A DNA stretch of 64,000 nt from Elusimicrobiota bacterium (lineage in GTDB: Bacteria; Elusimicrobiota; Elusimicrobia; UBA1565), in contig JBDRPD010000022.1 of assembly GCA_043827405.1 (NCBI GenBank), positions 1 through 64,000 of the forward strand, given 5' to 3'. Positions 1 to 64,000 of this stretch are shown piece after piece. The position numbers and the translations under genes are program-made. Position 1 is the stretch's first letter. Each line of letters starts with the position of its first letter. Under the pieces are notes generated by a model that did no database searches, was not told where the DNA came from, and saw only the letters and a program-made list of their open reading frames with translations.

Positions 1-749
1 GCCGCGACGTGACATTCAAGCTCATAGTCGCGTTCGGTGATGGTGTGGCCCACATCCGGTGTCAATTCTTCGCGAAGCCTCGACACCTCCCTCTGGACAG
101 CGCCGCGGCTGACATTACCCACTCCGAGCCGGTCCCATGCCAAGGGATTGCCCTGGTGGGACATCAGCGTCGTCAACGCGGCGACTTGATTGGGGGTCAG
201 ATTGAAGTGAAATGATCCGGCGCCCGACCGGCCCTTCGCGCGCTTCAGCGTCGGCTGGACGACGAACTCGTCGCCCGACGCGGCGCAATGCCTGCACTGA
301 GCCGCCTCGAGGAGCAGCCTCGGCGGGAGGACGCGATTGAGGACGTTCGGCAGCCAAATTTCAAAGAAGGCCGCGTCGTACCCGCGCTTGGGTAAGGGGA
401 GGACGGGCCGCTTCAGCGCGGACAAGACGTCGTATAAGGCGTCCATTTCGGTCCGAAGCGCGGGCTCGTAAATGAGGATCGGGCACACTGCGGGATTCTG
501 CCGACACCAGTCTAGGAAGCGTTCCGTGTTCTCGCGGATCACGGCACAGTCGGCGACGACCACGAGCTCATCGCGGAGTTTTCCAAGCTCTTCGGCCGTC
601 TTTTTCTGTAAATCCTGGAGGCCCTCGACGATCTCGCAGGGGAACTTATATGCGAGCTTCTGCACGGCCTTCGAGATCTCTCTTGCGGGAAAGACTACGT
701 TGCCTTGTGGGTCAATATCATAGGGGCGAACAAGCAATATCGCAGCCAC
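1..749 (-). CDS. Partial ORF (>=249 aa, runs off the left edge); possible transcription regulator with an OmpR-like winged-helix segment
   Basis: Manual translation: open frame from GTG 749 to position 1 with no stop (absent from the ORF track). LTPNQVAALTTLMSHQGNPL...SRGAVQREVSRLREEL...YEL resembles a Trans_reg_C wHTH. Confidence 0.55.
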   Translation of the reverse strand, partial: MAAILLVRPYDIDPQGNVVFPAREISKAVQKLAYKFPCEIVEGLQDLQKKTAEELGKLRDELVVVADCAVIRENTERFLDWCRQNPAVCPILIYEPALRTEMDALYDVLSALKRPVLPLPKRGYDAAFFEIWLPNVLNRVLPPRLLLEAAQCRHCAASGDEFVVQPTLKRAKGRSGAGSFHFNLTPNQVAALTTLMSHQGNPLAWDRLGVGNVSRGAVQREVSRLREELTPDVGHTITERDYELECHVA

Positions 750-758
750 GCTGCCGGC

Positions 759-788
759 AGTATACCGCCGCTTCGGAAAGCCTGTCAA
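759..788 (-). promoter_or_regulatory. sigma70-like promoter
   Basis: TTGACA (788-783), 18-nt spacer, TATACT (764-759) on the minus strand, just upstream of GTG 749. Confidence 0.65.
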
Positions 789-991
789 GCATACCTCCAC
801 AGGATTATGCTCGTCGAAGATGCGGTGTTTTTTCCATATCTTCTACGTATTTTTTTCATCGGCTCCGGCATATATGGGGGCGCTCGACGCCGGCAGTCTG
901 GCCCCCCTCCCCCTCACCTGCCCGACGACAGCCTATGCAATGCGTACCTCCCGACGCAGATAGAACGCAGACAATCGCGGAAGACGGTGTA

Positions 992-1415
992 ACGCTGAGC
1001 ACAAGTCACCTTCGCCTCGTACTTCATCATGAGGACAGGCGACCTGGCAGCTCTCCGGCACATTCTGGGACATTATGTTGCGAGTTCTGTTATGTGACGA
1101 GCCCGTCGGGAGGGCTAATCCGGCGTGAAAGGGGCTTCGTCGGAGCTGCCGTATTATGTGGTCTGTTCTTTGCAATCCGTTCGTGAGGTGTCTGAGATCG
1201 GCTAGAGAACTGGCCCGTCGAGCTCATGTTAAACGGGTAGAGGGATGTACGTTCGCTTGGCTGATATTATGTGGCGAGTTGCTTTGTTATGTGGCGAGTC
1301 AGGATTTCCGGTTCCAGGTGGCTCAGACGAGAAAAAGGGTCTGAGAAAAAACTCGCAACATAAGGGCCACTCCACGCCGGCCATGACGCTGCGCTACGCC
1401 CATCTGAGCCGCCAG
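992..1415 (+). pseudogene. Tyrosine recombinase/integrase C-terminal remnant, interrupted by an insertion
   Basis: 1008-1072 reads TFASYFIMRTGDLAALRHILG(H); 1365-1409 reads GHSTPAMTLRYAHLS. These are the box II LGH...T.RY catalytic motifs. Confidence 0.85.
1073..1363. mobile_element. ~291-bp non-autonomous element with perfect 14-bp terminal inverted repeats (RIT-like ends)
   Basis: TTATGTTGCGAGTT (1073-1086) and AACTCGCAACATAA (1350-1363); internal TTATGTG(G/A)CGAG copies at ~1090, ~1268 and ~1287; flanks GGGACA and GGGCCA. Confidence 0.75.
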
Positions 1416-1581
1416 CCCTGCACAACGGCATGCAGGCCTTCCAGGATGCGATACCGACGTCTCAGCAAAGTCCCGTATTTATTCGACGTGGACAACGGCG
1501 ACTTTCCCCCACCCCGCGGTCATGACCGATTCGCTTTGCGGCGAGTCCCGCGGGGACCCGCCGCTTCAAAACGACTAAAGC

Positions 1582-1602
1582 ATGGACACCTATATGGACA
1601 CC
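1582..1602 (+). repeat. ATGGACACC direct repeat pair, possible integrase arm-type sites
   Basis: ATGGACACC-TAT-ATGGACACC between the integrase remnant and tRNA-Lys. Confidence 0.4.
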
Positions 1603-1702
1603 ACCCTCTTACGCCGACATTCGGCAAGTGACGAATTTCTTTTGTACAATCAACGCTTCGAGCTAGTCCCGCTTTGCGGGACTGGACTCTTATAAGATTA
1701 AG

Positions 1703-1775
1703 GAGCTCGTAGCTCAGCTGGTAGAGCATCCGCCTTTTAAGCGGGAGGTCGAGGGTTCGAGTCCCTCCGGGCTCA
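1703..1775 (+). tRNA. tRNA-Lys (anticodon TTT), CCA not encoded
   Basis: Acceptor GAGCTCG/CGGGCTC-A; D arm TAGCTCAGCTGGTAGAGC; anticodon loop CTTTTAA; T loop GGTTCGAGTCC. Confidence 0.97.
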
Positions 1776-1785
1776 TACATTTTAC

Positions 1786-1860
1786 GCCTCCATCGTCTAA
1801 CGGTTAGGACGCGGCCCTTTCAAGGCCGAAACAGGGGTTCGATTCCCCTTGGAGGCACCA
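1786..1860 (+). tRNA. tRNA-Glu (anticodon TTC), CCA encoded
   Basis: GCCTCCA/TGGAGGC-ACCA; anticodon stem-loop CGGCC-CTTTCAA-GGCCG; T loop GGTTCGATTCC. Confidence 0.97.
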
Positions 1861-1935
1861 AATTATCCGTCGCAAATCACTCCTTTCCGAATTTTCACCT
1901 TATCTGTATCTCTTATTTGTGCCACAATATCCGCC

Positions 1936-2136
1936 ATGGTGTCCGAGTGACGGCGTCGGGGCTTCCGCCCGAAGTTTCGCATCACCAACGCGATCGCCGC
2001 GGGCCTGACCAAGATCGAGCGCGCTCGCGGCTTCCTGGACGCGGCCAAGCTTTCGGAGGACTGGATCTCCGAGATGCGCCAGCGCGCCTTTGTCTTGGAG
2101 GCCCACCATTCCACCCACATCGAAGGGACGCGGCTT
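1936..2136 (+). pseudogene. Fic-family protein N-terminal fragment
   Basis: [66 protein letters not shown]: in-frame stop at 1948, and similarity ends after the S..IEG motif. Confidence 0.75.
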
Positions 2137-2219
2137 CTCGCCGGCAAAGCAGATTCTATCAGCAGTCCTAATTCGTTTTCCTGGCATAAATATTGATCTG
2201 TTTAGGTCAGGAGGCGATC

Positions 2220-2720
2220 ATGAACCAACTGCCGACATTCAAGTATCTGGCCGCGGCCCTGGGGCGGCGCTGGACGGCGCTGCTGTTCGGCCCTCTGGTC
2301 TATGCCGCGGGGCTCATTGGACTGCTGGTTGTCAGCATTCTGATGTGGCGGGTGATGAGCATAATCGATACCTTCATTCCTGCCATGGACATGGTGGAAA
2401 GCATTGATGATTCCATTCTTTTTTGGTTTTCATTGACCGCCTTACCGGCGCTCATCGCGGGCTATCTCGTGCCGCCGCCTGTTGGAAGGAACCAGTGGCT
2501 GGGAGCCTTCGCTGCGGGCATGGTCGCGGCGGCGGTGCCGGCGCTGTCTCTGGGCATGATGTGGCTTATCCTGCTTCCGGATGTGCTGAGCCGCTCGGCC
2601 GGCGACGCCGGCAAGGTCGCCGGCATAGCGGGCTTCATCGCGGCGGCGCAGCTGCTGGCAGGCCTCGGCGGGATCCTGCGCTGGCGATCGGCGCCAGGAC
2701 ATGCCGCCGAATTAGGGTAA
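2220..2720 (+). CDS. Hypothetical multi-pass membrane protein (166 aa)
   Basis: GGAGG upstream of ATG 2220; about four hydrophobic segments. Confidence 0.7.
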   Translation: MNQLPTFKYLAAALGRRWTALLFGPLVYAAGLIGLLVVSILMWRVMSIIDTFIPAMDMVESIDDSILFWFSLTALPALIAGYLVPPPVGRNQWLGAFAAGMVAAAVPALSLGMMWLILLPDVLSRSAGDAGKVAGIAGFIAAAQLLAGLGGILRWRSAPGHAAELG

Positions 2721-2728
2721 GATGACGG

Positions 2729-2940
2729 ATGCCCAAGCCCCCATTCAGGAAGAAGTTCAACGCGCTCGCGTCCGCGGCCGGCCTCGAGCGCCAACCTTTT
2801 CATCGGCGGCTTCCCTTACGAGACGACGGAGCGGGACCTGCCGCTGTTCTTCGGCGTCTGCGGCAAGGTAAAGCACGTCAAGATCCCGCTGGATAAGGAA
2901 ACCGGGAAGTCGCGCGGCATCGGCTTTATCGAAATGTCAA
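2729..2940 (+). pseudogene. RRM (RNP-1) RNA-binding protein fragment, frameshifted and truncated at the 106-bp repeat
   Basis: From 2793: NLFIGGFPYETTERDLPLFFGVCGKVKHVKIPLDKETGKSRGIGFIEMS (RNP2 and RNP1 motifs); no in-frame start; the repeat begins right after RNP1. Confidence 0.8.
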
Positions 2941-3043
2941 GATTAATAATAATACCTGTTATGTACCTTGATTCCGTTCCCGCAGCCGTTTCCCACCCCG
3001 CCTGACCCCGCCCCTGGCGTAATTCCGCCGCGCGAGCTAACCT
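2938..3043 (+). repeat. 106-bp repeat, copy 1 (dif-like site plus promoter-like end)
   Basis: Matches 5961-6066 with 2 mismatches; contains ATAA-TACCTG-TTATGTACCTTG. Confidence 0.9.
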
Positions 3044-3059
3044 CTTTACTTAGGGAAGC

Positions 3060-3456
3060 GCTGTCTTTGCTCGGCATGCTCAACGACCTCGAGCGCATCG
3101 GCGACCACGACGAGAAGATCGCCATCCTGATGGAGCGGCAGGAGGACAACTCCTGCAAGCTCGACACGACGGCGATCAAGGACATCCAGACCATGGCCGA
3201 CAAGACCCAGGGCATCCTTGAGTCGATGAAGGTCCTGATCCTCAACAGCGAAGAGGACCCGGTGCCTAAGGCTCTTGAGCGCGGACGCGCCCTCGACGCC
3301 CTGCGCGACAAGCTGCGGCAGAAGAACCTCGACCGTCTGGTCAAGCAGAAGGCCAAGCCGCTGCCCGGCGTCGTCTTCACCGACATGCTGACCAGCTTTG
3401 AGAAGATGGGCGACCACGCCTTCAATGTGGTCGAGGCCTGCGCCGGCATCAGGTAG
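3060..3456 (+). pseudogene. C-terminal PhoU-domain fragment of a Na/Pi cotransporter-like protein
   Basis: NDLERIGDH and FEKMGDHAFNV PhoU repeats; the membrane domain is missing and the ORF-track N-terminus is translated repeat DNA. Confidence 0.75.
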
Positions 3457-5554
3457 CGTCGAGGGTTTTGCGCACCAGCGCCGCCAGGGACGCGCTATCG
3501 AATGGCTTCGGCAGGAAGTTCTTCCCTGGAACGAACTCTCCGCGATCGGCGATGAGGTTGCCGGGATAGCCGGAGGTGTAGATAACCTTGACCTCGGGAC
3601 GCATCTCCCTGATCCGCTTAGCGAGCTCCACGCCGCTGATCCCCGGCATGACCACATCAGTCATCAGCAGATCGATGGCCTTCTCCTGGCTGGAAAGCAC
3701 GTTGATTGCCGCCTCGCCACTCGCCGCCTCAATGACTTCATAGCCGCAGTCCCTGAGACCGCGGATGGTCGCGCGGCGAACCGCCGCGTCGTCTTCCACC
3801 ACCAGCAGAGTCTCCGTGCCCGGCGGCGCCCCCTGCGCGGCCTCCCCGGCCGCGGCGGCGCCCGCTTCCTCCGTCGCCGGAAAATAGACGCGAAATGTGG
3901 CGCCGCGGTCAGGAACACTGTATACGGTCACGCACCCTCCGCTCTGCTTGACGATGCCGTAGACGGTCGCGAGCCCCAATCCCGTTCCCTTGCCGACCTC
4001 CTTCGTCGTAAAGAACGGCTCGAAAACCCTCTTCTGCACGTCCCTCGAGATGCCTTTGCCGGTATCGGTCAGCGACAGCATCACATAAAGTCCCTGCGGG
4101 ATGACAAATGTCTCGGTGGCGGCATCTTCCGTGAAATCAGCGTTCGCGGTCTCGATCATGAGTCGTCCGCCGTCCGGCATCGCATCGCTGGCATTGACCG
4201 CGAGGTTGAGCACCACCTGGATCACCTGCGATTCGTCCGCCTTGATCCGGCGCAGCTCCGGCGCCAGCCGCGTCTCGATCACGATGTCTTCAGAGATCGT
4301 CCGGCTCAGCAGCTTGCGCACGCTCTCCAGCGTCGCATTGAGGTCAATTACCTTGGGATCCAGTAGTTGCTTGCGGCTGAAGGCCAGCAGCTGACGCGTA
4401 AGCAGCGCTGCATGCCTTCCGGCCTTGACGATCTCCTCGACATCGGCGCGGCCGGGATCCTCTTGAGACAGCGAGTCGCGCAGAAACGAGGCGCTGGAGA
4501 GGATGGCCGTCAGCAGATTGTTAAAATCATGCGCGATCCCGCCGGCGAGGTTGCCTACGGCCTCCATCTTCTGCGCCTGACGCAGCTTCTCCTCGCTGAG
4601 CCGCAGATCTTCTGCGGCCCGCTCGCGCTCGGTGACGTCGATGAAGATCTCCAGCAGAGCATTCTGCCCCCGGTGCGTGATCCCTGTATGGTAGACCTCC
4701 ACCGACTTCCCGCCGAAGACGCCCTTGGTCCGGGTCATCACGGTCCGCCCGACCTCGATCGGCCGCCGCAGCGGGCAGTCCGCGCACCGCTCCTTATCGT
4801 CCTTATACCGGCTCCAGCAGACCGCGCCCATGCTTGCCGCACCGATCGCGGACTCCATGGCAGAATTCATGAACAGGATCTTTCCGTCTTGATCGACGAT
4901 ATCCACCGCGAAAGGGATGGATTCGATCAGCGCCTTATTGAACTCGGCGCTCTCCCGCAGCTCCACTTCAGTCCGCCGGCGCGTCGAAATATCGCGCACG
5001 GAAGCCTGCAGCACCCGGCGACCGTCCAGTTCCATGCGGGTGAGCAGGACCTCGGCCGGGAAATCCCTACCGTCATCCAGGCGTCGGTGCATCCACTCAA
5101 AGCGGTGGGCCCCATCACTCATGGCCGCCGCGATGCGCTGACCGGCCAAGACCAAGGAATCCGTTCCGCACGGCTGACTGGGAGGCGACAGATCCGCCGG
5201 ATGCTTGGAGCAGAACTCCACCTTGCTGGGGCAGCCGAAGATGCGCAGCGTCGCCTCGTTGCAGTCAGCGAACGTCTTGCCCTCCAGCATCATGATCGCA
5301 TCGCTGGATGATTCGTAGAGGGTGCGCGCCTTGGTCTCGATCCTGACCTGAGCCCGCCGAGCGCCCTCGCGCAGACGCTCTTCCCGCAGCAGCAGCCAGC
5401 AGAGAAATGGTGCCGCGACGGCGGCGGCGGCGACCCCGTCGATGACGTTGAACAGCGGTCCTGCGGGCAGACCGAGATGGGTGAGCATAAACATGCATCC
5501 GATCTCGGCGACAGCGAACAGCATGAGGATCCAGACGATGTAGCCTCGCTTCAT
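3449..5554 (-). CDS. Membrane-anchored hybrid sensor kinase (2 TM, PAS-PAS, HisKA, HATPase, REC; CckA-like)
   Basis: H-box AGGIAHDFNNLL, N-box NLAVNASDAM, FEPFFTTK..GKGTGLGL, receiver LLMTDVVMPG; start ATG 5554 or GTG 5557. Confidence 0.95.
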   Translation of the reverse strand: MKRGYIVWILMLFAVAEIGCMFMLTHLGLPAGPLFNVIDGVAAAAVAAPFLCWLLLREERLREGARRAQVRIETKARTLYESSSDAIMMLEGKTFADCNEATLRIFGCPSKVEFCSKHPADLSPPSQPCGTDSLVLAGQRIAAAMSDGAHRFEWMHRRLDDGRDFPAEVLLTRMELDGRRVLQASVRDISTRRRTEVELRESAEFNKALIESIPFAVDIVDQDGKILFMNSAMESAIGAASMGAVCWSRYKDDKERCADCPLRRPIEVGRTVMTRTKGVFGGKSVEVYHTGITHRGQNALLEIFIDVTERERAAEDLRLSEEKLRQAQKMEAVGNLAGGIAHDFNNLLTAILSSASFLRDSLSQEDPGRADVEEIVKAGRHAALLTRQLLAFSRKQLLDPKVIDLNATLESVRKLLSRTISEDIVIETRLAPELRRIKADESQVIQVVLNLAVNASDAMPDGGRLMIETANADFTEDAATETFVIPQGLYVMLSLTDTGKGISRDVQKRVFEPFFTTKEVGKGTGLGLATVYGIVKQSGGCVTVYSVPDRGATFRVYFPATEEAGAAAAGEAAQGAPPGTETLLVVEDDAAVRRATIRGLRDCGYEVIEAASGEAAINVLSSQEKAIDLLMTDVVMPGISGVELAKRIREMRPEVKVIYTSGYPGNLIADRGEFVPGKNFLPKPFDSASLAALVRKTLDAT

Positions 5555-5705
5555 CACGCCATACTAAACACTGGGAAACTCACGATAACCTCAAATCCCG
5601 CTCACCCGCGGCTCAAACCACAGCCTGGTTCATGGTCCGACACCACGCTAATGTACACTCTAATGTACCCTTGATTTTTCCCGCCAAGGTGTCTACTCTG
5701 TGAGT

Positions 5706-5969
5706 ATGAGCCGCTGCTTGGCCCTACTTGCGGTGGGGCTATTCTTCCTTTTCCAGCCTGCTCCCGTACCGGCGACCCATCACGACTGCACCAAAGAGAC
5801 GGCAGGCGGACAGCTCCCGGACCATTGCACTCAGGAAGACGCCGGCGATTCATACAACAAAGATGAAGGCGACGAAAACATAAGCGACGGCTCGACCGGC
5901 AATGCGTCCGGCGGCTTTCAGATGGGGGTCCCCAGAACGAGCCCCGAATTTTGCATGGACCAAGATTAA
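5706..5969 (+). CDS. Small secreted hypothetical protein, possibly truncated; its stop codon lies in repeat copy 2
   Basis: Signal-peptide-like MSRCLALLAVGLFFLFQPAPVPA; TACTCT-N6-ATG upstream. Confidence 0.55.
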   Translation: MSRCLALLAVGLFFLFQPAPVPATHHDCTKETAGGQLPDHCTQEDAGDSYNKDEGDENISDGSTGNASGGFQMGVPRTSPEFCMDQD

Positions 5970-6066
5970 TAATAATACCTGTTATGTACCTTGATTCCGT
6001 TCCCGCAGCCGTTTCCCGCCCCGCCTGACCCCGCCCCTAGCGTAATTCCGCCGCGCGAGCTAACCT
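5961..6066 (+). repeat. 106-bp repeat, copy 2
   Basis: Direct repeat of 2938-3043. Confidence 0.9.
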
Positions 6067-6192
6067 GATTTCGCCCCGGCCGGTTTCGGGACCTTCAGGC
6101 ATCTCATGCCGCCCGAATATCCCGCGCCGCGGCGGGACTATCGTTCGCGGCGGCGCACGGGGAACTTTTGCCGCTGCGGCGCGTAGTCTAGT

Positions 6193-7575
6193 ATGCTGCG
6201 CGGCCTCATTCTCGCGCTCGGCGTCGGCGTGTTCGCGGCGGCCGGGGCCGAAGAAGAAGATGCGTTCCCCACATTCTCCCCGCCGCAGGACTATCGCGTC
6301 ATCGCGCAGAACCAGCATTACCGGATCATATCCGATCCCGATACGGACATATCATCGGTTCTCCTGCACTGCCTCGCTCCCCAGGACCCGATGCTGCTGG
6401 AATTCGTGCACACGCTTGATCCGGAGGTCCGGGTCAACATCCTGGTCAATAGCGCCAGCGCCGCCAAGGGAGTCGTGGCCGCGCTCAATAAGCAGAAGAC
6501 CGCGGGCATCGCGCGGCGCGTACGGTTCATCCTGGTCGACGACGCGCTGCAGCTGACGCGCTGGGCCCGAGACCCCTATATCGTGCTCTACAGCACGCAG
6601 ACGCGAGAGCATGCGCTGCTGGACTCCAACGTCCCCAAGATGATGTGGAACCACTACTACATGAACCGGTTGGCGATCGACTATGTCCTGCAGTCCGGCA
6701 TCGGCCGCCGCCCCCTCCACCGCGCCAACTTCCCCCGCCTGCCGACCTGGTGGCTGGAAGGAGGGTCAGTCACCGCCGACGACACCCACGTCTACGTCGG
6801 CAGCTCGAGCATCGAGGATATGCGCAGCGCCGGCGGGAAGATCGCGCATTCCGTCGAGGAGGTGCGCGAGGCCGTGACCCGCGTGCTGGGCAAACAGCTC
6901 GTTATCCTGCGCGACTACAACGAAGACCACAGCGACCGCTACCACATGCCGATCGGCAGAACGCGCCACGGCGCCAGGACCAGCCTGCTCGGCGATCCGC
7001 TGCTTGCCCTCACTCTCATCTCCCGCATGAGCCGGGAAGAGAAGGAAAACGCCATCGAAACGATCTTAGGACGCCGATCCGCCTGGCTCGATACGGTCTT
7101 GACAGGCTCCGCGGAAGGCGGGTTCCTCACCCCAACGATCAAGCCAAAACTCACGCGGGCCGCCTTAGAGGATTTTTTCGCCGTCCCAGAAGAAGAGATC
7201 GAGCGGCTGAAGAGGTCGACCGCCTACAAGGCGCTGGAGGAAACGGCACAGACCCTGCGCGAGAGCGGCGCTCACGTGGTCCGGATCCCCAACCTGCGCG
7301 CGCGCTACTGGGACCGCAACGATAAGGACCGCGAGGTTCTGCGCTTTCCGCTGGCCCTGCCGTATGTCAACATCGTGCAGGACGCGAAAAAAGCAGGGCG
7401 CACGGCTTTTGTTCCACGCTTCGGCATCCAGCCTCTCGACGAATACGTGCTGCAGGCGTTCCGGTCTCTCGGCGTCTTCGACGCCGTACGCCAGATATGG
7501 AGCTTGGACGAGGCCGTCGATCACGGCGGGATGCGCTGCCGGATTCAGATCATCGGCGAGCCGGCGGCACGCTGA
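6193..7575 (+). CDS. Secreted pentein-superfamily enzyme (agmatine/peptidyl-arginine deiminase-like)
   Basis: Signal peptide; motifs RWARD, LEGG, DHSD, PYVN and GGMRC in pentein order. Confidence 0.75.
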   Translation: MLRGLILALGVGVFAAAGAEEEDAFPTFSPPQDYRVIAQNQHYRIISDPDTDISSVLLHCLAPQDPMLLEFVHTLDPEVRVNILVNSASAAKGVVAALNKQKTAGIARRVRFILVDDALQLTRWARDPYIVLYSTQTREHALLDSNVPKMMWNHYYMNRLAIDYVLQSGIGRRPLHRANFPRLPTWWLEGGSVTADDTHVYVGSSSIEDMRSAGGKIAHSVEEVREAVTRVLGKQLVILRDYNEDHSDRYHMPIGRTRHGARTSLLGDPLLALTLISRMSREEKENAIETILGRRSAWLDTVLTGSAEGGFLTPTIKPKLTRAALEDFFAVPEEEIERLKRSTAYKALEETAQTLRESGAHVVRIPNLRARYWDRNDKDREVLRFPLALPYVNIVQDAKKAGRTAFVPRFGIQPLDEYVLQAFRSLGVFDAVRQIWSLDEAVDHGGMRCRIQIIGEPAAR

Positions 7576-7767
7576 GGACCTGTCGCCGGCTCGCCGATGA
7601 TCCGTCAAGAGCGCAGTTTCAGGCAAGGAACCGCCGTTTTCAGCGAGCAGATTCCTTTCCGCCAAGATATATCTTCTTCCAAAGATTGAAATTTGCCATT
7701 ATTTACCACACGTCAGATAAGCGGCGTTAGTCTGAATTTCGCAGGATAGTTCGCAAGCGTGCCGTTC

Positions 7768-7811
7768 GCCCTTTCAAGGCTGAAATAGGGGTTCGATTCC
7801 CCTTGGAGGCA
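7768..7811 (+). repeat. attR-like copy of the tRNA-Glu 3' half
   Basis: GCCCTTTCAAGGCTGAAATAGGGGTTCGATTCCCCTTGGAGGCA. Confidence 0.9.
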
Positions 7812-7820
7812 TGGAACTTT

Positions 7821-9566
7821 GTGTTTGAAGAAAAAAAAGAACTAGAAACCGTGTTGGTCGAACGCGGCCTGATAACCGAGGAGCAGCACCAATACGCCCT
7901 GCGCCAAGCCGCGCAAGAGCACCTCACCTTCACCGACGCGGTCGTCTCCCTGGGCTACGCCACGGAAGACGCCATCGCCCGCGTAGTCGCCGAGGAGTAC
8001 GGCTACACCTACGCCGAGCGCGGCAGCAAGCTCCTCGAGGTCGAGCTGGACAAGGAGCTCGAGAGCACCATCCCCGAGGTCTTCGCGCGCGAGCATATCG
8101 TCCTCCCCCTCTTTCTGCAGGACAACGTGCTCTCGGTGGCGATATCCAACCCCGAGGACCTCTACATCCTGGAAAACCTCAACCTGGTCTCGGGCTACAA
8201 GGTCCAGCCCTATATCGCGACCAAGACCGACATCCTCAATACCATCGACCTGCTCTACCAGAAGGGCTGGACCAATATCATCGCCCAGACCATCCAGAGC
8301 GGCACCGCCGACGGCACGGACCCCCGGGACGACTCGCCGTCCGACGTACGCGTCGACCTCGACCGCACGGTCAAGGGCGGCCGCGGCGCCTACGCCATCA
8401 ATTTGGTCAACGCCATCCTCAAGCAGGCGATCGCCGAACGCTGCTCCGACATCCATCTCGAGGTCGTCGACCGCGAGGTCATCCTGCGCTTCCGCATCGA
8501 CGGCGTGCTGCACAGCCGCGTGCCGCCGCCGTTCCAGGTCTTCCCCCCGGTCATCTCGCGCCTCAAGATTCTCGCCAAGATGAACATCGCCGAGCACCGG
8601 CTGCCGCAGGACGGCAGCTTTTCGATGAAGCTGCAGAACCGCATCGTCGACGTACGCGCTTCGGTATGTCCCTCGGCCTACGGCGAAAAGATCGTCCTGC
8701 GGCTGCTTGACAAGGAGGCCGTCTCCCTCGACCTCGACACCATCGGGTTCGAAGAGAGCCAGAAGAACGCCTTCCTGTGGTCCGCGCAGCAGCCCAACGG
8801 CCTGATCCTGCTGACCGGTCCGACCGGCTCGGGAAAGACGACGACGCTGTACGCGCTGATCAGCCGCATTAAAACCCCGCGCAAGAACTTCATGTCGATC
8901 GAGGACCCGATCGAGATCAAGCTCAAGGGCATGACCCAGCTCGCCGTCCGCACCGAGATCGGCCTGACCTTCGCCTCCGCGCTGCGCTCTTTCCTGCGCC
9001 AGGACCCCGACGTCATCCTGGTCGGCGAGGTCCGCGATCTGGAAACCGCCCAGACCTGCCTGCGCGCTTCGCTGACCGGCCATCTGGTCCTGTCGACGCT
9101 GCACACCAACGACGCCTCCGCCGCCATCGTCCGCCTGCTGGACTTGGGCACGGAGCCGTTTCTCATCTCGTCGAGCATCAGCCTGGTCGCCGCCCAGCGC
9201 CTGGTCCGTATCCTGTGCCCGCGCTGCCGCGAAGCCTATACGCCTACCAAGGAAATGCTCACCACCTGCTTTGCCGAAGGCATGATGGCTCCGCCGGCCG
9301 ACACCTCCGGCATCCGGTTTTACAAGGCGGTGGGCTGCGATGCCTGCTCCAAGACCGGCTACAACGGCCGCATCGGCATTTACGAGGTCTACAAGATCAA
9401 CGATGAGACCCGCAATATCATCACCCGTGAGCACGGCGATATCGGCGCCATCAAGGAATGCTTCAAGAAGCGGGGACTCCTAACCTTGCGCGCCGCCGGC
9501 TGGCACAAGGTCGTACGAGGGATCACCACGGTGGACGAAGTATTCATGACCACCACCACGCGCTGA
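7821..9566 (+). CDS. pilB: PilB/GspE-family secretion/pilus assembly ATPase
   Basis: SDIHLE, RLPQDG, Walker A GPTGSGKTTTLY, EDPIE, LRQDPDVILVGEVRD, STLHTND, CxxC..CxxC; start GTG 7821 preferred over TTG 7803, which lies inside attR. Confidence 0.9.
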   Translation: MFEEKKELETVLVERGLITEEQHQYALRQAAQEHLTFTDAVVSLGYATEDAIARVVAEEYGYTYAERGSKLLEVELDKELESTIPEVFAREHIVLPLFLQDNVLSVAISNPEDLYILENLNLVSGYKVQPYIATKTDILNTIDLLYQKGWTNIIAQTIQSGTADGTDPRDDSPSDVRVDLDRTVKGGRGAYAINLVNAILKQAIAERCSDIHLEVVDREVILRFRIDGVLHSRVPPPFQVFPPVISRLKILAKMNIAEHRLPQDGSFSMKLQNRIVDVRASVCPSAYGEKIVLRLLDKEAVSLDLDTIGFEESQKNAFLWSAQQPNGLILLTGPTGSGKTTTLYALISRIKTPRKNFMSIEDPIEIKLKGMTQLAVRTEIGLTFASALRSFLRQDPDVILVGEVRDLETAQTCLRASLTGHLVLSTLHTNDASAAIVRLLDLGTEPFLISSSISLVAAQRLVRILCPRCREAYTPTKEMLTTCFAEGMMAPPADTSGIRFYKAVGCDACSKTGYNGRIGIYEVYKINDETRNIITREHGDIGAIKECFKKRGLLTLRAAGWHKVVRGITTVDEVFMTTTTR

Positions 9567-9572
9567 GGTTAT

Positions 9573-10268
9573 ATGATAGCCCGCTGCCCCTCCTGCCATA
9601 CCAATCTGGAAGCCTTCGAGACCACCTGTCCCGTCTGCATGCGCGAGCGCACGCGCGAGGAGATGTTCACCGCCCAGAGCGACGAAGCGGAATCGACGAG
9701 CGCGGTCAAGAAGCGCGGCTTTGGGTTTTTGTGGCTGCTCGTAGGCTTCGGCGTCGTCGGCTACGGCTACCACATGCATACGCAGAAGAAGCTTATGGAA
9801 GACCGGGCCGCCGCGCAGGAGAAGGCGGCCGTGAGCAAAGGAGCGGAGAAGGCCGTGCCGCATACCGCCGCAGCCGGCGCCGCGCCGGAAGAGAAGATCA
9901 CCAAATGGACCATCGGCGGCGAGGTCTACGATTTACTGAGCCTCAAGCCCGTAAAGGGCGCCCAGCTGGTATTCACCGACAAGGCCAAGGGCAGCCGCTA
10001 CAAAACGAAGACCGACGCGAAGGGCCGCTACACGATCAAGCTGCCGAAGCTGAAGGACGACGGCTACGAGCTCGTCGTCAAGCACCGCCGCTACCGTGGG
10101 GTATATCTGGAGGAAGAGACGTCGCGCCCGCTCAAACGGCAGGACCGGGAGTCCCGCCTGGAGACCTACGACGCCTTCAGCCGCACCGCCATCCTGCACG
10201 TTCCCCTGCTGCCGCCGGAAGACCAGCATACGGTCCGGCACGACCTCGTGCTGCTGCCGCCGCAGTAA
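9573..10268 (+). CDS. Zinc-ribbon + TM + carboxypeptidase-regulatory-like (beta-sandwich) protein
   Basis: CPSC...CPVC, one TM, IGGEVYD...PVKGAQL...TKTDAKGRYTI. Confidence 0.75.
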   Translation: MIARCPSCHTNLEAFETTCPVCMRERTREEMFTAQSDEAESTSAVKKRGFGFLWLLVGFGVVGYGYHMHTQKKLMEDRAAAQEKAAVSKGAEKAVPHTAAAGAAPEEKITKWTIGGEVYDLLSLKPVKGAQLVFTDKAKGSRYKTKTDAKGRYTIKLPKLKDDGYELVVKHRRYRGVYLEEETSRPLKRQDRESRLETYDAFSRTAILHVPLLPPEDQHTVRHDLVLLPPQ

Positions 10269-10282
10269 GTCCGCCGGCTAGG

Positions 10283-11506
10283 CTAGTTGGAGCCGTGCGT
10301 CCACTGATAGACGTCGCAGCCGTCGACCTGCCTCTCAACCGGGGTGAAGTCCGCGGTCGTGCGCATCGCCTCGATGACGTGCTTGCCGATGAAAATGCTG
10401 TTGGCCCCGGCGTACTTCTGCATATGCCCCGCGATGTCGATCGAGCGGTCGCTCATCTCTTCCATGGGGATCGTCTCATCGAAGAGGACGTTGCCGGCGT
10501 TGATGCCGCAGCGAACCTTGAAGTCGCGGCTCATCGCCTTGACGTGCTTGTTGAAATGCTCCAGATCGCCGATGACCTGCTTGGCGGCGCCGACCGCGGC
10601 CTCCGCTGAGGGGAAGCATATCATGACGCCGTCGGGCGTCCACGCCGCCTTGAGCCCCTTATTGTCGGCGATGGCCTTTTCCACCACCTTTTTGTACTGC
10701 GTAAAATCACGCGCGGCAATCGCCGGGTCCTCACCGACCTTCATGCCGGTAGAATCAACGACGTCGATGGCGAGAAAGGACAGGCTCTTCTTCTGTTCCT
10801 CGAGCTTTTTCTTGGCCTGCGCCATGAGCTCAAGCAACTCATCGCGAGACGCGGCCTTTGACGCGCCGCCGGCGAGCACCCGGTCTCGCGCCTGCCCCAG
10901 CAGCTTCTCTCCCTGCAGCCGCATAGCATCGTGCGCTTCCTTGCCGGCCTGGGCTTCCGCCGCGCGCTTGGCCTCGGCCAGCCGCTGAACTTCCGCAAAG
11001 GACTGCCGCTGCGCCTCGACGGCGGCGGCCTGGCTGGCGCGCTCCTTGGCGGCGCGCTCCGCGCGTTCGGTCGCCTCCCGCTCCAGCCGGAACATGGCCT
11101 CCTGCTGCGCTTTCAGCCGCTCTTTGCGTTCGGCGGCCAGCGCCGCATTGGTCTCGCGCTTCCTCTGTTCCTGCGCCAGAACCTCGCGGAAAAACAGCAG
11201 GCGGCTCTTCTGCACCTCGGTGAGAATCCACAGCACGAATACCGCCATAATAAACATCCACGGCGCGAGATCATTGCCCTCGAACTTATGCGGGAGGTTC
11301 TCGCGGATAAGGGATGCGGCGGGGTTCTCGATCGCCTTCTCGGCGATGATCATGTAGTTAAGTGCGGGGTAGGTTTCGGCCTTCTCGACGTAAGAAAGGC
11401 CCATTACGACAAAAAACAGAACCAGGTAAAGAGCGAAAACGATGCTGAGCGCCCGCACCATGCCGCGAAACACGCTTACAATAAGACTCTTCGTCGCTAT
11501 GATCAT
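10283..11506 (-). CDS. Membrane-anchored class III adenylate/guanylate cyclase-like protein with coiled-coil linker
   Basis: 2 TM; FLAIDVVDST, PDGVM and RCGINAG cyclase motifs. Confidence 0.85.
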   Translation of the reverse strand: MIIATKSLIVSVFRGMVRALSIVFALYLVLFFVVMGLSYVEKAETYPALNYMIIAEKAIENPAASLIRENLPHKFEGNDLAPWMFIMAVFVLWILTEVQKSRLLFFREVLAQEQRKRETNAALAAERKERLKAQQEAMFRLEREATERAERAAKERASQAAAVEAQRQSFAEVQRLAEAKRAAEAQAGKEAHDAMRLQGEKLLGQARDRVLAGGASKAASRDELLELMAQAKKKLEEQKKSLSFLAIDVVDSTGMKVGEDPAIAARDFTQYKKVVEKAIADNKGLKAAWTPDGVMICFPSAEAAVGAAKQVIGDLEHFNKHVKAMSRDFKVRCGINAGNVLFDETIPMEEMSDRSIDIAGHMQKYAGANSIFIGKHVIEAMRTTADFTPVERQVDGCDVYQWTHGSN

Positions 11507-11600
11507 ATTCCTCCCGCAAATGACCTAAAGCCAGGCTTTAGATGTTTATTATACCATTAATTTCTGTAATCCTGCCCCCCGGGACTGATATAATCCAGGA

Positions 11601-12290
11601 GTGGAAAGGCCTATTCGAGCAGCGCTCTGCGGAGCGCGGGGACGCATGGGGCGGCAAATCATCGCGCTCGCCGAAGAGTTTTCCGGACTGAGCATCGTCG
11701 CGCATATCGACCTCGACAATCACCGAACCCTGAGGGCGGCGATGGAACAGGCCGACGTGCTCATTGATTTCAGCTCCCCCAAGGGCGCCCTCGCCGCCGT
11801 CGCGGCGGCAGGCAAAGCCCGCGTCCCCGCCGTCGTCGGCACCACGGGCTTCACCCCGGCGCAGACCAAGCGTCTCAAGAGCCATGCGCGGCGCATCCCC
11901 CTGCTGCTCGCTCCCAACTGCAGCCCCGGGATGAACCTGCTCTTCGAGCTGGCGCGCAAAGCCGCCGCCTCGCTTCCGTCCTACGACGCGGTCATCTCGG
12001 AGACCCACCATACGCGGAAAAAAGACGCCCCCTCCGGCAGCGCCAAGCGGCTGGCCGAGGCGGTCCGGGAGGGCCGCCGCGGCAAAAGCGGCGTTGCGAC
12101 GGTGAGCCTGCGCGCCGGCGACATCATCGGCGACCATACGCTGCTGCTCGCCGGACCCGACGAGCGGCTGGAGCTGAGCCATCAGGCGCAGGCGCGCAGC
12201 GTTTTTGCCCGCGGCGCGCTGGAGGCCGCGGTCTGGATCAGCCGCCGCCGCCCGGGACTCTACACCATGAAAGACCTGCTCGGTCTATGA
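11601..12290 (+). CDS. dapB: 4-hydroxy-tetrahydrodipicolinate reductase
   Basis: GARGRMG, IDFS, VVGTTG, ETHHTRKKDAPSGSA. Confidence 0.96.
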   Translation: MERPIRAALCGARGRMGRQIIALAEEFSGLSIVAHIDLDNHRTLRAAMEQADVLIDFSSPKGALAAVAAAGKARVPAVVGTTGFTPAQTKRLKSHARRIPLLLAPNCSPGMNLLFELARKAAASLPSYDAVISETHHTRKKDAPSGSAKRLAEAVREGRRGKSGVATVSLRAGDIIGDHTLLLAGPDERLELSHQAQARSVFARGALEAAVWISRRRPGLYTMKDLLGL

Positions 12291-12664
12291 GCCGGCGGGG
12301 ACTCAAAGAGCGGCTGCTCGACCTCTTCAGCGACGAGGACGATCCCGAGGAGCCCTACTTCGATCCGGCTCATATCGGCGCCGTCATCATCCTCTGCCTA
12401 ACGGGCATCGGCGCCCTCTACTGGCTGCTGTGGACGCTGCTGGTCTTTGAGGGCGGACTGTTCGGCAAGCTGGGAGCCGCCGCCGCCGTGCTGTTCACCT
12501 CGAAAACGCTCAAAGATGTCGGCTACCTCGGCACGCCGCATGCGATGGGCCCCTTCGAAGGCTGGCTGGGGAACGTGCTCGCCTTGGCTCTCTGCGTGCT
12601 CGTCGCCGCGGCGCTCAAACGCCTTTATACGCAAACCGCCGCGAAAAACCGCCGCCGCCCATGA
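12287..12664 (+). CDS. Hypothetical membrane protein (125 aa)
   Basis: ATGA overlaps with dapB and folK; hydrophobic segments. Confidence 0.75.
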   Translation: MSRRGLKERLLDLFSDEDDPEEPYFDPAHIGAVIILCLTGIGALYWLLWTLLVFEGGLFGKLGAAAAVLFTSKTLKDVGYLGTPHAMGPFEGWLGNVLALALCVLVAAALKRLYTQTAAKNRRRP

Positions 12665-13092
12665 CGCCCGGGGCGGACTGCCTGATCGCCTTGGGCTCGA
12701 ACCGGGGCCGCCGGCGCAGCCATATCCGCTTCGCCCTGCGCGCGCTGGACCTTTTGCCGCGCACCCGGCTGCTGCGCCGCTCATCGCTGCACGAGACGGC
12801 GCCGGTCGGAGGGCCGCCGCAGCGGCACTTTATCAACGCCGCCGCGCTGATCCGGACCCGGCTCAGCCCCATGGGCCTCCTGGTAGAGCTCAAGCGTCTC
12901 GAAGCGTCCTGCGGCCGGCGGCCGGGACCGCGCTGGGGGCCGCGCCCTCTCGACCTGGATATTCTGTACTACGGCCGCAAAAAACTGCGGACCCGCTACC
13001 TCCGCGTGCCGCATCCGCTCGTCCGCAAACGACAGTTCGTGCTCGCCCCGCTGGCAGAGGTGAGCCCTTCCCGGCTGGGCGGAAAATGTTAA
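12661..13092 (+). CDS. folK: 2-amino-4-hydroxy-6-hydroxymethyldihydropteridine diphosphokinase
   Basis: IALGSNRG, RWGPRPLDLDIL, VPHP, FVLAPL. Confidence 0.95.
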   Translation: MTPGADCLIALGSNRGRRRSHIRFALRALDLLPRTRLLRRSSLHETAPVGGPPQRHFINAAALIRTRLSPMGLLVELKRLEASCGRRPGPRWGPRPLDLDILYYGRKKLRTRYLRVPHPLVRKRQFVLAPLAEVSPSRLGGKC

Positions 13093-13101
13093 GATAGCCC
13101 C

Positions 13102-13935
13102 ATGCCCCCGGCAAAGATAACGACGGCGAAGCTCCGGGAGATGAAGCAGCAGGGCCGGACCATCGTCGCCCTGACCGCCTATGACGCGCCCACCGCGCGG
13201 CTGCTCAACGACGCGGGGGTCGACGTCATCCTGGTCGGCGATTCGGTCGGCAACGTCAAGCTCGGCTACGAGAACACGATCCCGGTCACGGTCGACGAGA
13301 TGCTGCATCACACCAAAGCGGTGCACCGCGGAAATTCCCACGCCTTGCTGGTGGCCGATATGCCGTATCTCTCATATGAGATCGACGTGCTGGAGGCTTT
13401 GCGCAGCGCCGGCCGGCTCATTAAGGACGGCGGCGCGGAGGCGGTAAAGGTCGAAGGCGGGCTCGAAGTCGCGCCCGTCATTAAGGAGCTTCTGCGCGTC
13501 AACATCCCGGTCATGGGCCACCTCGGCCTGACCCCGCAGGCGCTGCACCGGATCGGCGGGTATAAGGTACAGGGACGCCGGCCGGAAGACGCCGACAAGA
13601 TGATAACGGACGCCAAGATCCTGGAGGGGGCGGGAGTTTTCGCCATCGTCCTCGAATGCGTCCCCGCCGAGCTGGCCAAGGAGATCACGGCGCAGGTACA
13701 GGTGCCGACGATCGGCATCGGCGCGGGAACGGAGTGCGACGGGCAGATTCTCGTCAGCGACGATATCTTCGGCATGAGCGGCGCCCCGGTACCGAAGTTC
13801 GTCAAGCGCTACGCCGACCTGCACTCCACCATGCTCGAAGCCGTCAAGCAGTACGCCGATGAGGTCCGCGGCAAGGACTTCCCCGCCCGCGACCACATCT
13901 ACACGTCCTCGGCCAAGCCTCGGACCTCGCGCTAA
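13102..13935 (+). CDS. panB: 3-methyl-2-oxobutanoate hydroxymethyltransferase
   Basis: LTAYD, ILVGDS, VADMP, VKVEGG, GHLGLTPQ, IGIGAG. Confidence 0.97.
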   Translation: MPPAKITTAKLREMKQQGRTIVALTAYDAPTARLLNDAGVDVILVGDSVGNVKLGYENTIPVTVDEMLHHTKAVHRGNSHALLVADMPYLSYEIDVLEALRSAGRLIKDGGAEAVKVEGGLEVAPVIKELLRVNIPVMGHLGLTPQALHRIGGYKVQGRRPEDADKMITDAKILEGAGVFAIVLECVPAELAKEITAQVQVPTIGIGAGTECDGQILVSDDIFGMSGAPVPKFVKRYADLHSTMLEAVKQYADEVRGKDFPARDHIYTSSAKPRTSR

Positions 13936-13938
13936 GAC

Positions 13939-14811
13939 GTGACCTGGCTGCTCCTGCTCCTTCCGCTGCTGCTCTTGACCCTGATCGGCGCCTGTTGGTG
14001 GGGCTCCGGCCGGGTGTTTCACCCCCCCGCCATGACCCCGCTGTATGTTTTCCCGGAACAGTTCGGCCTGGCACATGAGAAGGTCTCCTTCCCGACCGAG
14101 GACGGCCTGACCCTTAAGGGCTGGCTCATTCCCGCGCGGGAGAAAACCGACCGCACCATATTTTTCTGCCACGGCTGGGGAGACAACAAAGGCGACATGC
14201 TGGACCGCTTCCACTTTCTGGCCCGCGATTTCAATCTATTCTTCTACGACAGCCGCGCGCACGGCGAGAGCGGCGGGGAATTCTCCACCATCGGGTATCT
14301 GGAGGCGATCGACTTCACGGCGGCGCTGCGCTTCCTCAAAGAGCAGCGTCCCGCCTGGATGCGCCGGCTCGGATTTTACGGCCTCTCCATGGGCGCCGCG
14401 GTAGGAATCCGCGGCCTGGCGTATGCCCCGGAGTTCCGCTGCGCCGTGCTGGAAGCGCCGTTCGCCTCATTCAATGAGGTGGTCGAGCAGTTCTGCACCA
14501 TAAACTATCCGCTGCCCCGCTTTCCTTTTGCCTACCTGACGCTCGCTATCATCCGCCACCGGCTCGGCGCGGACTCTGAACCCCATAGTCCCCGGTATCA
14601 CATCAGGAAACTCTCCGGGCGGCCCCTGTTCTTCATTTCCGGAGCGCAGGACCGCCTGATGCCGCCGGCCATCGTCCGTTCACTGTACGAAGAAGCCGGC
14701 CAGCCCAAGGAGCTGTGGGAAATCCCGGAGGCGGAGCACGGACGCTGTCAGGAAGCCGCCGGAGAGGAATACAACCGGCGGGTGCGGGAGTTCTTCCGCG
14801 CCAACCTATGA
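13939..14811 (+). CDS. Alpha/beta hydrolase with N-terminal anchor
   Basis: CHGWG, DSRAHGES, GLSMG nucleophile elbow, AQD and EH catalytic candidates. Confidence 0.9.
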   Translation: MTWLLLLLPLLLLTLIGACWWGSGRVFHPPAMTPLYVFPEQFGLAHEKVSFPTEDGLTLKGWLIPAREKTDRTIFFCHGWGDNKGDMLDRFHFLARDFNLFFYDSRAHGESGGEFSTIGYLEAIDFTAALRFLKEQRPAWMRRLGFYGLSMGAAVGIRGLAYAPEFRCAVLEAPFASFNEVVEQFCTINYPLPRFPFAYLTLAIIRHRLGADSEPHSPRYHIRKLSGRPLFFISGAQDRLMPPAIVRSLYEEAGQPKELWEIPEAEHGRCQEAAGEEYNRRVREFFRANL

Positions 14812-15665
14812 AACGAGCAGGCACCCTGACGGCGATCGGACGCATCACGGAGCGCTGGAGGCGTTCCGGGAAGAAGATCGGCTTCGTCCCCACCATGGGA
14901 GCGCTGCATGCGGCTCATATGTCCCTGGTCGAGCGCGCGCGCAAGGAATGCGACCGCGTTGTCGTTTCGATTTTCGTCAATCCGGCGCAGTTCGGCCCGC
15001 AGGAGGATTTCACGCGCTATCCCCGCCCCCGGCGCCGCGACGACGCCTTGTGCCGCGAAAACGGAGTCGACGCGCTCTACCGTCCCCGCACCGCGGATAT
15101 TTACCCCCCGGGCTTTCGCACCTTCGTCGAAGTCACAGACCTGTCCGAACTGCTGTGCGGACGCTCCCGTCCCGGGCACTTCCGCGGAGTGGCTACCGTG
15201 GTCCTAAAACTCCTGGAGCAGGTCCGGCCGCATGCGCTGTACCTGGGCGAAAAGGATTTCCAACAGCTGGTCATTGTGCGCCGCATGGTGCGCGACCTGA
15301 ATATCCCCGCGCGCGTCATCGGCTGCCGGACCCGGCGCGAGCGCGACGGCTTGGCGCTATCGAGCCGCAACAACTATCTGCGCCCGCAGGAACGATCCTG
15401 GGCGCCGCGGCTCTACCGCGCGCTGCGCTGCGGGGCGGCGGAAGGGCGCCGGCGGGGAGCTACGCCGGGCCGCGTTCTCCGCAGCATGCGCCGGGAAGCC
15501 GAAAAGATTCCCGGCGTCCGCATCGACTATCTCGAAGTCATTGATGCGGATACTTTGCGGCGGCCCGCACGCTTGCGAGGGCGCATGCGCCTGCTGGGAG
15601 CCGTCCGCATCGGCGAGACCCGGCTCATTGACAATATTCCCTTCACAATGCGACCATTATGCTGA
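14808..15665 (+). CDS. panC: Pantoate--beta-alanine ligase
   Basis: GFVPTMGALHAAH, SIFVNPAQF, RPGHFRGV, GEKDFQQ, LSSRN, RLIDN; ATGA overlap at 14808. Confidence 0.97.
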   Translation: MKRAGTLTAIGRITERWRRSGKKIGFVPTMGALHAAHMSLVERARKECDRVVVSIFVNPAQFGPQEDFTRYPRPRRRDDALCRENGVDALYRPRTADIYPPGFRTFVEVTDLSELLCGRSRPGHFRGVATVVLKLLEQVRPHALYLGEKDFQQLVIVRRMVRDLNIPARVIGCRTRRERDGLALSSRNNYLRPQERSWAPRLYRALRCGAAEGRRRGATPGRVLRSMRREAEKIPGVRIDYLEVIDADTLRRPARLRGRMRLLGAVRIGETRLIDNIPFTMRPLC

Positions 15666-15692
15666 TCGACGGATATTTACGGTAATTCATCC

Positions 15693-17855
15693 TTGAATAG
15701 GCTTTCCTTAACTATAGCGTTCGTTTTGGCCGCCGGACCGCTGTGCCTCCGTGCGCAATCCGAGGAAGCGGCCGCCGCGCCGAAAACGGCTCTCAGCTAC
15801 CTCAACGAGCATCTCGGTGCCGCGGCGGCGGATATCCTGGAAGCCCGCGGCTACGTCGTTCTGGCGGGCAAGACCAAATCCCGGCGCCTGGTTCATGTTC
15901 AGTGGAAGGCCCTGGAACTCCTCTTGGCCAACCGCAAGGATCTTCTCGTTTTCATAAAGCTTTTCGACAGCCGTCCGGCATTCGATACCGCCCCGGAAGA
16001 TATCGCCGCGCTGCGGCGGCTCAAGGAGCTGCCCAGCACGGGGCTGCTCACGCCGGCCATGCATTCAGCGGTTGACGTCATTGCCGCGCATCTGCAGGAG
16101 GCGGCCGCCCTGCCGAAAAAGGCCCCGGCAGGGACGGAGAACGGCGCTTTCAGCACGCGGTGGGGCGAGGAGTTCCGCGCGGAGTTCCATGCCGAGCTCT
16201 TGACGGATTTTACTCCGCTGGCCGAAGACTATTTCACGCGCGTCCTTTCCCTTCCCGAAGCGGACGCGCACTTCCGTTCCTACATGCAGGACGTTCGCGG
16301 CCTTGACGCGGGAATCCTGCTGGATCAGGACCAGGCCGCCGGCGAACTGTCGCGCAAGACGAGCTTGCTTATCGCCTCCTACCTCCTGGATCAAAAACGC
16401 CTATGGAACCTGGCGCAGACGGCGCACCGCCTCAAAGACATCCTGCGCTCGAGCGGCCTGCGCGCCGATCTGGATGGGCTGCGCGGAACTCTGCCGGCGG
16501 CCGGCGATCACAAAAGCATCCTCAAGGGTCTGCGTACGGCCCTCGAAGAACAGGACCGGGACGCCCGCATCCGCTTCCGCGGCACCGACCTGCACGTGCA
16601 CGCTGCCGACGGCGGCGCCCAGCAGAATACGGGCGACCGGGTCGTCGTCAGCCTGGCGTACTGGATCGAAGGGGCGAACAGCGGGGAACGGATCGACGTG
16701 TCCGCGACCGGCTTTATCGACGACCGCGAGCAGGGTGTCCGCCGCAAAATCGCCGACACCAAGCGGCTCGGCAGCGGCGGCCCCTACACGTTTACAACCG
16801 AGGTGACGCTCGAGTCGCCGTACCCCGTAGCCTACCGCTTCTATCTCAGCGCCCCGGGCGCGGAGACGCTGGAAGCCGACGTCACGATCGGGGTATCGCC
16901 CAGCTTCCAGGATACGGTCACCTCGCTCGCCGAAGCCGACGGGCTCGTCTCCAGGTGCCAGCTCAATAAGGCCGAGAAGGCCCTGCAGGACGCGCGCGGG
17001 GAAACCGCCGCTCTGGCCGGCAGGGAGCCGTTTAAAAAGCTATTGACCGACATCGACGACCGGCGCAAAGAGCTGGCACGGCGGAAGGAGGCGCGCGGAC
17101 ACCTGAAAGGAAGCCTGGACAGCGTCCATCTCTATGCCTCGCGCGAGCACTGCGACTATCAACCCGACCGCGCCGAGCGCGCCCTGGCGCTCATGAAGCG
17201 GCTGCCGCCGGGCTGTGACCAAATCCGGGCGGCTTCGGGCCAGGCGCTGTCTCAGCATATCGTCAAGCTGCTGCGCCGCACCAGCCGCCGGCGCCATCTG
17301 CAGGACGCTTTCAGCGCCGCGGCCGCCAAGGCGCGCGAACTGGAACGGAACTGCAGCATCCAGGAAGCGGCCGATATGTATACTTCGGCGCTGGCGCTGC
17401 TGGAGTCCGACCCGGGGGCGCGCTGCGGTGAATGGGAGACGGATTTCGAGCGGATTCGGCTCAACGATCTGCGGCGGGTAGGGCGCGCCTCCGCCGTCAG
17501 GGACGCGATTGAGCGCACGATCTCCAACGCTGAAAAAGCCTTCGCGCAAGGGCACTACGCCGCAGCTTTAAGCATTCTGCATCCCTTGCGGGCGGGCATC
17601 GACGCCCTCGATAACGCCGGCTGCTACGGCGCGCTGAAAGAGCAGGCCGAGAAAGTGGCACAAGCCGCCGGCCTCGCTCTGCCGCCCCGGCCCGCGCAGG
17701 ATCTTAAGGAATTGCTTCCAAGTGACCCGATCGCCAAACCCCTCGAAGACGTACGCCGCGCGAGCCGCCGTCTGCGCGAGGAGCGCCGCCGGCAGCAGGA
17801 AACGGAAACCAGCTTTGAAGGCCCCAATACGCCGGACGAGGAGGAACCGCAGTGA
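15693..17855 (+). CDS. Secreted hypothetical protein (720 aa) with a beta-sandwich middle and Cys-studded helical C-terminus
   Basis: Signal-peptide-like N-terminus, long ORF, GTGA-coupled to the next gene. Confidence 0.75.
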   Translation: MNRLSLTIAFVLAAGPLCLRAQSEEAAAAPKTALSYLNEHLGAAAADILEARGYVVLAGKTKSRRLVHVQWKALELLLANRKDLLVFIKLFDSRPAFDTAPEDIAALRRLKELPSTGLLTPAMHSAVDVIAAHLQEAAALPKKAPAGTENGAFSTRWGEEFRAEFHAELLTDFTPLAEDYFTRVLSLPEADAHFRSYMQDVRGLDAGILLDQDQAAGELSRKTSLLIASYLLDQKRLWNLAQTAHRLKDILRSSGLRADLDGLRGTLPAAGDHKSILKGLRTALEEQDRDARIRFRGTDLHVHAADGGAQQNTGDRVVVSLAYWIEGANSGERIDVSATGFIDDREQGVRRKIADTKRLGSGGPYTFTTEVTLESPYPVAYRFYLSAPGAETLEADVTIGVSPSFQDTVTSLAEADGLVSRCQLNKAEKALQDARGETAALAGREPFKKLLTDIDDRRKELARRKEARGHLKGSLDSVHLYASREHCDYQPDRAERALALMKRLPPGCDQIRAASGQALSQHIVKLLRRTSRRRHLQDAFSAAAAKARELERNCSIQEAADMYTSALALLESDPGARCGEWETDFERIRLNDLRRVGRASAVRDAIERTISNAEKAFAQGHYAAALSILHPLRAGIDALDNAGCYGALKEQAEKVAQAAGLALPPRPAQDLKELLPSDPIAKPLEDVRRASRRLREERRRQQETETSFEGPNTPDEEEPQ

Positions 17856-19468
17856 GGCGCGCGCTGATCTTTACGCTGCTCACCGTTTTGCTCGGAGCCT
17901 CAGCCGAAGCGCAGAAGACGAAGCGCGCGCCAGTCCGCAAGACGGCACCCGCTGAAGACGCCGCGGAGAGCAAGACGCCGGCCGCCCAGCTTGACCTGCC
18001 CGTGCTGGCGGGAGCTCCGGGGCGGCCGGAGAAGTCGGGGCTATTGATCAACCATATTCTGCCGCGCTCCAGCGCCGACGACCTTGGCCTGCGCAGCGGC
18101 GACGTCCTGCTTTTCCTGAACGGGAAGCCCGCCAAGACTCTTGAGAGCGCGGCCTCGGCGCTCGCCTCCTGGCCGCCCGGCACTCGGCTGTCCGCCGTCG
18201 TTCGCCGCGGCGGCTCCGTGATTCGGCTGGAAACCAAGCCCTTTGCCCCGAGCCTGCCGCCCGTTCGCGATCCCGCCCGCCTCACGCCGCACGAGGAGAA
18301 GCTCAAACAGCGGCACCTGCTCGACGCCAAGACCGATAAACCCGTGCGGATAGGAGCCCCGGGCTTCACCGTCACCGCCGGCGAGAAGATATGGATTCGC
18401 TTTCCGCAAGGCATCCCGGCGAACATCGAACGCGGAGCCGTTCTGGAGGGCGTTACCAGCACCTCCATGTCCACCGACCGCAACTTGGACTTCATCGGCA
18501 TCCCGCAGGACAGCCGCGTCTGGGCGCAGGTCGTGTCCGTCATCGAGGACGAGGAAGACCTTATCCGCCTGGTCAAATTGCACATCTACAAGCTCGAGCT
18601 GCTCGGCGGCCACACCTACTCCTGCTCGGCCGTCCCGAGCAAAGTATCCGGCGAACGTTCACTGCTGCGCGTAAGCGACGGCGGAACCATCCTGTCCGCC
18701 GCGCTCGACAGCGCGTCCTGGATCGTCGCTCCGGACCGCAATATTCAAATCCGCTTCCTCAGCGCCATGACCATCCGCGAACAGCCGGGATTCTACCAAG
18801 CCGGCCCCGGGCTGTGGTTTAAATCGGCAAGCGCCGACGCCAGAAAATGGCTGAAAGTCACGCATGTGATCAGCGACCGCTCCGCCGACCGCGCCGGCAT
18901 CAAGAAGGGCGACAAAATCCTGCGCCTCAACGGAAAGCCGGCCAGCCGGCTGCGGTTCACGGACGCGATCAAAAGTCTCTACGGCGAAGTAGGATCGAAG
19001 ATATCCATGGACGTGCAGCGGGGCGGCGGCCGCACGGAAAAGCTCAGCCTGACGCGCGGCATGCTCTACCGCAAGGGGCTGGGCATGAGCGCGCGCATAT
19101 CCGGAAGCGAGGTCGTCGTTACTGCGGTCCACGCCGAATCCCCGGCGGACCACGCCCGGATCAAGAAAGGGGACCGCCTGGTCCAGGTGGGGCCCAAGCC
19201 GCTCGGGGGCGTGGACATCGGCGAGCTCAAGCGCCTGCTCAAGCAGGATCTCGCCGGCGACAGCGCTCTTATCGTACACCCGCCGGGCCATGCGATGCGC
19301 ACTATCGAGCTCAAACAGGACTGGTTTCCCGTGCCGCTTGAGTTCACGCCCCGGACCGGCGCGAACGAGATCAGGGCTGAAGTTCCGCCAGCATCGACTC
19401 GACCTCGACGCGGTGCCCGGCGACAACCGCGGGGTCGCTCGGCTCCCGTACCGCAAAAAAAGCCTTAA
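17852..19468 (+). CDS. Secreted protein with three PDZ-like domains
   Basis: S.A...GL/IK.GD motifs (SSADDLGLRSGD, SADRAGIKKGD, SPADHARIKKGD). Confidence 0.85.
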   Translation: MRRALIFTLLTVLLGASAEAQKTKRAPVRKTAPAEDAAESKTPAAQLDLPVLAGAPGRPEKSGLLINHILPRSSADDLGLRSGDVLLFLNGKPAKTLESAASALASWPPGTRLSAVVRRGGSVIRLETKPFAPSLPPVRDPARLTPHEEKLKQRHLLDAKTDKPVRIGAPGFTVTAGEKIWIRFPQGIPANIERGAVLEGVTSTSMSTDRNLDFIGIPQDSRVWAQVVSVIEDEEDLIRLVKLHIYKLELLGGHTYSCSAVPSKVSGERSLLRVSDGGTILSAALDSASWIVAPDRNIQIRFLSAMTIREQPGFYQAGPGLWFKSASADARKWLKVTHVISDRSADRAGIKKGDKILRLNGKPASRLRFTDAIKSLYGEVGSKISMDVQRGGGRTEKLSLTRGMLYRKGLGMSARISGSEVVVTAVHAESPADHARIKKGDRLVQVGPKPLGGVDIGELKRLLKQDLAGDSALIVHPPGHAMRTIELKQDWFPVPLEFTPRTGANEIRAEVPPASTRPRRGARRQPRGRSAPVPQKKP

Positions 19469-20102
19469 GCACCTCACGCGCCTCTGCCGTCCGGCCGGTA
19501 TCCCGCAGCGCTTGCGCCAGCGCGGGATAGTTCGCGGTATAGCCCGGCGCGAGACGCAGCGCGGTGCGCAGTTCCTCGACGGCGCGCTCTTTCGACCCGC
19601 CCGCAAAACCCGGCAGCTGAAAGAGCATGCGTCCCAAGACATGGTGCGCTCCCCCATGCCCGGGATCCAGCTGCAAGACGCGGCGCATCCGTTTTTTCAG
19701 CGGACGGATCATGAACAAAGAGCGCAGCATGCCCCGCGCCTCCCCCCTTCTGCCAAGCGCCAGCCCGTGCCAGAAATGCGCCTCCGCGCTCTCGGGATCG
19801 ATCGCCACCGAGCGGCCGATCAATTCCTCGGCGCGGGTGAAGATGCGGATCTGTTCCTTTTTGTCGGTACGCTCTTCACCGACCCGAACCAGACTCCGGC
19901 CCAGACGCCACAGCGCCAGGGCATCGTCGGGGGCGTCCTTCAGCCGCGCCTCAAGCAGCGCCACCGAAAGATCCAAGCGCCCGGAAACGTGACGATGGAA
20001 GTATAGATCGTCGGCCTTGTCGTAAAAGGTCTTGCCGCCCAACTCTGCGGCAGAGGCCGCGAGCGCGCCGGAGAGGACGAGCGCCGTCAGGATCGCGCGC
20101 AC
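19371..20102 (-). CDS. Secreted TPR-repeat protein
   Basis: Signal peptide; ALWRLGR, AEAHFWHGLALG, AHHVLGRM helical repeats. Confidence 0.85.
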   Translation of the reverse strand: MRAILTALVLSGALAASAAELGGKTFYDKADDLYFHRHVSGRLDLSVALLEARLKDAPDDALALWRLGRSLVRVGEERTDKKEQIRIFTRAEELIGRSVAIDPESAEAHFWHGLALGRRGEARGMLRSLFMIRPLKKRMRRVLQLDPGHGGAHHVLGRMLFQLPGFAGGSKERAVEELRTALRLAPGYTANYPALAQALRDTGRTAEAREVLKAFFAVREPSDPAVVAGHRVEVESMLAELQP

Positions 20103-20104
20103 GT

Positions 20105-20509
20105 TCAGCGACCGCAGCGGCTGAGATGCTGGCGCATGAAACAGTCGTTTTCCACGACCACCAAGCCGTTATCGCGCGCCAGCTTTGCCGCCTCCGGTGC
20201 TTCAATGCCGTCCTGTATCCATATCCCCTTGGCGCCGATGGCGACCGCTTGCCGCACGATCTCCATCACATGCGCGCCGCCCCGAAAGATGCTGACCACC
20301 TCGACATCTTCGGTTATGGATTTCAGATCGGGGTAGCAGATCTCTCCAAGAACGGTCTTATAGTTCGGATTGACCGGGATAATACGATACCCGGCTTCCA
20401 TCAGGTAGGACGCTACTTGGCAGGAAGGGCGCTCCGTCTTTGGAGAACAGCCCACAACGGCGACGACATTGAGCTTGAGAAGCGCTTCGTAATCCTGATT
20501 GCTGGCCAT
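20105..20509 (-). CDS. CoA-binding protein (YccU-like)
   Basis: VAVVGCS...RPS, GYRIIPVNP, IFR, WIQDG, ENDC; start could be as far upstream as 20554. Confidence 0.9.
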   Translation of the reverse strand: MASNQDYEALLKLNVVAVVGCSPKTERPSCQVASYLMEAGYRIIPVNPNYKTVLGEICYPDLKSITEDVEVVSIFRGGAHVMEIVRQAVAIGAKGIWIQDGIEAPEAAKLARDNGLVVVENDCFMRQHLSRCGR

Positions 20510-20619
20510 CCGCGTACCGTAAATAGTGTACAAGACATGTTGTGCACTTACCATGGCAATTTTGGGATATTTGTTATACTCACGCCGTAAAACTATGGAG
20601 TACCGGCCCGCAACTTAAT

Positions 20620-21084
20620 ATGACGGATGTTACGGCCAAGGGCAAACTTGTCTTCTGGGTGATGATTTTGGCGGTATTGCTTTTTTCCACCGTCCCGTCC
20701 ATCATGCTCATCAAAAAAGGCAAGGAGTACTATTCTTTTTTGACCGGATGGACGCCTAAAAGTCTGAAGCCGACCGCGACCAGCCGCATTCCACCGCCGC
20801 CCGACAGCATGACCGATGGAATGCCGGATATCCATTTTGTAGAATTCCAGATCGAGGCTCCCGGAGCAAAAAGCGTATTTTTATCCGCGAATTTCAACGG
20901 CTGGAAGCCCGACAGCCTGGCTTTGAAGCAGGATACAGCAGCGAAGTGGAAGATCGTTGTCCCCCTGCCGCCGGGCCGGTACTATTACGGGTTCGAGGTC
21001 GACGGCAGCTGGAGAACGGATTCGAATGCGGCCGGCGATGCGCAGCGAGAAGGCCGGAAGGTTTCGGTAATAATGGTCCCATGA
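20620..21084 (+). CDS. Membrane-anchored CBM48/AMPK-beta-like glycogen-binding protein
   Basis: TM, then APGAKSVFLSANFNGW...W...VPLPPGRYYYGFEVDGSW. Confidence 0.85.
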   Translation: MTDVTAKGKLVFWVMILAVLLFSTVPSIMLIKKGKEYYSFLTGWTPKSLKPTATSRIPPPPDSMTDGMPDIHFVEFQIEAPGAKSVFLSANFNGWKPDSLALKQDTAAKWKIVVPLPPGRYYYGFEVDGSWRTDSNAAGDAQREGRKVSVIMVP

Positions 21085-22919
21085 AGCTGATTTCAGCAAC
21101 CGTCGCACGCGCCGCCGTCCTCGCTGTATTGGCGGCATTCGCGATGTCGATCCCGGCGGCGCATGCCGCCTGGGGCCGGACCAAAGACGAGAATCGCATA
21201 ATTCTTCTCTGGGTGCCCGAGATGGGAACCGTTGACTGGAACGCGTTCCAGTCCCTGATCGAGAGGCACCCCGACGTGCGGCTTACCGTCGCGCTGTCCC
21301 CGGCGGAAATCCCCGAAGAGGTGCGCCCCTGGCTTTCCGCCTGGGCACGGGAGGGCCGGTTGGAAGTCGCGCTGCGCATCACGGGCGACCCCATTCTGCC
21401 GCTGATTACCAAGTACCGGCAGCGGGACGCGGTGGACCGCATCGCGCTGGCCCGCATCCAGTACCGCGACGTATTTGAACGTTTTCCCGGCGGCTTCGTC
21501 CCCGGCGACGGCGCGCTGATTCCGGCCTTCGCCCGCCCGCTCGAGATGCAGCACTTCAAGTGGGCGGCCGTCGGGGACGCAGTGTTCCGTACCCCGTGGT
21601 ACACCGGCGGCAAGGAGCCGATGGTCGCTATTCCCTTTCATGTCCCCGAGTCCACGGCGCCGGTCGCGCTCGCCAATCTGCAGGATATCCGCGCCGTCGT
21701 CCTAAGCGAGCTCAACGGCACGCTCACTCCCGGCGGAGGCGTCGAAGCGCTGACGGCGCTTTTCGAGGAGACCCGCAACGACCTCTGGACGAGCGCCCAG
21801 GAGGCGATCGAACTAATTAACCCTTATGCCGTCGGCCCCGAGGAATGGCCGACCTGGTCCGGAGACCTGCTGCTGTGGACTGAGGACCCCATCCAGGAGC
21901 GCGCCTGGCATCTCTACGAGATAACGGTAGGGGCGCTCAGCCGCTATCAGAATTCAGGCGCGGCCTCTCTTGATACGCTCGACCGCGCCAATACCCACAT
22001 CTACCGCGCGCAGGACTCCCGCTACTTCCGCGTCGACAGCCTCCACAATCGCCAAATGGAGCGGCGCTTCCGCGGCCACCTGCAGCGCGTTTACCGTACA
22101 CTGGGCCAAAAGGCGCCGCAAGCCCTAGCGACGCCGATTGCGGTGCGGCACACTCCCGCCTCCGGAGGCGAGAATGCCGAGCAGCCGGACGAAGCCGCGC
22201 AAAACGGGGCGAAGATCAAGGGAGACGCGGCCGTCCGCAGCCGCTTAGCGGACGGCTTGCTGACATTCGAGAACCCGGCAGCCTCCACCGCTACGCTGCC
22301 GACACAGCTGCCGGAGCTTCCGCCGGGGACGACCCCGCACCACTTATGGACGCCGCAGAGCCTTACGGTCAGCTGGGACGAGGAATCGGTGACTTTCAGC
22401 GTTGTGCCGCGAGACATCCTCAAAAGCGCAGCGCCCAACGGCTTCGCCGCGCCGATGTTCGAGCTGTATATGGACCTCAACAACCTCGCGGGACGGGGCT
22501 CGACCGCCCTGCTCCCGGGCCGGCGCGGCTTCGTGCCGTCATCCGATGCCTGGGAATACGCCGTCATTGCCAACGGCTGGGAGGCGAGCCTCTACCGTGC
22601 CGTCCCCAGCCAGCCGCCCGCCCTCGTCGAAAAATTGGGCTGCACGCTGGATGCCAAAGCCGGCGCTATCCGGGTCTCCGTTCCCCGCCAGCGGCTGCGC
22701 GGCAGTCCATCCGGCTGGGGCTACGTCCTGCTGACGCTGGCCGTCGATGAAGCCGGCGCGCGGCAGACGCCTCCGCAGCCGCTTCCGGGCGGCAACGGCA
22801 GCCCGCTCCTGGGCATCCTCGGAGGCCTCGATACCCAGCGCCGGCTCACGGACTCAAAGTCCTCTTATCGCCGGGTCAGCGCCGTTCGCCTGCAGGAAAG
22901 CGCTACTCTTGATAGATGA
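21081..22919 (+). CDS. Secreted GH57-like (amylopullulanase-like) protein with C-terminal glucodextranase-type carbohydrate-binding domain
   Basis: GRLEVAL, PILPLI, WSGDLLLW and AQDS GH57-like blocks; NGFAAPMFELYMD...LPGR...WEYAVIANGW C-terminal domain. Confidence 0.65.
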   Translation: MKLISATVARAAVLAVLAAFAMSIPAAHAAWGRTKDENRIILLWVPEMGTVDWNAFQSLIERHPDVRLTVALSPAEIPEEVRPWLSAWAREGRLEVALRITGDPILPLITKYRQRDAVDRIALARIQYRDVFERFPGGFVPGDGALIPAFARPLEMQHFKWAAVGDAVFRTPWYTGGKEPMVAIPFHVPESTAPVALANLQDIRAVVLSELNGTLTPGGGVEALTALFEETRNDLWTSAQEAIELINPYAVGPEEWPTWSGDLLLWTEDPIQERAWHLYEITVGALSRYQNSGAASLDTLDRANTHIYRAQDSRYFRVDSLHNRQMERRFRGHLQRVYRTLGQKAPQALATPIAVRHTPASGGENAEQPDEAAQNGAKIKGDAAVRSRLADGLLTFENPAASTATLPTQLPELPPGTTPHHLWTPQSLTVSWDEESVTFSVVPRDILKSAAPNGFAAPMFELYMDLNNLAGRGSTALLPGRRGFVPSSDAWEYAVIANGWEASLYRAVPSQPPALVEKLGCTLDAKAGAIRVSVPRQRLRGSPSGWGYVLLTLAVDEAGARQTPPQPLPGGNGSPLLGILGGLDTQRRLTDSKSSYRRVSAVRLQESATLDR

Positions 22920-24315
22920 TGGTGCGGTTGATGACGCGATCGTTGCCGCGCAGGTCGGCGCCCGCGATGCGGAAATTATTGGGGCCTTTCTCCAGATTAA
23001 CCTGAAGGCTGAAGTTCCCATCCTCGTCCTTGGGCACGCCTTTGCCGTTTATCGTAACTGTTAGATCCGGATCGGCCTTGCCGCGGATACTGTAGCGTCG
23101 ATACCCCACCGTTTCCGTCTTCTCCGCCGGCCGCGTCACCTGGAAGAGCGTCTTCTTTTGTTCGACCCGCGGCCGCGTCGTACCGCCGCCGACCTGGTAC
23201 GGACGGGGGTTGGAGAACTCGCCGCGATCGCCCAACAGATCGATGACCGCGACCCGCGCCCAATAGCTCCCGTTAGGGACCCGTGCGCGCGCCAAGTCCA
23301 GCTTCTCATAGGCGTCGAATGTCTTGTCAAAAACGATGCTGCGGAACAGCCGGTCGCGCGCGATCTGGATATGGTAGGCGGCGACTGGCATGCCGATCGA
23401 GAGCTTCTGCAGGTCGACAGCCAGCTTTTCGGCGTCGCCGATGCCGGGTGTCGGCGCCGCCAGCGCTCCCGCGTCCGTCGTCGTCACCGCCGACGGCGCC
23501 CGCGCGGTCCCCATAGCGATATTCGCGTCGAGGTCGAGGTTCATGTCCGGGATGCGCACCGGGACCTCCGGCAGGCCGTCCAGGGAGATATTGGTGGCTT
23601 GTCCCGCATTGACGACGACGCTCTTGAGGCCCTTAAGGTCCTTAACATCGGCGGACCCTTTATAAACTTTAACCTCAGTCGACAAGTCGTTTTTTACCCG
23701 CGCGGTATACTTGGTGTCGTTGCCGCGCGGCGCGATAATCGCCGACGGTGTGGCGACCCGCGCTTTGGTCGCATGCACCGCGCCGCGGTTAAGATAAATG
23801 TCGTGATCCGCTTTCATCGGCGCCTTCAGGATCACCATGGAGTTCGCGTCGACGCTGAGCAGGCTGCCTTCGTGAAACTCGACGCTGGCGCGGGAACGAT
23901 CCCGCGTCCTGAGCCCATCGCCATGATACAGCAGACGTCCGGCCTGGACCTTGTCCCATGCCGGCTTGTCCGCCTCCCGGGCGCTCACATTATTGACGGA
24001 CTGCACCAGCTTGGCGGCGCGAAAGCGCACCTTGATGAGTTCGGTGGGAACCTGCAGCGTTATCCCCGGCAGCGCCACGGTGGGATCCGAGGTCGGAAGC
24101 TTGTTATGCTTCAGTATCTCGTTCCAGCGGGTGGGGTCCTTTAGGTATTTCTGCGAGATGCTCCACAACGTGTCGCCCGGCTGCACTTTGATCGGCTCGA
24201 GCTTGGCCTGGGCCGCCGCCGCAACCAACGTCAGACCGCAGAGCAGGCCCAACGCGAGCCTGGCCGCAGTCCGTCCGCTACGCGTCTTTCGCCGCCGGTT
24301 TGCCGAGATAGACAT
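22903..24315 (-). CDS. LysM + FecR-domain secreted protein with C-terminal Ig-like domains
   Basis: VQPGDTLWSISQKYL (LysM); GDGLRT..RSRASVEFHEGS...ANS (FecR); start moved to ATG 24315. Confidence 0.85.
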   Translation of the reverse strand: MSISANRRRKTRSGRTAARLALGLLCGLTLVAAAAQAKLEPIKVQPGDTLWSISQKYLKDPTRWNEILKHNKLPTSDPTVALPGITLQVPTELIKVRFRAAKLVQSVNNVSAREADKPAWDKVQAGRLLYHGDGLRTRDRSRASVEFHEGSLLSVDANSMVILKAPMKADHDIYLNRGAVHATKARVATPSAIIAPRGNDTKYTARVKNDLSTEVKVYKGSADVKDLKGLKSVVVNAGQATNISLDGLPEVPVRIPDMNLDLDANIAMGTARAPSAVTTTDAGALAAPTPGIGDAEKLAVDLQKLSIGMPVAAYHIQIARDRLFRSIVFDKTFDAYEKLDLARARVPNGSYWARVAVIDLLGDRGEFSNPRPYQVGGGTTRPRVEQKKTLFQVTRPAEKTETVGYRRYSIRGKADPDLTVTINGKGVPKDEDGNFSLQVNLEKGPNNFRIAGADLRGNDRVINRTIIYQE

Positions 24316-26467
24316 TGCCTTCCTCGTCCTGCTCCAGCCCCTTGGGGATGGTGAAGTAAAAGCGCGCGCCTTTGCCGTATTCGGACTCCACCCAAATGCG
24401 TCCCTTATGCGCCTCAACGAACTTCTTGCTGATGGTCAGCCCGAGCCCCGTCCCGCCGCGCTTCTGTCCCGGGACCTGCTCGAACTTGCCGAAAATTTTC
24501 TCCAAGTGCGACGCGGGGATGCCCGGACCGTTATCCTCGACGCAGAACCGGTACTCTTCGCCCAGGTCCTCGATATGCACGACGATCCTGCCGTCGTCCG
24601 GCGCGAACTTAATGGCATTGCCCACCAGATTCGTCGTCACCCGTTCGATCTGCGACTGATCCAGCTTTGCCTTGTAGTCCCCGTTGGGGTCGAGCACCAG
24701 CTCGATGCCGCGCCGCTGCGCCAGAGCGCCGAGAATCTCAATCGGATGCTGAGCGATGGCGCTGAGCGACGCCTCGCTGAAATGCACGGCGAGGTTCTGG
24801 TCTTCCATCTTCGCGACGTCGAGGATATTATTGACCATAGTCATCAGACGGTTGGACGACTTGATCATTGAATCGACCATGCTGGTCTGCTGCTCGTTAA
24901 GGGTCCCCGCGACGCCCTTGCGCAGGAACTCAAGGAAACCCGTAATCGATCCCAGGGGATTACGCAGATCGTGGGTGATCGACAAAAGGAACTCTTCCTT
25001 CATGCTGTCGAGCTCCTTGACGAGCGTCACGTCCTGGATAACCGTAACCACGCCGATCACGTTCTTCTTCGACGGCGATATAAGCTGGTAGGACGAGACG
25101 CGCAGGAACAGCCGCCGGTCCTCGGTGGACAGGTCCACCTCCTTGATCGACGCCTCTTCGCCGCCGGCCTCCTTGGGGTCCTGCGAAACGGTCGTAATGG
25201 CCGCGAGCAGCTCGGAGCCTTCCGGCAGGATATCCCCGAACGTTTTGCCCTCAATCTTCTCGCCGGTCTTCCGGCCCAGGAAATTCAGCGCTTTGCGGTT
25301 GGCGAGCTGGACTTTCCCGTCGTTGTCCGTCATGACGATGCCGTCGCCCATGGAAAAAAGGATGGCTTCGCTCTTCTGCTGCTCCAGCACCAGCCGGTCG
25401 ACCTGCATCTCCGCATAGCTCTTCAACCGGCTCATCATACGGTTGAAGGTCTCGGAAAAAACCTGCAGCTCGTCGCCGGTCCTGATGACGACCGGTTCGG
25501 GGAACTGGTCGTGCGATATCCGCTCCGCGGTCCGCGTCAGGTCCAGCAGGGGCCGGGTCAGGGTGCGGGCGAGAAAGACCGCGACCGCGACCGCCGCCAC
25601 ACATACCACGATGATAATAGCTATCGCCGTTCGCGACATCTGGATGGCGGCGAGATACGCTTCCGCCTTGGGCTGCTGGATGATAACGGCGCCCGAGATC
25701 TCCGGCACATGCGCGTAGGCGCCCACCTGCTCCACCCCGTCGGGGCCGATGTAGTCGCTGGCGCCGACGCTCTTGGCGTCGAGCGCCGCTTTCACGATAT
25801 CCCACTCGATCAGCGACTGCCGGTAGCTGCCGGGCAGCCGGTCCGGCGGATAAATCAGCGGCTCTCCGGCTTTGCCGACGAGGATCGCGTAGCCGGAACC
25901 GCCGACCCGCTCCGCCGACACCCGGCTCCAGAGGCTGTTGAGCAGCATGGAGACGCGGACCTCGGTGAACTCCGACAGCGGATAATATATCTCCAGCCGC
26001 GGCGCCTGGTCCTTGCGGGCTTTGAGCACCAGCGTGCGTTTGCGCACGTCCGCGAACATGCGGTAGATCGGGCTGTTGGCGTACGATTTGTTGGGCGAGT
26101 CCGCGACCAGCTCCGGATTGTAGACCTTAATGAGCTCCATCCCGTTGCGCAGTATCGCGATCTGCTCAATATCGGGATCGCTCTCGATCATGCTGCGCAG
26201 GAAAGCCTGGCGGGTATTCCAGTCCAGCCCTTTGCGCTGCAGAGCGGCCAGCGTGAAGAGCATCCGGTCATCGATATTCCTGATGTAGCTCGAAACGCCT
26301 TCGGCCGTCTTCTCGGCCAGCTTGATATGCAGCTCGACTACGGCATCCTCGATGCCGCTGCGGCTGATCTTGACCAGCTGCCAGCCCATGAACATGGCGG
26401 GCGCCAAGGCGAGGACCGCCAGGGCGACTATAAATCGTCTAAACAGGCCGGACCCGAGTAGGTTCAT
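24278..26467 (-). CDS. Cache/HAMP/PAS sensor histidine kinase
   Basis: 2 TM, HAMP (GDELQVFSETFNRM), ITHDLRNPL, NLVGNAIKF, DNGPG, GTGLGL. Confidence 0.95.
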   Translation of the reverse strand: MNLLGSGLFRRFIVALAVLALAPAMFMGWQLVKISRSGIEDAVVELHIKLAEKTAEGVSSYIRNIDDRMLFTLAALQRKGLDWNTRQAFLRSMIESDPDIEQIAILRNGMELIKVYNPELVADSPNKSYANSPIYRMFADVRKRTLVLKARKDQAPRLEIYYPLSEFTEVRVSMLLNSLWSRVSAERVGGSGYAILVGKAGEPLIYPPDRLPGSYRQSLIEWDIVKAALDAKSVGASDYIGPDGVEQVGAYAHVPEISGAVIIQQPKAEAYLAAIQMSRTAIAIIIVVCVAAVAVAVFLARTLTRPLLDLTRTAERISHDQFPEPVVIRTGDELQVFSETFNRMMSRLKSYAEMQVDRLVLEQQKSEAILFSMGDGIVMTDNDGKVQLANRKALNFLGRKTGEKIEGKTFGDILPEGSELLAAITTVSQDPKEAGGEEASIKEVDLSTEDRRLFLRVSSYQLISPSKKNVIGVVTVIQDVTLVKELDSMKEEFLLSITHDLRNPLGSITGFLEFLRKGVAGTLNEQQTSMVDSMIKSSNRLMTMVNNILDVAKMEDQNLAVHFSEASLSAIAQHPIEILGALAQRRGIELVLDPNGDYKAKLDQSQIERVTTNLVGNAIKFAPDDGRIVVHIEDLGEEYRFCVEDNGPGIPASHLEKIFGKFEQVPGQKRGGTGLGLTISKKFVEAHKGRIWVESEYGKGARFYFTIPKGLEQDEEGNVYLGKPAAKDA

Positions 26468-26541
26468 GGCGCTTTAAATACGTGGAAGAAAAAGGATTTC
26501 TTCCCCGCTATTAGGAAGGATATGCTACCGCGAGTGGTTTG

Positions 26542-27849
26542 TCAAGAAAGTCCGAGCAATGTGACTAATATCGCAATAAGCTCGGGCAGTCCGAAGAGCA
26601 TATCGAGCAGCCATATCGCGGCGCCGACCAGCGCTACCCATTTCCAGGCGCCGTAAAGCACGAAGTTGTCGCCCATCCAGGAATCGAGATCGCGCAGCCG
26701 CTTGCTCAGCTTCCACTGCTCCGTGCGCTCCTGCAGCGTCGCATGCTTGGTCTCGCGGACCACCCGGATGCGGCTCGCGATGGCGTCGACGGCGACTTCC
26801 GCGCCGTTCTCGTCAAAGAAGTGGTACCAGAAGGTGCGCGGGCCGGTATCTCCCTTGCGGTGGAGCTGCAGGGAGACGCTGACTCCCTGCCCGAGGCCGG
26901 GATAGCCCTTGCGCGCCGAAGCGTACGCGGCTTGCGGATCGACGCGGACGGCCGCCATCAGGCGCGCGGGGGCGACCACCATCCGCAGCGGGTCGGCGGG
27001 AACGGCGACGTCCTCGTAGACCTGGACTCGGCTGCGGTACTTCCCCCAGGCGGCGGCGATCCCGTTATCGAGCTCGACGAGGATGGCGCTCGCTTTAACC
27101 TGTCCCGGCTCGTCAAGCACATAGAAGTTGAATTTCCACTGCGCGCCGTCGCGCACCGGCATGACCGCCGTCGTCTCGCCGAAGAACAGGTTATGCTCCG
27201 CGCGCCCCATTTTCCTGGCGGCCTTCAGCGCCTCTTTATACGCCTGCGCGTACATCTTGGCGGGGCTGTGCAGCGCGGGCTGGGAGACCAAGGTCCCCGC
27301 CATGCCGAAGAATACGGGGGCCGGCGCGTAGTGCGCGTCTATGACCGGCGCATCGCGCCCTGGTCGGCCCATTAGAATCTCATCGATGCGGCGGCCCAGG
27401 GCATGCGCCTCTTCGCCGCCGGACCGCCCCAGCCGGGAAACGGCTTCGAGCGCCGGGGCGGCGCTCTTCTTCATCCCCAGGATTTTCCGCTTGACGCTGC
27501 GGCGCGGTGTAATTTTATCGGCCGCTGCGGCGGAAATCGAAATTGCTTTTCCGTTGACCGGCACAATCATCTGCGCGGGCAGCACCACGGACTTGAATGA
27601 AACAGAAGGGAGCGCGCTGCCGAGCTTCAGGCTGATGGGAACCATGCCGGCGGTGCCGGTCATCGCGAGACCTGCCATGCCGGTAACGGCGGCGCCTGCG
27701 GCGGCCGATCCGGGCGCGGCGGTACCGCCGACCGCGATCCGCATTACCGCAGCGCGGGCGTCCGGGCCAGCGAACAAAATGAGGAGCGCACCCGCTAGAG
27801 ACATGGCGAGCGTTTTGCGCAATCCATCAATACTCGTGATACCCATCAA
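26542..27849 (-). CDS. Signal-peptide protein with Ala-rich leader, two PepSY-like units and a C-terminal membrane anchor
   Basis: VDPQAAYASA...FWYHFFDENGAEVAVDA PepSY-like pattern; hydrophobic C-terminus. Confidence 0.7.
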   Translation of the reverse strand: MMGITSIDGLRKTLAMSLAGALLILFAGPDARAAVMRIAVGGTAAPGSAAAGAAVTGMAGLAMTGTAGMVPISLKLGSALPSVSFKSVVLPAQMIVPVNGKAISISAAAADKITPRRSVKRKILGMKKSAAPALEAVSRLGRSGGEEAHALGRRIDEILMGRPGRDAPVIDAHYAPAPVFFGMAGTLVSQPALHSPAKMYAQAYKEALKAARKMGRAEHNLFFGETTAVMPVRDGAQWKFNFYVLDEPGQVKASAILVELDNGIAAAWGKYRSRVQVYEDVAVPADPLRMVVAPARLMAAVRVDPQAAYASARKGYPGLGQGVSVSLQLHRKGDTGPRTFWYHFFDENGAEVAVDAIASRIRVVRETKHATLQERTEQWKLSKRLRDLDSWMGDNFVLYGAWKWVALVGAAIWLLDMLFGLPELIAILVTLLGLS

Positions 27850-28091
27850 GTACGATTATGCTACCAACTAGTTCCTTCATGTTTATGAGCCCTCGGGGCA
27901 CTTTACTCCGAGCAATCGGCCTAGACGATTAAGGATGTGAAACCTAAGAAAGTGCCGGAGTTTAAATGATTATTATTCTGCTTGCTTCTCGGGGTGCGAT
28001 GAAATACAATAATAGGTGCCAGACATTATTATTGTCGTAGACAGCTGACAGTTCGGATCCTGATGGGCGTAAGCCTTGTGGGGGTGGCAGG

Positions 28092-28715
28092 ATGAACATA
28101 CCAGCATACATCTGTTTTTCTCTGGCGGTCCTCGTGTTTCCCGGCGTTTCCCAAGCGGAAACTGCAGGTTTTTCCGATCTTAACCCCCAGTCCGTTCTGA
28201 CAAACCTCAAATCTCGCACCCCGAAAATGCCCGGTATGGCTGCCGGACCGATCGCCGCCCCCACCGCCCAGGAAGGTCCGGGAACTCAGAGCGGACGTTT
28301 CGATTCCGCGCCCGATTGGGAACTGACCCCCGGCGTCCTCTGCACCAGAAGCGACAAGGATTTCAAAGAGTACCGCTACGCCGAGCGCATCCCCTACTGC
28401 CAGCGCAACGTGTCGACTGATGAGAAAAAGCTGGTCTCAAAATGGTACGGCGTGGAGTGGGAAGACCACAGCGACTACCAGTACGACCACCTCCTGTCGC
28501 TCTGCCTCGGCGGCAGCAACGATCTGCGCAACATCTGGCCGATGCCCTGGGACGAAGCCCGCGCGAAGGCCAAGCTGGAGAACCAGCTCTGCCTGCGCCT
28601 GAAGGCCGGGGAGACCACGCAGCGGGCCGCGGTCGAAGAAGAGCTCGGCTGGTTCTCGGAGAACGCGCCGCACCTGCTCAAGCGCGTCAGAGCCCTGCTG
28701 CCGGTCGCGAACTAA
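28092..28715 (+). CDS. Secreted HNH-like nuclease-domain protein
   Basis: Signal peptide; YQYDHLLSLCLGGSNDLRNIWP. Confidence 0.75.
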   Translation: MNIPAYICFSLAVLVFPGVSQAETAGFSDLNPQSVLTNLKSRTPKMPGMAAGPIAAPTAQEGPGTQSGRFDSAPDWELTPGVLCTRSDKDFKEYRYAERIPYCQRNVSTDEKKLVSKWYGVEWEDHSDYQYDHLLSLCLGGSNDLRNIWPMPWDEARAKAKLENQLCLRLKAGETTQRAAVEEELGWFSENAPHLLKRVRALLPVAN

Positions 28716-29692
28716 TCCGGCCGGCAGATTTCCCGCGCGAGTTCCCGCGCCACGAATATCTTCCCCTTTTCCATCAGATGCTCGTTGGGATATCTATCCT
28801 CTTCCCAATCGAAAACGGGATGCGGCAGGCTGCGGGACAAATCCAAAAACCTCACGCGCTCCGGCTCAAGCAGTTGCCGGATAAGAGCGACGTTTTCGCT
28901 TATTCTGCCTGAGAATTCTTTCCCCATATATTCCGCGCCGAATTCATGGTCGATCGGCGTGATATAGAAAAAGGGGATGATATTGTTCCCCTTCAGCAGC
29001 CTCGCGAGCCGAAGCATCGCCGCGAGCTTGGCGTGCTCTGGCGTGAGCTCGTACATGTAGTGGTAGATGAGCTTTTCTCGCAGCTTCTCATCGGTCACCG
29101 CGCGATAGCGTTCCTTATCCTCAAAATAGCTCACTGTTCCGACCGACCTCGCTCCGTTGCGCACCGGTGTGTCGTTGAATTCCGCTTCCGTAACAGGCAC
29201 AAGCCTGAAGGCCTGGAAAACAGCGAGCGGCTTATAGAAGACCCGGTAAAAAAAGTGATTGTGCGTAATGATGAACTTTTCTACCGGAAACTGATAGCCG
29301 GGGTTTTTGTCCCAGGCCGGTGAAAACGATCTTAGGTTTATGGGGATGACGACCACCTTGATCTTCACCCCTGCGTCGATAAAATATTTCGCCAAGTAGT
29401 AGAACATGTCCATATGGTAGGCGGGCGCATACCGATGCAGCATGGACGGACCCCGGCACAGGTCGTAAAACATCATACTGATGGGCTTTTTGTTTTTGTC
29501 GTTGGCGTTGAAGCTGCCGTTGGCGCTGTCGCCGAAAAACACGATGTCGAGGCTGCGCGGGAGGTCTCCGGCATACATATGAAGATGCGTATTGAAAAAC
29601 CGCCGGTCTCCCCCCCGCAGGAAATAGAGCGTGACCTGAAGGATGACGATAAGGACGCTGAAGCAGATCGCTTTAAATATTATTCTCTTCAC
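28712..29692 (-). CDS. DltD/AlgJ-like SGNH-type partner of the MBOAT acyltransferase
   Basis: N-terminal TM, FFGDS, INLRSF, C-terminal NEHL; directly downstream of the MBOAT gene. Confidence 0.7.
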   Translation of the reverse strand: MKRIIFKAICFSVLIVILQVTLYFLRGGDRRFFNTHLHMYAGDLPRSLDIVFFGDSANGSFNANDKNKKPISMMFYDLCRGPSMLHRYAPAYHMDMFYYLAKYFIDAGVKIKVVVIPINLRSFSPAWDKNPGYQFPVEKFIITHNHFFYRVFYKPLAVFQAFRLVPVTEAEFNDTPVRNGARSVGTVSYFEDKERYRAVTDEKLREKLIYHYMYELTPEHAKLAAMLRLARLLKGNNIIPFFYITPIDHEFGAEYMGKEFSGRISENVALIRQLLEPERVRFLDLSRSLPHPVFDWEEDRYPNEHLMEKGKIFVARELAREICRPD

Positions 29693-29705
29693 GCAGATTA
29701 TCCGG

Positions 29706-31163
29706 CTAGAATTGGAAATAAATAAACGGCGTTTCTTTTACGATCCCCCAGTTCAACAAGATAATCGCCGCCAAGGCATATCCCGACCACCTCACATATA
29801 TCGGCTGCCGGGCGAAGATTTCCTTCAGGCTCATGCGCGCCTGGAAAAAGTGGATGGTTTCCAAAAAGAATATAGCGAGCAGGGCGATCTTAAACTCCGC
29901 CGCGCTCTGTCCCAGAATCAGACCGTCGCTCATAATTCGGCTGCCTGCGGCGGTGAATTGAAAAAGGTTCGTCGCGACATGGACGGCGTCATTGATATTA
30001 TTGGCCCGGAAGAAAATCCAGGCGAAGTTGACCGCGGCGAACGTAATGGCGATGTTCATTAATCGCAGCACGGAAGGATATCGCTCCAGCCCTGCCGCCC
30101 GGGAAAATCTCATTCGTACCGCCGAAGTCAGGTTGGAGATGACGATGAATATCCCATGCAGGGCGCCCCAGGCCAGGAAGTTCCAACGCGCGCCATGCCA
30201 CAAGCCGCTGATCAAGAAAGTGATGAAGAGATTCAGCTGCCATCTCCATATTTGGGTCCGGCTCCCGCCCAAAGGGATATATAGATAGTCTTTAAACCAC
30301 GTCGAGAGCGAAATATGCCACCGCTGCCAGAAATCCCGTATCGAGCGGGCATGATAAGGCCGGCGAAAATTCAGCATCAAACGGATCCCCAGAATCCGCG
30401 CCGATCCGATCGCGATATCCGAATAGCCGGAAAAATCGCAGTAAATCTGAAAGGCGAAAAAGACCGTGGCCAACAGCAAGGGCGGACCGGAGAATTTGCC
30501 GGGATCTCCGTATACGTGGTCGACAAAGAGAGCCAGCCGGTCGGCGATGACGACCTTTTTGATTAGACCCCATAGGACTAATTTCATCCCCTCCGTTATT
30601 CGCGCATAATCGACGACATGCTCTTTTTTGAATTGATGGATCAGATTCGCGGCTCTTTCGATCGGGCCGGCCACCAACTGCGGGAAAAATGCGACGTACA
30701 GCGCGTAATAGCCCAGGTGCTTTTCGGGCTTGATCGTCCCGCGATAGACATCGATTGAATAGCCCATGGTCTGGAAAGTAAAAAAGGATATGCCGATCGG
30801 CAGGAGGAGGCTCGATCGAGAGGGCGAATACGAATAATCAAACAAGGCGAGGAGCTGCGCAACAGCCTCCTGGAAGAAATCGTAATACTTGAAGGCAAAT
30901 AGAAGTCCCAGATTGACCGCGATGCTCAATATCAAGAGGCTCCTGCGGGTATTTTTGCTCTCGGCTTTGCCCAGCATAATGCCGGCCGAATAGTCGATGA
31001 GGGTCGATATGACGATGAGCAGCAGATAGGCCGGCTCCCAGTACATGTAGAAGAAGTAGCTCGCCAGCAGCAGGAAGATCCAGCGCGCCCTCTGGGGCAA
31101 AGAGAAGTTGACCAATACGACGGTCGGCAGGAAGATGAAAAAGGCGATCGAGTTAAATGACAT
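29706..31163 (-). CDS. MBOAT O-acyltransferase (AlgI/DltB family)
   Basis: LPIGISFFTFQ, FFPQLVAGPIER, YCDFSGYSDIAIG, FWQRWHISLSTW, SGLWHGA, FIYFQF. Confidence 0.95.
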   Translation of the reverse strand: MSFNSIAFFIFLPTVVLVNFSLPQRARWIFLLLASYFFYMYWEPAYLLLIVISTLIDYSAGIMLGKAESKNTRRSLLILSIAVNLGLLFAFKYYDFFQEAVAQLLALFDYSYSPSRSSLLLPIGISFFTFQTMGYSIDVYRGTIKPEKHLGYYALYVAFFPQLVAGPIERAANLIHQFKKEHVVDYARITEGMKLVLWGLIKKVVIADRLALFVDHVYGDPGKFSGPPLLLATVFFAFQIYCDFSGYSDIAIGSARILGIRLMLNFRRPYHARSIRDFWQRWHISLSTWFKDYLYIPLGGSRTQIWRWQLNLFITFLISGLWHGARWNFLAWGALHGIFIVISNLTSAVRMRFSRAAGLERYPSVLRLMNIAITFAAVNFAWIFFRANNINDAVHVATNLFQFTAAGSRIMSDGLILGQSAAEFKIALLAIFFLETIHFFQARMSLKEIFARQPIYVRWSGYALAAIILLNWGIVKETPFIYFQF

Positions 31164-31194
31164 GCTCTTGGCGGCTTGCCGCCTTGACTAGAGA

Positions 31195-31227
31195 TTAGCT
31201 AACGCGGCGGAAATGCGCCAGGGGGCG
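31195..31227 (-). repeat. Partial copy of the 106-bp repeat (promoter-like half) upstream of the MBOAT gene
   Basis: Minus strand CGCCCCCTGGCGCATTTCCGCCGCGTTAGCTAA vs CGCCCCTGGCGTAATTCCGCCGCGCGAGCTAA in copy 1. Confidence 0.65.
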
Positions 31228-31268
31228 CCCAGCGATGCGAAGCGGCATATGCTAAAATCGATCCGCGA

Positions 31269-31490
31269 ATGAACCGATCAACCGATCAGATGCAGTTGGA
31301 GATGCTTCGTCGCATGTCTCCGGATCAAAAACTCGCGTTGGCCGCCCAGTTGCGGGAGGCCAACCTCGCGCTGCTGGCCGCCGGCATACGGGCTCGATCG
31401 GGCGATCTCCCGGCCGAAGAACTGCGGCTCGAGATGCTGAAAGCGATCCTCCCCAAGCGGCTTTTCGAAGCCGGTTACCCACGCCCTTGA
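31269..31490 (+). CDS. Small helical protein coupled to a nucleotidyltransferase gene
   Basis: 73 aa; LRRMSPDQKL pattern; TTGA overlap with the next gene. Confidence 0.75.
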   Translation: MNRSTDQMQLEMLRRMSPDQKLALAAQLREANLALLAAGIRARSGDLPAEELRLEMLKAILPKRLFEAGYPRP

Positions 31491-32029
31491 CCCAAGAAGA
31501 GATCCTTCGGGACGCGCTGCGCCTGCTCGGCAGGCTCGGCATCGAGTACATGCTGACCGGCTCCTTCGCATCCAACGTCCATGGGCGGGTCAGGTCCACC
31601 TTCGACGCCGACATCGTGGTGGTTCTCAAGCCCGCGCAATTGAAAATGCTGATTGATTCGCTCGGAGCGGACTATTACGTCGACAATGTGACGCTCCCCG
31701 AGGTCCAAGAGTCTGGCGGGAAGCTCAACTCCCTGCACCGGCCGAGCGGGCTGAAGATCGACTTCTTCCTGGCAAGGACGGCGCGGGATCGCGAGGCGCT
31801 CGCGCGGCGCCGGACGATCCAGTTCGGCGGCGCCGAGATCGCCGTCATCGCTCCCGAGGATTTGATCCTCGCGAAGCTCCTCTGGGCCAAGGAGGGCGGC
31901 TCTGCCCGGCAGGTCGAGGACGCGCGCGGCATCGCCGAGGTCATGCGCGCCGAGCTTGATATGGAGTATCTTGGGCTCAAGGCTCGTGAAAATGGTCTTG
32001 AGAACATCCTCGCGCAGATTCTGCGGTAG
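31487..32029 (+). CDS. Pol-beta-like nucleotidyltransferase family protein
   Basis: YMLTGS.A..VHG..RSTFDADIV, KIDFF, PEDLILAKL.W. Confidence 0.8.
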   Translation: MTQEEILRDALRLLGRLGIEYMLTGSFASNVHGRVRSTFDADIVVVLKPAQLKMLIDSLGADYYVDNVTLPEVQESGGKLNSLHRPSGLKIDFFLARTARDREALARRRTIQFGGAEIAVIAPEDLILAKLLWAKEGGSARQVEDARGIAEVMRAELDMEYLGLKARENGLENILAQILR

Positions 32030-32083
32030 AGGAAATTCCTTTTGTAGAACTTCTCTGCTTTTCGCCGAATTACGCCCTTGACC

Positions 32084-32178
32084 TAGCTCGCGCGGCGTGA
32101 TCGCGCCAGGTGGCGGCTTAAGATCGGCGGGAAGGGATGGCGGCGGTGGGACCAAGATACATAACACTAATTATCTTG
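32084..32178 (-). repeat. Diverged third copy of the dif-like repeat
   Basis: Minus strand CAAGATAA-TTAGTG-TTATGTATCTTG...CCTGGCG...CGCCGCGCGAGCTA, colinear with copies 1 and 2. Confidence 0.75.
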
Positions 32179-32196
32179 GGACTGGCAGCCGGCCGG

Positions 32197-32847
32197 CTAG
32201 GCGCTGGAGCGCAAGGCCGCGCGCAGGTCGATCCCGTGCTTGAGCAGGAGCAGGGGAAGCATGAGGGCCCAGGCGCTTTCCGGACCCGTGACTGCGGCCG
32301 CGCCGATGCCCGTGGTCAGGATGACGACCGCCAGCAGAGTGACGCCGACGGAGTTATAGAGAAGATTCATCTTCAGCGGCTGCGAGAAATCGATCGCGAT
32401 TTCCCTAAGGTGAACGTTCTCCGCGGCATAGACGAACGTGATCCAGAGGGCGAGCGCGAGCTCCCGGACAAAGACGTTCCAGGAGAAATCCATGCTGCCG
32501 TTGTCGACGTGCACGAGTATGAAGGTGAAGAAGGCGAGGCCGCCCAGCAGCACGCCGTAGTCTCCCAGGCGGGACGGGATGTCCTCCTGCCGCATTGACC
32601 CCTCGGCCCACTTTATTTCGGCCGCCGTCGGGCGTCTCGCATAGCGCTGAATCCTCGCGCGCAGGGCCGGCAGCATCTTCCCATTCGAGATGCGAAGCAT
32701 CGCATCGACCAGATAAAGCCGCACGAAGGTGCTCAGGATGAACGCGAACAGCAGTACTCGCGGATTGTCGTCACCGAGCGCGAGGGCGAATACCACGAGA
32801 GTGAGCGCCAGCAGGTGGCCGGAAACCGGCTTCATGGAGACCTTCAT
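32197..32847 (-). CDS. Hypothetical multi-pass membrane protein (~216 aa)
   Basis: About six hydrophobic segments; start moved to ATG 32847. Confidence 0.75.
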   Translation of the reverse strand: MKVSMKPVSGHLLALTLVVFALALGDDNPRVLLFAFILSTFVRLYLVDAMLRISNGKMLPALRARIQRYARRPTAAEIKWAEGSMRQEDIPSRLGDYGVLLGGLAFFTFILVHVDNGSMDFSWNVFVRELALALWITFVYAAENVHLREIAIDFSQPLKMNLLYNSVGVTLLAVVILTTGIGAAAVTGPESAWALMLPLLLLKHGIDLRAALRSSA

Positions 32848-32944
32848 AGAAGCATACCCCGCGCGGCGGGAACATGCCAGGGTGCGGACGCAAAAAAGCC
32901 TTGCCCCCGCGAAATGCGCACCATATACTGTAGTTAAGGGTATT

Positions 32945-34435
32945 ATGAAGAAGCCGTTCGGCAAGCGCGACATGCGCAGAAAACGCCGCCAGGACAAGGA
33001 ACGCAAGGGCGGCGCCATCCCCGGACCGGTCAGTACGGCCCCCTCTCAGGTCGGCGTCCGGCTGGCCCCAGCGGCCGGCGCGGCCTCCTCCGGCGGTTCT
33101 CAGCTATCGGCATGGAATACTTTTGCCGGTGCCTTTGCCCGCGCCACCGGGCTCAGCGGCCAATCCGCCACCGCCGCCCGCATGGCGCTGGTCGTCATCG
33201 CCGTGACCACCGGCGCCGTTTCCATCTACCTGAGCCGGCCGCGGCCGTCGGCGCCCCTGCGCCAAGGCCGGCACATCTTCGCCCCCAAGCCCGCATCCCC
33301 GTTCGACGCGCGCGTCGAATCGGAGCCCGCGCCGCTCACTCCCGCCCAACGGGTCGCGAGCGGCTCCTCACTGGACTACTTCGCGGACGCCAACCCCATC
33401 GATGCCGTCGCCGGAACCGCTCCCGCCGCGGCGGAAGAGGAAACCGGGGAGGCGCGGGAAGCGCCGGCGGCCGATGACGCCGCCGACAAAGAGCCCGCCG
33501 GCGACGCGCCGGCGGCGTCTAAGCCGCCCGCGGATAAGCCCCGTCTCATCGCCTCCAGCAAGATCGGCACCGGCGGCGGCCAGCTTACCTCCAATGTCGC
33601 GCTGAAGACCCTGCAGGACATGAAAAGCCATGGCGGGGACTTCGCGGAAATATACAAGAAACCCGGAGCGGCCTCCGGCGAAAAGGCTGGAAAACGCACC
33701 TTGCTTGCCGCCAGCCGAAGAACGGCCGGCGCCTCCGGCAGCAATGCCTACGGTCAGGCGAAGTTCGCCAATCGCATGAGCGGCCAGGCGGCGAAGTCCG
33801 CGGCATCCAACTCCGCGGCCGCCTACGCCTCACAGCCTTTCGACGGCGCCAATACGCTCGGCGGCAGCGGCGCCGCGACGGGCGAGGGCGCGGCGCTCGG
33901 CGGCGCCGGGGTCGAGACCGGCGCCAGCAGCATCAAGGACACCAAGGAGATCGAGGAGCCGCCCAAGCCCGAAGACGTGAAGACGCCGCAGAACCAAACG
34001 CCCTATCAGGGCATGCTGATCGCGGCCACCGCGGCGCTCATGATCGGCCTGCTGCTGCTCAAGCTCGCGGGCGAGCTCATCAATCAGGCCAAGGCCGATC
34101 CCACCGGGGTGGGCGCCGCGGCCAAGCTCGCCCAAGGCAAGATGCTGGCCATGGCCGCCATGGCGGCGGGCGGCGCGGCGGCCGGGCTCGGCGGCATGAT
34201 CGCCGGACAATTCGGCCAGCTGACGCAGGCGATACCCTTCATCCTCGGCGGCGGCGCGCTCGCGGCCGAGGCGGGTATGGTCATCATCAAGGCCGACCAG
34301 GCGGGAAAGGACGCCGGCGACAAGATTAACGACGGTGCCGGACAGGCCGGCGGCTTGACCAGCCAAGCGCTCTCGCCCGATAGGGCCAGCCAGAACAACC
34401 TTGAACCGGAAAGGAAGCTGAAGGGAAGCGGCTAG
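32945..34435 (+). CDS. Ala/Gly-rich membrane protein (496 aa): basic N-terminus, one TM, low-complexity linker, three C-terminal hydrophobic helices
   Basis: ATG 32945 after an AT-rich promoter-like stretch; stop overlaps the giant gene's stop. Confidence 0.75.
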   Translation: MKKPFGKRDMRRKRRQDKERKGGAIPGPVSTAPSQVGVRLAPAAGAASSGGSQLSAWNTFAGAFARATGLSGQSATAARMALVVIAVTTGAVSIYLSRPRPSAPLRQGRHIFAPKPASPFDARVESEPAPLTPAQRVASGSSLDYFADANPIDAVAGTAPAAAEEETGEAREAPAADDAADKEPAGDAPAASKPPADKPRLIASSKIGTGGGQLTSNVALKTLQDMKSHGGDFAEIYKKPGAASGEKAGKRTLLAASRRTAGASGSNAYGQAKFANRMSGQAAKSAASNSAAAYASQPFDGANTLGGSGAATGEGAALGGAGVETGASSIKDTKEIEEPPKPEDVKTPQNQTPYQGMLIAATAALMIGLLLLKLAGELINQAKADPTGVGAAAKLAQGKMLAMAAMAAGGAAAGLGGMIAGQFGQLTQAIPFILGGGALAAEAGMVIIKADQAGKDAGDKINDGAGQAGGLTSQALSPDRASQNNLEPERKLKGSG

Positions 34436-37400
34436 CTGAGCGCCGGAGCCGGCGGCGGCGGCGATGACTGCCGCATCCGGCGCCGCGTCAGCCACTCCCA
34501 TACCGCCGCCAGAATCGACAAGAGCAGCGAGCCGAAAAGCACCCACGGCCACCACTTGGTCGGGTCGCCGGGCCGGCTGGGATCGTTCCCCTCTTGCTCT
34601 TCGCGGCGGCGCTCGAGCTCAGCGAGATACTTGCGCAGGCGGCCCAGCTCGTCGCGGATCGCTCCGATCTCCTTGTCGAGCCCGGCGATGGCCCGCTCAA
34701 TCGCCCGCTGGCGGCCGACCTTCCAGGCGAGGTCCTGGATCTCGTCCCACAGCTTGCGCTCCTCGGCGCCCACCGCGCGGCGCCGGCCGATGCCGTCGCG
34801 CAGCTCCCGCTCCGCCGCGGCCAGGACCTGCTCAAGGCCGGCGCGGGAGCCGCGCTGGTTTCGCAGGTCGTCGCTCAGCCGGTCCGGCAGCGCGGAGAGC
34901 TCGGACTCGATCTTTCCGTACTGGCCGGCGCCCGGCCGGATCTGGACGTTTCGTTCAATGCGGTCGACCTCGATATGCCCCGGAATGCCGCCGATGCGCA
35001 CCCGGCCGCTGCCGTCCGAGTTCGGATGCGAGCCGATCATCGGATCATCGAGGGCGTCTTCCAGCGCGTCGCGGCCGTAGCTCTCCTTGACCCGCGAGGT
35101 GATGACGGAACGGTCCCGGCCGCGCCGCGTCTCGAGCCATACGTCCTCGAGCCCGCCCTCGAAGTAGGAGCGCACGCGCTTGCCGGCGTTGACCAGATCC
35201 TCGAGCTCATAGACCATGGTCCGCTCCACATATTTGCGCCCGTAGTGGATGTCCTTCTTGCCGGCGCGCGAATCCTTGTCGTAGATGTTCTCGCCCGGCT
35301 TGATGGGAGAATCGATGCCCACCTGCTGGGGGAACTGGCTGGCGTCGAAGTACCAGTCCACCGGGTCGGGCATCAGATCGAGGAAGTCGATGAAGCCCAC
35401 CGCGCGGCGGAAGAAGCCGTGATGGTTGGTGGCGCCGCCCTCGATCTTCTGCATATGGACGCGGCCCAGGTAGTTGTGCTGGTTCGGGTCGCGGCCGGTC
35501 AGCAGCTCCATCGGCGTGCCGAGCACGCCGCGCGGGATCTCCATGAGCAGGCTGCCCCAGTTCCACGGGCTGTAGGCCCAGCTTTCAACCCCCGCCTTCT
35601 CGCGCCCCGAATCGACGAGCCGCGAGATCATATAGCGGCGGTTGAGCATGACCGGAAGCTTGCTCTCCGGGTCGACGTAGTAGCGCAGGCGGTAGTTCGG
35701 ATCGACCGTCTTGCCGTCGCCGCGCTCGCGCACGATGCGGTCATGCGCCTGCTGCGGATCCTCATGGGAGAGGACGATCATTTGATCCGCCAGCGCCCAG
35801 TCCTCGCCCGCCTTCTCGACGGCTTCCGGGTCCAGGTAGATCTTGACCAAAGTCTGGTCGGTGTCCATCACCGCCGCGAATATCTCCCCCCGCACCGTCC
35901 GGGTCTTGCCCTGCGCGGCGCCGAGCCCGACGCTCAGCTCCTGTTCGCCGAAGACCGGCTTGGCGGCGACGCGAACCAGGGAATTGCGCTCATCGACCGT
36001 GATCGACGTATCGCGCGTGACGTAGAGGCGCCACTGCTGCACGCCCGAGAGCTTCTTCGCCTCGCCCGGAATCGACAGCTTGTCCGGCCGGACGGGATCG
36101 ATCTCTTCCGGAACGCCCGCCCGGCGCAGCGCTTCCAGATAGGCCTGGCCCTGCGCTTCCCACTGTCCGCCCCGCGCCATAAGCAGCCCCGTCTGCGTCA
36201 GATCCTCGAGCGCCTGGTCGAACTTCCGGTACTTGTCGCGGAAATCCTGATGCAGCTTATTGAACTTGTCGAGCTCTTTGGCATGCGCCTGCTGCGCGTC
36301 GATGAACCCGTCATCCTTAACGGTGCGGGCGTTGAGCTCGGCCTTAAAGCGCGAGGCGAAGTCTTCGGCCGGCTCGCCCGCCCGCCGCGTATAGCTCCCC
36401 CGCATCTCCCGCTCGATACGGTCGCGGACCGTCTTCTGCACCTGCTGGTACTGCGCATGCTCGGCGTCGAGCCGCTCCTTCTGCGCGTCCATTTTGCCGC
36501 GCGCGGCGTCCTCCGCGGACTTGGCCGCCTCGACTACCCCGCGCGTCTCGGCGAAGATGCGCACGGATTCCTGCAGCGACCGCACCGCCTCGTTGAAGTC
36601 ATCCTGCGTCAGATACATCGCGGCGGGCTCGGCGCCCTGCTCGACCGCGAAGCCGTAGCTCTGCAGCTTGACGCCCATCCAGCCCCGGCGCTGCGAGCGG
36701 ACCTTATGCTCGCGGGCGTACTCGATCATCTTCTCGACGCCCTTGGGGCCCGCCTCAAGGAAATGGAAATATTCGGCCTCACGCCGGTCCGCGGCGCTGT
36801 CCGACAGCCGCAGGCGCTTGACATGATCGTAGAGGCTCTCAATGGTGGGGAAGCGGTCGCGCGAGTAGCTTTCCCCGCCGGTATAGAGCACCGTCTCCGT
36901 GTTCGCCGGGTCCGACCACAGAGCCTTGAGCGGGTGCCGCGCGGGGTGCAGCTCGTAGCGCCCGCTGTCGCGCGTAAAGCTGAACATGGCTCCCTTGACG
37001 GCGACCGCGAGGGCTTCCTCGTAGCTGAAGGCCCGGACCCCAGCGCCGTCGAGCCGCACCAGCGCGAACTCGCTGGTCGCGAAAAGCTTATGCAGCTGCA
37101 GCCGTACCGTATTGCCGTCCAGGGCGCGGCGCGCGCTGCTGCTCTTGCCGAGCGCGGAGTCGACGCCGCCGATCACTTCCAGCCGCCGCTTGCCGTCGAG
37201 CAGCCACATGCGGCCGTCCGCATCCTTATGGATCTGCTTGGCTTCCAGCAGCCGGTTGACGTCTTCCTGGGTGAACCAGCCCTGTGTGGTCCACAGCCGC
37301 CGGTCGCCGACGACTTCGGTCACGGCGTAGAGCGGGGACAGCTCCCCGGGATCGCGCGCCAGCCAGCGTTCGCGTAGGCCCTGAAGATACCCGAGGACGT

Positions 37401-40400
37401 TGAGGACCTCATTGATGTCGCGGGCGGACGCATGCTCGTAGCGCAGCGCCTTCAGCCGCCCTTCCTCGAGCATGATCAGAGCCTCGAGGGCGGGCATCGC
37501 CCGTCCGAACCGCAGCTCGGACTTGGCGCGCTCGATCGACACGGTCGGCGGATACAGGCTCGCCAGGTAGCGGATCATGCTGCTGTCGCCCGCGACCGAC
37601 TCATGCTCATAGGTCTTGAGCACTTCCGCGTCGTAGGCCGCCTCGGCCTTCAGGTAGGTATCAAGAGCGATATCGCGCATAATGAAGTCGGCCGCGCCCC
37701 GCAGATTGAGCATATAGTCTTCCAGCAGCGTCTGCTTCGCGTCCAGGCGCGCGCGGTAGAGCTTCTCGAGGCGCATGACCGCGCCCTGCAGCGCAAAGGG
37801 AAGGTCCAGGCTGTCGGCGTAAGCCTCCCGCATGCTCATCAGCAGGCCGTCATTATGCGCAACGGCGCCGTCGGCCGCCGTGATCTGCCCTTCGATGTCC
37901 TGCATCAGGAAGTTGAGGAATTCGGTGCGCCCGGCCGGATCGACCGACAGCGCCGCGAAGATCCTGCCGAGGACCCCCTCCACCTGCAGGCGCCGTCCCT
38001 CGGCGTCGAGCTTGGTCAGGACTTCGAGCTTATGGGCGGCATCGATCTCGGGATGATAGCGCGCCGCTTCCGCCGCCTCGTGGATCATGCGGTACAGGGA
38101 GGACGCCGCGTCGAGGTCCCGGCGGGCCTCGGGCGCCAGGCTGCGCAAAGTGGCGAGCTTATCGAGCAGGCGCTGCGCGAAGCCCGCATCAAGCACCCGC
38201 CGCGAGGCGTAGGAGAGCATGCGCTCCTGCTCGGTCCGCCCCTTTTCCGCTCCGGCCAGTTCCAGCGCGCGCGCCGACGGGACGATCAGCTTCTGCGCCG
38301 GGAAGCCGATCGCCTCCAGCTCGGTGACCAGCTTGATAAAATCGTTCTTGAGCTCGGCCACGGTTTTCGAGAACTCCAGCAGCGCATCCACCAGCGCCTG
38401 CTGGGAGGAAGCCAGCTCAGCGGCGCCGGTCATGCCGCGCTCAAAACGGGCCAGCGAGGCCTGGAACTCATCGGCGGCGGCGAGGATCAGCCGGTGCTGC
38501 TTCTCCACGAGCTTTGACTTTTCGGCCACCGCGTTCATGAGCAGGTGCAGCTGCTGCGCCAGCTCCTGCATCCGCCCCTGCGACATAAGCTCCTTGCGCA
38601 GGGACTCGGACAGAACCTGCTCGAGGCCGCGCTCGATCGAGCGCGGGTCGGGCGCTTCCATGTAGAACGCGCCGACCGAGCGGGCGCGGAAGATGCCGAA
38701 GGCGGCCACCGGAGTGAAGCCGTTGTAGCTCATCCGCTCCGCGATCACATCCGCCCGGATCTGGTGGATCAGGCCGTCCTCGCTGCCCAGCGCCGCGGGG
38801 ATGCCGCCGTCGAAGAGCGTGCGCCGGATTTGATCGATATTGAGCGCCTCGACCTGGGAGATGAAGCGCGCAGCGATGCGGCCGAGGTCCCCCGAATCCC
38901 CGCCCTGGTCCGCCGGCACCAGCCGCGCGAGCTGCGCCGGCGTGACGTCGCGCGGCAGTCCGAGCAGCGCCTTGATGCGGTCGGCCTGGATGGCGAGGCG
39001 GTCGTTGATGTCGCTTCTGAACTGGTCCAGGTTGTCGGCCAGCTTCTCGGCGCGCGGGTCGCGGCGCATGGACTCGGCCCAGCGCTGCAGGCGGACATTG
39101 GTCTCGAACTCGGAGAGCAGTATCTGTCCCGAAGACCGCGCGGCGGCGTTCATATTGCGGTTGATGCGGGTCGCCTTGTCGACGCGCAGCTTGGCCAGCG
39201 CCAGCAGCACCTCGGCCGGCGTCTCCGGGTCCCGCAGGCGAACTTCCACCCAGGTGTCGATATAGTTCTCGCCTATCGGGTCACCGCCGAGGCTGGTCCG
39301 TGCCCGGTAGTAGCGCGCGTAGCCGGAGGATTTCTGCTCCAGCAGCTCCGGCGCGAATACTTCAATATCGGCCTCCCGCCCGGCGGAGGCCAGGTCCTGT
39401 TCGGCGTCCATGACGCGCGCGGTCAGATCGCGGTAGCTCGCCGGCAGCGTCCCGACCACCGCGTCTTCCGGCTCGGCGCCCAGCCGCGCCAGGTTCGCCT
39501 TGAGGACAAACAGCTTGTTATTCAGCTCGACCGCCCGCAGCCGCGACTCCGGGTCCGTTCGGCCGTTGAGCCGTGCCAGCGCCGATTCCGCGGACTTCAG
39601 CTCCGCCTGGACCTGCCGGTAGCTGACGGCGCGGGCGCGGTCGTAGGCGTCGCGCGCGCGCTCCGCATCGAGAGTCTGGATGCGCGCCGCCGCCACCCGC
39701 TCGGGGTTGCCGATCCCTTCGTCGGACAGGGCGCTGAGCAGGCGGCCGAGCGAACGCACAACGAGCGAGACCGGCTCGACGCGAACCTGCTGCAGCTTGA
39801 GGTCCTTGTCGACCATCTGCTCCACGGCGCGGGCGACTTCGACGCGGGAGTCGAGAATGGCCTTGTCCGCCGCCGCCGGTTCCTTCTTGGCGAGGATCGC
39901 CTTGAGGTCGGCGAGGGCCTTCTGGGGCGTAAGCTCCATGTCCAGGGGCGCGCCCTCGGGCCGCCCCATAAGATAGTTCAGCGTCATGAAGGACTGCTGG
40001 TAGATCTGCCGCGCCATGATCAAGCGCCGGGAAGCGATATCGAGCTCGCGCTGGAGCCGCGGCACGTTCCCTTCCGGATCGCCCTTGGCCGCGTCCCGCT
40101 GCGCCGCGGCCAGCTGCCGGCGCAGCTCGGGGATGATCTCTCCCTCAAGGATCTGCACCGACTGTCCGGCATGGTCGATGGCGACCACGTGCCGGTAGAT
40201 GTCGAGCGCGAGGTCCGCTTCGACCTTGGTCTTGAACTGGTTGAAGTACTTCTCCTCGCTGCGCCCCTGCGCCGTCTGCAGCTCGCGCAGCTCCTCCGGC
40301 TTGAGCTCGAAGGTCAAAATCGGCGTCACCGCCAGCCCGGTTACGCCGAACGAGGGCAGCCAGCCCACGCCGTCGGCCGTAAGGTTGTACCCGGCGAACA

Positions 40401-43400
40401 GGTCGATATAGAACCGCTTGATCCGGTGGTCGTTGGCCGCGGTCCGGTGCGCGGCCGCCTGCTCCCGCAGCCCGACCTCCTCCAGGCTCCGGGCGTTCTT
40501 GGAGACGACGTTGAAGGCGTCCTGGAAGCTGTCGACGAGAAGCGGGTCGCTGCCGCCGGTAGGCGCCCGGCCGAAGGAGCGGTCGAGCACGCTCCATCCC
40601 GCCGCCAGCATGCCCTTGGACTCCGACTCCAGAATTCCGGCCACGTACCAGTGCCACTGGTCAAACGCCTCGCGCATCCGCTTCTCGCCGATGAGGCCGT
40701 TGCGGTAGGCCTTGATCGCGGTGTCGAGAGCCAGCTGCGACTTGCGCGCGCCGGGAGCCAGATTGTCGGCGTCGGCGAACCAGGCCTCGGCGCGCTGGCG
40801 CTCCTTGGCCGCCCGCAGGCTGTACTCCTGCCACACTCCCTCAATCTCGCGCACCGTGGCTTGGGACTCCAGGATATACGCCTTGTCATGCTCTTTGGAA
40901 GCCGGGTCGTAGATCGGCAGGCGGATGGTCACGCCCAGGCCGAGGACCTGGTTGGCCATATAGTCATGGAACTGAGCGCCGAAAGAGAAGGTCAGCTTGT
41001 CGACCCACGGGATCCAGTCCACCAGGTTGAAGGGGTTGTCGCCGATCTCCTTGGCGATCTCCTCCTTGTCCAGCATGTGCAGGATCTTTACCATGCGGTC
41101 GGGCGTGGCGATAATCGACTTGATCTCGGAGAGCAGGCTCTGCACGTCCCCGGCGCTGAGATTATCGAACGGCAGCGCCGCTTTGGGATCGCGGCCGCTG
41201 AGCATGTTGTAGCGGATCGAGGCCTGCTGGAGCCGGAGCTCGGCCTCCGCCTCCAGCACCGCGCCCTCGCGCCGCAGCGCCTCGGTCGGAGCATGCTCCG
41301 CCATGGCATGCGCCATCTTCAGCTCCCACTGGGCCTGGGCGATATCGACCACGGTCTGCTGCCACTGCCGGGTCAGCTCCAGCATGCGGAACTGCAGCCG
41401 CAGGGACTCGCGGTAGAGATTCTGCACCTTGGCCTCGATAAGCGCCTTCTGCGTCTTGCTCAGCTCCATCGTGGTATGGGTCCCGGCCGCGAAGCCGCCG
41501 CCCACCACGCGGTCCGACAGGTCGTCGCCGATCGGGTTGGTTGTGAAGCCGACCATGCCGCGCACGCGGGTATTGTCGAGGAAGGCGCCGGCCTTGCGCA
41601 GCTCCTCGATCTCCTTGGTCAAATTGCCGATGTCCTGCTTGATGAGCTTGGTGCCGATATCGCGCAGGAACACCGAGCGCAGCTCCTTGACTTTTCCGGC
41701 GTCGGCCGCCTCATCCTTTAAGAAGCCGTCAAGCTCGCGGTTGTACTTCTTGAGCGCGCTGGACCCTTCCAGCGCGTCCGCGGTATTGCGCGTCACGGCC
41801 GACCACAGCTCGCCGAGCGTGAACGCCGAGTTCAGCCCGATGGTCAGCCGCGGCTCCTGTCCCACGTAGCGGGAGCCGTAGCTCAGCGAGATATTGGAAT
41901 GGTCTCCCGTCTTCTTCGCCAGCTCGAGGAAATAGGTCTTGGCGTCGCCGACCAGGCGCCCCTCGGCGTTGACTACGACGCCCCAGTTGGGAAGCGTTAC
42001 CGACACCCGGTCGGACAGCGTGCCGAAGCGCTCGCCCTTCTCGAAGCCGGCGCGGTTCTGGATGATCATCCAGGGCTTGCCCTTGTCGTCTTTGATGGTG
42101 AAGCCCTTGAGCACCGTGACGCCCACCGAATCCTGATTGTAGTCGTCGGTCCCTTCGACCCGCGCCCAGAACAGGTCGACGCTGAAGGTCTCTTCCGATT
42201 TCAGCAGCTTGGCCACGTTGAACTTGGGCCCGATCTGGGTCCGCTTGTAGTCCTTGTTCTCGCCGTTGGCCTCGATGACGAAATCCCGGTTGAGATCGGG
42301 GTCCAGACCGGTGAAGTCCAGGTTCATGGTCTGCAGGAAGTAGCGCGGGTCCTTGGCCGCGACGCGCTGCTGCTCGGCCGAGAGGCTCATCACCTCATGG
42401 AACTTCCACTCCGTCTTGATGCTGCCGCCGTAGTAGGAGGGCTTGTTCTTGGTGTCGCTGGTCGCGATGTCGGCGAAGCCCGCCAGGCCGATATAGAGCT
42501 TGCCGTCGAACAGCATCATCGCGAAGTCGTCGAACACCATCATCCGGCTCTGCTGCGCCTGGCTGGTCATCTGGGTGTCCGCCGGGATATTCTGGATGAA
42601 GCGGTGGAAGTCGATGTTCAGGTAGTTGACCCAGTTCTTGCCCTGCAGCGACTCGACCTGCACCTCGACGCCCTTGTCGCCCCACGGCGCGTTCTCGTCG
42701 TTGACCGGGCTGGCGAACTGATAGCCGGTCACGCTGATATTGTTGCCCCACAGCTTGGCGACGTTGCCTAGGGTCACCCAGTTCGAGGTCTCCAGGCCGT
42801 GCGGCACCGAGAACTGCGACTGGTAGACCAGGTAGAAGCCGTCGGCGTCGCCGAACTCGAGCATCTCGGTATTGGGGATAATGCTCGAGATCTGGCTGGG
42901 GTCCTCCAGCAGGCGCTTCTGCAGGCCCGCGAGGTTCACGCCCGATGAGGCGCGCTCGAGAAATCCGGTAAACAGCGTCTCCACGAAGGAGCCGAAGTCC
43001 TTTTTGGGCACCACCAGCGCCGCCGTCGCGCCCGAGGTATCGAGGCCCTCCATCATATACATCCCGCCGTTGATGCGCAGATCCTGGATGCGCTTGGCGA
43101 GCGCCGGGCTCAGGCCGCCCGGGTCGCGGAGCTCGCGCAGCTCGCGCGCCAGCGCCCGCTGAACCTTGTCCGCCCGCCGCAGCGAGTAGTCGAGACTGTC
43201 GTTGGCGCGCTCATAGCGCGCCTTGATGTCGTGGTACTGGAGGTTCTGCTCGAGCACGGCGCGGGTCTTGTCCTGCAGCTCGCGCAGGTTGTCGGCCACG
43301 CGCCGCAGGGCGCTCTCATGCGGATCATTGAGCTGCGACATCCAGCGGGTCAGCTTCACGCGCTGCTCCTCGAGGTCGTCGTAGGTCTCTTTCAAAGCGT

Positions 43401-46400
43401 CCTTGAACTTGAGGATCGCCTCTTCTTCGGAATCCGCCGCCGTGACGGCCTTGTCGTGAATCTTCTTCTGCGCCTCGTAGAAGTCCTTCACCCGCTTGAC
43501 GGTGTCGAGGCCCTCGGTATCCCAGCCCACCTTCTGGCCGTAGAAGCCGACCCCCGCCCGCGTCAGGGCGTTGAGCTGGCCGTAGATCGCCAGCTTGCGG
43601 TCGAAGACCTGGTCCGAAGTTTCGCTGGCGCCGTCGGCGCGGACATAGGCCTCGTCCTTCTGCAGATCGGCGATGGCGGTATTGAGGCCCGCCTGCGCCT
43701 GCTTGAGGAACACCTCGGCTACCGGGATGCGTTCGTAGAGGTTCTTGCTGGCGCCGTCGATGAAGCCGTCGGCGAACAGGAACTCGGCGACGGCATAGGC
43801 GGCGGAGCCGTCGTCGACGTTATTGACCTGATTGGTGGACGGCACCAGGCGCTTGGCGGCCTCCAGCGCCATCAGGGCGATGGTGGTGTTGTTATCCAGG
43901 GTGGGATCCGGCTGCTTGCCCTCGGGAACGCCTTCCCTATCGCCCATGTCGAGCACCGGATCGCCCTTGTTCTTGTACTCGTTGCCGATATCGGTCAGCA
44001 GGTCGCCCAGGGTGTAGTAGATGCCGTCGTCGACCAGCCGCTGCACGGCGTCGACGCTGGCCTGGCCATCGGCCGCGATATTGGTCGGCAGCCGGTACTG
44101 CGACAGCTTGACCTCCCCGTTGGTCAGGCGCTCGATGCGGTCGAAGATGTCGTTGATCTCGGCATGCTTGGCGTTGATCTGCTGGGAGCGCTTGACCTTC
44201 TCGGCCTGGTTCTGGGCGATGGCTTTGGGCAGGCTGTAGGGCTGAACGCGGCCGTAAATCTCCTCGCTGTCGTTGTTGTTGGGATCCTTGCGGCGCTCCA
44301 GGTCGGAGAGCAGCTCATTGACGCCGTCATGGTGGCCGTCCGCATTATCATAGCCGTTGAGCAGCTCCAGGAAGCGCTCGCGCTGCTTCTGGATCTTGGC
44401 CATGCCGTCGGCGGCGTCGCCTTCCTTGGCACCGTTGGAGGCCAAGGACCAGGGCACCGTACGCTCCAGCGTCTCCTTGGTTCCCTCGTACAGATCGATC
44501 TGGCTCTGGAACAGCTTGGCATAGGTATCGCCGTTCGGGTCGAAACTCTCTATCGAATCATTCTGGAACGGAATCGCATGTCCGGTAATCATCCCCTTGG
44601 CTTCAAGCAGGATCGGCCGCACCTTCTCCAGCAGCGCCTTCTTGCGGTCAATGAGCCCCTGTTTGTCCGGGAAGCCCGCCTTAACGTCGGCGATATCTTT
44701 ATCGATGTCGGCGATGAGCTCCTGAATGACGCTGACGCCCTGGTCGTAGACCGAGACCGCCTGCGGGACCGGCGACCGCAGGGCATCCTGGATCGGCTCG
44801 ACCTGCGCGTCGGCCTTGGCCCACAGGACCACCGAACGCGCCGCCTGCGGCAGCAGCTGCGCGATCTTGAGCAGGCTCATCTTGGCTTCCGCGATTTCGT
44901 TGGAAGTGTCGCTGGGGAAGCTTAAGGTCTTGAGCTGGTCTTTGTAAGCCTGAACCGCGTCCTTGAGCTGCTCCAGGGACATCCCGGAGAGCGCCGGCAG
45001 AGCGGCTCCGGGAACGTACTGATTAATATAGGCGGCTTCGCGATCCATCCTGGTGAGCAGGCCGCGGGCATCGGCGCTGTGCTTGGCGATGTCCGACTCC
45101 GCCTGCGCCAGCCGCTTGGGCAGCGACAGCGGATAGAAGTCGCCGAAATCATCGGTATCAAGGCCGGAGTAGGTCGCACTCTGGCGATTGCGGAACTCGT
45201 CGCGGGTCTCTTTGTAGTCTTCCAGCTCGGCGAGCCAATGCGCCTTGCGGTCGGCCAAAATCTGCAGCGTCTGCGCCTCTGAGGGGTTGTTGACGCTCAC
45301 GTCCGGCACCCCGGGAACCGCGATCACCAGGACGCCGGCGAACTCAACCGGGACGTCGCGGATCTTGTCGAGCCCCTCATCGACGGAGTCGACGTAGCCC
45401 TGCACGTCCGCCAGCTTCGAGTTGAGCTCCTTGAGCGACAGGAAATCCTCGTCGCCGGGCTTGCCGTCGGTGTACCACTTCACCAGCTCCGGCAGCAGGG
45501 CCTTGCGCCGCTGATACTCGGCGAGCGCATTCGGGCTCTGTCCCGCGTCCTCCGCGTCGATGCGCCCCAGCAGCGCCTTGGCTTCGGTGCGGAAGGCGCC
45601 GATATTCTCCACCGCCGAGCGGGTCTGCGACTCGAGCTCCTCCATATCCGTCTTCGACCGCGCAGAATCCGCGATCTTGCCTTCCGCGTCCCGCTCCCAT
45701 TCCTCGTTGCGGCCGTCATTGGTCTCGGCGTCGCGCAAATCCCGCTCCGCCTGCTCCCGCGTCTGCCGGATCTTCTGCAGCTTGGCGTCGAGCATCTGCT
45801 CCATCTGCTTGATGGCGGCCTGGGCGGCGGCGACCTCGTTGAGAGACAGCGCCAGGTCCATCACGGTGGCCAGCTTGGCCAGGTTCTTGTGAAACTCGAG
45901 CATCTCCTTGCCGCCCCGCCGGTCGCGCAAGGCGGTGTCGCGCGAGCGGTTGATCACGGCGAAGAGCTTGGCCAAGGCGTCCCGGTTGACCAGATCGCCC
46001 TTAACCTCGCCGCGCAGGTCCTCGAGCTCGGAAACCATCGACTCCAGCCGCTTCTCGGTTACCTGGTCCACGCTCTTGACCGCGCCCAGGTCCGGCCGCC
46101 GCCTGCTGGTGCCGTCGCGGTAGCGCTCCACCGCGCCGGCGAGGCTCTCCAGCACCGCCTTGCGCAGACCCAGCGAGTCGCTGTAGCCCAGGCTTTGGTT
46201 CACCTCGGTGCCGAGGAGGGAAGCGTAGTAGGCCTGCAGCTCGGTCAGCTTCGCGATGCGCTGGGCCTCATACTCTTTGCGGCTGGCGGGATCGTCGGCG
46301 GGATTCTGCAGGTCGAAAATCTCGGCGAGCTTGCCCTGAACATAGTCCTCGTCGCGCTTGCTCTCCAGCTTCTCGAGCGCCGCGCGGTACTCGGCCTCCT

Positions 46401-49400
46401 GCTTGGCCGCTTCCGCGGGCGACAAGCTCATCTCTTTAAGCTGATCCCGCTCCTGCGTCTTCTGCAGCAGGGTCGCCTCCAGCTCGGCGATGCGCTGCTT
46501 GACCCGCGTGATCTCGCGCTCAAGGTCCCCCGCCTCGTCCTGCGCCTGCAGCTTGCGCGCTTCCATCTCCTTGCGCGCGCCGAGGACGAAGCCCTCGGGG
46601 CCGCCGCCGCCGCGCGACGCCATGCCCACGATGCTCGCGACCACCGACTGGCCCGCCGCCATCGGCCCGAGCGGCGTGCTGTTGCCGGCCATGGCCACCT
46701 CGATGGCGCTTCCGGGCTCGAGGCCGTGCACGCCGTACACCCCGTGGCGCACGACGTTATACACCGCGTCCGTGATATTGAAGCCCGCCAGATCCTGCAG
46801 CTTGTAGATCAGGATATTGCCCCAGGTGATCGCCCCGCCGAAGGGGATCGGGCTGTCGCCCTCGGGGCGCTCGACCGCCGCGCCGATGGTATGGAACAGC
46901 CGGAACTCGGACCCGGTCAGCGGCTGGTAGGCGGTGTTGAAGAAGCCGTCGATCTCCCCGGCATAGCTCATGACGCCCTCGATCTCGGCGCCGACCACCA
47001 TCAGGCCGAACATCGACTTGAGATTCTTGGACCAGAACGACCAGCTGATCGCGGTCCCCGCCACGCCCAGTATGAAGTCCGCGCTGAGCAGCGGCGGGAG
47101 CCGGTGCGCCATGCCGCGCTGGTCCATCAAGCGCTGCTTGGCGACGGCGGGGAAGGTCAGCAGGGTGGAGAGCGCGAAGGTATTGAGCAGCGCCCCGACC
47201 GACAGGTCCGAGATCACCGCATTGAGCGCGCTGCCGGTCACCGCGGCCAGGCTCTCACCGACGAACGGCACCGCGGAGAGGAACAGCGGCAAGCCGTGGC
47301 CGAAGGCCACCAAGGCGTCGCCCAGGAAGGGCACCGCCGTGAGGTGAAACGACAGCACCGGCAGCGGCGTTAGCCCGGCGATCAGGCCCATGGCGACGGC
47401 GCTGAAAATCGCCAGCGTCGCCCGGCGCCAAACGAACTGGACCAGCGGGCCGAAGACCGGGGTGAGGAAGTAGCGGCGCAGCAGCCGGGCGCCGCGGCCG
47501 GCGTAGATATTCTCCTTCAGGCCGACGCCGCGGCGCTGGTGCTTGGCCATCGCGCCCTTGATCCATTTCTCGGCCGTCGGCAGCCGCATCTCCTCGGTCT
47601 CGGTCAGCTCGCCCTTCTCCTCCGCCTGCTTGCGGGCGATCTGGGCGCGCAAAGTGATGAAGTCCTCGGTCGAGCGCGAGAACTCGTAGGTGATGTTGCG
47701 GCGGAAGAAGCCGAAGAAGAACATGTCGAAGAGCTGGTACGGGAATCGGACGAATATCCCGATGAGATGCTTGTGCATCTCCAGCGCCCGGACCAACGCT
47801 CCGCTCAGCCCCTTGGGGTACTGCCGGTTGGCCAGCTTGCGGTAGCCCGCCTCCGCGACTTTCTTGCGCCAGCCGAGCTTGACGAAGAGGCGGCTGACCG
47901 TTTCACTCAAGAGGCCGCCCTCGTACTTCTTCGAATCCAGCTGCTTGAACTCCTCGCGGTTCATCCGCTGCAGCTCGTCGTAGACCGCCAGCCAGGCCGC
48001 GCGGTCGCTGGTCATCGATAGGCCGTAATCCTCAGCCATCGCCATGAGCTCGGCATGGGGGATATTGAACTGCCGGGCGATATAGCTGATGATCTGGGGG
48101 GCGTCGGCGCTGTCCGAGAGGCGGGAAATGTGGGGATCGTGCTTGATTCCGCGTACGCTTCTAAAACCGAACAAGCCCTCGTGGATGTGAGGACTGTTTT
48201 CCTTGGGGTTTGGTGTTTTCGGCGAAGTCTCCTCGGAAGGAGGCTTCGCTATATCCCCCGGCGGAGCACGCGCCTCGTCGCCGGGCTTTTCCTTGCTCGG
48301 CGGCGGCGTCTCCTTGGGCGGCGCGGGGAGCTTGGTCCCCGGCTGGTCCTTGCTCTTGCCCGGCGCGTCGTCGCGCAGCACAGCGGCGACCTTGCGGATG
48401 CGGCCGCGGGCGTCGATAAAGGTGTAAATCGGGTCCTGCTTCCATCTGGAAATGATCTCGACGCGCACCGGCTTAAACCAGTGGGAATCCTGCTTAAGCG
48501 CCGTATAGGCATCCTCGATGGAGCGGATGCTTGCCAGACGGCTGTTCCAGAGCGTCTGCTTCGTACGCAGCGGCGACTTGCCCTGCGGCTTCACCACGAT
48601 GCGCTTGGAGTATACCGTGAGAATTTTCTTTTTCTTGGGAGAGTGGAAGATGAATATCCAGCGCGAGCTGGGGTTGTTTAGATTGATGGCCACGCGCACC
48701 AGCCGCGCGTCCTTGGCGATACGCCGGGCCCGAATCTGGGCCTTGGCTTTGGCTTGCGCCAGCGTCTCGGCCTTCATCGACCGGGCATCAGCCGGCAGGC
48801 TGCGGAAGCTGCGCGGGCTCGCGCCGGCCAGGCCGCTGGGATTGGCGCCTTTGCGCGCCACAGGCTCCTGCTTCCTGACCGGAGCCTTTTTCTCAACCGG
48901 CGCGGCCTTTTTAGCCGGCACTGGCTCTTCAACCGGCGCCGTCTCTTCAACAGGTGCGGGCTCGGCGACGACCTGATCGTCTTCGACGGCTTCCTCGGCG
49001 CTGCTCGCCGCCGCCCCTTCCATTTCCTCCAGCGCCAGCCTATCGGCCTCTTTCTTCGCCTTCGCCCAGCGGCCGCGAAGCCAGCCTTCAACGACAAATC
49101 CGATCGCGCTGCCGGCCAAGGGGAGCGCCAGCGCCGCCGTCAGCGGCGCGCCGAAGACGGCGAAAGCCAGATATGCCGCCGCGGTGCCCGCGGCCACGCC
49201 GTAAAGCGAGCCGACGCTGATCTCGGTCTCCTGCATCACCTTGCCGTTGAGCAGGCGATCACCGACGACCCAGCTGATCAGCGGCACGAACAGCGCGGCG
49301 GTCGGATAAACCAGCGCCGCGGCAAAAGCCAAAGCCGTTCCCAGCATGGTCCCGTATATCGCGGCCTTCGACATGTGGAAAGGAGACGGCTCGGGCTCGA

Positions 49401-50739
49401 CGGTCGGGGCTGCCGGCGCGGCCGACGCGTCAAAAGCCAGCGGCGCAATAGCCTCTTCCGCGTCCATCGCCGCATTTTCCGCCGCCTCGGCGGCGGCGTC
49501 TTCCTGAGCCCCGACAGCCTCCTCCGCCTCTTTGGCCGCCTGCTCTTCAGCCTTGGCCTCGGCCGTCTCGGCGCCGTTGATATTCGGCACCAGGTACAGG
49601 ACTCCCGTATCATCGGTCGTCACGGTATAGGCGCCGTCGTTTACGCCCTGGAGGATCTCCGCCTCGGCGTCCACCTCGTGGAAGGAGGTGGTCATGAAAT
49701 TGAAGATATTGAGCTTCTGCTTGGCCTGCGCCGCGCGCGCCACCGCGACCAGCGCCGCGTCCTTCTCCAGCGTGACCGGATGCCTCTCGGTCAGCGCCTC
49801 CTGCTTCTCCTTCTCTTCTTTCTGCTTCGCCTTGCGCTTCTTCCACCACTTCTTGCCGAAGTGCATGGTGAGGCCGAGCGCCAGCTGAATGCCGATCATG
49901 GCCGGCCAGGACAAGCCGCTGAAGATATTGATCGCGGAGAAGACCTCGGTAACCGTGCTCCAGGCTCCGGACAGGCTGAATTCTCCCAAGGACAGCGCGC
50001 CGAGGCCCATAACCGCGGCGCCGCCGAACAAGGCGGTCATGCCTTTTTTGCTTTGCTGCGGCTGGGCCGCGGGAACCATGGTTTTTGCGGCCCGGCCGGA
50101 GATGCTGCCCGCCGGCCGCAGGCCGGAGCGCAGCGGGGCGGCGCCGGAATTCGGCGCCATCTCTACCGCGTCCGCCTCCGAAATTCCGTTCTCCATTCCC
50201 CGCAGGGCGTCGAAGCTCTTGGCGCCCCAGCTCTTGGAAGTGGAGGCCGAGCCGAGAGTTTCCTTGGACGGGCTCAGGTAGCGCGATTCTTTGGACTCCG
50301 CATCCTTCTTGCCGCGGATGCCGTCAACCAGGATATTGAACAGGCCGCGGGGCGTCTTCTTTCCCGCCTTTTCCGCGCTTTCCACGCGCTTGAGAATGGA
50401 GGTGCTGGCGACGCCCTTAACGTCCTTGACGCGAACCTCTTTGGCCGCCTCGAGAGAGGGAGTGACGCCGACCGCGGGATTGCCGACCGCGGGCAGCACG
50501 GCGGTGAGATTGGCGTTGACGGCCGGAGTCAGGCTTCCCAGCGCCGTGTTGACGTTCCGGATCGCCTGGACCGGGATCCCGGCGGTGCCCGTCGCGGAAC
50601 CATTGGCGGCGGCCCGGGGAACGACGATCTTGGCGGCGAGAGCCTCGTAGACGGGAAGGCCGGGAGCGGTCAGAATCAGCGAACTGCAGACCGCGATCGC
50701 GACCGCTTTTTTCGCCCGGCGAGTGCCTCTTGCTTCCAC
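34432..50739 (-). CDS. Giant (~5,435 aa) envelope protein: signal peptide, TM clusters, PepSY-like pair, helical stalk, beta-barrel-like block, six TolC-like half-repeats, C-terminal TM
   Basis: 16.3-kb open frame; GTG 50739 preceded by TG-T-TACTCT-N6; OEP-like motifs GVTIRLPIYD, AYRNG, RFERG, LNYLMGRP, ALLGLP. Confidence 0.9.
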   Translation of the reverse strand: MEARGTRRAKKAVAIAVCSSLILTAPGLPVYEALAAKIVVPRAAANGSATGTAGIPVQAIRNVNTALGSLTPAVNANLTAVLPAVGNPAVGVTPSLEAAKEVRVKDVKGVASTSILKRVESAEKAGKKTPRGLFNILVDGIRGKKDAESKESRYLSPSKETLGSASTSKSWGAKSFDALRGMENGISEADAVEMAPNSGAAPLRSGLRPAGSISGRAAKTMVPAAQPQQSKKGMTALFGGAAVMGLGALSLGEFSLSGAWSTVTEVFSAINIFSGLSWPAMIGIQLALGLTMHFGKKWWKKRKAKQKEEKEKQEALTERHPVTLEKDAALVAVARAAQAKQKLNIFNFMTTSFHEVDAEAEILQGVNDGAYTVTTDDTGVLYLVPNINGAETAEAKAEEQAAKEAEEAVGAQEDAAAEAAENAAMDAEEAIAPLAFDASAAPAAPTVEPEPSPFHMSKAAIYGTMLGTALAFAAALVYPTAALFVPLISWVVGDRLLNGKVMQETEISVGSLYGVAAGTAAAYLAFAVFGAPLTAALALPLAGSAIGFVVEGWLRGRWAKAKKEADRLALEEMEGAAASSAEEAVEDDQVVAEPAPVEETAPVEEPVPAKKAAPVEKKAPVRKQEPVARKGANPSGLAGASPRSFRSLPADARSMKAETLAQAKAKAQIRARRIAKDARLVRVAINLNNPSSRWIFIFHSPKKKKILTVYSKRIVVKPQGKSPLRTKQTLWNSRLASIRSIEDAYTALKQDSHWFKPVRVEIISRWKQDPIYTFIDARGRIRKVAAVLRDDAPGKSKDQPGTKLPAPPKETPPPSKEKPGDEARAPPGDIAKPPSEETSPKTPNPKENSPHIHEGLFGFRSVRGIKHDPHISRLSDSADAPQIISYIARQFNIPHAELMAMAEDYGLSMTSDRAAWLAVYDELQRMNREEFKQLDSKKYEGGLLSETVSRLFVKLGWRKKVAEAGYRKLANRQYPKGLSGALVRALEMHKHLIGIFVRFPYQLFDMFFFGFFRRNITYEFSRSTEDFITLRAQIARKQAEEKGELTETEEMRLPTAEKWIKGAMAKHQRRGVGLKENIYAGRGARLLRRYFLTPVFGPLVQFVWRRATLAIFSAVAMGLIAGLTPLPVLSFHLTAVPFLGDALVAFGHGLPLFLSAVPFVGESLAAVTGSALNAVISDLSVGALLNTFALSTLLTFPAVAKQRLMDQRGMAHRLPPLLSADFILGVAGTAISWSFWSKNLKSMFGLMVVGAEIEGVMSYAGEIDGFFNTAYQPLTGSEFRLFHTIGAAVERPEGDSPIPFGGAITWGNILIYKLQDLAGFNITDAVYNVVRHGVYGVHGLEPGSAIEVAMAGNSTPLGPMAAGQSVVASIVGMASRGGGGPEGFVLGARKEMEARKLQAQDEAGDLEREITRVKQRIAELEATLLQKTQERDQLKEMSLSPAEAAKQEAEYRAALEKLESKRDEDYVQGKLAEIFDLQNPADDPASRKEYEAQRIAKLTELQAYYASLLGTEVNQSLGYSDSLGLRKAVLESLAGAVERYRDGTSRRRPDLGAVKSVDQVTEKRLESMVSELEDLRGEVKGDLVNRDALAKLFAVINRSRDTALRDRRGGKEMLEFHKNLAKLATVMDLALSLNEVAAAQAAIKQMEQMLDAKLQKIRQTREQAERDLRDAETNDGRNEEWERDAEGKIADSARSKTDMEELESQTRSAVENIGAFRTEAKALLGRIDAEDAGQSPNALAEYQRRKALLPELVKWYTDGKPGDEDFLSLKELNSKLADVQGYVDSVDEGLDKIRDVPVEFAGVLVIAVPGVPDVSVNNPSEAQTLQILADRKAHWLAELEDYKETRDEFRNRQSATYSGLDTDDFGDFYPLSLPKRLAQAESDIAKHSADARGLLTRMDREAAYINQYVPGAALPALSGMSLEQLKDAVQAYKDQLKTLSFPSDTSNEIAEAKMSLLKIAQLLPQAARSVVLWAKADAQVEPIQDALRSPVPQAVSVYDQGVSVIQELIADIDKDIADVKAGFPDKQGLIDRKKALLEKVRPILLEAKGMITGHAIPFQNDSIESFDPNGDTYAKLFQSQIDLYEGTKETLERTVPWSLASNGAKEGDAADGMAKIQKQRERFLELLNGYDNADGHHDGVNELLSDLERRKDPNNNDSEEIYGRVQPYSLPKAIAQNQAEKVKRSQQINAKHAEINDIFDRIERLTNGEVKLSQYRLPTNIAADGQASVDAVQRLVDDGIYYTLGDLLTDIGNEYKNKGDPVLDMGDREGVPEGKQPDPTLDNNTTIALMALEAAKRLVPSTNQVNNVDDGSAAYAVAEFLFADGFIDGASKNLYERIPVAEVFLKQAQAGLNTAIADLQKDEAYVRADGASETSDQVFDRKLAIYGQLNALTRAGVGFYGQKVGWDTEGLDTVKRVKDFYEAQKKIHDKAVTAADSEEEAILKFKDALKETYDDLEEQRVKLTRWMSQLNDPHESALRRVADNLRELQDKTRAVLEQNLQYHDIKARYERANDSLDYSLRRADKVQRALARELRELRDPGGLSPALAKRIQDLRINGGMYMMEGLDTSGATAALVVPKKDFGSFVETLFTGFLERASSGVNLAGLQKRLLEDPSQISSIIPNTEMLEFGDADGFYLVYQSQFSVPHGLETSNWVTLGNVAKLWGNNISVTGYQFASPVNDENAPWGDKGVEVQVESLQGKNWVNYLNIDFHRFIQNIPADTQMTSQAQQSRMMVFDDFAMMLFDGKLYIGLAGFADIATSDTKNKPSYYGGSIKTEWKFHEVMSLSAEQQRVAAKDPRYFLQTMNLDFTGLDPDLNRDFVIEANGENKDYKRTQIGPKFNVAKLLKSEETFSVDLFWARVEGTDDYNQDSVGVTVLKGFTIKDDKGKPWMIIQNRAGFEKGERFGTLSDRVSVTLPNWGVVVNAEGRLVGDAKTYFLELAKKTGDHSNISLSYGSRYVGQEPRLTIGLNSAFTLGELWSAVTRNTADALEGSSALKKYNRELDGFLKDEAADAGKVKELRSVFLRDIGTKLIKQDIGNLTKEIEELRKAGAFLDNTRVRGMVGFTTNPIGDDLSDRVVGGGFAAGTHTTMELSKTQKALIEAKVQNLYRESLRLQFRMLELTRQWQQTVVDIAQAQWELKMAHAMAEHAPTEALRREGAVLEAEAELRLQQASIRYNMLSGRDPKAALPFDNLSAGDVQSLLSEIKSIIATPDRMVKILHMLDKEEIAKEIGDNPFNLVDWIPWVDKLTFSFGAQFHDYMANQVLGLGVTIRLPIYDPASKEHDKAYILESQATVREIEGVWQEYSLRAAKERQRAEAWFADADNLAPGARKSQLALDTAIKAYRNGLIGEKRMREAFDQWHWYVAGILESESKGMLAAGWSVLDRSFGRAPTGGSDPLLVDSFQDAFNVVSKNARSLEEVGLREQAAAHRTAANDHRIKRFYIDLFAGYNLTADGVGWLPSFGVTGLAVTPILTFELKPEELRELQTAQGRSEEKYFNQFKTKVEADLALDIYRHVVAIDHAGQSVQILEGEIIPELRRQLAAAQRDAAKGDPEGNVPRLQRELDIASRRLIMARQIYQQSFMTLNYLMGRPEGAPLDMELTPQKALADLKAILAKKEPAAADKAILDSRVEVARAVEQMVDKDLKLQQVRVEPVSLVVRSLGRLLSALSDEGIGNPERVAAARIQTLDAERARDAYDRARAVSYRQVQAELKSAESALARLNGRTDPESRLRAVELNNKLFVLKANLARLGAEPEDAVVGTLPASYRDLTARVMDAEQDLASAGREADIEVFAPELLEQKSSGYARYYRARTSLGGDPIGENYIDTWVEVRLRDPETPAEVLLALAKLRVDKATRINRNMNAAARSSGQILLSEFETNVRLQRWAESMRRDPRAEKLADNLDQFRSDINDRLAIQADRIKALLGLPRDVTPAQLARLVPADQGGDSGDLGRIAARFISQVEALNIDQIRRTLFDGGIPAALGSEDGLIHQIRADVIAERMSYNGFTPVAAFGIFRARSVGAFYMEAPDPRSIERGLEQVLSESLRKELMSQGRMQELAQQLHLLMNAVAEKSKLVEKQHRLILAAADEFQASLARFERGMTGAAELASSQQALVDALLEFSKTVAELKNDFIKLVTELEAIGFPAQKLIVPSARALELAGAEKGRTEQERMLSYASRRVLDAGFAQRLLDKLATLRSLAPEARRDLDAASSLYRMIHEAAEAARYHPEIDAAHKLEVLTKLDAEGRRLQVEGVLGRIFAALSVDPAGRTEFLNFLMQDIEGQITAADGAVAHNDGLLMSMREAYADSLDLPFALQGAVMRLEKLYRARLDAKQTLLEDYMLNLRGAADFIMRDIALDTYLKAEAAYDAEVLKTYEHESVAGDSSMIRYLASLYPPTVSIERAKSELRFGRAMPALEALIMLEEGRLKALRYEHASARDINEVLNVLGYLQGLRERWLARDPGELSPLYAVTEVVGDRRLWTTQGWFTQEDVNRLLEAKQIHKDADGRMWLLDGKRRLEVIGGVDSALGKSSSARRALDGNTVRLQLHKLFATSEFALVRLDGAGVRAFSYEEALAVAVKGAMFSFTRDSGRYELHPARHPLKALWSDPANTETVLYTGGESYSRDRFPTIESLYDHVKRLRLSDSAADRREAEYFHFLEAGPKGVEKMIEYAREHKVRSQRRGWMGVKLQSYGFAVEQGAEPAAMYLTQDDFNEAVRSLQESVRIFAETRGVVEAAKSAEDAARGKMDAQKERLDAEHAQYQQVQKTVRDRIEREMRGSYTRRAGEPAEDFASRFKAELNARTVKDDGFIDAQQAHAKELDKFNKLHQDFRDKYRKFDQALEDLTQTGLLMARGGQWEAQGQAYLEALRRAGVPEEIDPVRPDKLSIPGEAKKLSGVQQWRLYVTRDTSITVDERNSLVRVAAKPVFGEQELSVGLGAAQGKTRTVRGEIFAAVMDTDQTLVKIYLDPEAVEKAGEDWALADQMIVLSHEDPQQAHDRIVRERGDGKTVDPNYRLRYYVDPESKLPVMLNRRYMISRLVDSGREKAGVESWAYSPWNWGSLLMEIPRGVLGTPMELLTGRDPNQHNYLGRVHMQKIEGGATNHHGFFRRAVGFIDFLDLMPDPVDWYFDASQFPQQVGIDSPIKPGENIYDKDSRAGKKDIHYGRKYVERTMVYELEDLVNAGKRVRSYFEGGLEDVWLETRRGRDRSVITSRVKESYGRDALEDALDDPMIGSHPNSDGSGRVRIGGIPGHIEVDRIERNVQIRPGAGQYGKIESELSALPDRLSDDLRNQRGSRAGLEQVLAAAERELRDGIGRRRAVGAEERKLWDEIQDLAWKVGRQRAIERAIAGLDKEIGAIRDELGRLRKYLAELERRREEQEGNDPSRPGDPTKWWPWVLFGSLLLSILAAVWEWLTRRRMRQSSPPPPAPALS

Positions 50740-50843
50740 ACTATTAGAGTAACAGGACCCCCCATTTTGCGAATGAGCCCAAAGACTGTTTTTGGACAAA
50801 AAAATGGCCCACGGTCATATGGGACCATGGGCCCTGCGGCAAA

Positions 50844-50862
50844 GGTGTCAGACTTTTAGGAT
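50844..50862 (+). repeat. GGTGTCAGAC motif, inverted partner of 51832-51849
   Basis: GGTGTCAGACTTTTAGGAT vs minus-strand GGTGTCAGACATTAGGAT. Confidence 0.7.
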
Positions 50863-50878
50863 TTCGCTCTAAAAAACA

Positions 50879-51781
50879 TCAGTTTTTGGAAACTCCGGAA
50901 GTTTCTATCGAGCGAATCAGCTGGCTAACCGCGGAAGGCGTCCGATTAAACATCCGGCTGATCTCGGTAACCCCCATCTGGGCCTCTTTCCACAGCCGGT
51001 AAATCGCCTCTTTGCGCACCGTGGATATTTCGCGCCACTGGCTGCGCCCGAAGAGCTTTTCCTGATCGACGCCATGTTTGGCCTGAACTTCCGCCATGAT
51101 AACGTCCGCCGAGACGCCGTCCGAACCGCCCTCGTCCTTGGACAGCCCGCCGAACAGCTGCTGAATATTCTGGATGAAGTCATCGCTGCCGATATAGAGA
51201 CCGCGAACCTTGGGCGGTTCGATATCGGCCTGCCGGCTTCGCTCCTTGATGAACTGCATATAGCGCACCGACTTCTTCAGGCGGCTGCCGGAAAACGACT
51301 TGAGCGCCAGGTCCGAGTCCACCAGCGGCTCGCGGTTTTCAGATTCCACATACGCGGGGCACGATGACCATTGATAGCGCCACGGGCGCTCCTTCATCCC
51401 GTCGCGCATGGGCGCGAGGTGAATATAGCGTGTCAGCTCCAGCAGGTAGTTCTCCGTATCCACGATCAGCGCCTTGTAGCGGCCCTGGAAGACATGGCCG
51501 ATGGTATTGTGCTTCTGGTTAAAGTATTTCGTATACGCGGTATTAAAGCCCTGCATGACTTTCGACAGGTTCGGCTGGCCCGTCTCAATAAGCAGGTGCA
51601 CGTAGTTGTTCATCAGCGCATAGGCGTAGACCTTCAGATCATAGCGGTCCTTGTAGCCCTTGAGCAGGGAAAGGAAGTAGCGCCGATCCTGGTTGCCCAT
51701 AAAAATATCCTGGCGGTTGTTGCCCTGGAGCATGATGTGATAGCAGGCTCCGGCAAATTGTATGCGGTTGGGTCGTCCCAT
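50879..51781 (-). CDS. Y1/REP-associated tyrosine transposase (RAYT)-like protein with C-terminal DnaA_C-like HTH; HUH motif altered
   Basis: YHIMLQGNNRQDIF, YAYALMNNYVHLL, GHVFQGRYKA, RYIHLAP, YQWSS; HTH VTEISRMFNRTPSAVS; GGAG before ATG 51781. Confidence 0.9.
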   Translation of the reverse strand: MGRPNRIQFAGACYHIMLQGNNRQDIFMGNQDRRYFLSLLKGYKDRYDLKVYAYALMNNYVHLLIETGQPNLSKVMQGFNTAYTKYFNQKHNTIGHVFQGRYKALIVDTENYLLELTRYIHLAPMRDGMKERPWRYQWSSCPAYVESENREPLVDSDLALKSFSGSRLKKSVRYMQFIKERSRQADIEPPKVRGLYIGSDDFIQNIQQLFGGLSKDEGGSDGVSADVIMAEVQAKHGVDQEKLFGRSQWREISTVRKEAIYRLWKEAQMGVTEISRMFNRTPSAVSQLIRSIETSGVSKN

Positions 51782-51831
51782 ATAAGTTCTCCGTGCGGCT
51801 CGTGTAATTGCCGATACTATAGCAAATTTAC

Positions 51832-51883
51832 ATCCTAATGTCTGACACCCGCGTAAAAAGTTAAACAAAAAGGTGCCTGACTT
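51832..51883. repeat. Inverted pair of GGTGYCWGAC motifs over the transposase-like gene's promoter
   Basis: GTCTGACACC (51840-51849) and GGTGCCTGAC (51872-51881). Confidence 0.65.
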
Positions 51884-51958
51884 ATACTGAGTCGAACAGG
51901 TCCTTTTTCAATCTATTACGGCCCAGTCTGTTTTAGGCCCTAGGTCCTCGGAAGAACG

Positions 51959-54900
51959 TCAATGGGTGGATGGATGCATGCCGCGCATCAGCCAATTGAA
52001 CATGGCTTGATCCTGCAGCACGCTGGCGGAGCGCAGCTGATCCTTTTCAACCTCAAGCTTCTGGGCATCGAGGTTGCGCTCGACCGTCCGGTTGTAGTTG
52101 TCGATCATCTTTTTGTGGCCCCGGGTCACATTGTCGAGCGGGCCCCGGGTCTCGGCGAACCGCACCTTCTCCTTGAGCGACTCGATGTAGTTATGGATAT
52201 CGACCCATTCCGGATGGATATTGCCGCGCCGGTTGGCGTTCTGCACCACTTCGGGACGCTGCCGCAGCTGGGTCATGAGCGGCTCGTCGCGCAGCATCTT
52301 AAGGAAGACCACTTCCTTGGAGGATGACGGGACATCCATCACCACGCGGAAATTACGGATCGAACCTTCTTTGACGCGGCCGACATCGATACGGCCCTGA
52401 GCCTGCAGGAAGTGCGCCTCGGAGGCGACCTGGGGATCATGGAGCTGCATCTCGAAACGCTTGTAGCCGCCGAACGGCCCCTTCCCGCGCTGGCCCTTGA
52501 AGTTCAGGTCCAGGCCGCGGCCGCCGACCCGGGTATCCAGGATCAGGACCTTGGCCGTGCCGGGCGTCAGGGCATCGAGGTTCATCTGGTCGCCCACCCG
52601 AGCCTTCGGCATCTGCGTGCGCAGCAGCTCGGCGTCCGAGAACACCTTGGTGATATGCCCCTGCTTGAGCTTTACGGTGTAGGAGCCGTTCTTGAGGCTG
52701 ACGTCATAGCCGCTGCTCATCAGCGACCTAAGCACTCTGGGCGACACCTCGGAGCTCGTGAAGCTGACGCCGTTGCGGGTCAGGATTTTCTGCACCTGCT
52801 TGACGACCCGGGTATCCGCCAGGCTCAGGACCAGCAGCGAGTCGGCCTGGCCGCCGGCGTCGATCATCTGGAAGTCGTGGAGCATATTGCGGCGCAGCCC
52901 CTGGGTGATCGACTTCATCTTGCCCGACGGCGAGGCGTGAATTTCCAGCTGCAGGTTCTCGGCCCCGGTAGAACCGACGCCGACCAGCGAGGATTTGTAA
53001 GGTTCGACGCTGGCGCGGAACTCCTTGCCGGCGGTACCGGAGAAGCCGATGAAGCGCACCTTGGTATTCTGCGTCACGTCGCGGATGGTGGCGATGGTCT
53101 GCGAGTCATAAGGCAAAGTCAGGTCGGCGCCGTACTCCAGCTCCCAGAAGCGCCGCGTCGGGGTGTCCATCGATTCGAACCACTGGCCGTTGTGCACGAC
53201 ATTGACGGCGTCGTTGACGTGATCCATACGGATCGTCCGCGAATTCTCGACGTAGCCGTTGGCGAGGTTGAACAGCTCTCCCTGCACGAAACTCTGGGTC
53301 CGCAGGTTGCCGTAGCCGATGCCCTTGGAGAACAGCACGTCCGGCAGGATCTTCCAGAACATGCGCCAGCGCACCTGGGGAGTGATCAGGGGCTCATTAA
53401 GGAAAGCTTTGAGCAGGCGGCGCGAGTAGTACCGCGTCAGCCCCTCCTTGGGCCCCACGATGCCCTCCCACTTGGCATCGGCCCAGGCGCCAAGGTTCTG
53501 CACCGGAGGAGCGCGGCTCAGCCCCGGCAGGTTCGCGAGCTTGGATATCGCCAGCAGCGGGCTGGCGCGCAGATGCGTCCAGGCCATCTCGGGCACGCTG
53601 ACGCCGTCCATGCGCTGGCGCAGGATGGTCTCGGCCTTCTCCGGCGTCATCTTCAGACGCAGCTTCTCGGTCTGCCAACGCCGCGCGCCGTTGGAGAGCT
53701 CCCGGTTTATCGCCGTTACCTGGGACCGCACATTGCCGACCTGGTCCCAGCCTTCGGCAAGCTGCGCCAGATCGGCCCGCACATCCTTCGCCAGCTTTTC
53801 GGCGCCCGCCTTATAGCCGTCCAGCTTCGCATCCATGCGCGTATGCCGGCCCGTATTGAATTCCCGCATCTGACTATTGATGTTCAGGAGTTCCTTATTG
53901 GCCGACTTAAGCCCCTCCTGCGCATCCTTAAGCCGGGCCTTCAGCACCTTGCTGCCGGGCTTGAGCTGCATGTCCTGTTCCGCCGCGCGCAGCGTATCGT
54001 AGGCCTTGTCGACGACCTCCTGCTGCTTGGTGCCGGTCTCCATCAAGCTCTTGTGCCGGGCTTCCAGCGCCTCGGTCTCGAAGCGCTGCATCTTCCGGTG
54101 CTCGGCGGCCATGTTGCGGGTGTTCTGGTTGAGCTTTTCGAGAACGGCCTCGGCCTTCCTGATGCGTGAGTCGATGCTATTGCCGCCCTTGCCGTCAGCC
54201 TTCATCTCCTTGAGCTTCTTAACCAAAGCCTTGGCATGCTTGCGCGGAGCGCTGGCGTTTTCACTCATAGTGTGCCGAGCGGCGCGCGGCGAATGCTCCA
54301 GCGTCTGAAACAGCTGGGTGGTGCGGGTCTTGGAATACACGTGCGAGTACATGCTGTCGCGCATCTCGCGGAAGATTTCGTAAACCGGGTTTTCCTTCTC
54401 CACCGCCCTCTCCACCAGCTGCTCGCGGCGCTTGAGCAGCTCGCGCGCCCGCACTTCCCAGCCTTCCCCGCCGTCCTTGAGGACCTGGTCGATCTGCTTG
54501 GAGTTGGCTTTAAGGGCCTCGCGTGCGGTCTTGCCGTCGGCTAGAGTCCGCTGCGCCTGGGCCTCAATGCGCTCGGCGCGCAGCCCGCTCTCCCTAAGCG
54601 TCCGCTCCGCCTCGACGGTTTTACCCTGCTGGCGCAGAGTCTTCGCCGCCGCCGCGCCGTCCTTGCGCGCCTGCTTGGCCATATTCCGCAGGTCCTTGAC
54701 GATCTTGGTCCCTCGCGGGTCGGTCTGCGCCAGCACCGAGCGCTCGGTCTTCATCATGTCCTTGTGCAGGCTGATGGCGTTGTCGCGGTCAATGCCGACA
54801 ATTTCCTTGCGCCGCTGAAGGATGTCCTGAATCTCGGCGTCGGAACTCTTGAAGTCCTTGGCGACCTCCTTATCGAGTTTGGCCGCCTGCTGGCTCTGCC

Positions 54901-57900
54901 GTTCAAGCCCGGACTTTATCTTATTGGTGATGGCCTGCCGCTCGAAGGCCAGGTCGTCGATAAACACCTTCTTGAGCTTGGATTGAATCTGCTGCCCGGC
55001 CTCCGCCGCACTTTGGTCCTTGACCAGGGCTTGCTGCTCCAGCGTCTGCGCCTTGGTCCGCAGCGTGCGGGCCTCTTTTATGTTTTGCGCGCCGCCCTGG
55101 GTTTCCAGCAGGTCCGCGCGGCGCACGTACTGGCGCGCTTCTCGACGCAGCGCGGTGCCGTTGGGGGTCTTCTCCAGCCGCTCGACCGCCGAATGCATCT
55201 CCGCGAGCGTATTGGCCTTGGCTTCCAATTTGGCGGCGTTCTGGGTCTTGCCCGCCTGGCGCAGAGATTGGGCCTCGCTGCGCAAAGCGGCGACCGTCTC
55301 CTTGACCTGCTGTCCCAGCGGCGGCTCCTTCACCTGGGCCAGCGCCGCGCTCTGCTTGCCCGCCAGCTGGACGGACTTAAGCTGGCCTTCCAGCTTGGCG
55401 ATCTCGGCGCGAACCTCGGCGAAGCCTTTGCCCCCCTTCTTGACTTCCTGGGCGTAAACCACCGCCTGCTGCTTAAGTCCCTTGATCGACTCGAAAACAT
55501 GCTGCAGGTTGACCATCTGGCCCTGCACGCGCAGCGCCTGAGCCGAATCGCCGGCGGTATAGAGCATATCCATCTTCTTTCCCAACGCCTTCAGGGTTTG
55601 CTCGACCAGCGTGGAGCCGGTCCCCGTTTTCCCCTTCCAGCCCAAAACCTCCCAGGCGTCCTTAAGCTGTTGGCCCAGCAGCTTCTGGTTGGCGGCGAGC
55701 TGCACCTCGGGGTTCTGCATTAAGCTCCTCTGCAGCAGCAGCTTCGCGTTGATGGCTTCGATGTTCGCCTTGACCCGATACTGGGGCATGGACGGCGGCC
55801 GGCCGCCGCGCGCCACCGTCTGGCCGCGGCCGAGTATCCGCTTGAGCGCCGCGCGGGCCTGCGCCAGGATGTCGCTGCGCTGAGACGCCGGCACATACGT
55901 TTTATTCTCCAGCTGAGCCAGCTTGCGCGACAGCGCGAGCATATCGTCCACCTGCGACGCCAACGCCTCTTGCGCGGTGCCCTTGGGGATGCGCTTCACC
56001 AGCGTCTGGCGGTGGACCAGGCCGCTTTCCAGGCTTCCCTGCAGCCGCGTCGAACCGCGCGTCAGCACTTCCTGCAGCCGCGTATAGGTGGGCTTAAGCT
56101 TATCGTAGCCTACCGACCAGCGCGACACCCGGGCAGTGGTCTCGCCGATAGTCAGCGCCGGCTGCAGCGCCGCGCCGTCCATCTCGTCTCCGAGGATGAA
56201 GTACTCTTCCGGCTTCATCTTGAAGTCCAGCTTGCCCTGGGCGATCTTGGACTTAAAGCCCTCCCAGGTGTCGAATTCGAGGGTACTCCTAACCTTGTTC
56301 AAAGCGCGGAAGTCGGTACGGGCCTGAGCCTCCAGGTTCGACTGCACGGTCAGAAATATAGTCTTGAGGCCGCGGTGCTTGGCCACCGATTCGGCGTAGG
56401 GCAGCAGGCCCTCGTAAGCCAGGAAGGTCTTGCCGGCGCCGGTTTTCATCATCAGGAACGTCCGCACCGTAGTCGCCGCCTCCGTCCCCTTGGTCATCAC
56501 CGAACTGAGGAAGTAGGTCAAGCCCTCGAACTGCACCGGCCGCCAGTCCGGCAGCGGCCCGCCTTTGGCGCTCTGCAGGATAAAGGGCGAGGTCTTCAGC
56601 TCGGCGACGGAATCATTCAGAAACTTCAGCTCGGGAGCCTTGACCTTACCCTTCAAGTTCGCGATGTCATCACCCATATCCTTCAATATGCTGTTAAAGG
56701 TGATCTCGCCCGGAGCGTCCTTCTTGCCGAGGATCTGCGCGGTAGCGTCAAGTGAATTCTTCTGCACGTGGATCTGCTTCCACTTGGTCAGCCGGCCCTG
56801 CATCTTGGTCAGGACCTGCTCGACCTCCGTGCCGTACATACCGGGCTGGGACTTGACCTGATTCATACGCGACGTTAAATAGATCTGGGCCCGCCCGTGC
56901 GCCGTGCCGATCTTGTTGAAGTACTGGAAACGGTCGCGGACGGTCTGGATATAGGTCGCCGTCTTGTCGACGGCGAGCAACTCATTTTCGGGAAGTTTCA
57001 GCTGCTTCGCCTTGGCCTGGAGATCGCGCACGATGCTCATGTAATCGTCGCCGTACTTCTTCATCAGGCGCGGGTTTTGGTCCTTCCAGGCGGTGATATC
57101 GTCAAGCCAGCTGCTCATCATTTCGACGAAGGGCTTGGATGGGTTTTTCAAGCCGAGGTGAGCTTGGTACATGTCGTCACTCGCGTTCGCGACCATAACC
57201 TCGGTGGAGTACTCCGCGCCGAGAATCTTTTTCGCCGCGGTCAGCTCGGTCGCCTTCAGCTTGAAGGCGGCATTGTTGGCATTGTTGGAAGCGATGCGCG
57301 CGAACTCCTTCTGGATCGCGGGATCGACGATGCCGAAGCCCGGGACCGGCTTGCCGAGGTTCTTGGCGTCGATGCTGAGAATGGCCCGGCGCAGCTTGGC
57401 GCTCTTGCCGACCTGATAGGTAAACAGCTCGCTCGCCTGGTCGATGACATGGTCGGTAACTTCCATCCGGCCGAGGCGCGTATGCTTCTGCTGGGATATC
57501 TCGTAGAGCTTGACCAGGTGGCGCTCCGCAAGCGGCGTCAGCTCAAGCTTTTTAGGCGCCTTGGCGCCTTTGGCCGCCGCGGCGCCTTTGGCGCCGGCCT
57601 TGCCCGCCGCCTTATAGCCCATCGCCAGATCGATTTCACCGGGCAGCACCTGCCGGATAACGCTGCGCAGCATGTCGGCGCTGATCTTGAAGGTCCCCTT
57701 GCCGCCGGCCTTCTCGCCGCGAATGCTGGCATTGAAAAAGCGCTGCATCAACGGGACCTTGACCGTGGTCTTAAGCGGCAGCTCGGTAACTTCGGGCACC
57801 ATATTGGTCAACCGGTAGCCCTCGCCGGCTTCCAGATACTCCTTGACGCCCTGCATGGTCCGCTGCTGCTCGGTTGCCTGCATCTCAGTCTTGGCCGCGG

Positions 57901-60900
57901 CGACCGGCAGCAGCAGCCACCACGGGGCCTCCATATTGGCCGCGGCAGACTGTTCGGCGCGCTTGAGGCGGCGCTCGATATTGGTCTCGTCAACGGTATT
58001 GTAGTTGGTGGTGAAGTAGCGCCCGGCCGCGCCCGCTCCCTGGCTGACGACGACGAACTTGCCGATATGATCCGCCATCACCACCAGCGGCTGCGACATC
58101 AGCCACTTGCCGCCGGCGACGACATGGCTGATGCCGGGCGTTTCGAGCACCCGGCCGGTCAGCCGCGCCGCCGTCTCAAAGGTAATCTTGCCGCGCGACA
58201 CCCAGGTAATGCCGCGGCCAATCCCGGCGCCGGTGCTGCGGACGGCGGCGCCGAAGTTGCCGAGTACGCCGCGGTGCGCCACCGACTGCGCCGCGCTGCC
58301 CATGACGGGGACGCCGTCGAAGGCATTGGCCGGCAGGCCGGCGAACAGGATCAGCGGATGCCAGCTCTTGCTCGCCCAGCTGGAGCCATGCTTAAACGAG
58401 GTCCACATCGCCCCGCCGAGGCTCGGCATCGGGCTGTCGCCGTCGCCGACGATTTGATTCCAGCCGTACATGGCGCCGCCGAAGCCCGCCGACACCGTGC
58501 CCGCCAGCGCGCCGAAAGAGCCGATGCGCAGGCCCGCATTGGCGGAGCGGATGCCGAAGGCCTCGACCTTGCGCAGGGCCCAGTTGTTGGCATAAAGGCG
58601 ATCCGAGGCCGGGCTCAGACTCTGCAGGCGCAGAGCAAAATGCTCCAGGATCGCGCCCACGCCGCGCAAGGTATAGCCGATCGGCTTCATAACATAGCCG
58701 GCTTTGCCCGTCACCTCGATCATCTTGGAGCCGATCCCCGCGGCGGTCGTGCTGAGCCCGCGGGCCGCCACGCTGACCATGGGAGCGAACGCTCCCAAGG
58801 CCACCGACCAGGTCAAAGTATTGACGATGGAGCCGGCGAGGAGGTTGCGGTCGGCGACATAGGCGATCGACTTCTGCACCTTCTGCAGCGCGGCCTGAAC
58901 CCGCATCCCGTCGGTGGTCTCCGGGCTGCCGTTGCCGAATACGGGAGCGGACCAGGTCTTGCTCAGGGCCGATGGATCAAGGGCGATCAGGGCTTTGCGG
59001 GCCCCCTCGAAGTTGCCGTGAGCCAGCATCGCGCTCATCTTCTCGAAAGCCGGCAAATAGGTATCGAGCGTCTGGCGATGCTTGAGGTAGTCCGCACCCC
59101 AGGTCCCATCGAAAATGGTCCGCGAGGTCCAGTTGACCGCCTTATGGCCCATATGGGTCCACCAGTTGGTCCAGCCCCGGGCTTCGTCATGCGCGACCTT
59201 GGCCAGCGCCGGCAAGGTGGCGAACATCGACAAATCCATGCTGACGTCGTTGAGCTCGCTCTGGGTAGCGCCCAGAACCGCCTGCACCGGCGCCAGGCCG
59301 GTCATATGATCCGCCGCCTCCAGGTCCTCGTCGAGACGGTCGAGAACCAGCCGCAGCCGGCCCAATCGATGCGCGAGCTTGTCGCGGTGATTGAGGTACG
59401 CTTCCTTGGTCTCAGCGGCCCACGGCGCATCCTCGAGGTTCTCGCGCAGGTACTTGGAATCCGGGCTCTCATAGGTCTTCCACTGCACGGGCAGGACGCC
59501 GCGGCCGCCGAGCCAGGTCGGCCGCTTCCACTCCCACTCGGTCAGCCAGCTGCCGCCCTTGCCGCCGGACTTGCTGACGCTGTCGAAAGCCTTCCCCCCC
59601 GCCGCGTCCTTGGCGAACTTCACCTCATAGCTGATCATCTCCAGCTGATTGGTCACCTGATGCTTGGCGATCTCGAGATAGGAGCTCAGGATGCGCTTGG
59701 AACCGAGCTTCTCGTCGTTCTGCAGGCTCTCGATCTCGGCATTGGTGATGATCTCACGGTTCTTAAAGCGCTCCACGCGCGACTTATAGGCGGCGACGCT
59801 TGCCTTCGCCTTATCCAGCCGCTGGCGCGTCTGCTCGTACTTGCAGTCCACATAGGTGAGCACGCTCTCGGTGCCGGGGCAGGTCGCGTCCTTCTCGGTA
59901 TAATCCTTAATCGATTTATCGGCCGCCTTCTTCTCCAGGTTGGTCATCAGCCGGTTGTTGTAGAGCTCATCGTCCACATACTGGTCCTGCTGATGCTGGC
60001 CGCCGATCATCTGATCGATGTTCTGCATGCGCTTGACGCGGTAGTCCAGATCAAGCTGCTTGGCCTGGTTCTCCAGCTTGCAGGAGCTGTAGAGCAGCAT
60101 CTCGTAGTTATAGCGGCCGGTTAGCGGGATCTCCGGGGCGCAGGCGGGCTTGACCGCCGGATCATTCATCTTCTCCTGCTGTTCGCGCAGCGCCCGGCTG
60201 TAGATGGTGGCGCCGCTGCCCACGCCGCAGCGCCAGTTGCCGTAGTCGCCGGCCGCCTGGCGGCCCGTCTTGAAAGTGTTAAAGCGTCCCACCGACATGA
60301 CCAGGGGTTCGGTCCCGTCTTCCGCGTCATTTTTGCGGCAGACCATATTCTTGGCCTGGCGGATGGCCTCGCCCTTTTCATCGTAATAGGTGAAGCCGTC
60401 CGCGGTGTCGACGCGAACATAGTCGGGGTCCTTCTGCTTGGCCGCGCTGGCGGCGCCGTCATAGACCGAGCCCAGAAGCGCCCTAAGCTTCAGCGGCTCA
60501 GCCTGTCCCTTCGAGATATTGCCGGAGAGCTCGTCGAACTTCTTCCCGAAATACCGCTCGCGGGTCGCCTGGATGGTGTTCGCCGCCGCCTTGCGCATCT
60601 CCGGGGTAGCCTCGCCGAGCTTGCGCAGGGCGTCCAGGCTGTCCTTGATCTCTTCCAGACGCCGCTGGATCGCGTCTTTATCGGCGACCATGCCCTCTTG
60701 GCCCGGCGCCCGGTTGATGAGCTTGTCGGCCGCCGCCACGTCGGCGTCCCCGCCGGCCAGCAGGAACTGATAGAAGATCTCTCCGACATCCGATATTTTT
60801 CCCTTTTCGTCGAAGAACAAGCCGCGCAGGTTGTCGGCCTTGCCGCCCTCATCCTGAAATACCCCGTTCTCCTGAAACAGGATGCGCGCGGCGTCGGCGT

Positions 60901-61015
60901 CGACCCGAACGACCCGCTTTTCCGGCTCGCCGTCGGCGGCATAGGCCCAATAAGGCATGCCCGGCCCAGACAGCAGCAGGGAGACGCTGACAAAGCACGC
61001 CAGGATTTTGCGCAT
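51959..61015 (-). CDS. Giant (3,018 aa) signal-peptide-bearing, membrane-embedded SecA-like SF2 ATPase
   Basis: MKTGAGKT, LTVQSNL, GDEMD, GFSGTA, GRGLDL, QAQGR in SecA motif order; Gly/Ala-rich hydrophobic region at aa ~725-1040. Confidence 0.85.
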   Translation of the reverse strand: MRKILACFVSVSLLLSGPGMPYWAYAADGEPEKRVVRVDADAARILFQENGVFQDEGGKADNLRGLFFDEKGKISDVGEIFYQFLLAGGDADVAAADKLINRAPGQEGMVADKDAIQRRLEEIKDSLDALRKLGEATPEMRKAAANTIQATRERYFGKKFDELSGNISKGQAEPLKLRALLGSVYDGAASAAKQKDPDYVRVDTADGFTYYDEKGEAIRQAKNMVCRKNDAEDGTEPLVMSVGRFNTFKTGRQAAGDYGNWRCGVGSGATIYSRALREQQEKMNDPAVKPACAPEIPLTGRYNYEMLLYSSCKLENQAKQLDLDYRVKRMQNIDQMIGGQHQQDQYVDDELYNNRLMTNLEKKAADKSIKDYTEKDATCPGTESVLTYVDCKYEQTRQRLDKAKASVAAYKSRVERFKNREIITNAEIESLQNDEKLGSKRILSSYLEIAKHQVTNQLEMISYEVKFAKDAAGGKAFDSVSKSGGKGGSWLTEWEWKRPTWLGGRGVLPVQWKTYESPDSKYLRENLEDAPWAAETKEAYLNHRDKLAHRLGRLRLVLDRLDEDLEAADHMTGLAPVQAVLGATQSELNDVSMDLSMFATLPALAKVAHDEARGWTNWWTHMGHKAVNWTSRTIFDGTWGADYLKHRQTLDTYLPAFEKMSAMLAHGNFEGARKALIALDPSALSKTWSAPVFGNGSPETTDGMRVQAALQKVQKSIAYVADRNLLAGSIVNTLTWSVALGAFAPMVSVAARGLSTTAAGIGSKMIEVTGKAGYVMKPIGYTLRGVGAILEHFALRLQSLSPASDRLYANNWALRKVEAFGIRSANAGLRIGSFGALAGTVSAGFGGAMYGWNQIVGDGDSPMPSLGGAMWTSFKHGSSWASKSWHPLILFAGLPANAFDGVPVMGSAAQSVAHRGVLGNFGAAVRSTGAGIGRGITWVSRGKITFETAARLTGRVLETPGISHVVAGGKWLMSQPLVVMADHIGKFVVVSQGAGAAGRYFTTNYNTVDETNIERRLKRAEQSAAANMEAPWWLLLPVAAAKTEMQATEQQRTMQGVKEYLEAGEGYRLTNMVPEVTELPLKTTVKVPLMQRFFNASIRGEKAGGKGTFKISADMLRSVIRQVLPGEIDLAMGYKAAGKAGAKGAAAAKGAKAPKKLELTPLAERHLVKLYEISQQKHTRLGRMEVTDHVIDQASELFTYQVGKSAKLRRAILSIDAKNLGKPVPGFGIVDPAIQKEFARIASNNANNAAFKLKATELTAAKKILGAEYSTEVMVANASDDMYQAHLGLKNPSKPFVEMMSSWLDDITAWKDQNPRLMKKYGDDYMSIVRDLQAKAKQLKLPENELLAVDKTATYIQTVRDRFQYFNKIGTAHGRAQIYLTSRMNQVKSQPGMYGTEVEQVLTKMQGRLTKWKQIHVQKNSLDATAQILGKKDAPGEITFNSILKDMGDDIANLKGKVKAPELKFLNDSVAELKTSPFILQSAKGGPLPDWRPVQFEGLTYFLSSVMTKGTEAATTVRTFLMMKTGAGKTFLAYEGLLPYAESVAKHRGLKTIFLTVQSNLEAQARTDFRALNKVRSTLEFDTWEGFKSKIAQGKLDFKMKPEEYFILGDEMDGAALQPALTIGETTARVSRWSVGYDKLKPTYTRLQEVLTRGSTRLQGSLESGLVHRQTLVKRIPKGTAQEALASQVDDMLALSRKLAQLENKTYVPASQRSDILAQARAALKRILGRGQTVARGGRPPSMPQYRVKANIEAINAKLLLQRSLMQNPEVQLAANQKLLGQQLKDAWEVLGWKGKTGTGSTLVEQTLKALGKKMDMLYTAGDSAQALRVQGQMVNLQHVFESIKGLKQQAVVYAQEVKKGGKGFAEVRAEIAKLEGQLKSVQLAGKQSAALAQVKEPPLGQQVKETVAALRSEAQSLRQAGKTQNAAKLEAKANTLAEMHSAVERLEKTPNGTALRREARQYVRRADLLETQGGAQNIKEARTLRTKAQTLEQQALVKDQSAAEAGQQIQSKLKKVFIDDLAFERQAITNKIKSGLERQSQQAAKLDKEVAKDFKSSDAEIQDILQRRKEIVGIDRDNAISLHKDMMKTERSVLAQTDPRGTKIVKDLRNMAKQARKDGAAAAKTLRQQGKTVEAERTLRESGLRAERIEAQAQRTLADGKTAREALKANSKQIDQVLKDGGEGWEVRARELLKRREQLVERAVEKENPVYEIFREMRDSMYSHVYSKTRTTQLFQTLEHSPRAARHTMSENASAPRKHAKALVKKLKEMKADGKGGNSIDSRIRKAEAVLEKLNQNTRNMAAEHRKMQRFETEALEARHKSLMETGTKQQEVVDKAYDTLRAAEQDMQLKPGSKVLKARLKDAQEGLKSANKELLNINSQMREFNTGRHTRMDAKLDGYKAGAEKLAKDVRADLAQLAEGWDQVGNVRSQVTAINRELSNGARRWQTEKLRLKMTPEKAETILRQRMDGVSVPEMAWTHLRASPLLAISKLANLPGLSRAPPVQNLGAWADAKWEGIVGPKEGLTRYYSRRLLKAFLNEPLITPQVRWRMFWKILPDVLFSKGIGYGNLRTQSFVQGELFNLANGYVENSRTIRMDHVNDAVNVVHNGQWFESMDTPTRRFWELEYGADLTLPYDSQTIATIRDVTQNTKVRFIGFSGTAGKEFRASVEPYKSSLVGVGSTGAENLQLEIHASPSGKMKSITQGLRRNMLHDFQMIDAGGQADSLLVLSLADTRVVKQVQKILTRNGVSFTSSEVSPRVLRSLMSSGYDVSLKNGSYTVKLKQGHITKVFSDAELLRTQMPKARVGDQMNLDALTPGTAKVLILDTRVGGRGLDLNFKGQRGKGPFGGYKRFEMQLHDPQVASEAHFLQAQGRIDVGRVKEGSIRNFRVVMDVPSSSKEVVFLKMLRDEPLMTQLRQRPEVVQNANRRGNIHPEWVDIHNYIESLKEKVRFAETRGPLDNVTRGHKKMIDNYNRTVERNLDAQKLEVEKDQLRSASVLQDQAMFNWLMRGMHPSTH

Positions 61016-61071
61016 TGTTCTCAGTCCTTTCGTCCTACTCAGGTTAGCAGGAAAGGCCCATCCCGGCCAGT

Positions 61072-61120
61072 GGAAAAAGACCCAGCCCCCGCGGGACCTG
61101 AGGTCCCAAGGGGGCCGGGC
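61072..61120 (-). terminator. Intrinsic terminator-like hairpin between the upstream ORF and the SecA-like gene
   Basis: Minus strand CCCGGCCCCC..GGGACC-TCA-GGTCCC..GGGGGCTGGG followed by TCTTTTT. Confidence 0.6.
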
Positions 61121-61135
61121 GGAAAGTCCTAACTT

Positions 61136-64000
61136 CTAGCCGCGCTCTTTGGCGTGGGTTGCGGCGGCCTTAGCGTCGACGCCCCAGAATGCGACGACGC
61201 CCAAAACACCCTTGTGCTGGCCGCCCGCGACATCCTTATCGAATACCGCCAGGACGCCGGCGTCCTTGAGGTCCTTCCCCGGCACGTCGATAATTTTGAG
61301 CACCCACTGCAGGGCCTTTTCCTGGTCCAGGGTCTCCGGCACCTTCTTGTTGCCGAACTCCTTCATGCTCAGGTTCAGGTCGAGCAGCTGGATGGTGATC
61401 CCGTCGCCCGGATACATCGTCCGCGACGTCGTTTTCTTCTCCTTGTCGGCCGGGCTCTGGAAGACCTTGATATGCGAGCTGATCAGCGGCTTGCCCTTGA
61501 TCGGCTCAACCATGAACTGCAGATACCATTCCTGCTTCTCGCCCTTCTCGCCTTTCGCCACATACAGCATGGCCCCGCTCTTGGCGGCGTCTTTGGCCGC
61601 GGTGATATCCTTATGGCCGTCGATGAGGATCCGCGGCGCTTTGAAGCCGGCGCTGGCGTCGCTTAAGGACATGCCGTCCATAAGGACCGAGTTCGGCGTC
61701 GTGGCGCCCGCCTCGCCGGAATTAGCCGAGTCGGTCCGGTCGCGGATTCCGTCCTCGGCCGGCCACAGCTCCCCTTCCTTGGCTTTGGACTTGTAGGTGA
61801 CGACCTTCTTCTTATCCGAGTAGTGGGAAGTAAACTGATAGTCTCCCGAGCTGTCCTTCTTCATCTGATCTACCGCTTTGGCGATGATCTTTTCCACATC
61901 GGAGAAGCCGGAACGCGTCAGCGCGTCCTTGAGCGCCGCCGGATCGTTGCCGTTGAACATCTTGAAGGTCGACTTCTCCTCCAGCGTGCCGAGCCAGTTG
62001 AGCCGGCCCTTGCCCGCCTCGTCCGCCTCATCCTTCAGGTCCCGTGAAATGTCGACATAGACCACGCCGCCCTTGTCCTTGGCGATGAGCATATGGCTCT
62101 CGATAGAGAACGCGAAGTCCACTCCCTCGGCGGTCATCGGGATCACGGCGTGCTTCTGGCTGCCGGCCACGCTGTTCTTGCTCATGAGGATAAAGGTGTG
62201 CTTGCCGTCTTTATCGGCATAGGTATAGACGCGCAGGCCCTTGGCGTCGAGCGCCGCGTTTACCTGGGCGAGTTTCGGATGGTCCTTATCCATCTTCCAG
62301 TCGCCGAAAGTAATATCCCGCCACGGACCGGCGTTCGGCTGAGTGCCGGTCTGGCCGCCGCTCGGCGTGGTGCCCGATCCCGGAGTTTCCGGCGGCGGCG
62401 CGGGCACCGGCTCCTTGCCCTCGACCGGCCGCCATATCCCGGTATTCGGGTCGCGCTGCAGGTCATACCACACCCCGCCGACATTGAGGCCGGTAGAGAC
62501 CTGATCCTGGGGCGCCACCACCCGTCCCCGCTCCATCTTGTTGACCTCGGCGACGCCGTCCGGCAGGACGCTGAGGCCTTTGAGATCGCCGCGGCGCAGT
62601 TTGTCCATGGTCTCTTCCGACCAGTACATGAAGTAGCCGCTCTTGGCGGACTCCGCGGTGACGTAGTACTTCTTGCCGCCAAAATCGGCGACCATGCCGC
62701 TCGCCAGCGCCTTCTCCGCCCGCATCGCGTAGAGCCCCTGCAGCGAGGGCATCTTCTGTCCCTCGACGCCGAATACCGGCTCCTTGCCGTCCGGCCGCTT
62801 GATCGATATCGTCTTGTCGTAGCTGCCGTCAACGGCGGCGACATCGAGGACATACTGCTTGCCGCCTTTGGTCAGCGAAAACTTCTTCTCCTTCCACAGC
62901 TTGTCGGCGTCAAAGTATTTGCCGTAGACATTGCCGGGGCTGGAAATGTCATAGATGCCGATCTTCTGCACCCATTGCTGCTTGGGCGGCTTGCCGACGA
63001 AAGCGCGCTCGAGGCGCGGCACGATCGCCAGCCGCCGTCCGTCCAGGTTGAAGACGTTCTTGTCGCCCCACTTGCCGAACAGGTAGTTGATATCCATGTT
63101 CGGGCTGTGCCGGGGCAGCTGGCCGGGTGTTCCGCCGCCGGTCCCGTCCGGGATCACCGGATCGCTCGGATTGGCGTTCGCGATCTGATCGAGCTCTTCC
63201 TTGGAGTACTTCATGGCCGAGATGATCATAAACGAGGACTTGGTCGAGATCGGCATGAAGTCATTGAGCCAGTTGTCGGCCGCCTGCACCCCTTCGAACG
63301 GGATTGGCGGCTCTTTGCCGGTGCGCGGATGGCAGCTCGCGGCGAAAGTCTTGGCGTCCACCATGGCTTTAGCGCCCTTCGCCTCATCCCGGTAACCCCG
63401 CAGGCAGGCGAGCAGGGTGGACTTGAAGCCCGGCCGCTTGGCCTCGAACTTCTTGAGTATGGGATTATTGGCGAACAGGGGCGAGTCATTGCTCGCGACG
63501 ATATAGTACATAGCCGCGATCTCGGCCGCGGTTCTATCGGCCTGGGCCTTATTCGCTCGCGCCTTCTCCAGCTCCTTTTTGATCCGCTGCTCGACGCGCG
63601 CCTCGACGATCTTATTGAAGTCGGCCTCATCCTTGAACCCGCCGCGCACGAAGCCGTGATCGGGCGCCCAAATAAAGGCCAAAAACTGCTTGAGGATATC
63701 CTTGTCGTACGCTGGATCATCGAGGATGATGCGGGCCACGACCTGCGGCAAATTATCCGCCCCGCCAAGCTGGCCGCGATCGGCATCTCGTTCGCCTTCG
63801 CCTGCGCGCGTTCCGCCGCCCGGCGTGACGTCGACGCCGTCCCCTACTTCAGGGGCTTCAACGCGCTCACGAGGCGGGACGGCTACGGCCTGCTGTTCGT
63901 TGAGATCAACCGCTTTCCCGGTTGTCGCTACTTTCCAGTTGCTCTTACTGATCGGCAGGCTTTTGAAGTTGAATTCCGGCTTCTCACCAGGCTCGGACGC
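61136..64000 (-). CDS. Large hypothetical protein, partial (>=954 aa; start outside the window); beta-rich domains with Pro/Gly/Thr linkers
   Basis: The frame stays open upstream of the ORF-track TTG 63751 to position 64000 (ASEPGEKPEFNFKS...GGADNLPQVV). Confidence 0.85.
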   Translation of the reverse strand, partial: ASEPGEKPEFNFKSLPISKSNWKVATTGKAVDLNEQQAVAVPPRERVEAPEVGDGVDVTPGGGTRAGEGERDADRGQLGGADNLPQVVARIILDDPAYDKDILKQFLAFIWAPDHGFVRGGFKDEADFNKIVEARVEQRIKKELEKARANKAQADRTAAEIAAMYYIVASNDSPLFANNPILKKFEAKRPGFKSTLLACLRGYRDEAKGAKAMVDAKTFAASCHPRTGKEPPIPFEGVQAADNWLNDFMPISTKSSFMIISAMKYSKEELDQIANANPSDPVIPDGTGGGTPGQLPRHSPNMDINYLFGKWGDKNVFNLDGRRLAIVPRLERAFVGKPPKQQWVQKIGIYDISSPGNVYGKYFDADKLWKEKKFSLTKGGKQYVLDVAAVDGSYDKTISIKRPDGKEPVFGVEGQKMPSLQGLYAMRAEKALASGMVADFGGKKYYVTAESAKSGYFMYWSEETMDKLRRGDLKGLSVLPDGVAEVNKMERGRVVAPQDQVSTGLNVGGVWYDLQRDPNTGIWRPVEGKEPVPAPPPETPGSGTTPSGGQTGTQPNAGPWRDITFGDWKMDKDHPKLAQVNAALDAKGLRVYTYADKDGKHTFILMSKNSVAGSQKHAVIPMTAEGVDFAFSIESHMLIAKDKGGVVYVDISRDLKDEADEAGKGRLNWLGTLEEKSTFKMFNGNDPAALKDALTRSGFSDVEKIIAKAVDQMKKDSSGDYQFTSHYSDKKKVVTYKSKAKEGELWPAEDGIRDRTDSANSGEAGATTPNSVLMDGMSLSDASAGFKAPRILIDGHKDITAAKDAAKSGAMLYVAKGEKGEKQEWYLQFMVEPIKGKPLISSHIKVFQSPADKEKKTTSRTMYPGDGITIQLLDLNLSMKEFGNKKVPETLDQEKALQWVLKIIDVPGKDLKDAGVLAVFDKDVAGGQHKGVLGVVAFWGVDAKAAATHAKERG

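Follow-up and report, generated by a model that had tools for sequence, protein, structure and literature searches.

A putative single-chain, pseudo-trimeric TolC-like duct within a giant protein of an uncultivated Elusimicrobiota bacterium

The giant gene and its family

The window, the whole stretch of 64,000 nucleotides analysed from an uncultivated Elusimicrobiota bacterium, includes one open reading frame (34432..50799, minus strand, TTG start) that encodes a giant protein of 5,455 residues. The database form of this protein, P0002, has 5,435 aa and a GTG start 60 nt downstream of the TTG. Pfam and NCBIfam searches over the whole giant ORF gave nothing above the family cut-offs. Outside the parts described below the protein is for the most part helical and has no assigned function. 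The giant gene has as its neighbours a second giant ORF without family assignment and a Y1/HTH gene, the latter lying immediately upstream at this locus as it does at 16 related ones. No HlyD, RND, ABC or MFS families were found among the window ORFs scanned, and there are no adaptor or pump genes near the giant gene.

The giant-protein family is present in 51 of the 401 Elusimicrobiota genomes searched, nearly all of them within one order. When 1.84 billion representatives were searched exhaustively with phmmer, 83 proteins were found, all apparently belonging to the same family. The TolC-like region (Table 1) is colinear and conserved in 63 other giant proteins, with 35-58% identity, and also at 47 genome loci. 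The porin-like domain that precedes it is among the best-conserved parts of the family. The AF2 model of this domain has an overall pLDDT of 57.8, with block means of 72-91 for model residues 261-390; its Foldseek matches are porins, and the wide VIA search gave KdgM (Z 13.2), NanC (Z 12.6) and the BrkA beta-domain (Z 11.9).

The hydrophobic helix cluster is the last membrane segment ahead of a part of about 4,200 residues. The C-terminal membrane helix and its basic tail would, by the positive-inside rule, place this part outside the cytoplasm.

Table 1. Features of the giant gene and the gene upstream of it. Region numbering + 3029 gives protein numbering (aa). Helices and strands of the units are from DSSP on the AF2 model.
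Feature	Position (strand)	Residues	Description
329-aa gene	50879..51868 (-)		Y1/IS200-like (REP-tyrosine-transposase-like) domain and DnaA C-terminal HTH
N-terminal hydrophobic segment	50650..50706 (-)	aa 32-50	RRAKK before it; signal-peptide-like or anchor
Further hydrophobic helices		aa 253-271, 479-508, 532-574	Kyte-Doolittle
Hydrophobic helix cluster	47143..47409 (-)	aa 1131-1219	Kyte-Doolittle
Porin-like beta-barrel domain	41818..42855 (-)	aa ~2649-2994	directly N-terminal of unit 1
TolC-like module	38293..41712 (-)	aa 3030-4169	P1 = units 1+2, P2 = units 3+4, P3 = units 5+6
Unit 1	41158..41712 (-)	region 1-185	helix 2-40; hairpin 48-57/73-85; helices 89-140, 144-171; linker YNMLSGRDP at end (aa 3197-3205, 41185-41211)
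Unit 2	40558..41157 (-)	region 186-385	short equatorial helices; hairpin 239-245/257-268 with GVTIRLPIYDP (GVTIRLPIYD, aa 3289-3298); 66-residue helix 272-337; helix 343-378; AIKAYRNGLIG, aa 3361-3371
Unit 3	39937..40557 (-)	region 386-592	starts with SFQDAFNVVSKNARSL; helix 396-427; long hairpin 431-447/454-470; 68-residue helix 473-540; helix 549-581; linker LNYLMGRP (aa 3607-3614, 39958-39981)
Unit 4	39478..39936 (-)	region 593-745	helix 596-635; conserved segment KLQQVRVEPVSLVVRSLGRL, one short strand 641-645, pLDDT 34-50; helices 670-715, 721-743
Unit 5	38908..39477 (-)	region 746-935	helix 760-775; hairpin 795-806/812-825; helices 833-883, 886-917; linker IKALLGLP at end (aa 3942-3949, 38953-38976)
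Unit 6	38293..38907 (-)	region 936-1140	helices 943-966, 981-993; hairpin 1000-1008/1011-1020 inside near-invariant MSYKGFTPVAAFG...EAPDP; helices 1047-1091, 1097-1134; SLARFERGMTGAAELASSQQAL, aa 4115-4136
C-terminal transmembrane helix	34486..34542 (-)	aa 5420-5438	then basic tail TRRRMRQ...

Units of the module and their similarity to OEPs

The sequence-only reading had divided the region into six units, each with a hairpin and two long helices, and all the motifs it quoted are found at the places it gave. DSSP on the AF2 model reproduces this division except in unit 4, which has a short strand in place of the hairpin. The same reading had named unit 4 as the weakest, and its strand 641-645 indeed stands by itself in a stretch with pLDDT below 50. 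The LKLQQVRVE sequence of unit 4 shows alternating hydrophobicity across the family, and the hairpin strands of units 1, 2, 3, 4a and 5b have columns that are alternately hydrophobic and polar throughout the family. The alternation is weak in strands 5a and 6a. The pattern of units goes beyond chance, because the region is colinearly conserved across the family and the similarity to the OEP profile is confined to it.

A curated OEP HMM normally matches twice per protomer of an outer-membrane factor (OMF). The Pfam OEP HMM, proposed earlier as a check on the region, gave no match at E <= 1, and zero Pfam or NCBIfam families were found at E <= 1 for aa 2901-4300. A six-frame search of the genome with PF02321 gave 15 matches in eight canonical OEP genes elsewhere and none in the giant ORF. 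Neither phmmer nor the family profile found an OMF among the PDB sequences.

The family profile, in windows of 400 aa, was also compared by hhalign with a profile of the eight canonical OEPs of the genome. The six windows inside the region scored 32.2-48.3 (P 1.8e-5 to 3e-3), with a probability of just 10-78%, while 21 control windows of the same protein family scored 11.6-23.6 (P at least 0.044). The linker and second repeat of the OEP were matched by each of P1, P2 and P3, and region 902-1134 aligns to OEP 203-426. Against the second OEP repeat, unit 2 reached a probability of 72% (P 3.3e-5) and unit 6 one of 25%. The GVTIRLPIYDP motif lies at a strand-to-helix turn that we take to resemble the equivalent turn of OEPs. 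With ESM Atlas features, the nearest named clusters among the matches listed are OEP- or TolC-named (score 0.96-0.97), and the top-ranked family set makes up 15 of the 30 matches. These comparisons suggest a weak profile homology between the TolC-like region and OEP.

Internal repeats were assessed by hhalign comparisons of windows and of units. Only two of the 15 unit pairs exceeded a probability of 3%, namely U1-U3 (tails, 66%) and U2-U4 (8%); as a benchmark, the repeats within a genuine OEP gave 98.5% against each other. At the sequence level the units thus share almost no repeat signal.

Predicted structure of the module

The AF2 model (1,151 residues, 51-row alignment) has a mean pLDDT of 76 and a pTM of 0.75, values to be read with the presence of TolC in the AF2 training in mind. 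The helices have block pLDDT values of 85-97 (87-97 in unit 3). The least confident parts are those of the barrel, with blocks of 34-75, in the hairpins of units 3 (turn), 4, 5 and 6.

Comparison of the monomer fold with TolC and OprM, also proposed earlier, gave OMFs as the top matches with both Foldseek and VIA. Foldseek against the PDB gave 31 matches at E <= 1e-3, the best (E 7.6e-6) with a target-normalised TM-score of 0.57-0.60 over about 380-400 columns. All rows listed, through rank 37 (E 7.5e-3), are OMFs: TolC, ST50, OprM, OprN, CusC, SilC, VceC, CmeC and MtrE. Rows 1-29 of VIA-align are likewise all OMF-type chains (Z 10.3-14.9); the OMF rows have 270-348 residues aligned, strands included, and rank above every unrelated row. 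OprN (5iuy_C) aligns to model 393..745 with Z 14.9 (rmsd 3.9 A, 270 aligned), and the VIA alignments in unit 3 span model 393..746. TolC (7ng8_A) aligns to model 96..590 with Z 12.9 (345 aligned). Since OMFs fit in two registers, consecutive units appear to be related in the way that the TolC repeats are. A VIA search across 48,161 chains, made independently of Foldseek, also had OMFs at ranks 1-5 (Z 12.3-14.7).

The OMF protomer fold, with four strands, long antiparallel helices, two repeats and an equatorial domain, was found for P1 and P2. For P3 an OMF-like fold is indicated by secondary structure and hhalign; among the rows that the structure lists have for P3 alone there is no OMF, the rows being generic helical bundles with Z ~8. 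When P1 and P3, which are not adjacent, were predicted as a complex, the median ipSAE was 0.45 (0.63, 0.42, 0.45), a weak pass as are all scores up to 0.60, against 0.00 for the best control. For calibration, 116 of 157 solved complexes attained the mark, as did 2 of 215 mismatches. The P1-P3 runs share at least 48% of their contacts, with a partner pLDDT of at least 58. The pass may stem from resemblance to solved TolC trimers.

Tsx, OMPLA, NanC, KdgM and VhGalP are 12-stranded barrels. In the unbiased VIA search model 44..1028, that is the hairpins of units 1 to 6 jointly, aligned to these small monomeric outer-membrane barrels: Tsx with Z 11.0 (171 aligned), OMPLA 9.2 (181), NanC 8.8 (151), KdgM 8.6 (137) and VhGalP 8.5 (146). 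The rmsd of the five superpositions is 3.5-4.5 A, and Z values of 8-11 are 'middling' in VIA's own notes. In the predicted structure the six hairpins thus appear to close into a single barrel. The model therefore agrees with the closure expected by the earlier reading, but it does not show the twelfth strand; DSSP counts 11, because unit 4 has no modelled hairpin. The strands of the module come as six hairpins spaced by 100-200 residues of helix, whereas those of Tsx (1TLW), OMPLA (1FW2), NanC (2WJR) and KdgM (4PR7), on which the hairpins superimpose together, form a contiguous meander.

A probable single-chain duct and alternative explanations

In the model the module has the same two-half-repeat protomer fold as TolC, OprM, OprN and CusC (PF02321; PDB 1EK9, 7NG8, 5IUY, 3PIK, 1YC9). 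In both, a half-repeat consists of a beta-hairpin, one long helix running down and a shorter helix running up; an equatorial linker joins the half-repeats, and the long helices have about 66-68 residues. The TolC-type OMFs are homotrimers of chains of ~450 aa, whereas the module has three protomers per chain that are non-identical and mutually unrecognisable in sequence. The module is also internal to a protein of 5,455 aa, lacks its own signal peptide or lipobox, falls below the Pfam OEP model and has no modelled hairpin in unit 4. Adaptor and pump genes are not beside it; such an association is frequent but not obligatory in OMFs. An OEP domain is likewise joined to other efflux-pump domains in P0135 (1,454 aa; Pfam MMPL + OEP + ACR_tran), where in contrast one OEP unit is fused to an RND-type transporter and is not triplicated. 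P0135 is the only 'longer' relative from one canonical OEP query, and such a search is weak evidence.

The module is probably a natural TolC-like duct, asymmetric and pseudo-trimeric, formed by a single chain inside a giant envelope protein. A pseudo-trimeric barrel made from one polypeptide had been proposed from the sequence, and the OMF matches and the barrel closure in the model support it. Residues 3030-4169 would be three tandem, strongly diverged OMF protomers of the TolC/OprM type, equal to six half-repeats, which in the predicted structure pack together like the three subunits of TolC. A single small beta-barrel of ~12 strands would arise from the six hairpins, and a periplasmic helical tunnel from the long helices. 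With three copies in one chain forming the ring, the chain would supply the whole channel, which would necessarily be asymmetric. No precedent for three TolC-like protomers in one chain forming one channel was found in the literature searched.

It is highly improbable that the module has no kinship with TolC and is a helix-rich repeat protein with beta segments, drawn TolC-like by the predictor and matching OEP profiles by coiled-coil composition. As this would predict, the results were negative for the curated HMMs and for every sequence search of the PDB, and the VIA notes warn of chance Z values of ~13-14 for helical models. The equally helical remainder of the family, sampled by the 21 control windows, nevertheless has no OEP signal, and the three matches to the OEP linker and second repeat are independent and in register. 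The ESM features also indicate OEP, the OMF rows stand above every unrelated row with 270-348 residues including strands, and GVTIRLPIYDP is part of the stretch of unit 2 that hhalign aligns with the second OEP repeat. A descendant of TolC that is no longer a pore is unlikely. The helices would then be a rigid strut or tether and the hairpins a cap or protein-binding tip, which would suit the absence of pump and adaptor partner genes nearby, the unmodelled unit 4 hairpin, the weak alternation of 5a and 6a and the largely helical remaining protein without assigned function. Most strands nevertheless still alternate as membrane strands are expected to, the domain immediately upstream is a porin-like barrel, and the model has a closed barrel.

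The pseudo-protomers could also be real but intermolecular, each trimerising with its counterparts in two other giant chains or domain-swapping, so that three chains build three conventional symmetric channels. This is quite unlikely, given a single-chain pTM of 0.75, the joint superposition of six hairpins on small monomeric barrels and the short inter-protomer linkers (model ~379-395, 744-759), even though PMC8277102 describes every characterised OMF as a homotrimer, the hairpin regions of the model are of low confidence and the P1-P3 test supports single-chain packing only weakly. P1, P2 and P3 have moreover lost all recognisable likeness to one another in sequence, but each remains colinearly conserved across the family, as is expected for fixed, non-equivalent positions in one ring.

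For the single-chain duct, insertion in the outer membrane is inferred from the porin-like domain that precedes it in the same chain, the signal-like segment and membrane-helix clusters at the start of the chain, and the C-terminal membrane helix with its basic tail, which suggest an extracytoplasmic middle. The amphipathic hairpin strands are further indirect evidence of an outer-membrane location. The duct would presumably be an open pore coupled to the remaining chain. It may thus be an integral exit through the outer membrane, or an anchor in it, for an envelope-spanning assembly made of one polypeptide, in which the flanking helical regions would stand in for a separate adaptor.

The giant gene, its family and its neighbours

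The giant gene is real and conserved, and belongs to a family without annotation. The database form of the protein (P0002, 5,435 aa) begins 20 codons downstream of the TTG start, and searches of Pfam and NCBIfam over all 5,455 residues, in four pieces, gave no family above cut-off. Of 1,144 candidates scored in a word-indexed protein search, 64 reached E <= 0.001. These relatives are 3,044-5,940 aa long and 35-58% identical across 51-100% of the region, and those with names are entered as 'hypothetical protein' from Elusimicrobia. When a library of 1.84 billion representatives, which carries no protein names, was searched exhaustively with phmmer, 83 proteins were obtained. The strong matches were the same giants, and the short ones cover single stretches at 28-66% identity and are fragment-like. 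Long plus-strand ORFs of 564-1,058 aa at 34594-37377, 38545..41721 (1,058 aa) and 43231-44925 were rejected as genes since conservation tracks the minus frame; antisense ORFs are expected by chance at about 65% G+C.

The distribution of the family is narrow. In GTDB species genomes there were 177 pattern matches, of which 47 loci were confirmed, every one in a MAG that is either labelled Elusimicrobia or unlabelled. The module is present in 51 of 401 sampled Elusimicrobiota genomes, nearly all within one order (8/9, 1/2 and 40/48 genomes in families f1, f2 and f3, and one f11 genome), and was not found in the 118, 47 and 89 genomes searched in three other families of the phylum. The giant family is found in 49 of the 59 searched genomes of one order, often in two copies. 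The second copy in the present genome (G000:C99:25962-36788, minus strand) is a 4,031-aa open frame, 38% identical to aa 1468-4736, in which the N-terminal ~1,460 residues have no counterpart. Two copies are likewise present in several related genomes.

Immediately upstream of the giant gene is a gene of 329 aa, here called the Y1/HTH gene. The REP-tyrosine-transposase model scored 64 bits on it, below the cut-off of 80. In 16 related loci tblastn placed it next to the giant gene, on the upstream side and with nothing between, at 47-71% identity among the 12 matches listed. The same upstream place in 16 loci shows that this partner is conserved and is no insertion sequence in transit, and the gene looks domesticated rather than mobile. 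The second giant ORF is farther upstream; NCBIfam and PDB searches with it gave nothing, and no function is claimed from its borderline ResIII match. A counterpart of its C-terminal 420 aa, 43% identical, lies upstream of the Y1 gene and the giant gene in one related locus (L026), the only locus with a flank long enough for this linkage to be visible. Downstream of the giant gene the genes are not conserved across related loci. No HlyD-type adaptor, RND, ABC or MFS gene was found near the giant gene among the scanned ORFs of the window. Farther neighbours, at 7803-9566 (+) and 20946-24417, are an ATPase of the T2SSE/PilB type, an ORF resembling glucodextranase/GH57 and a LysM-FecR ORF that has a glucodextranase domain B. 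Two further positions, 3449-5557 and 24278-26467, hold histidine kinases, and 29706-31163 an MBOAT acyltransferase.

Features of the giant protein and its upstream neighbours (region number + 3029 = protein number)
Feature	Window	Strand	Position	Remarks
Giant ORF	34432..50799	-	5,455 aa	counted from TTG start
Signal-like segment			aa 32-50	after RRAKK; hydropathy scan
Hydrophobic helices			aa 253-271, 479-508, 532-574, 1131-1219	hydropathy scan
Conserved membrane domain	46540-48222	-	aa 860-1420	conserved motifs; several helices at aa 1131-1219 are hydrophobic
Porin-like beta-barrel domain	41818-42855	-	aa ~2649-2994	directly N-terminal to unit 1; among the family's most conserved parts
Stretch analysed	38260-41712	-	aa 3030-4180	region numbering 1-1151
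TolC-like module	38293-41712	-	aa 3030-4169	units 1-6
Hairpins of the module			region 48-57/73-85, 239-245/257-268, 431-447/454-470, 795-806/812-825, 1000-1008/1011-1020	DSSP
hhalign matches to OEP			region 143-352, 546-595, 902-1134	60% (P 8.8e-5), 51%, 12%
C-terminal ~1,280 residues	34435-38290	-	aa ~4170-5455	strongly conserved non-helical motifs
C-terminal helix			aa 5420-5438	then TRRRMRQ; hydropathy scan
Y1/HTH gene	50879-51868	-	329 aa	Y1/IS200-like (REP-tyrosine-transposase-like) domain and DnaA C-terminal HTH
Second giant ORF	51959-61015	-	3,018 aa	upstream of the Y1/HTH gene; borderline ResIII, 22.6 bits (cut-off 22.5)

Fold and relationship of the TolC-like module

The AF2 model of the region, built from a 51-row alignment of translated locus references, fragments and three divergent giants, had a mean pLDDT of 76.1 and a pTM of 0.75; the five models spanned 65.3-76.1. 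DSSP of the model gives six serial units, each with a beta-hairpin followed by one long and one shorter helix, which reproduces the parse into six half-repeats proposed in the sequence-only reading. The sequence strings quoted there (aa 3035-4170, window 38290-41700) are all in place. The helices 272-337 and 473-540 are 66-68 residues each. Unit 4 has a single short strand (641-645), followed by a segment with pLDDT under 50. In every odd unit the second helix is followed by a linker (YNMLSGRDP, LNYLMGRP and IKALLGLP in turn), and these linkers give a natural parse into three pseudo-protomers, P1 (region 1-385, units 1+2), P2 (386-745, units 3+4) and P3 (746-1140, units 5+6).

The structural comparisons show that the closest solved proteins are outer-membrane factors of the TolC/OprM type (OMFs), as had been supposed. 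A Foldseek search of the PDB with the region model gave 31 matches at E <= 1e-3 (best E 7.6e-6). Among the matches listed, ranks 1-37 (as far as E 7.5e-3) are all OMFs (TolC, ST50, OprM, OprN, OprJ-type, CusC, SilC, VceC, CmeC), and MtrE is at rank 40. The target-normalised TM-scores are 0.57-0.60, and the ~380-400 columns covered amount to roughly a third of the model. When the Foldseek candidates were aligned with VIA-align, OMFs filled rows 1-29 (Z 10.3-14.9), in two registers. One is model 393..746, exemplified by OprN 5iuy_C (270 residues aligned, Z 14.9, rmsd 3.9 A); the other is model ~96..590, exemplified by TolC 7ng8_A (345 residues aligned, Z 12.9, rmsd 5.6 A). One protomer thus fits units 3+4 and also units 2+3, so that successive units are related like the half-repeats of TolC. 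A VIA search of 48,161 representative chains, independent of Foldseek, placed OMFs at ranks 1-5 (Z 12.3-14.7).

At the sequence level the relation to OEP, the Pfam family of the OMFs (PF02321), is distant. The scan with the Pfam OEP HMM proposed in the sequence-only reading was negative, with no OEP at E <= 1 in the region or in the rest of the 5,455 residues. Against the PDB sequences both the single query and a 41-row profile gave chance rows only (E 0.03-3). With hhalign against a reference profile of the eight canonical OEP genes of the same genome, the region matched the linker and second repeat of OEP three times, each time in register. Single units matched the second OEP repeat at 72% (unit 2), 25% (unit 6) and 15% (unit 3). 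Between units the values are 66% for units 1 and 3 (a 33-residue tail) and 8% for units 2 and 4; the two halves of a real OEP give 98.5%. The faint signal between units suggests that the triplication is old and that the copies have specialised. In the ESM Atlas the nearest named clusters among the matches listed are OEP- or TolC-named (0.96-0.97), and the top-ranked family set accounts for 15/30. A search for proteins longer than, and related to, one of this genome's canonical OEPs gave no triplicated OEP, which is weak evidence by the search's own notes. The sole longer relative (P0135, 1,454 aa, MMPL + OEP + ACR_tran) is an RND transporter fused to an OMF unit.

Predicted barrel closure and alternative readings

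In the 48,161-chain search, model residues 44..1028 were also aligned with small monomeric outer-membrane barrels: Tsx (Z 11.0, 171 aligned, rmsd 4.0), OMPLA (9.2, 181), NanC (8.8, 151), KdgM (8.6, 137) and VhGalP (8.5, 146), which we take to be 12-stranded. The alignments reach from the first to the last hairpin, and their lengths exceed the 126 strand residues assigned by DSSP to the six hairpin regions. This span and these lengths indicate that units 1-6 of the model all contribute their hairpins to a single closed barrel, as large as those of these proteins. The sequence-only reading had expected a closed barrel of roughly 12 strands; closure was obtained in the model, but DSSP counts 11 strands. 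Most strands show an alternating pattern of column-averaged hydrophobicity, and so does the unit 4 segment LKLQQVRVE that has no modelled hairpin; the alternation is weak in strands 5a and 6a. A TolC-derived strut without a pore is, beside this barrel, unlikely.

Ring closure was also addressed by complex prediction of two separate chains, P1 and P3, which are not adjacent; each had its own alignment. The best control scored 0.00 and the pair a median ipSAE of 0.45 (0.63, 0.42, 0.45), with at least 48% of contacts in agreement between runs and a partner pLDDT of at least 58. This is a weak pass, as are all those at 0.60 or under in a calibration where solved pairs reached the mark in 116 of 157 cases and mismatches in 2 of 215; the test is silent on which side of P1 the partner occupied. 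The pass may reflect recall of solved TolC trimers by the predictor. Trimerisation of each TolC-like copy between separate chains is considered quite improbable next to a model barrel that takes in all six units. The model is more confident in the helices (block means 85-97) than in several hairpins (34-75). When the whole family alignment was cut into 27 windows, each 400 aa long, and compared with the OEP profile, the scores were 32.2-48.3 (P 1.8e-5 to 3e-3) for the six windows of the region and 11.6-23.6 for the remaining 21, which are similarly helix-rich, and by these profile comparisons the likeness to OEP is positive and specific to the region. There is very little probability that the whole picture is a prediction artefact.

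The best-supported reading, and a probable one, is that in the module a single natural chain adopts the TolC/OMF fold as an asymmetric pseudo-trimer. OMFs are trimers whose protomers contain an internal duplication, according to the review PMC8277102, whereas the module has three copies in one chain. Because it fails the curated OEP HMM and is not a homotrimer, it is not classed as an ordinary OEP member. It would be a divergent, triplicated OEP derivative, most probably working in an OEP-like manner, as an outer-membrane barrel over a helical tunnel. Searches of the open, non-subscription full-text literature, among it 10.1101/2023.11.21.568195, PMC11573180 and PMC8277102, gave no description of the giant family or of any single-chain TolC.

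Proposed envelope organisation and meaning

The positive-inside rule is well established, and by it the C-terminal tail of the giant protein would be cytoplasmic and the ~4,200 preceding residues extracytoplasmic. The AF2 model of the upstream beta domain has a pLDDT of 57.8 and a pTM of 0.39 overall, with block pLDDT of 72-91 at model residues 261-390, and the C-terminal half alone was used since it is confident only there. VIA comparison of model residues 177-405 with the wide chain set gave KdgM (Z 13.2), NanC (12.6), the BrkA beta-domain (11.9), FapF (11.1), Hbp (11.0) and Omp33 (11.0). Foldseek also lists porins, with TM-scores of 0.2-0.3 that are not relied on. Tandem outer-membrane-type modules and membrane helices at both chain ends suggest an envelope-spanning protein. 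The membrane domain at aa 860-1420 has neither a Pfam match nor a usable ESM Atlas neighbour. The C-terminal ~1,280 residues, with the family consensus ...NWGN..LEIPRG...TGRDP...YLGR...EGG.TEH.GFFR..., have a family match in neither Pfam nor NCBIfam.

It is possible, although doubtful, that the whole 5,455-aa protein is a one-gene, self-contained trans-envelope machine without separate adaptor or pump. Each end of such a machine would be anchored in the inner membrane; ~1,200 helical residues would form a shaft through the periplasm, and the chain would also supply a porin-like barrel and an asymmetric TolC duct of its own. A channel that normally has three-fold symmetry would in this case be hard-wired as a pseudo-trimer, with its three positions specialised. 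The Y1 (HUH-type) nuclease/HTH neighbour and the borderline ResIII ORF leave open a macromolecular cargo such as nucleic acid.

TolC-type ducts are the textbook channel of three identical subunits, and their gating and adaptor docking are explained through symmetry. If the single-chain reading is true, the copies in one natural chain have diverged beyond sequence recognition, and the symmetry of TolC would be dispensable. The module would then be a ready-made system for asking what each channel position contributes, which to our knowledge has been approachable only with engineered, covalently linked constructs. It would also pose a puzzle, since the barrel-assembly machinery would have to insert an internal barrel of six helix-separated hairpins in the middle of a chain of ~5,400 residues whose two ends are both fixed in the inner membrane. 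For this conserved giant protein, whose family is unassigned, it would be the first structural role given to any part.
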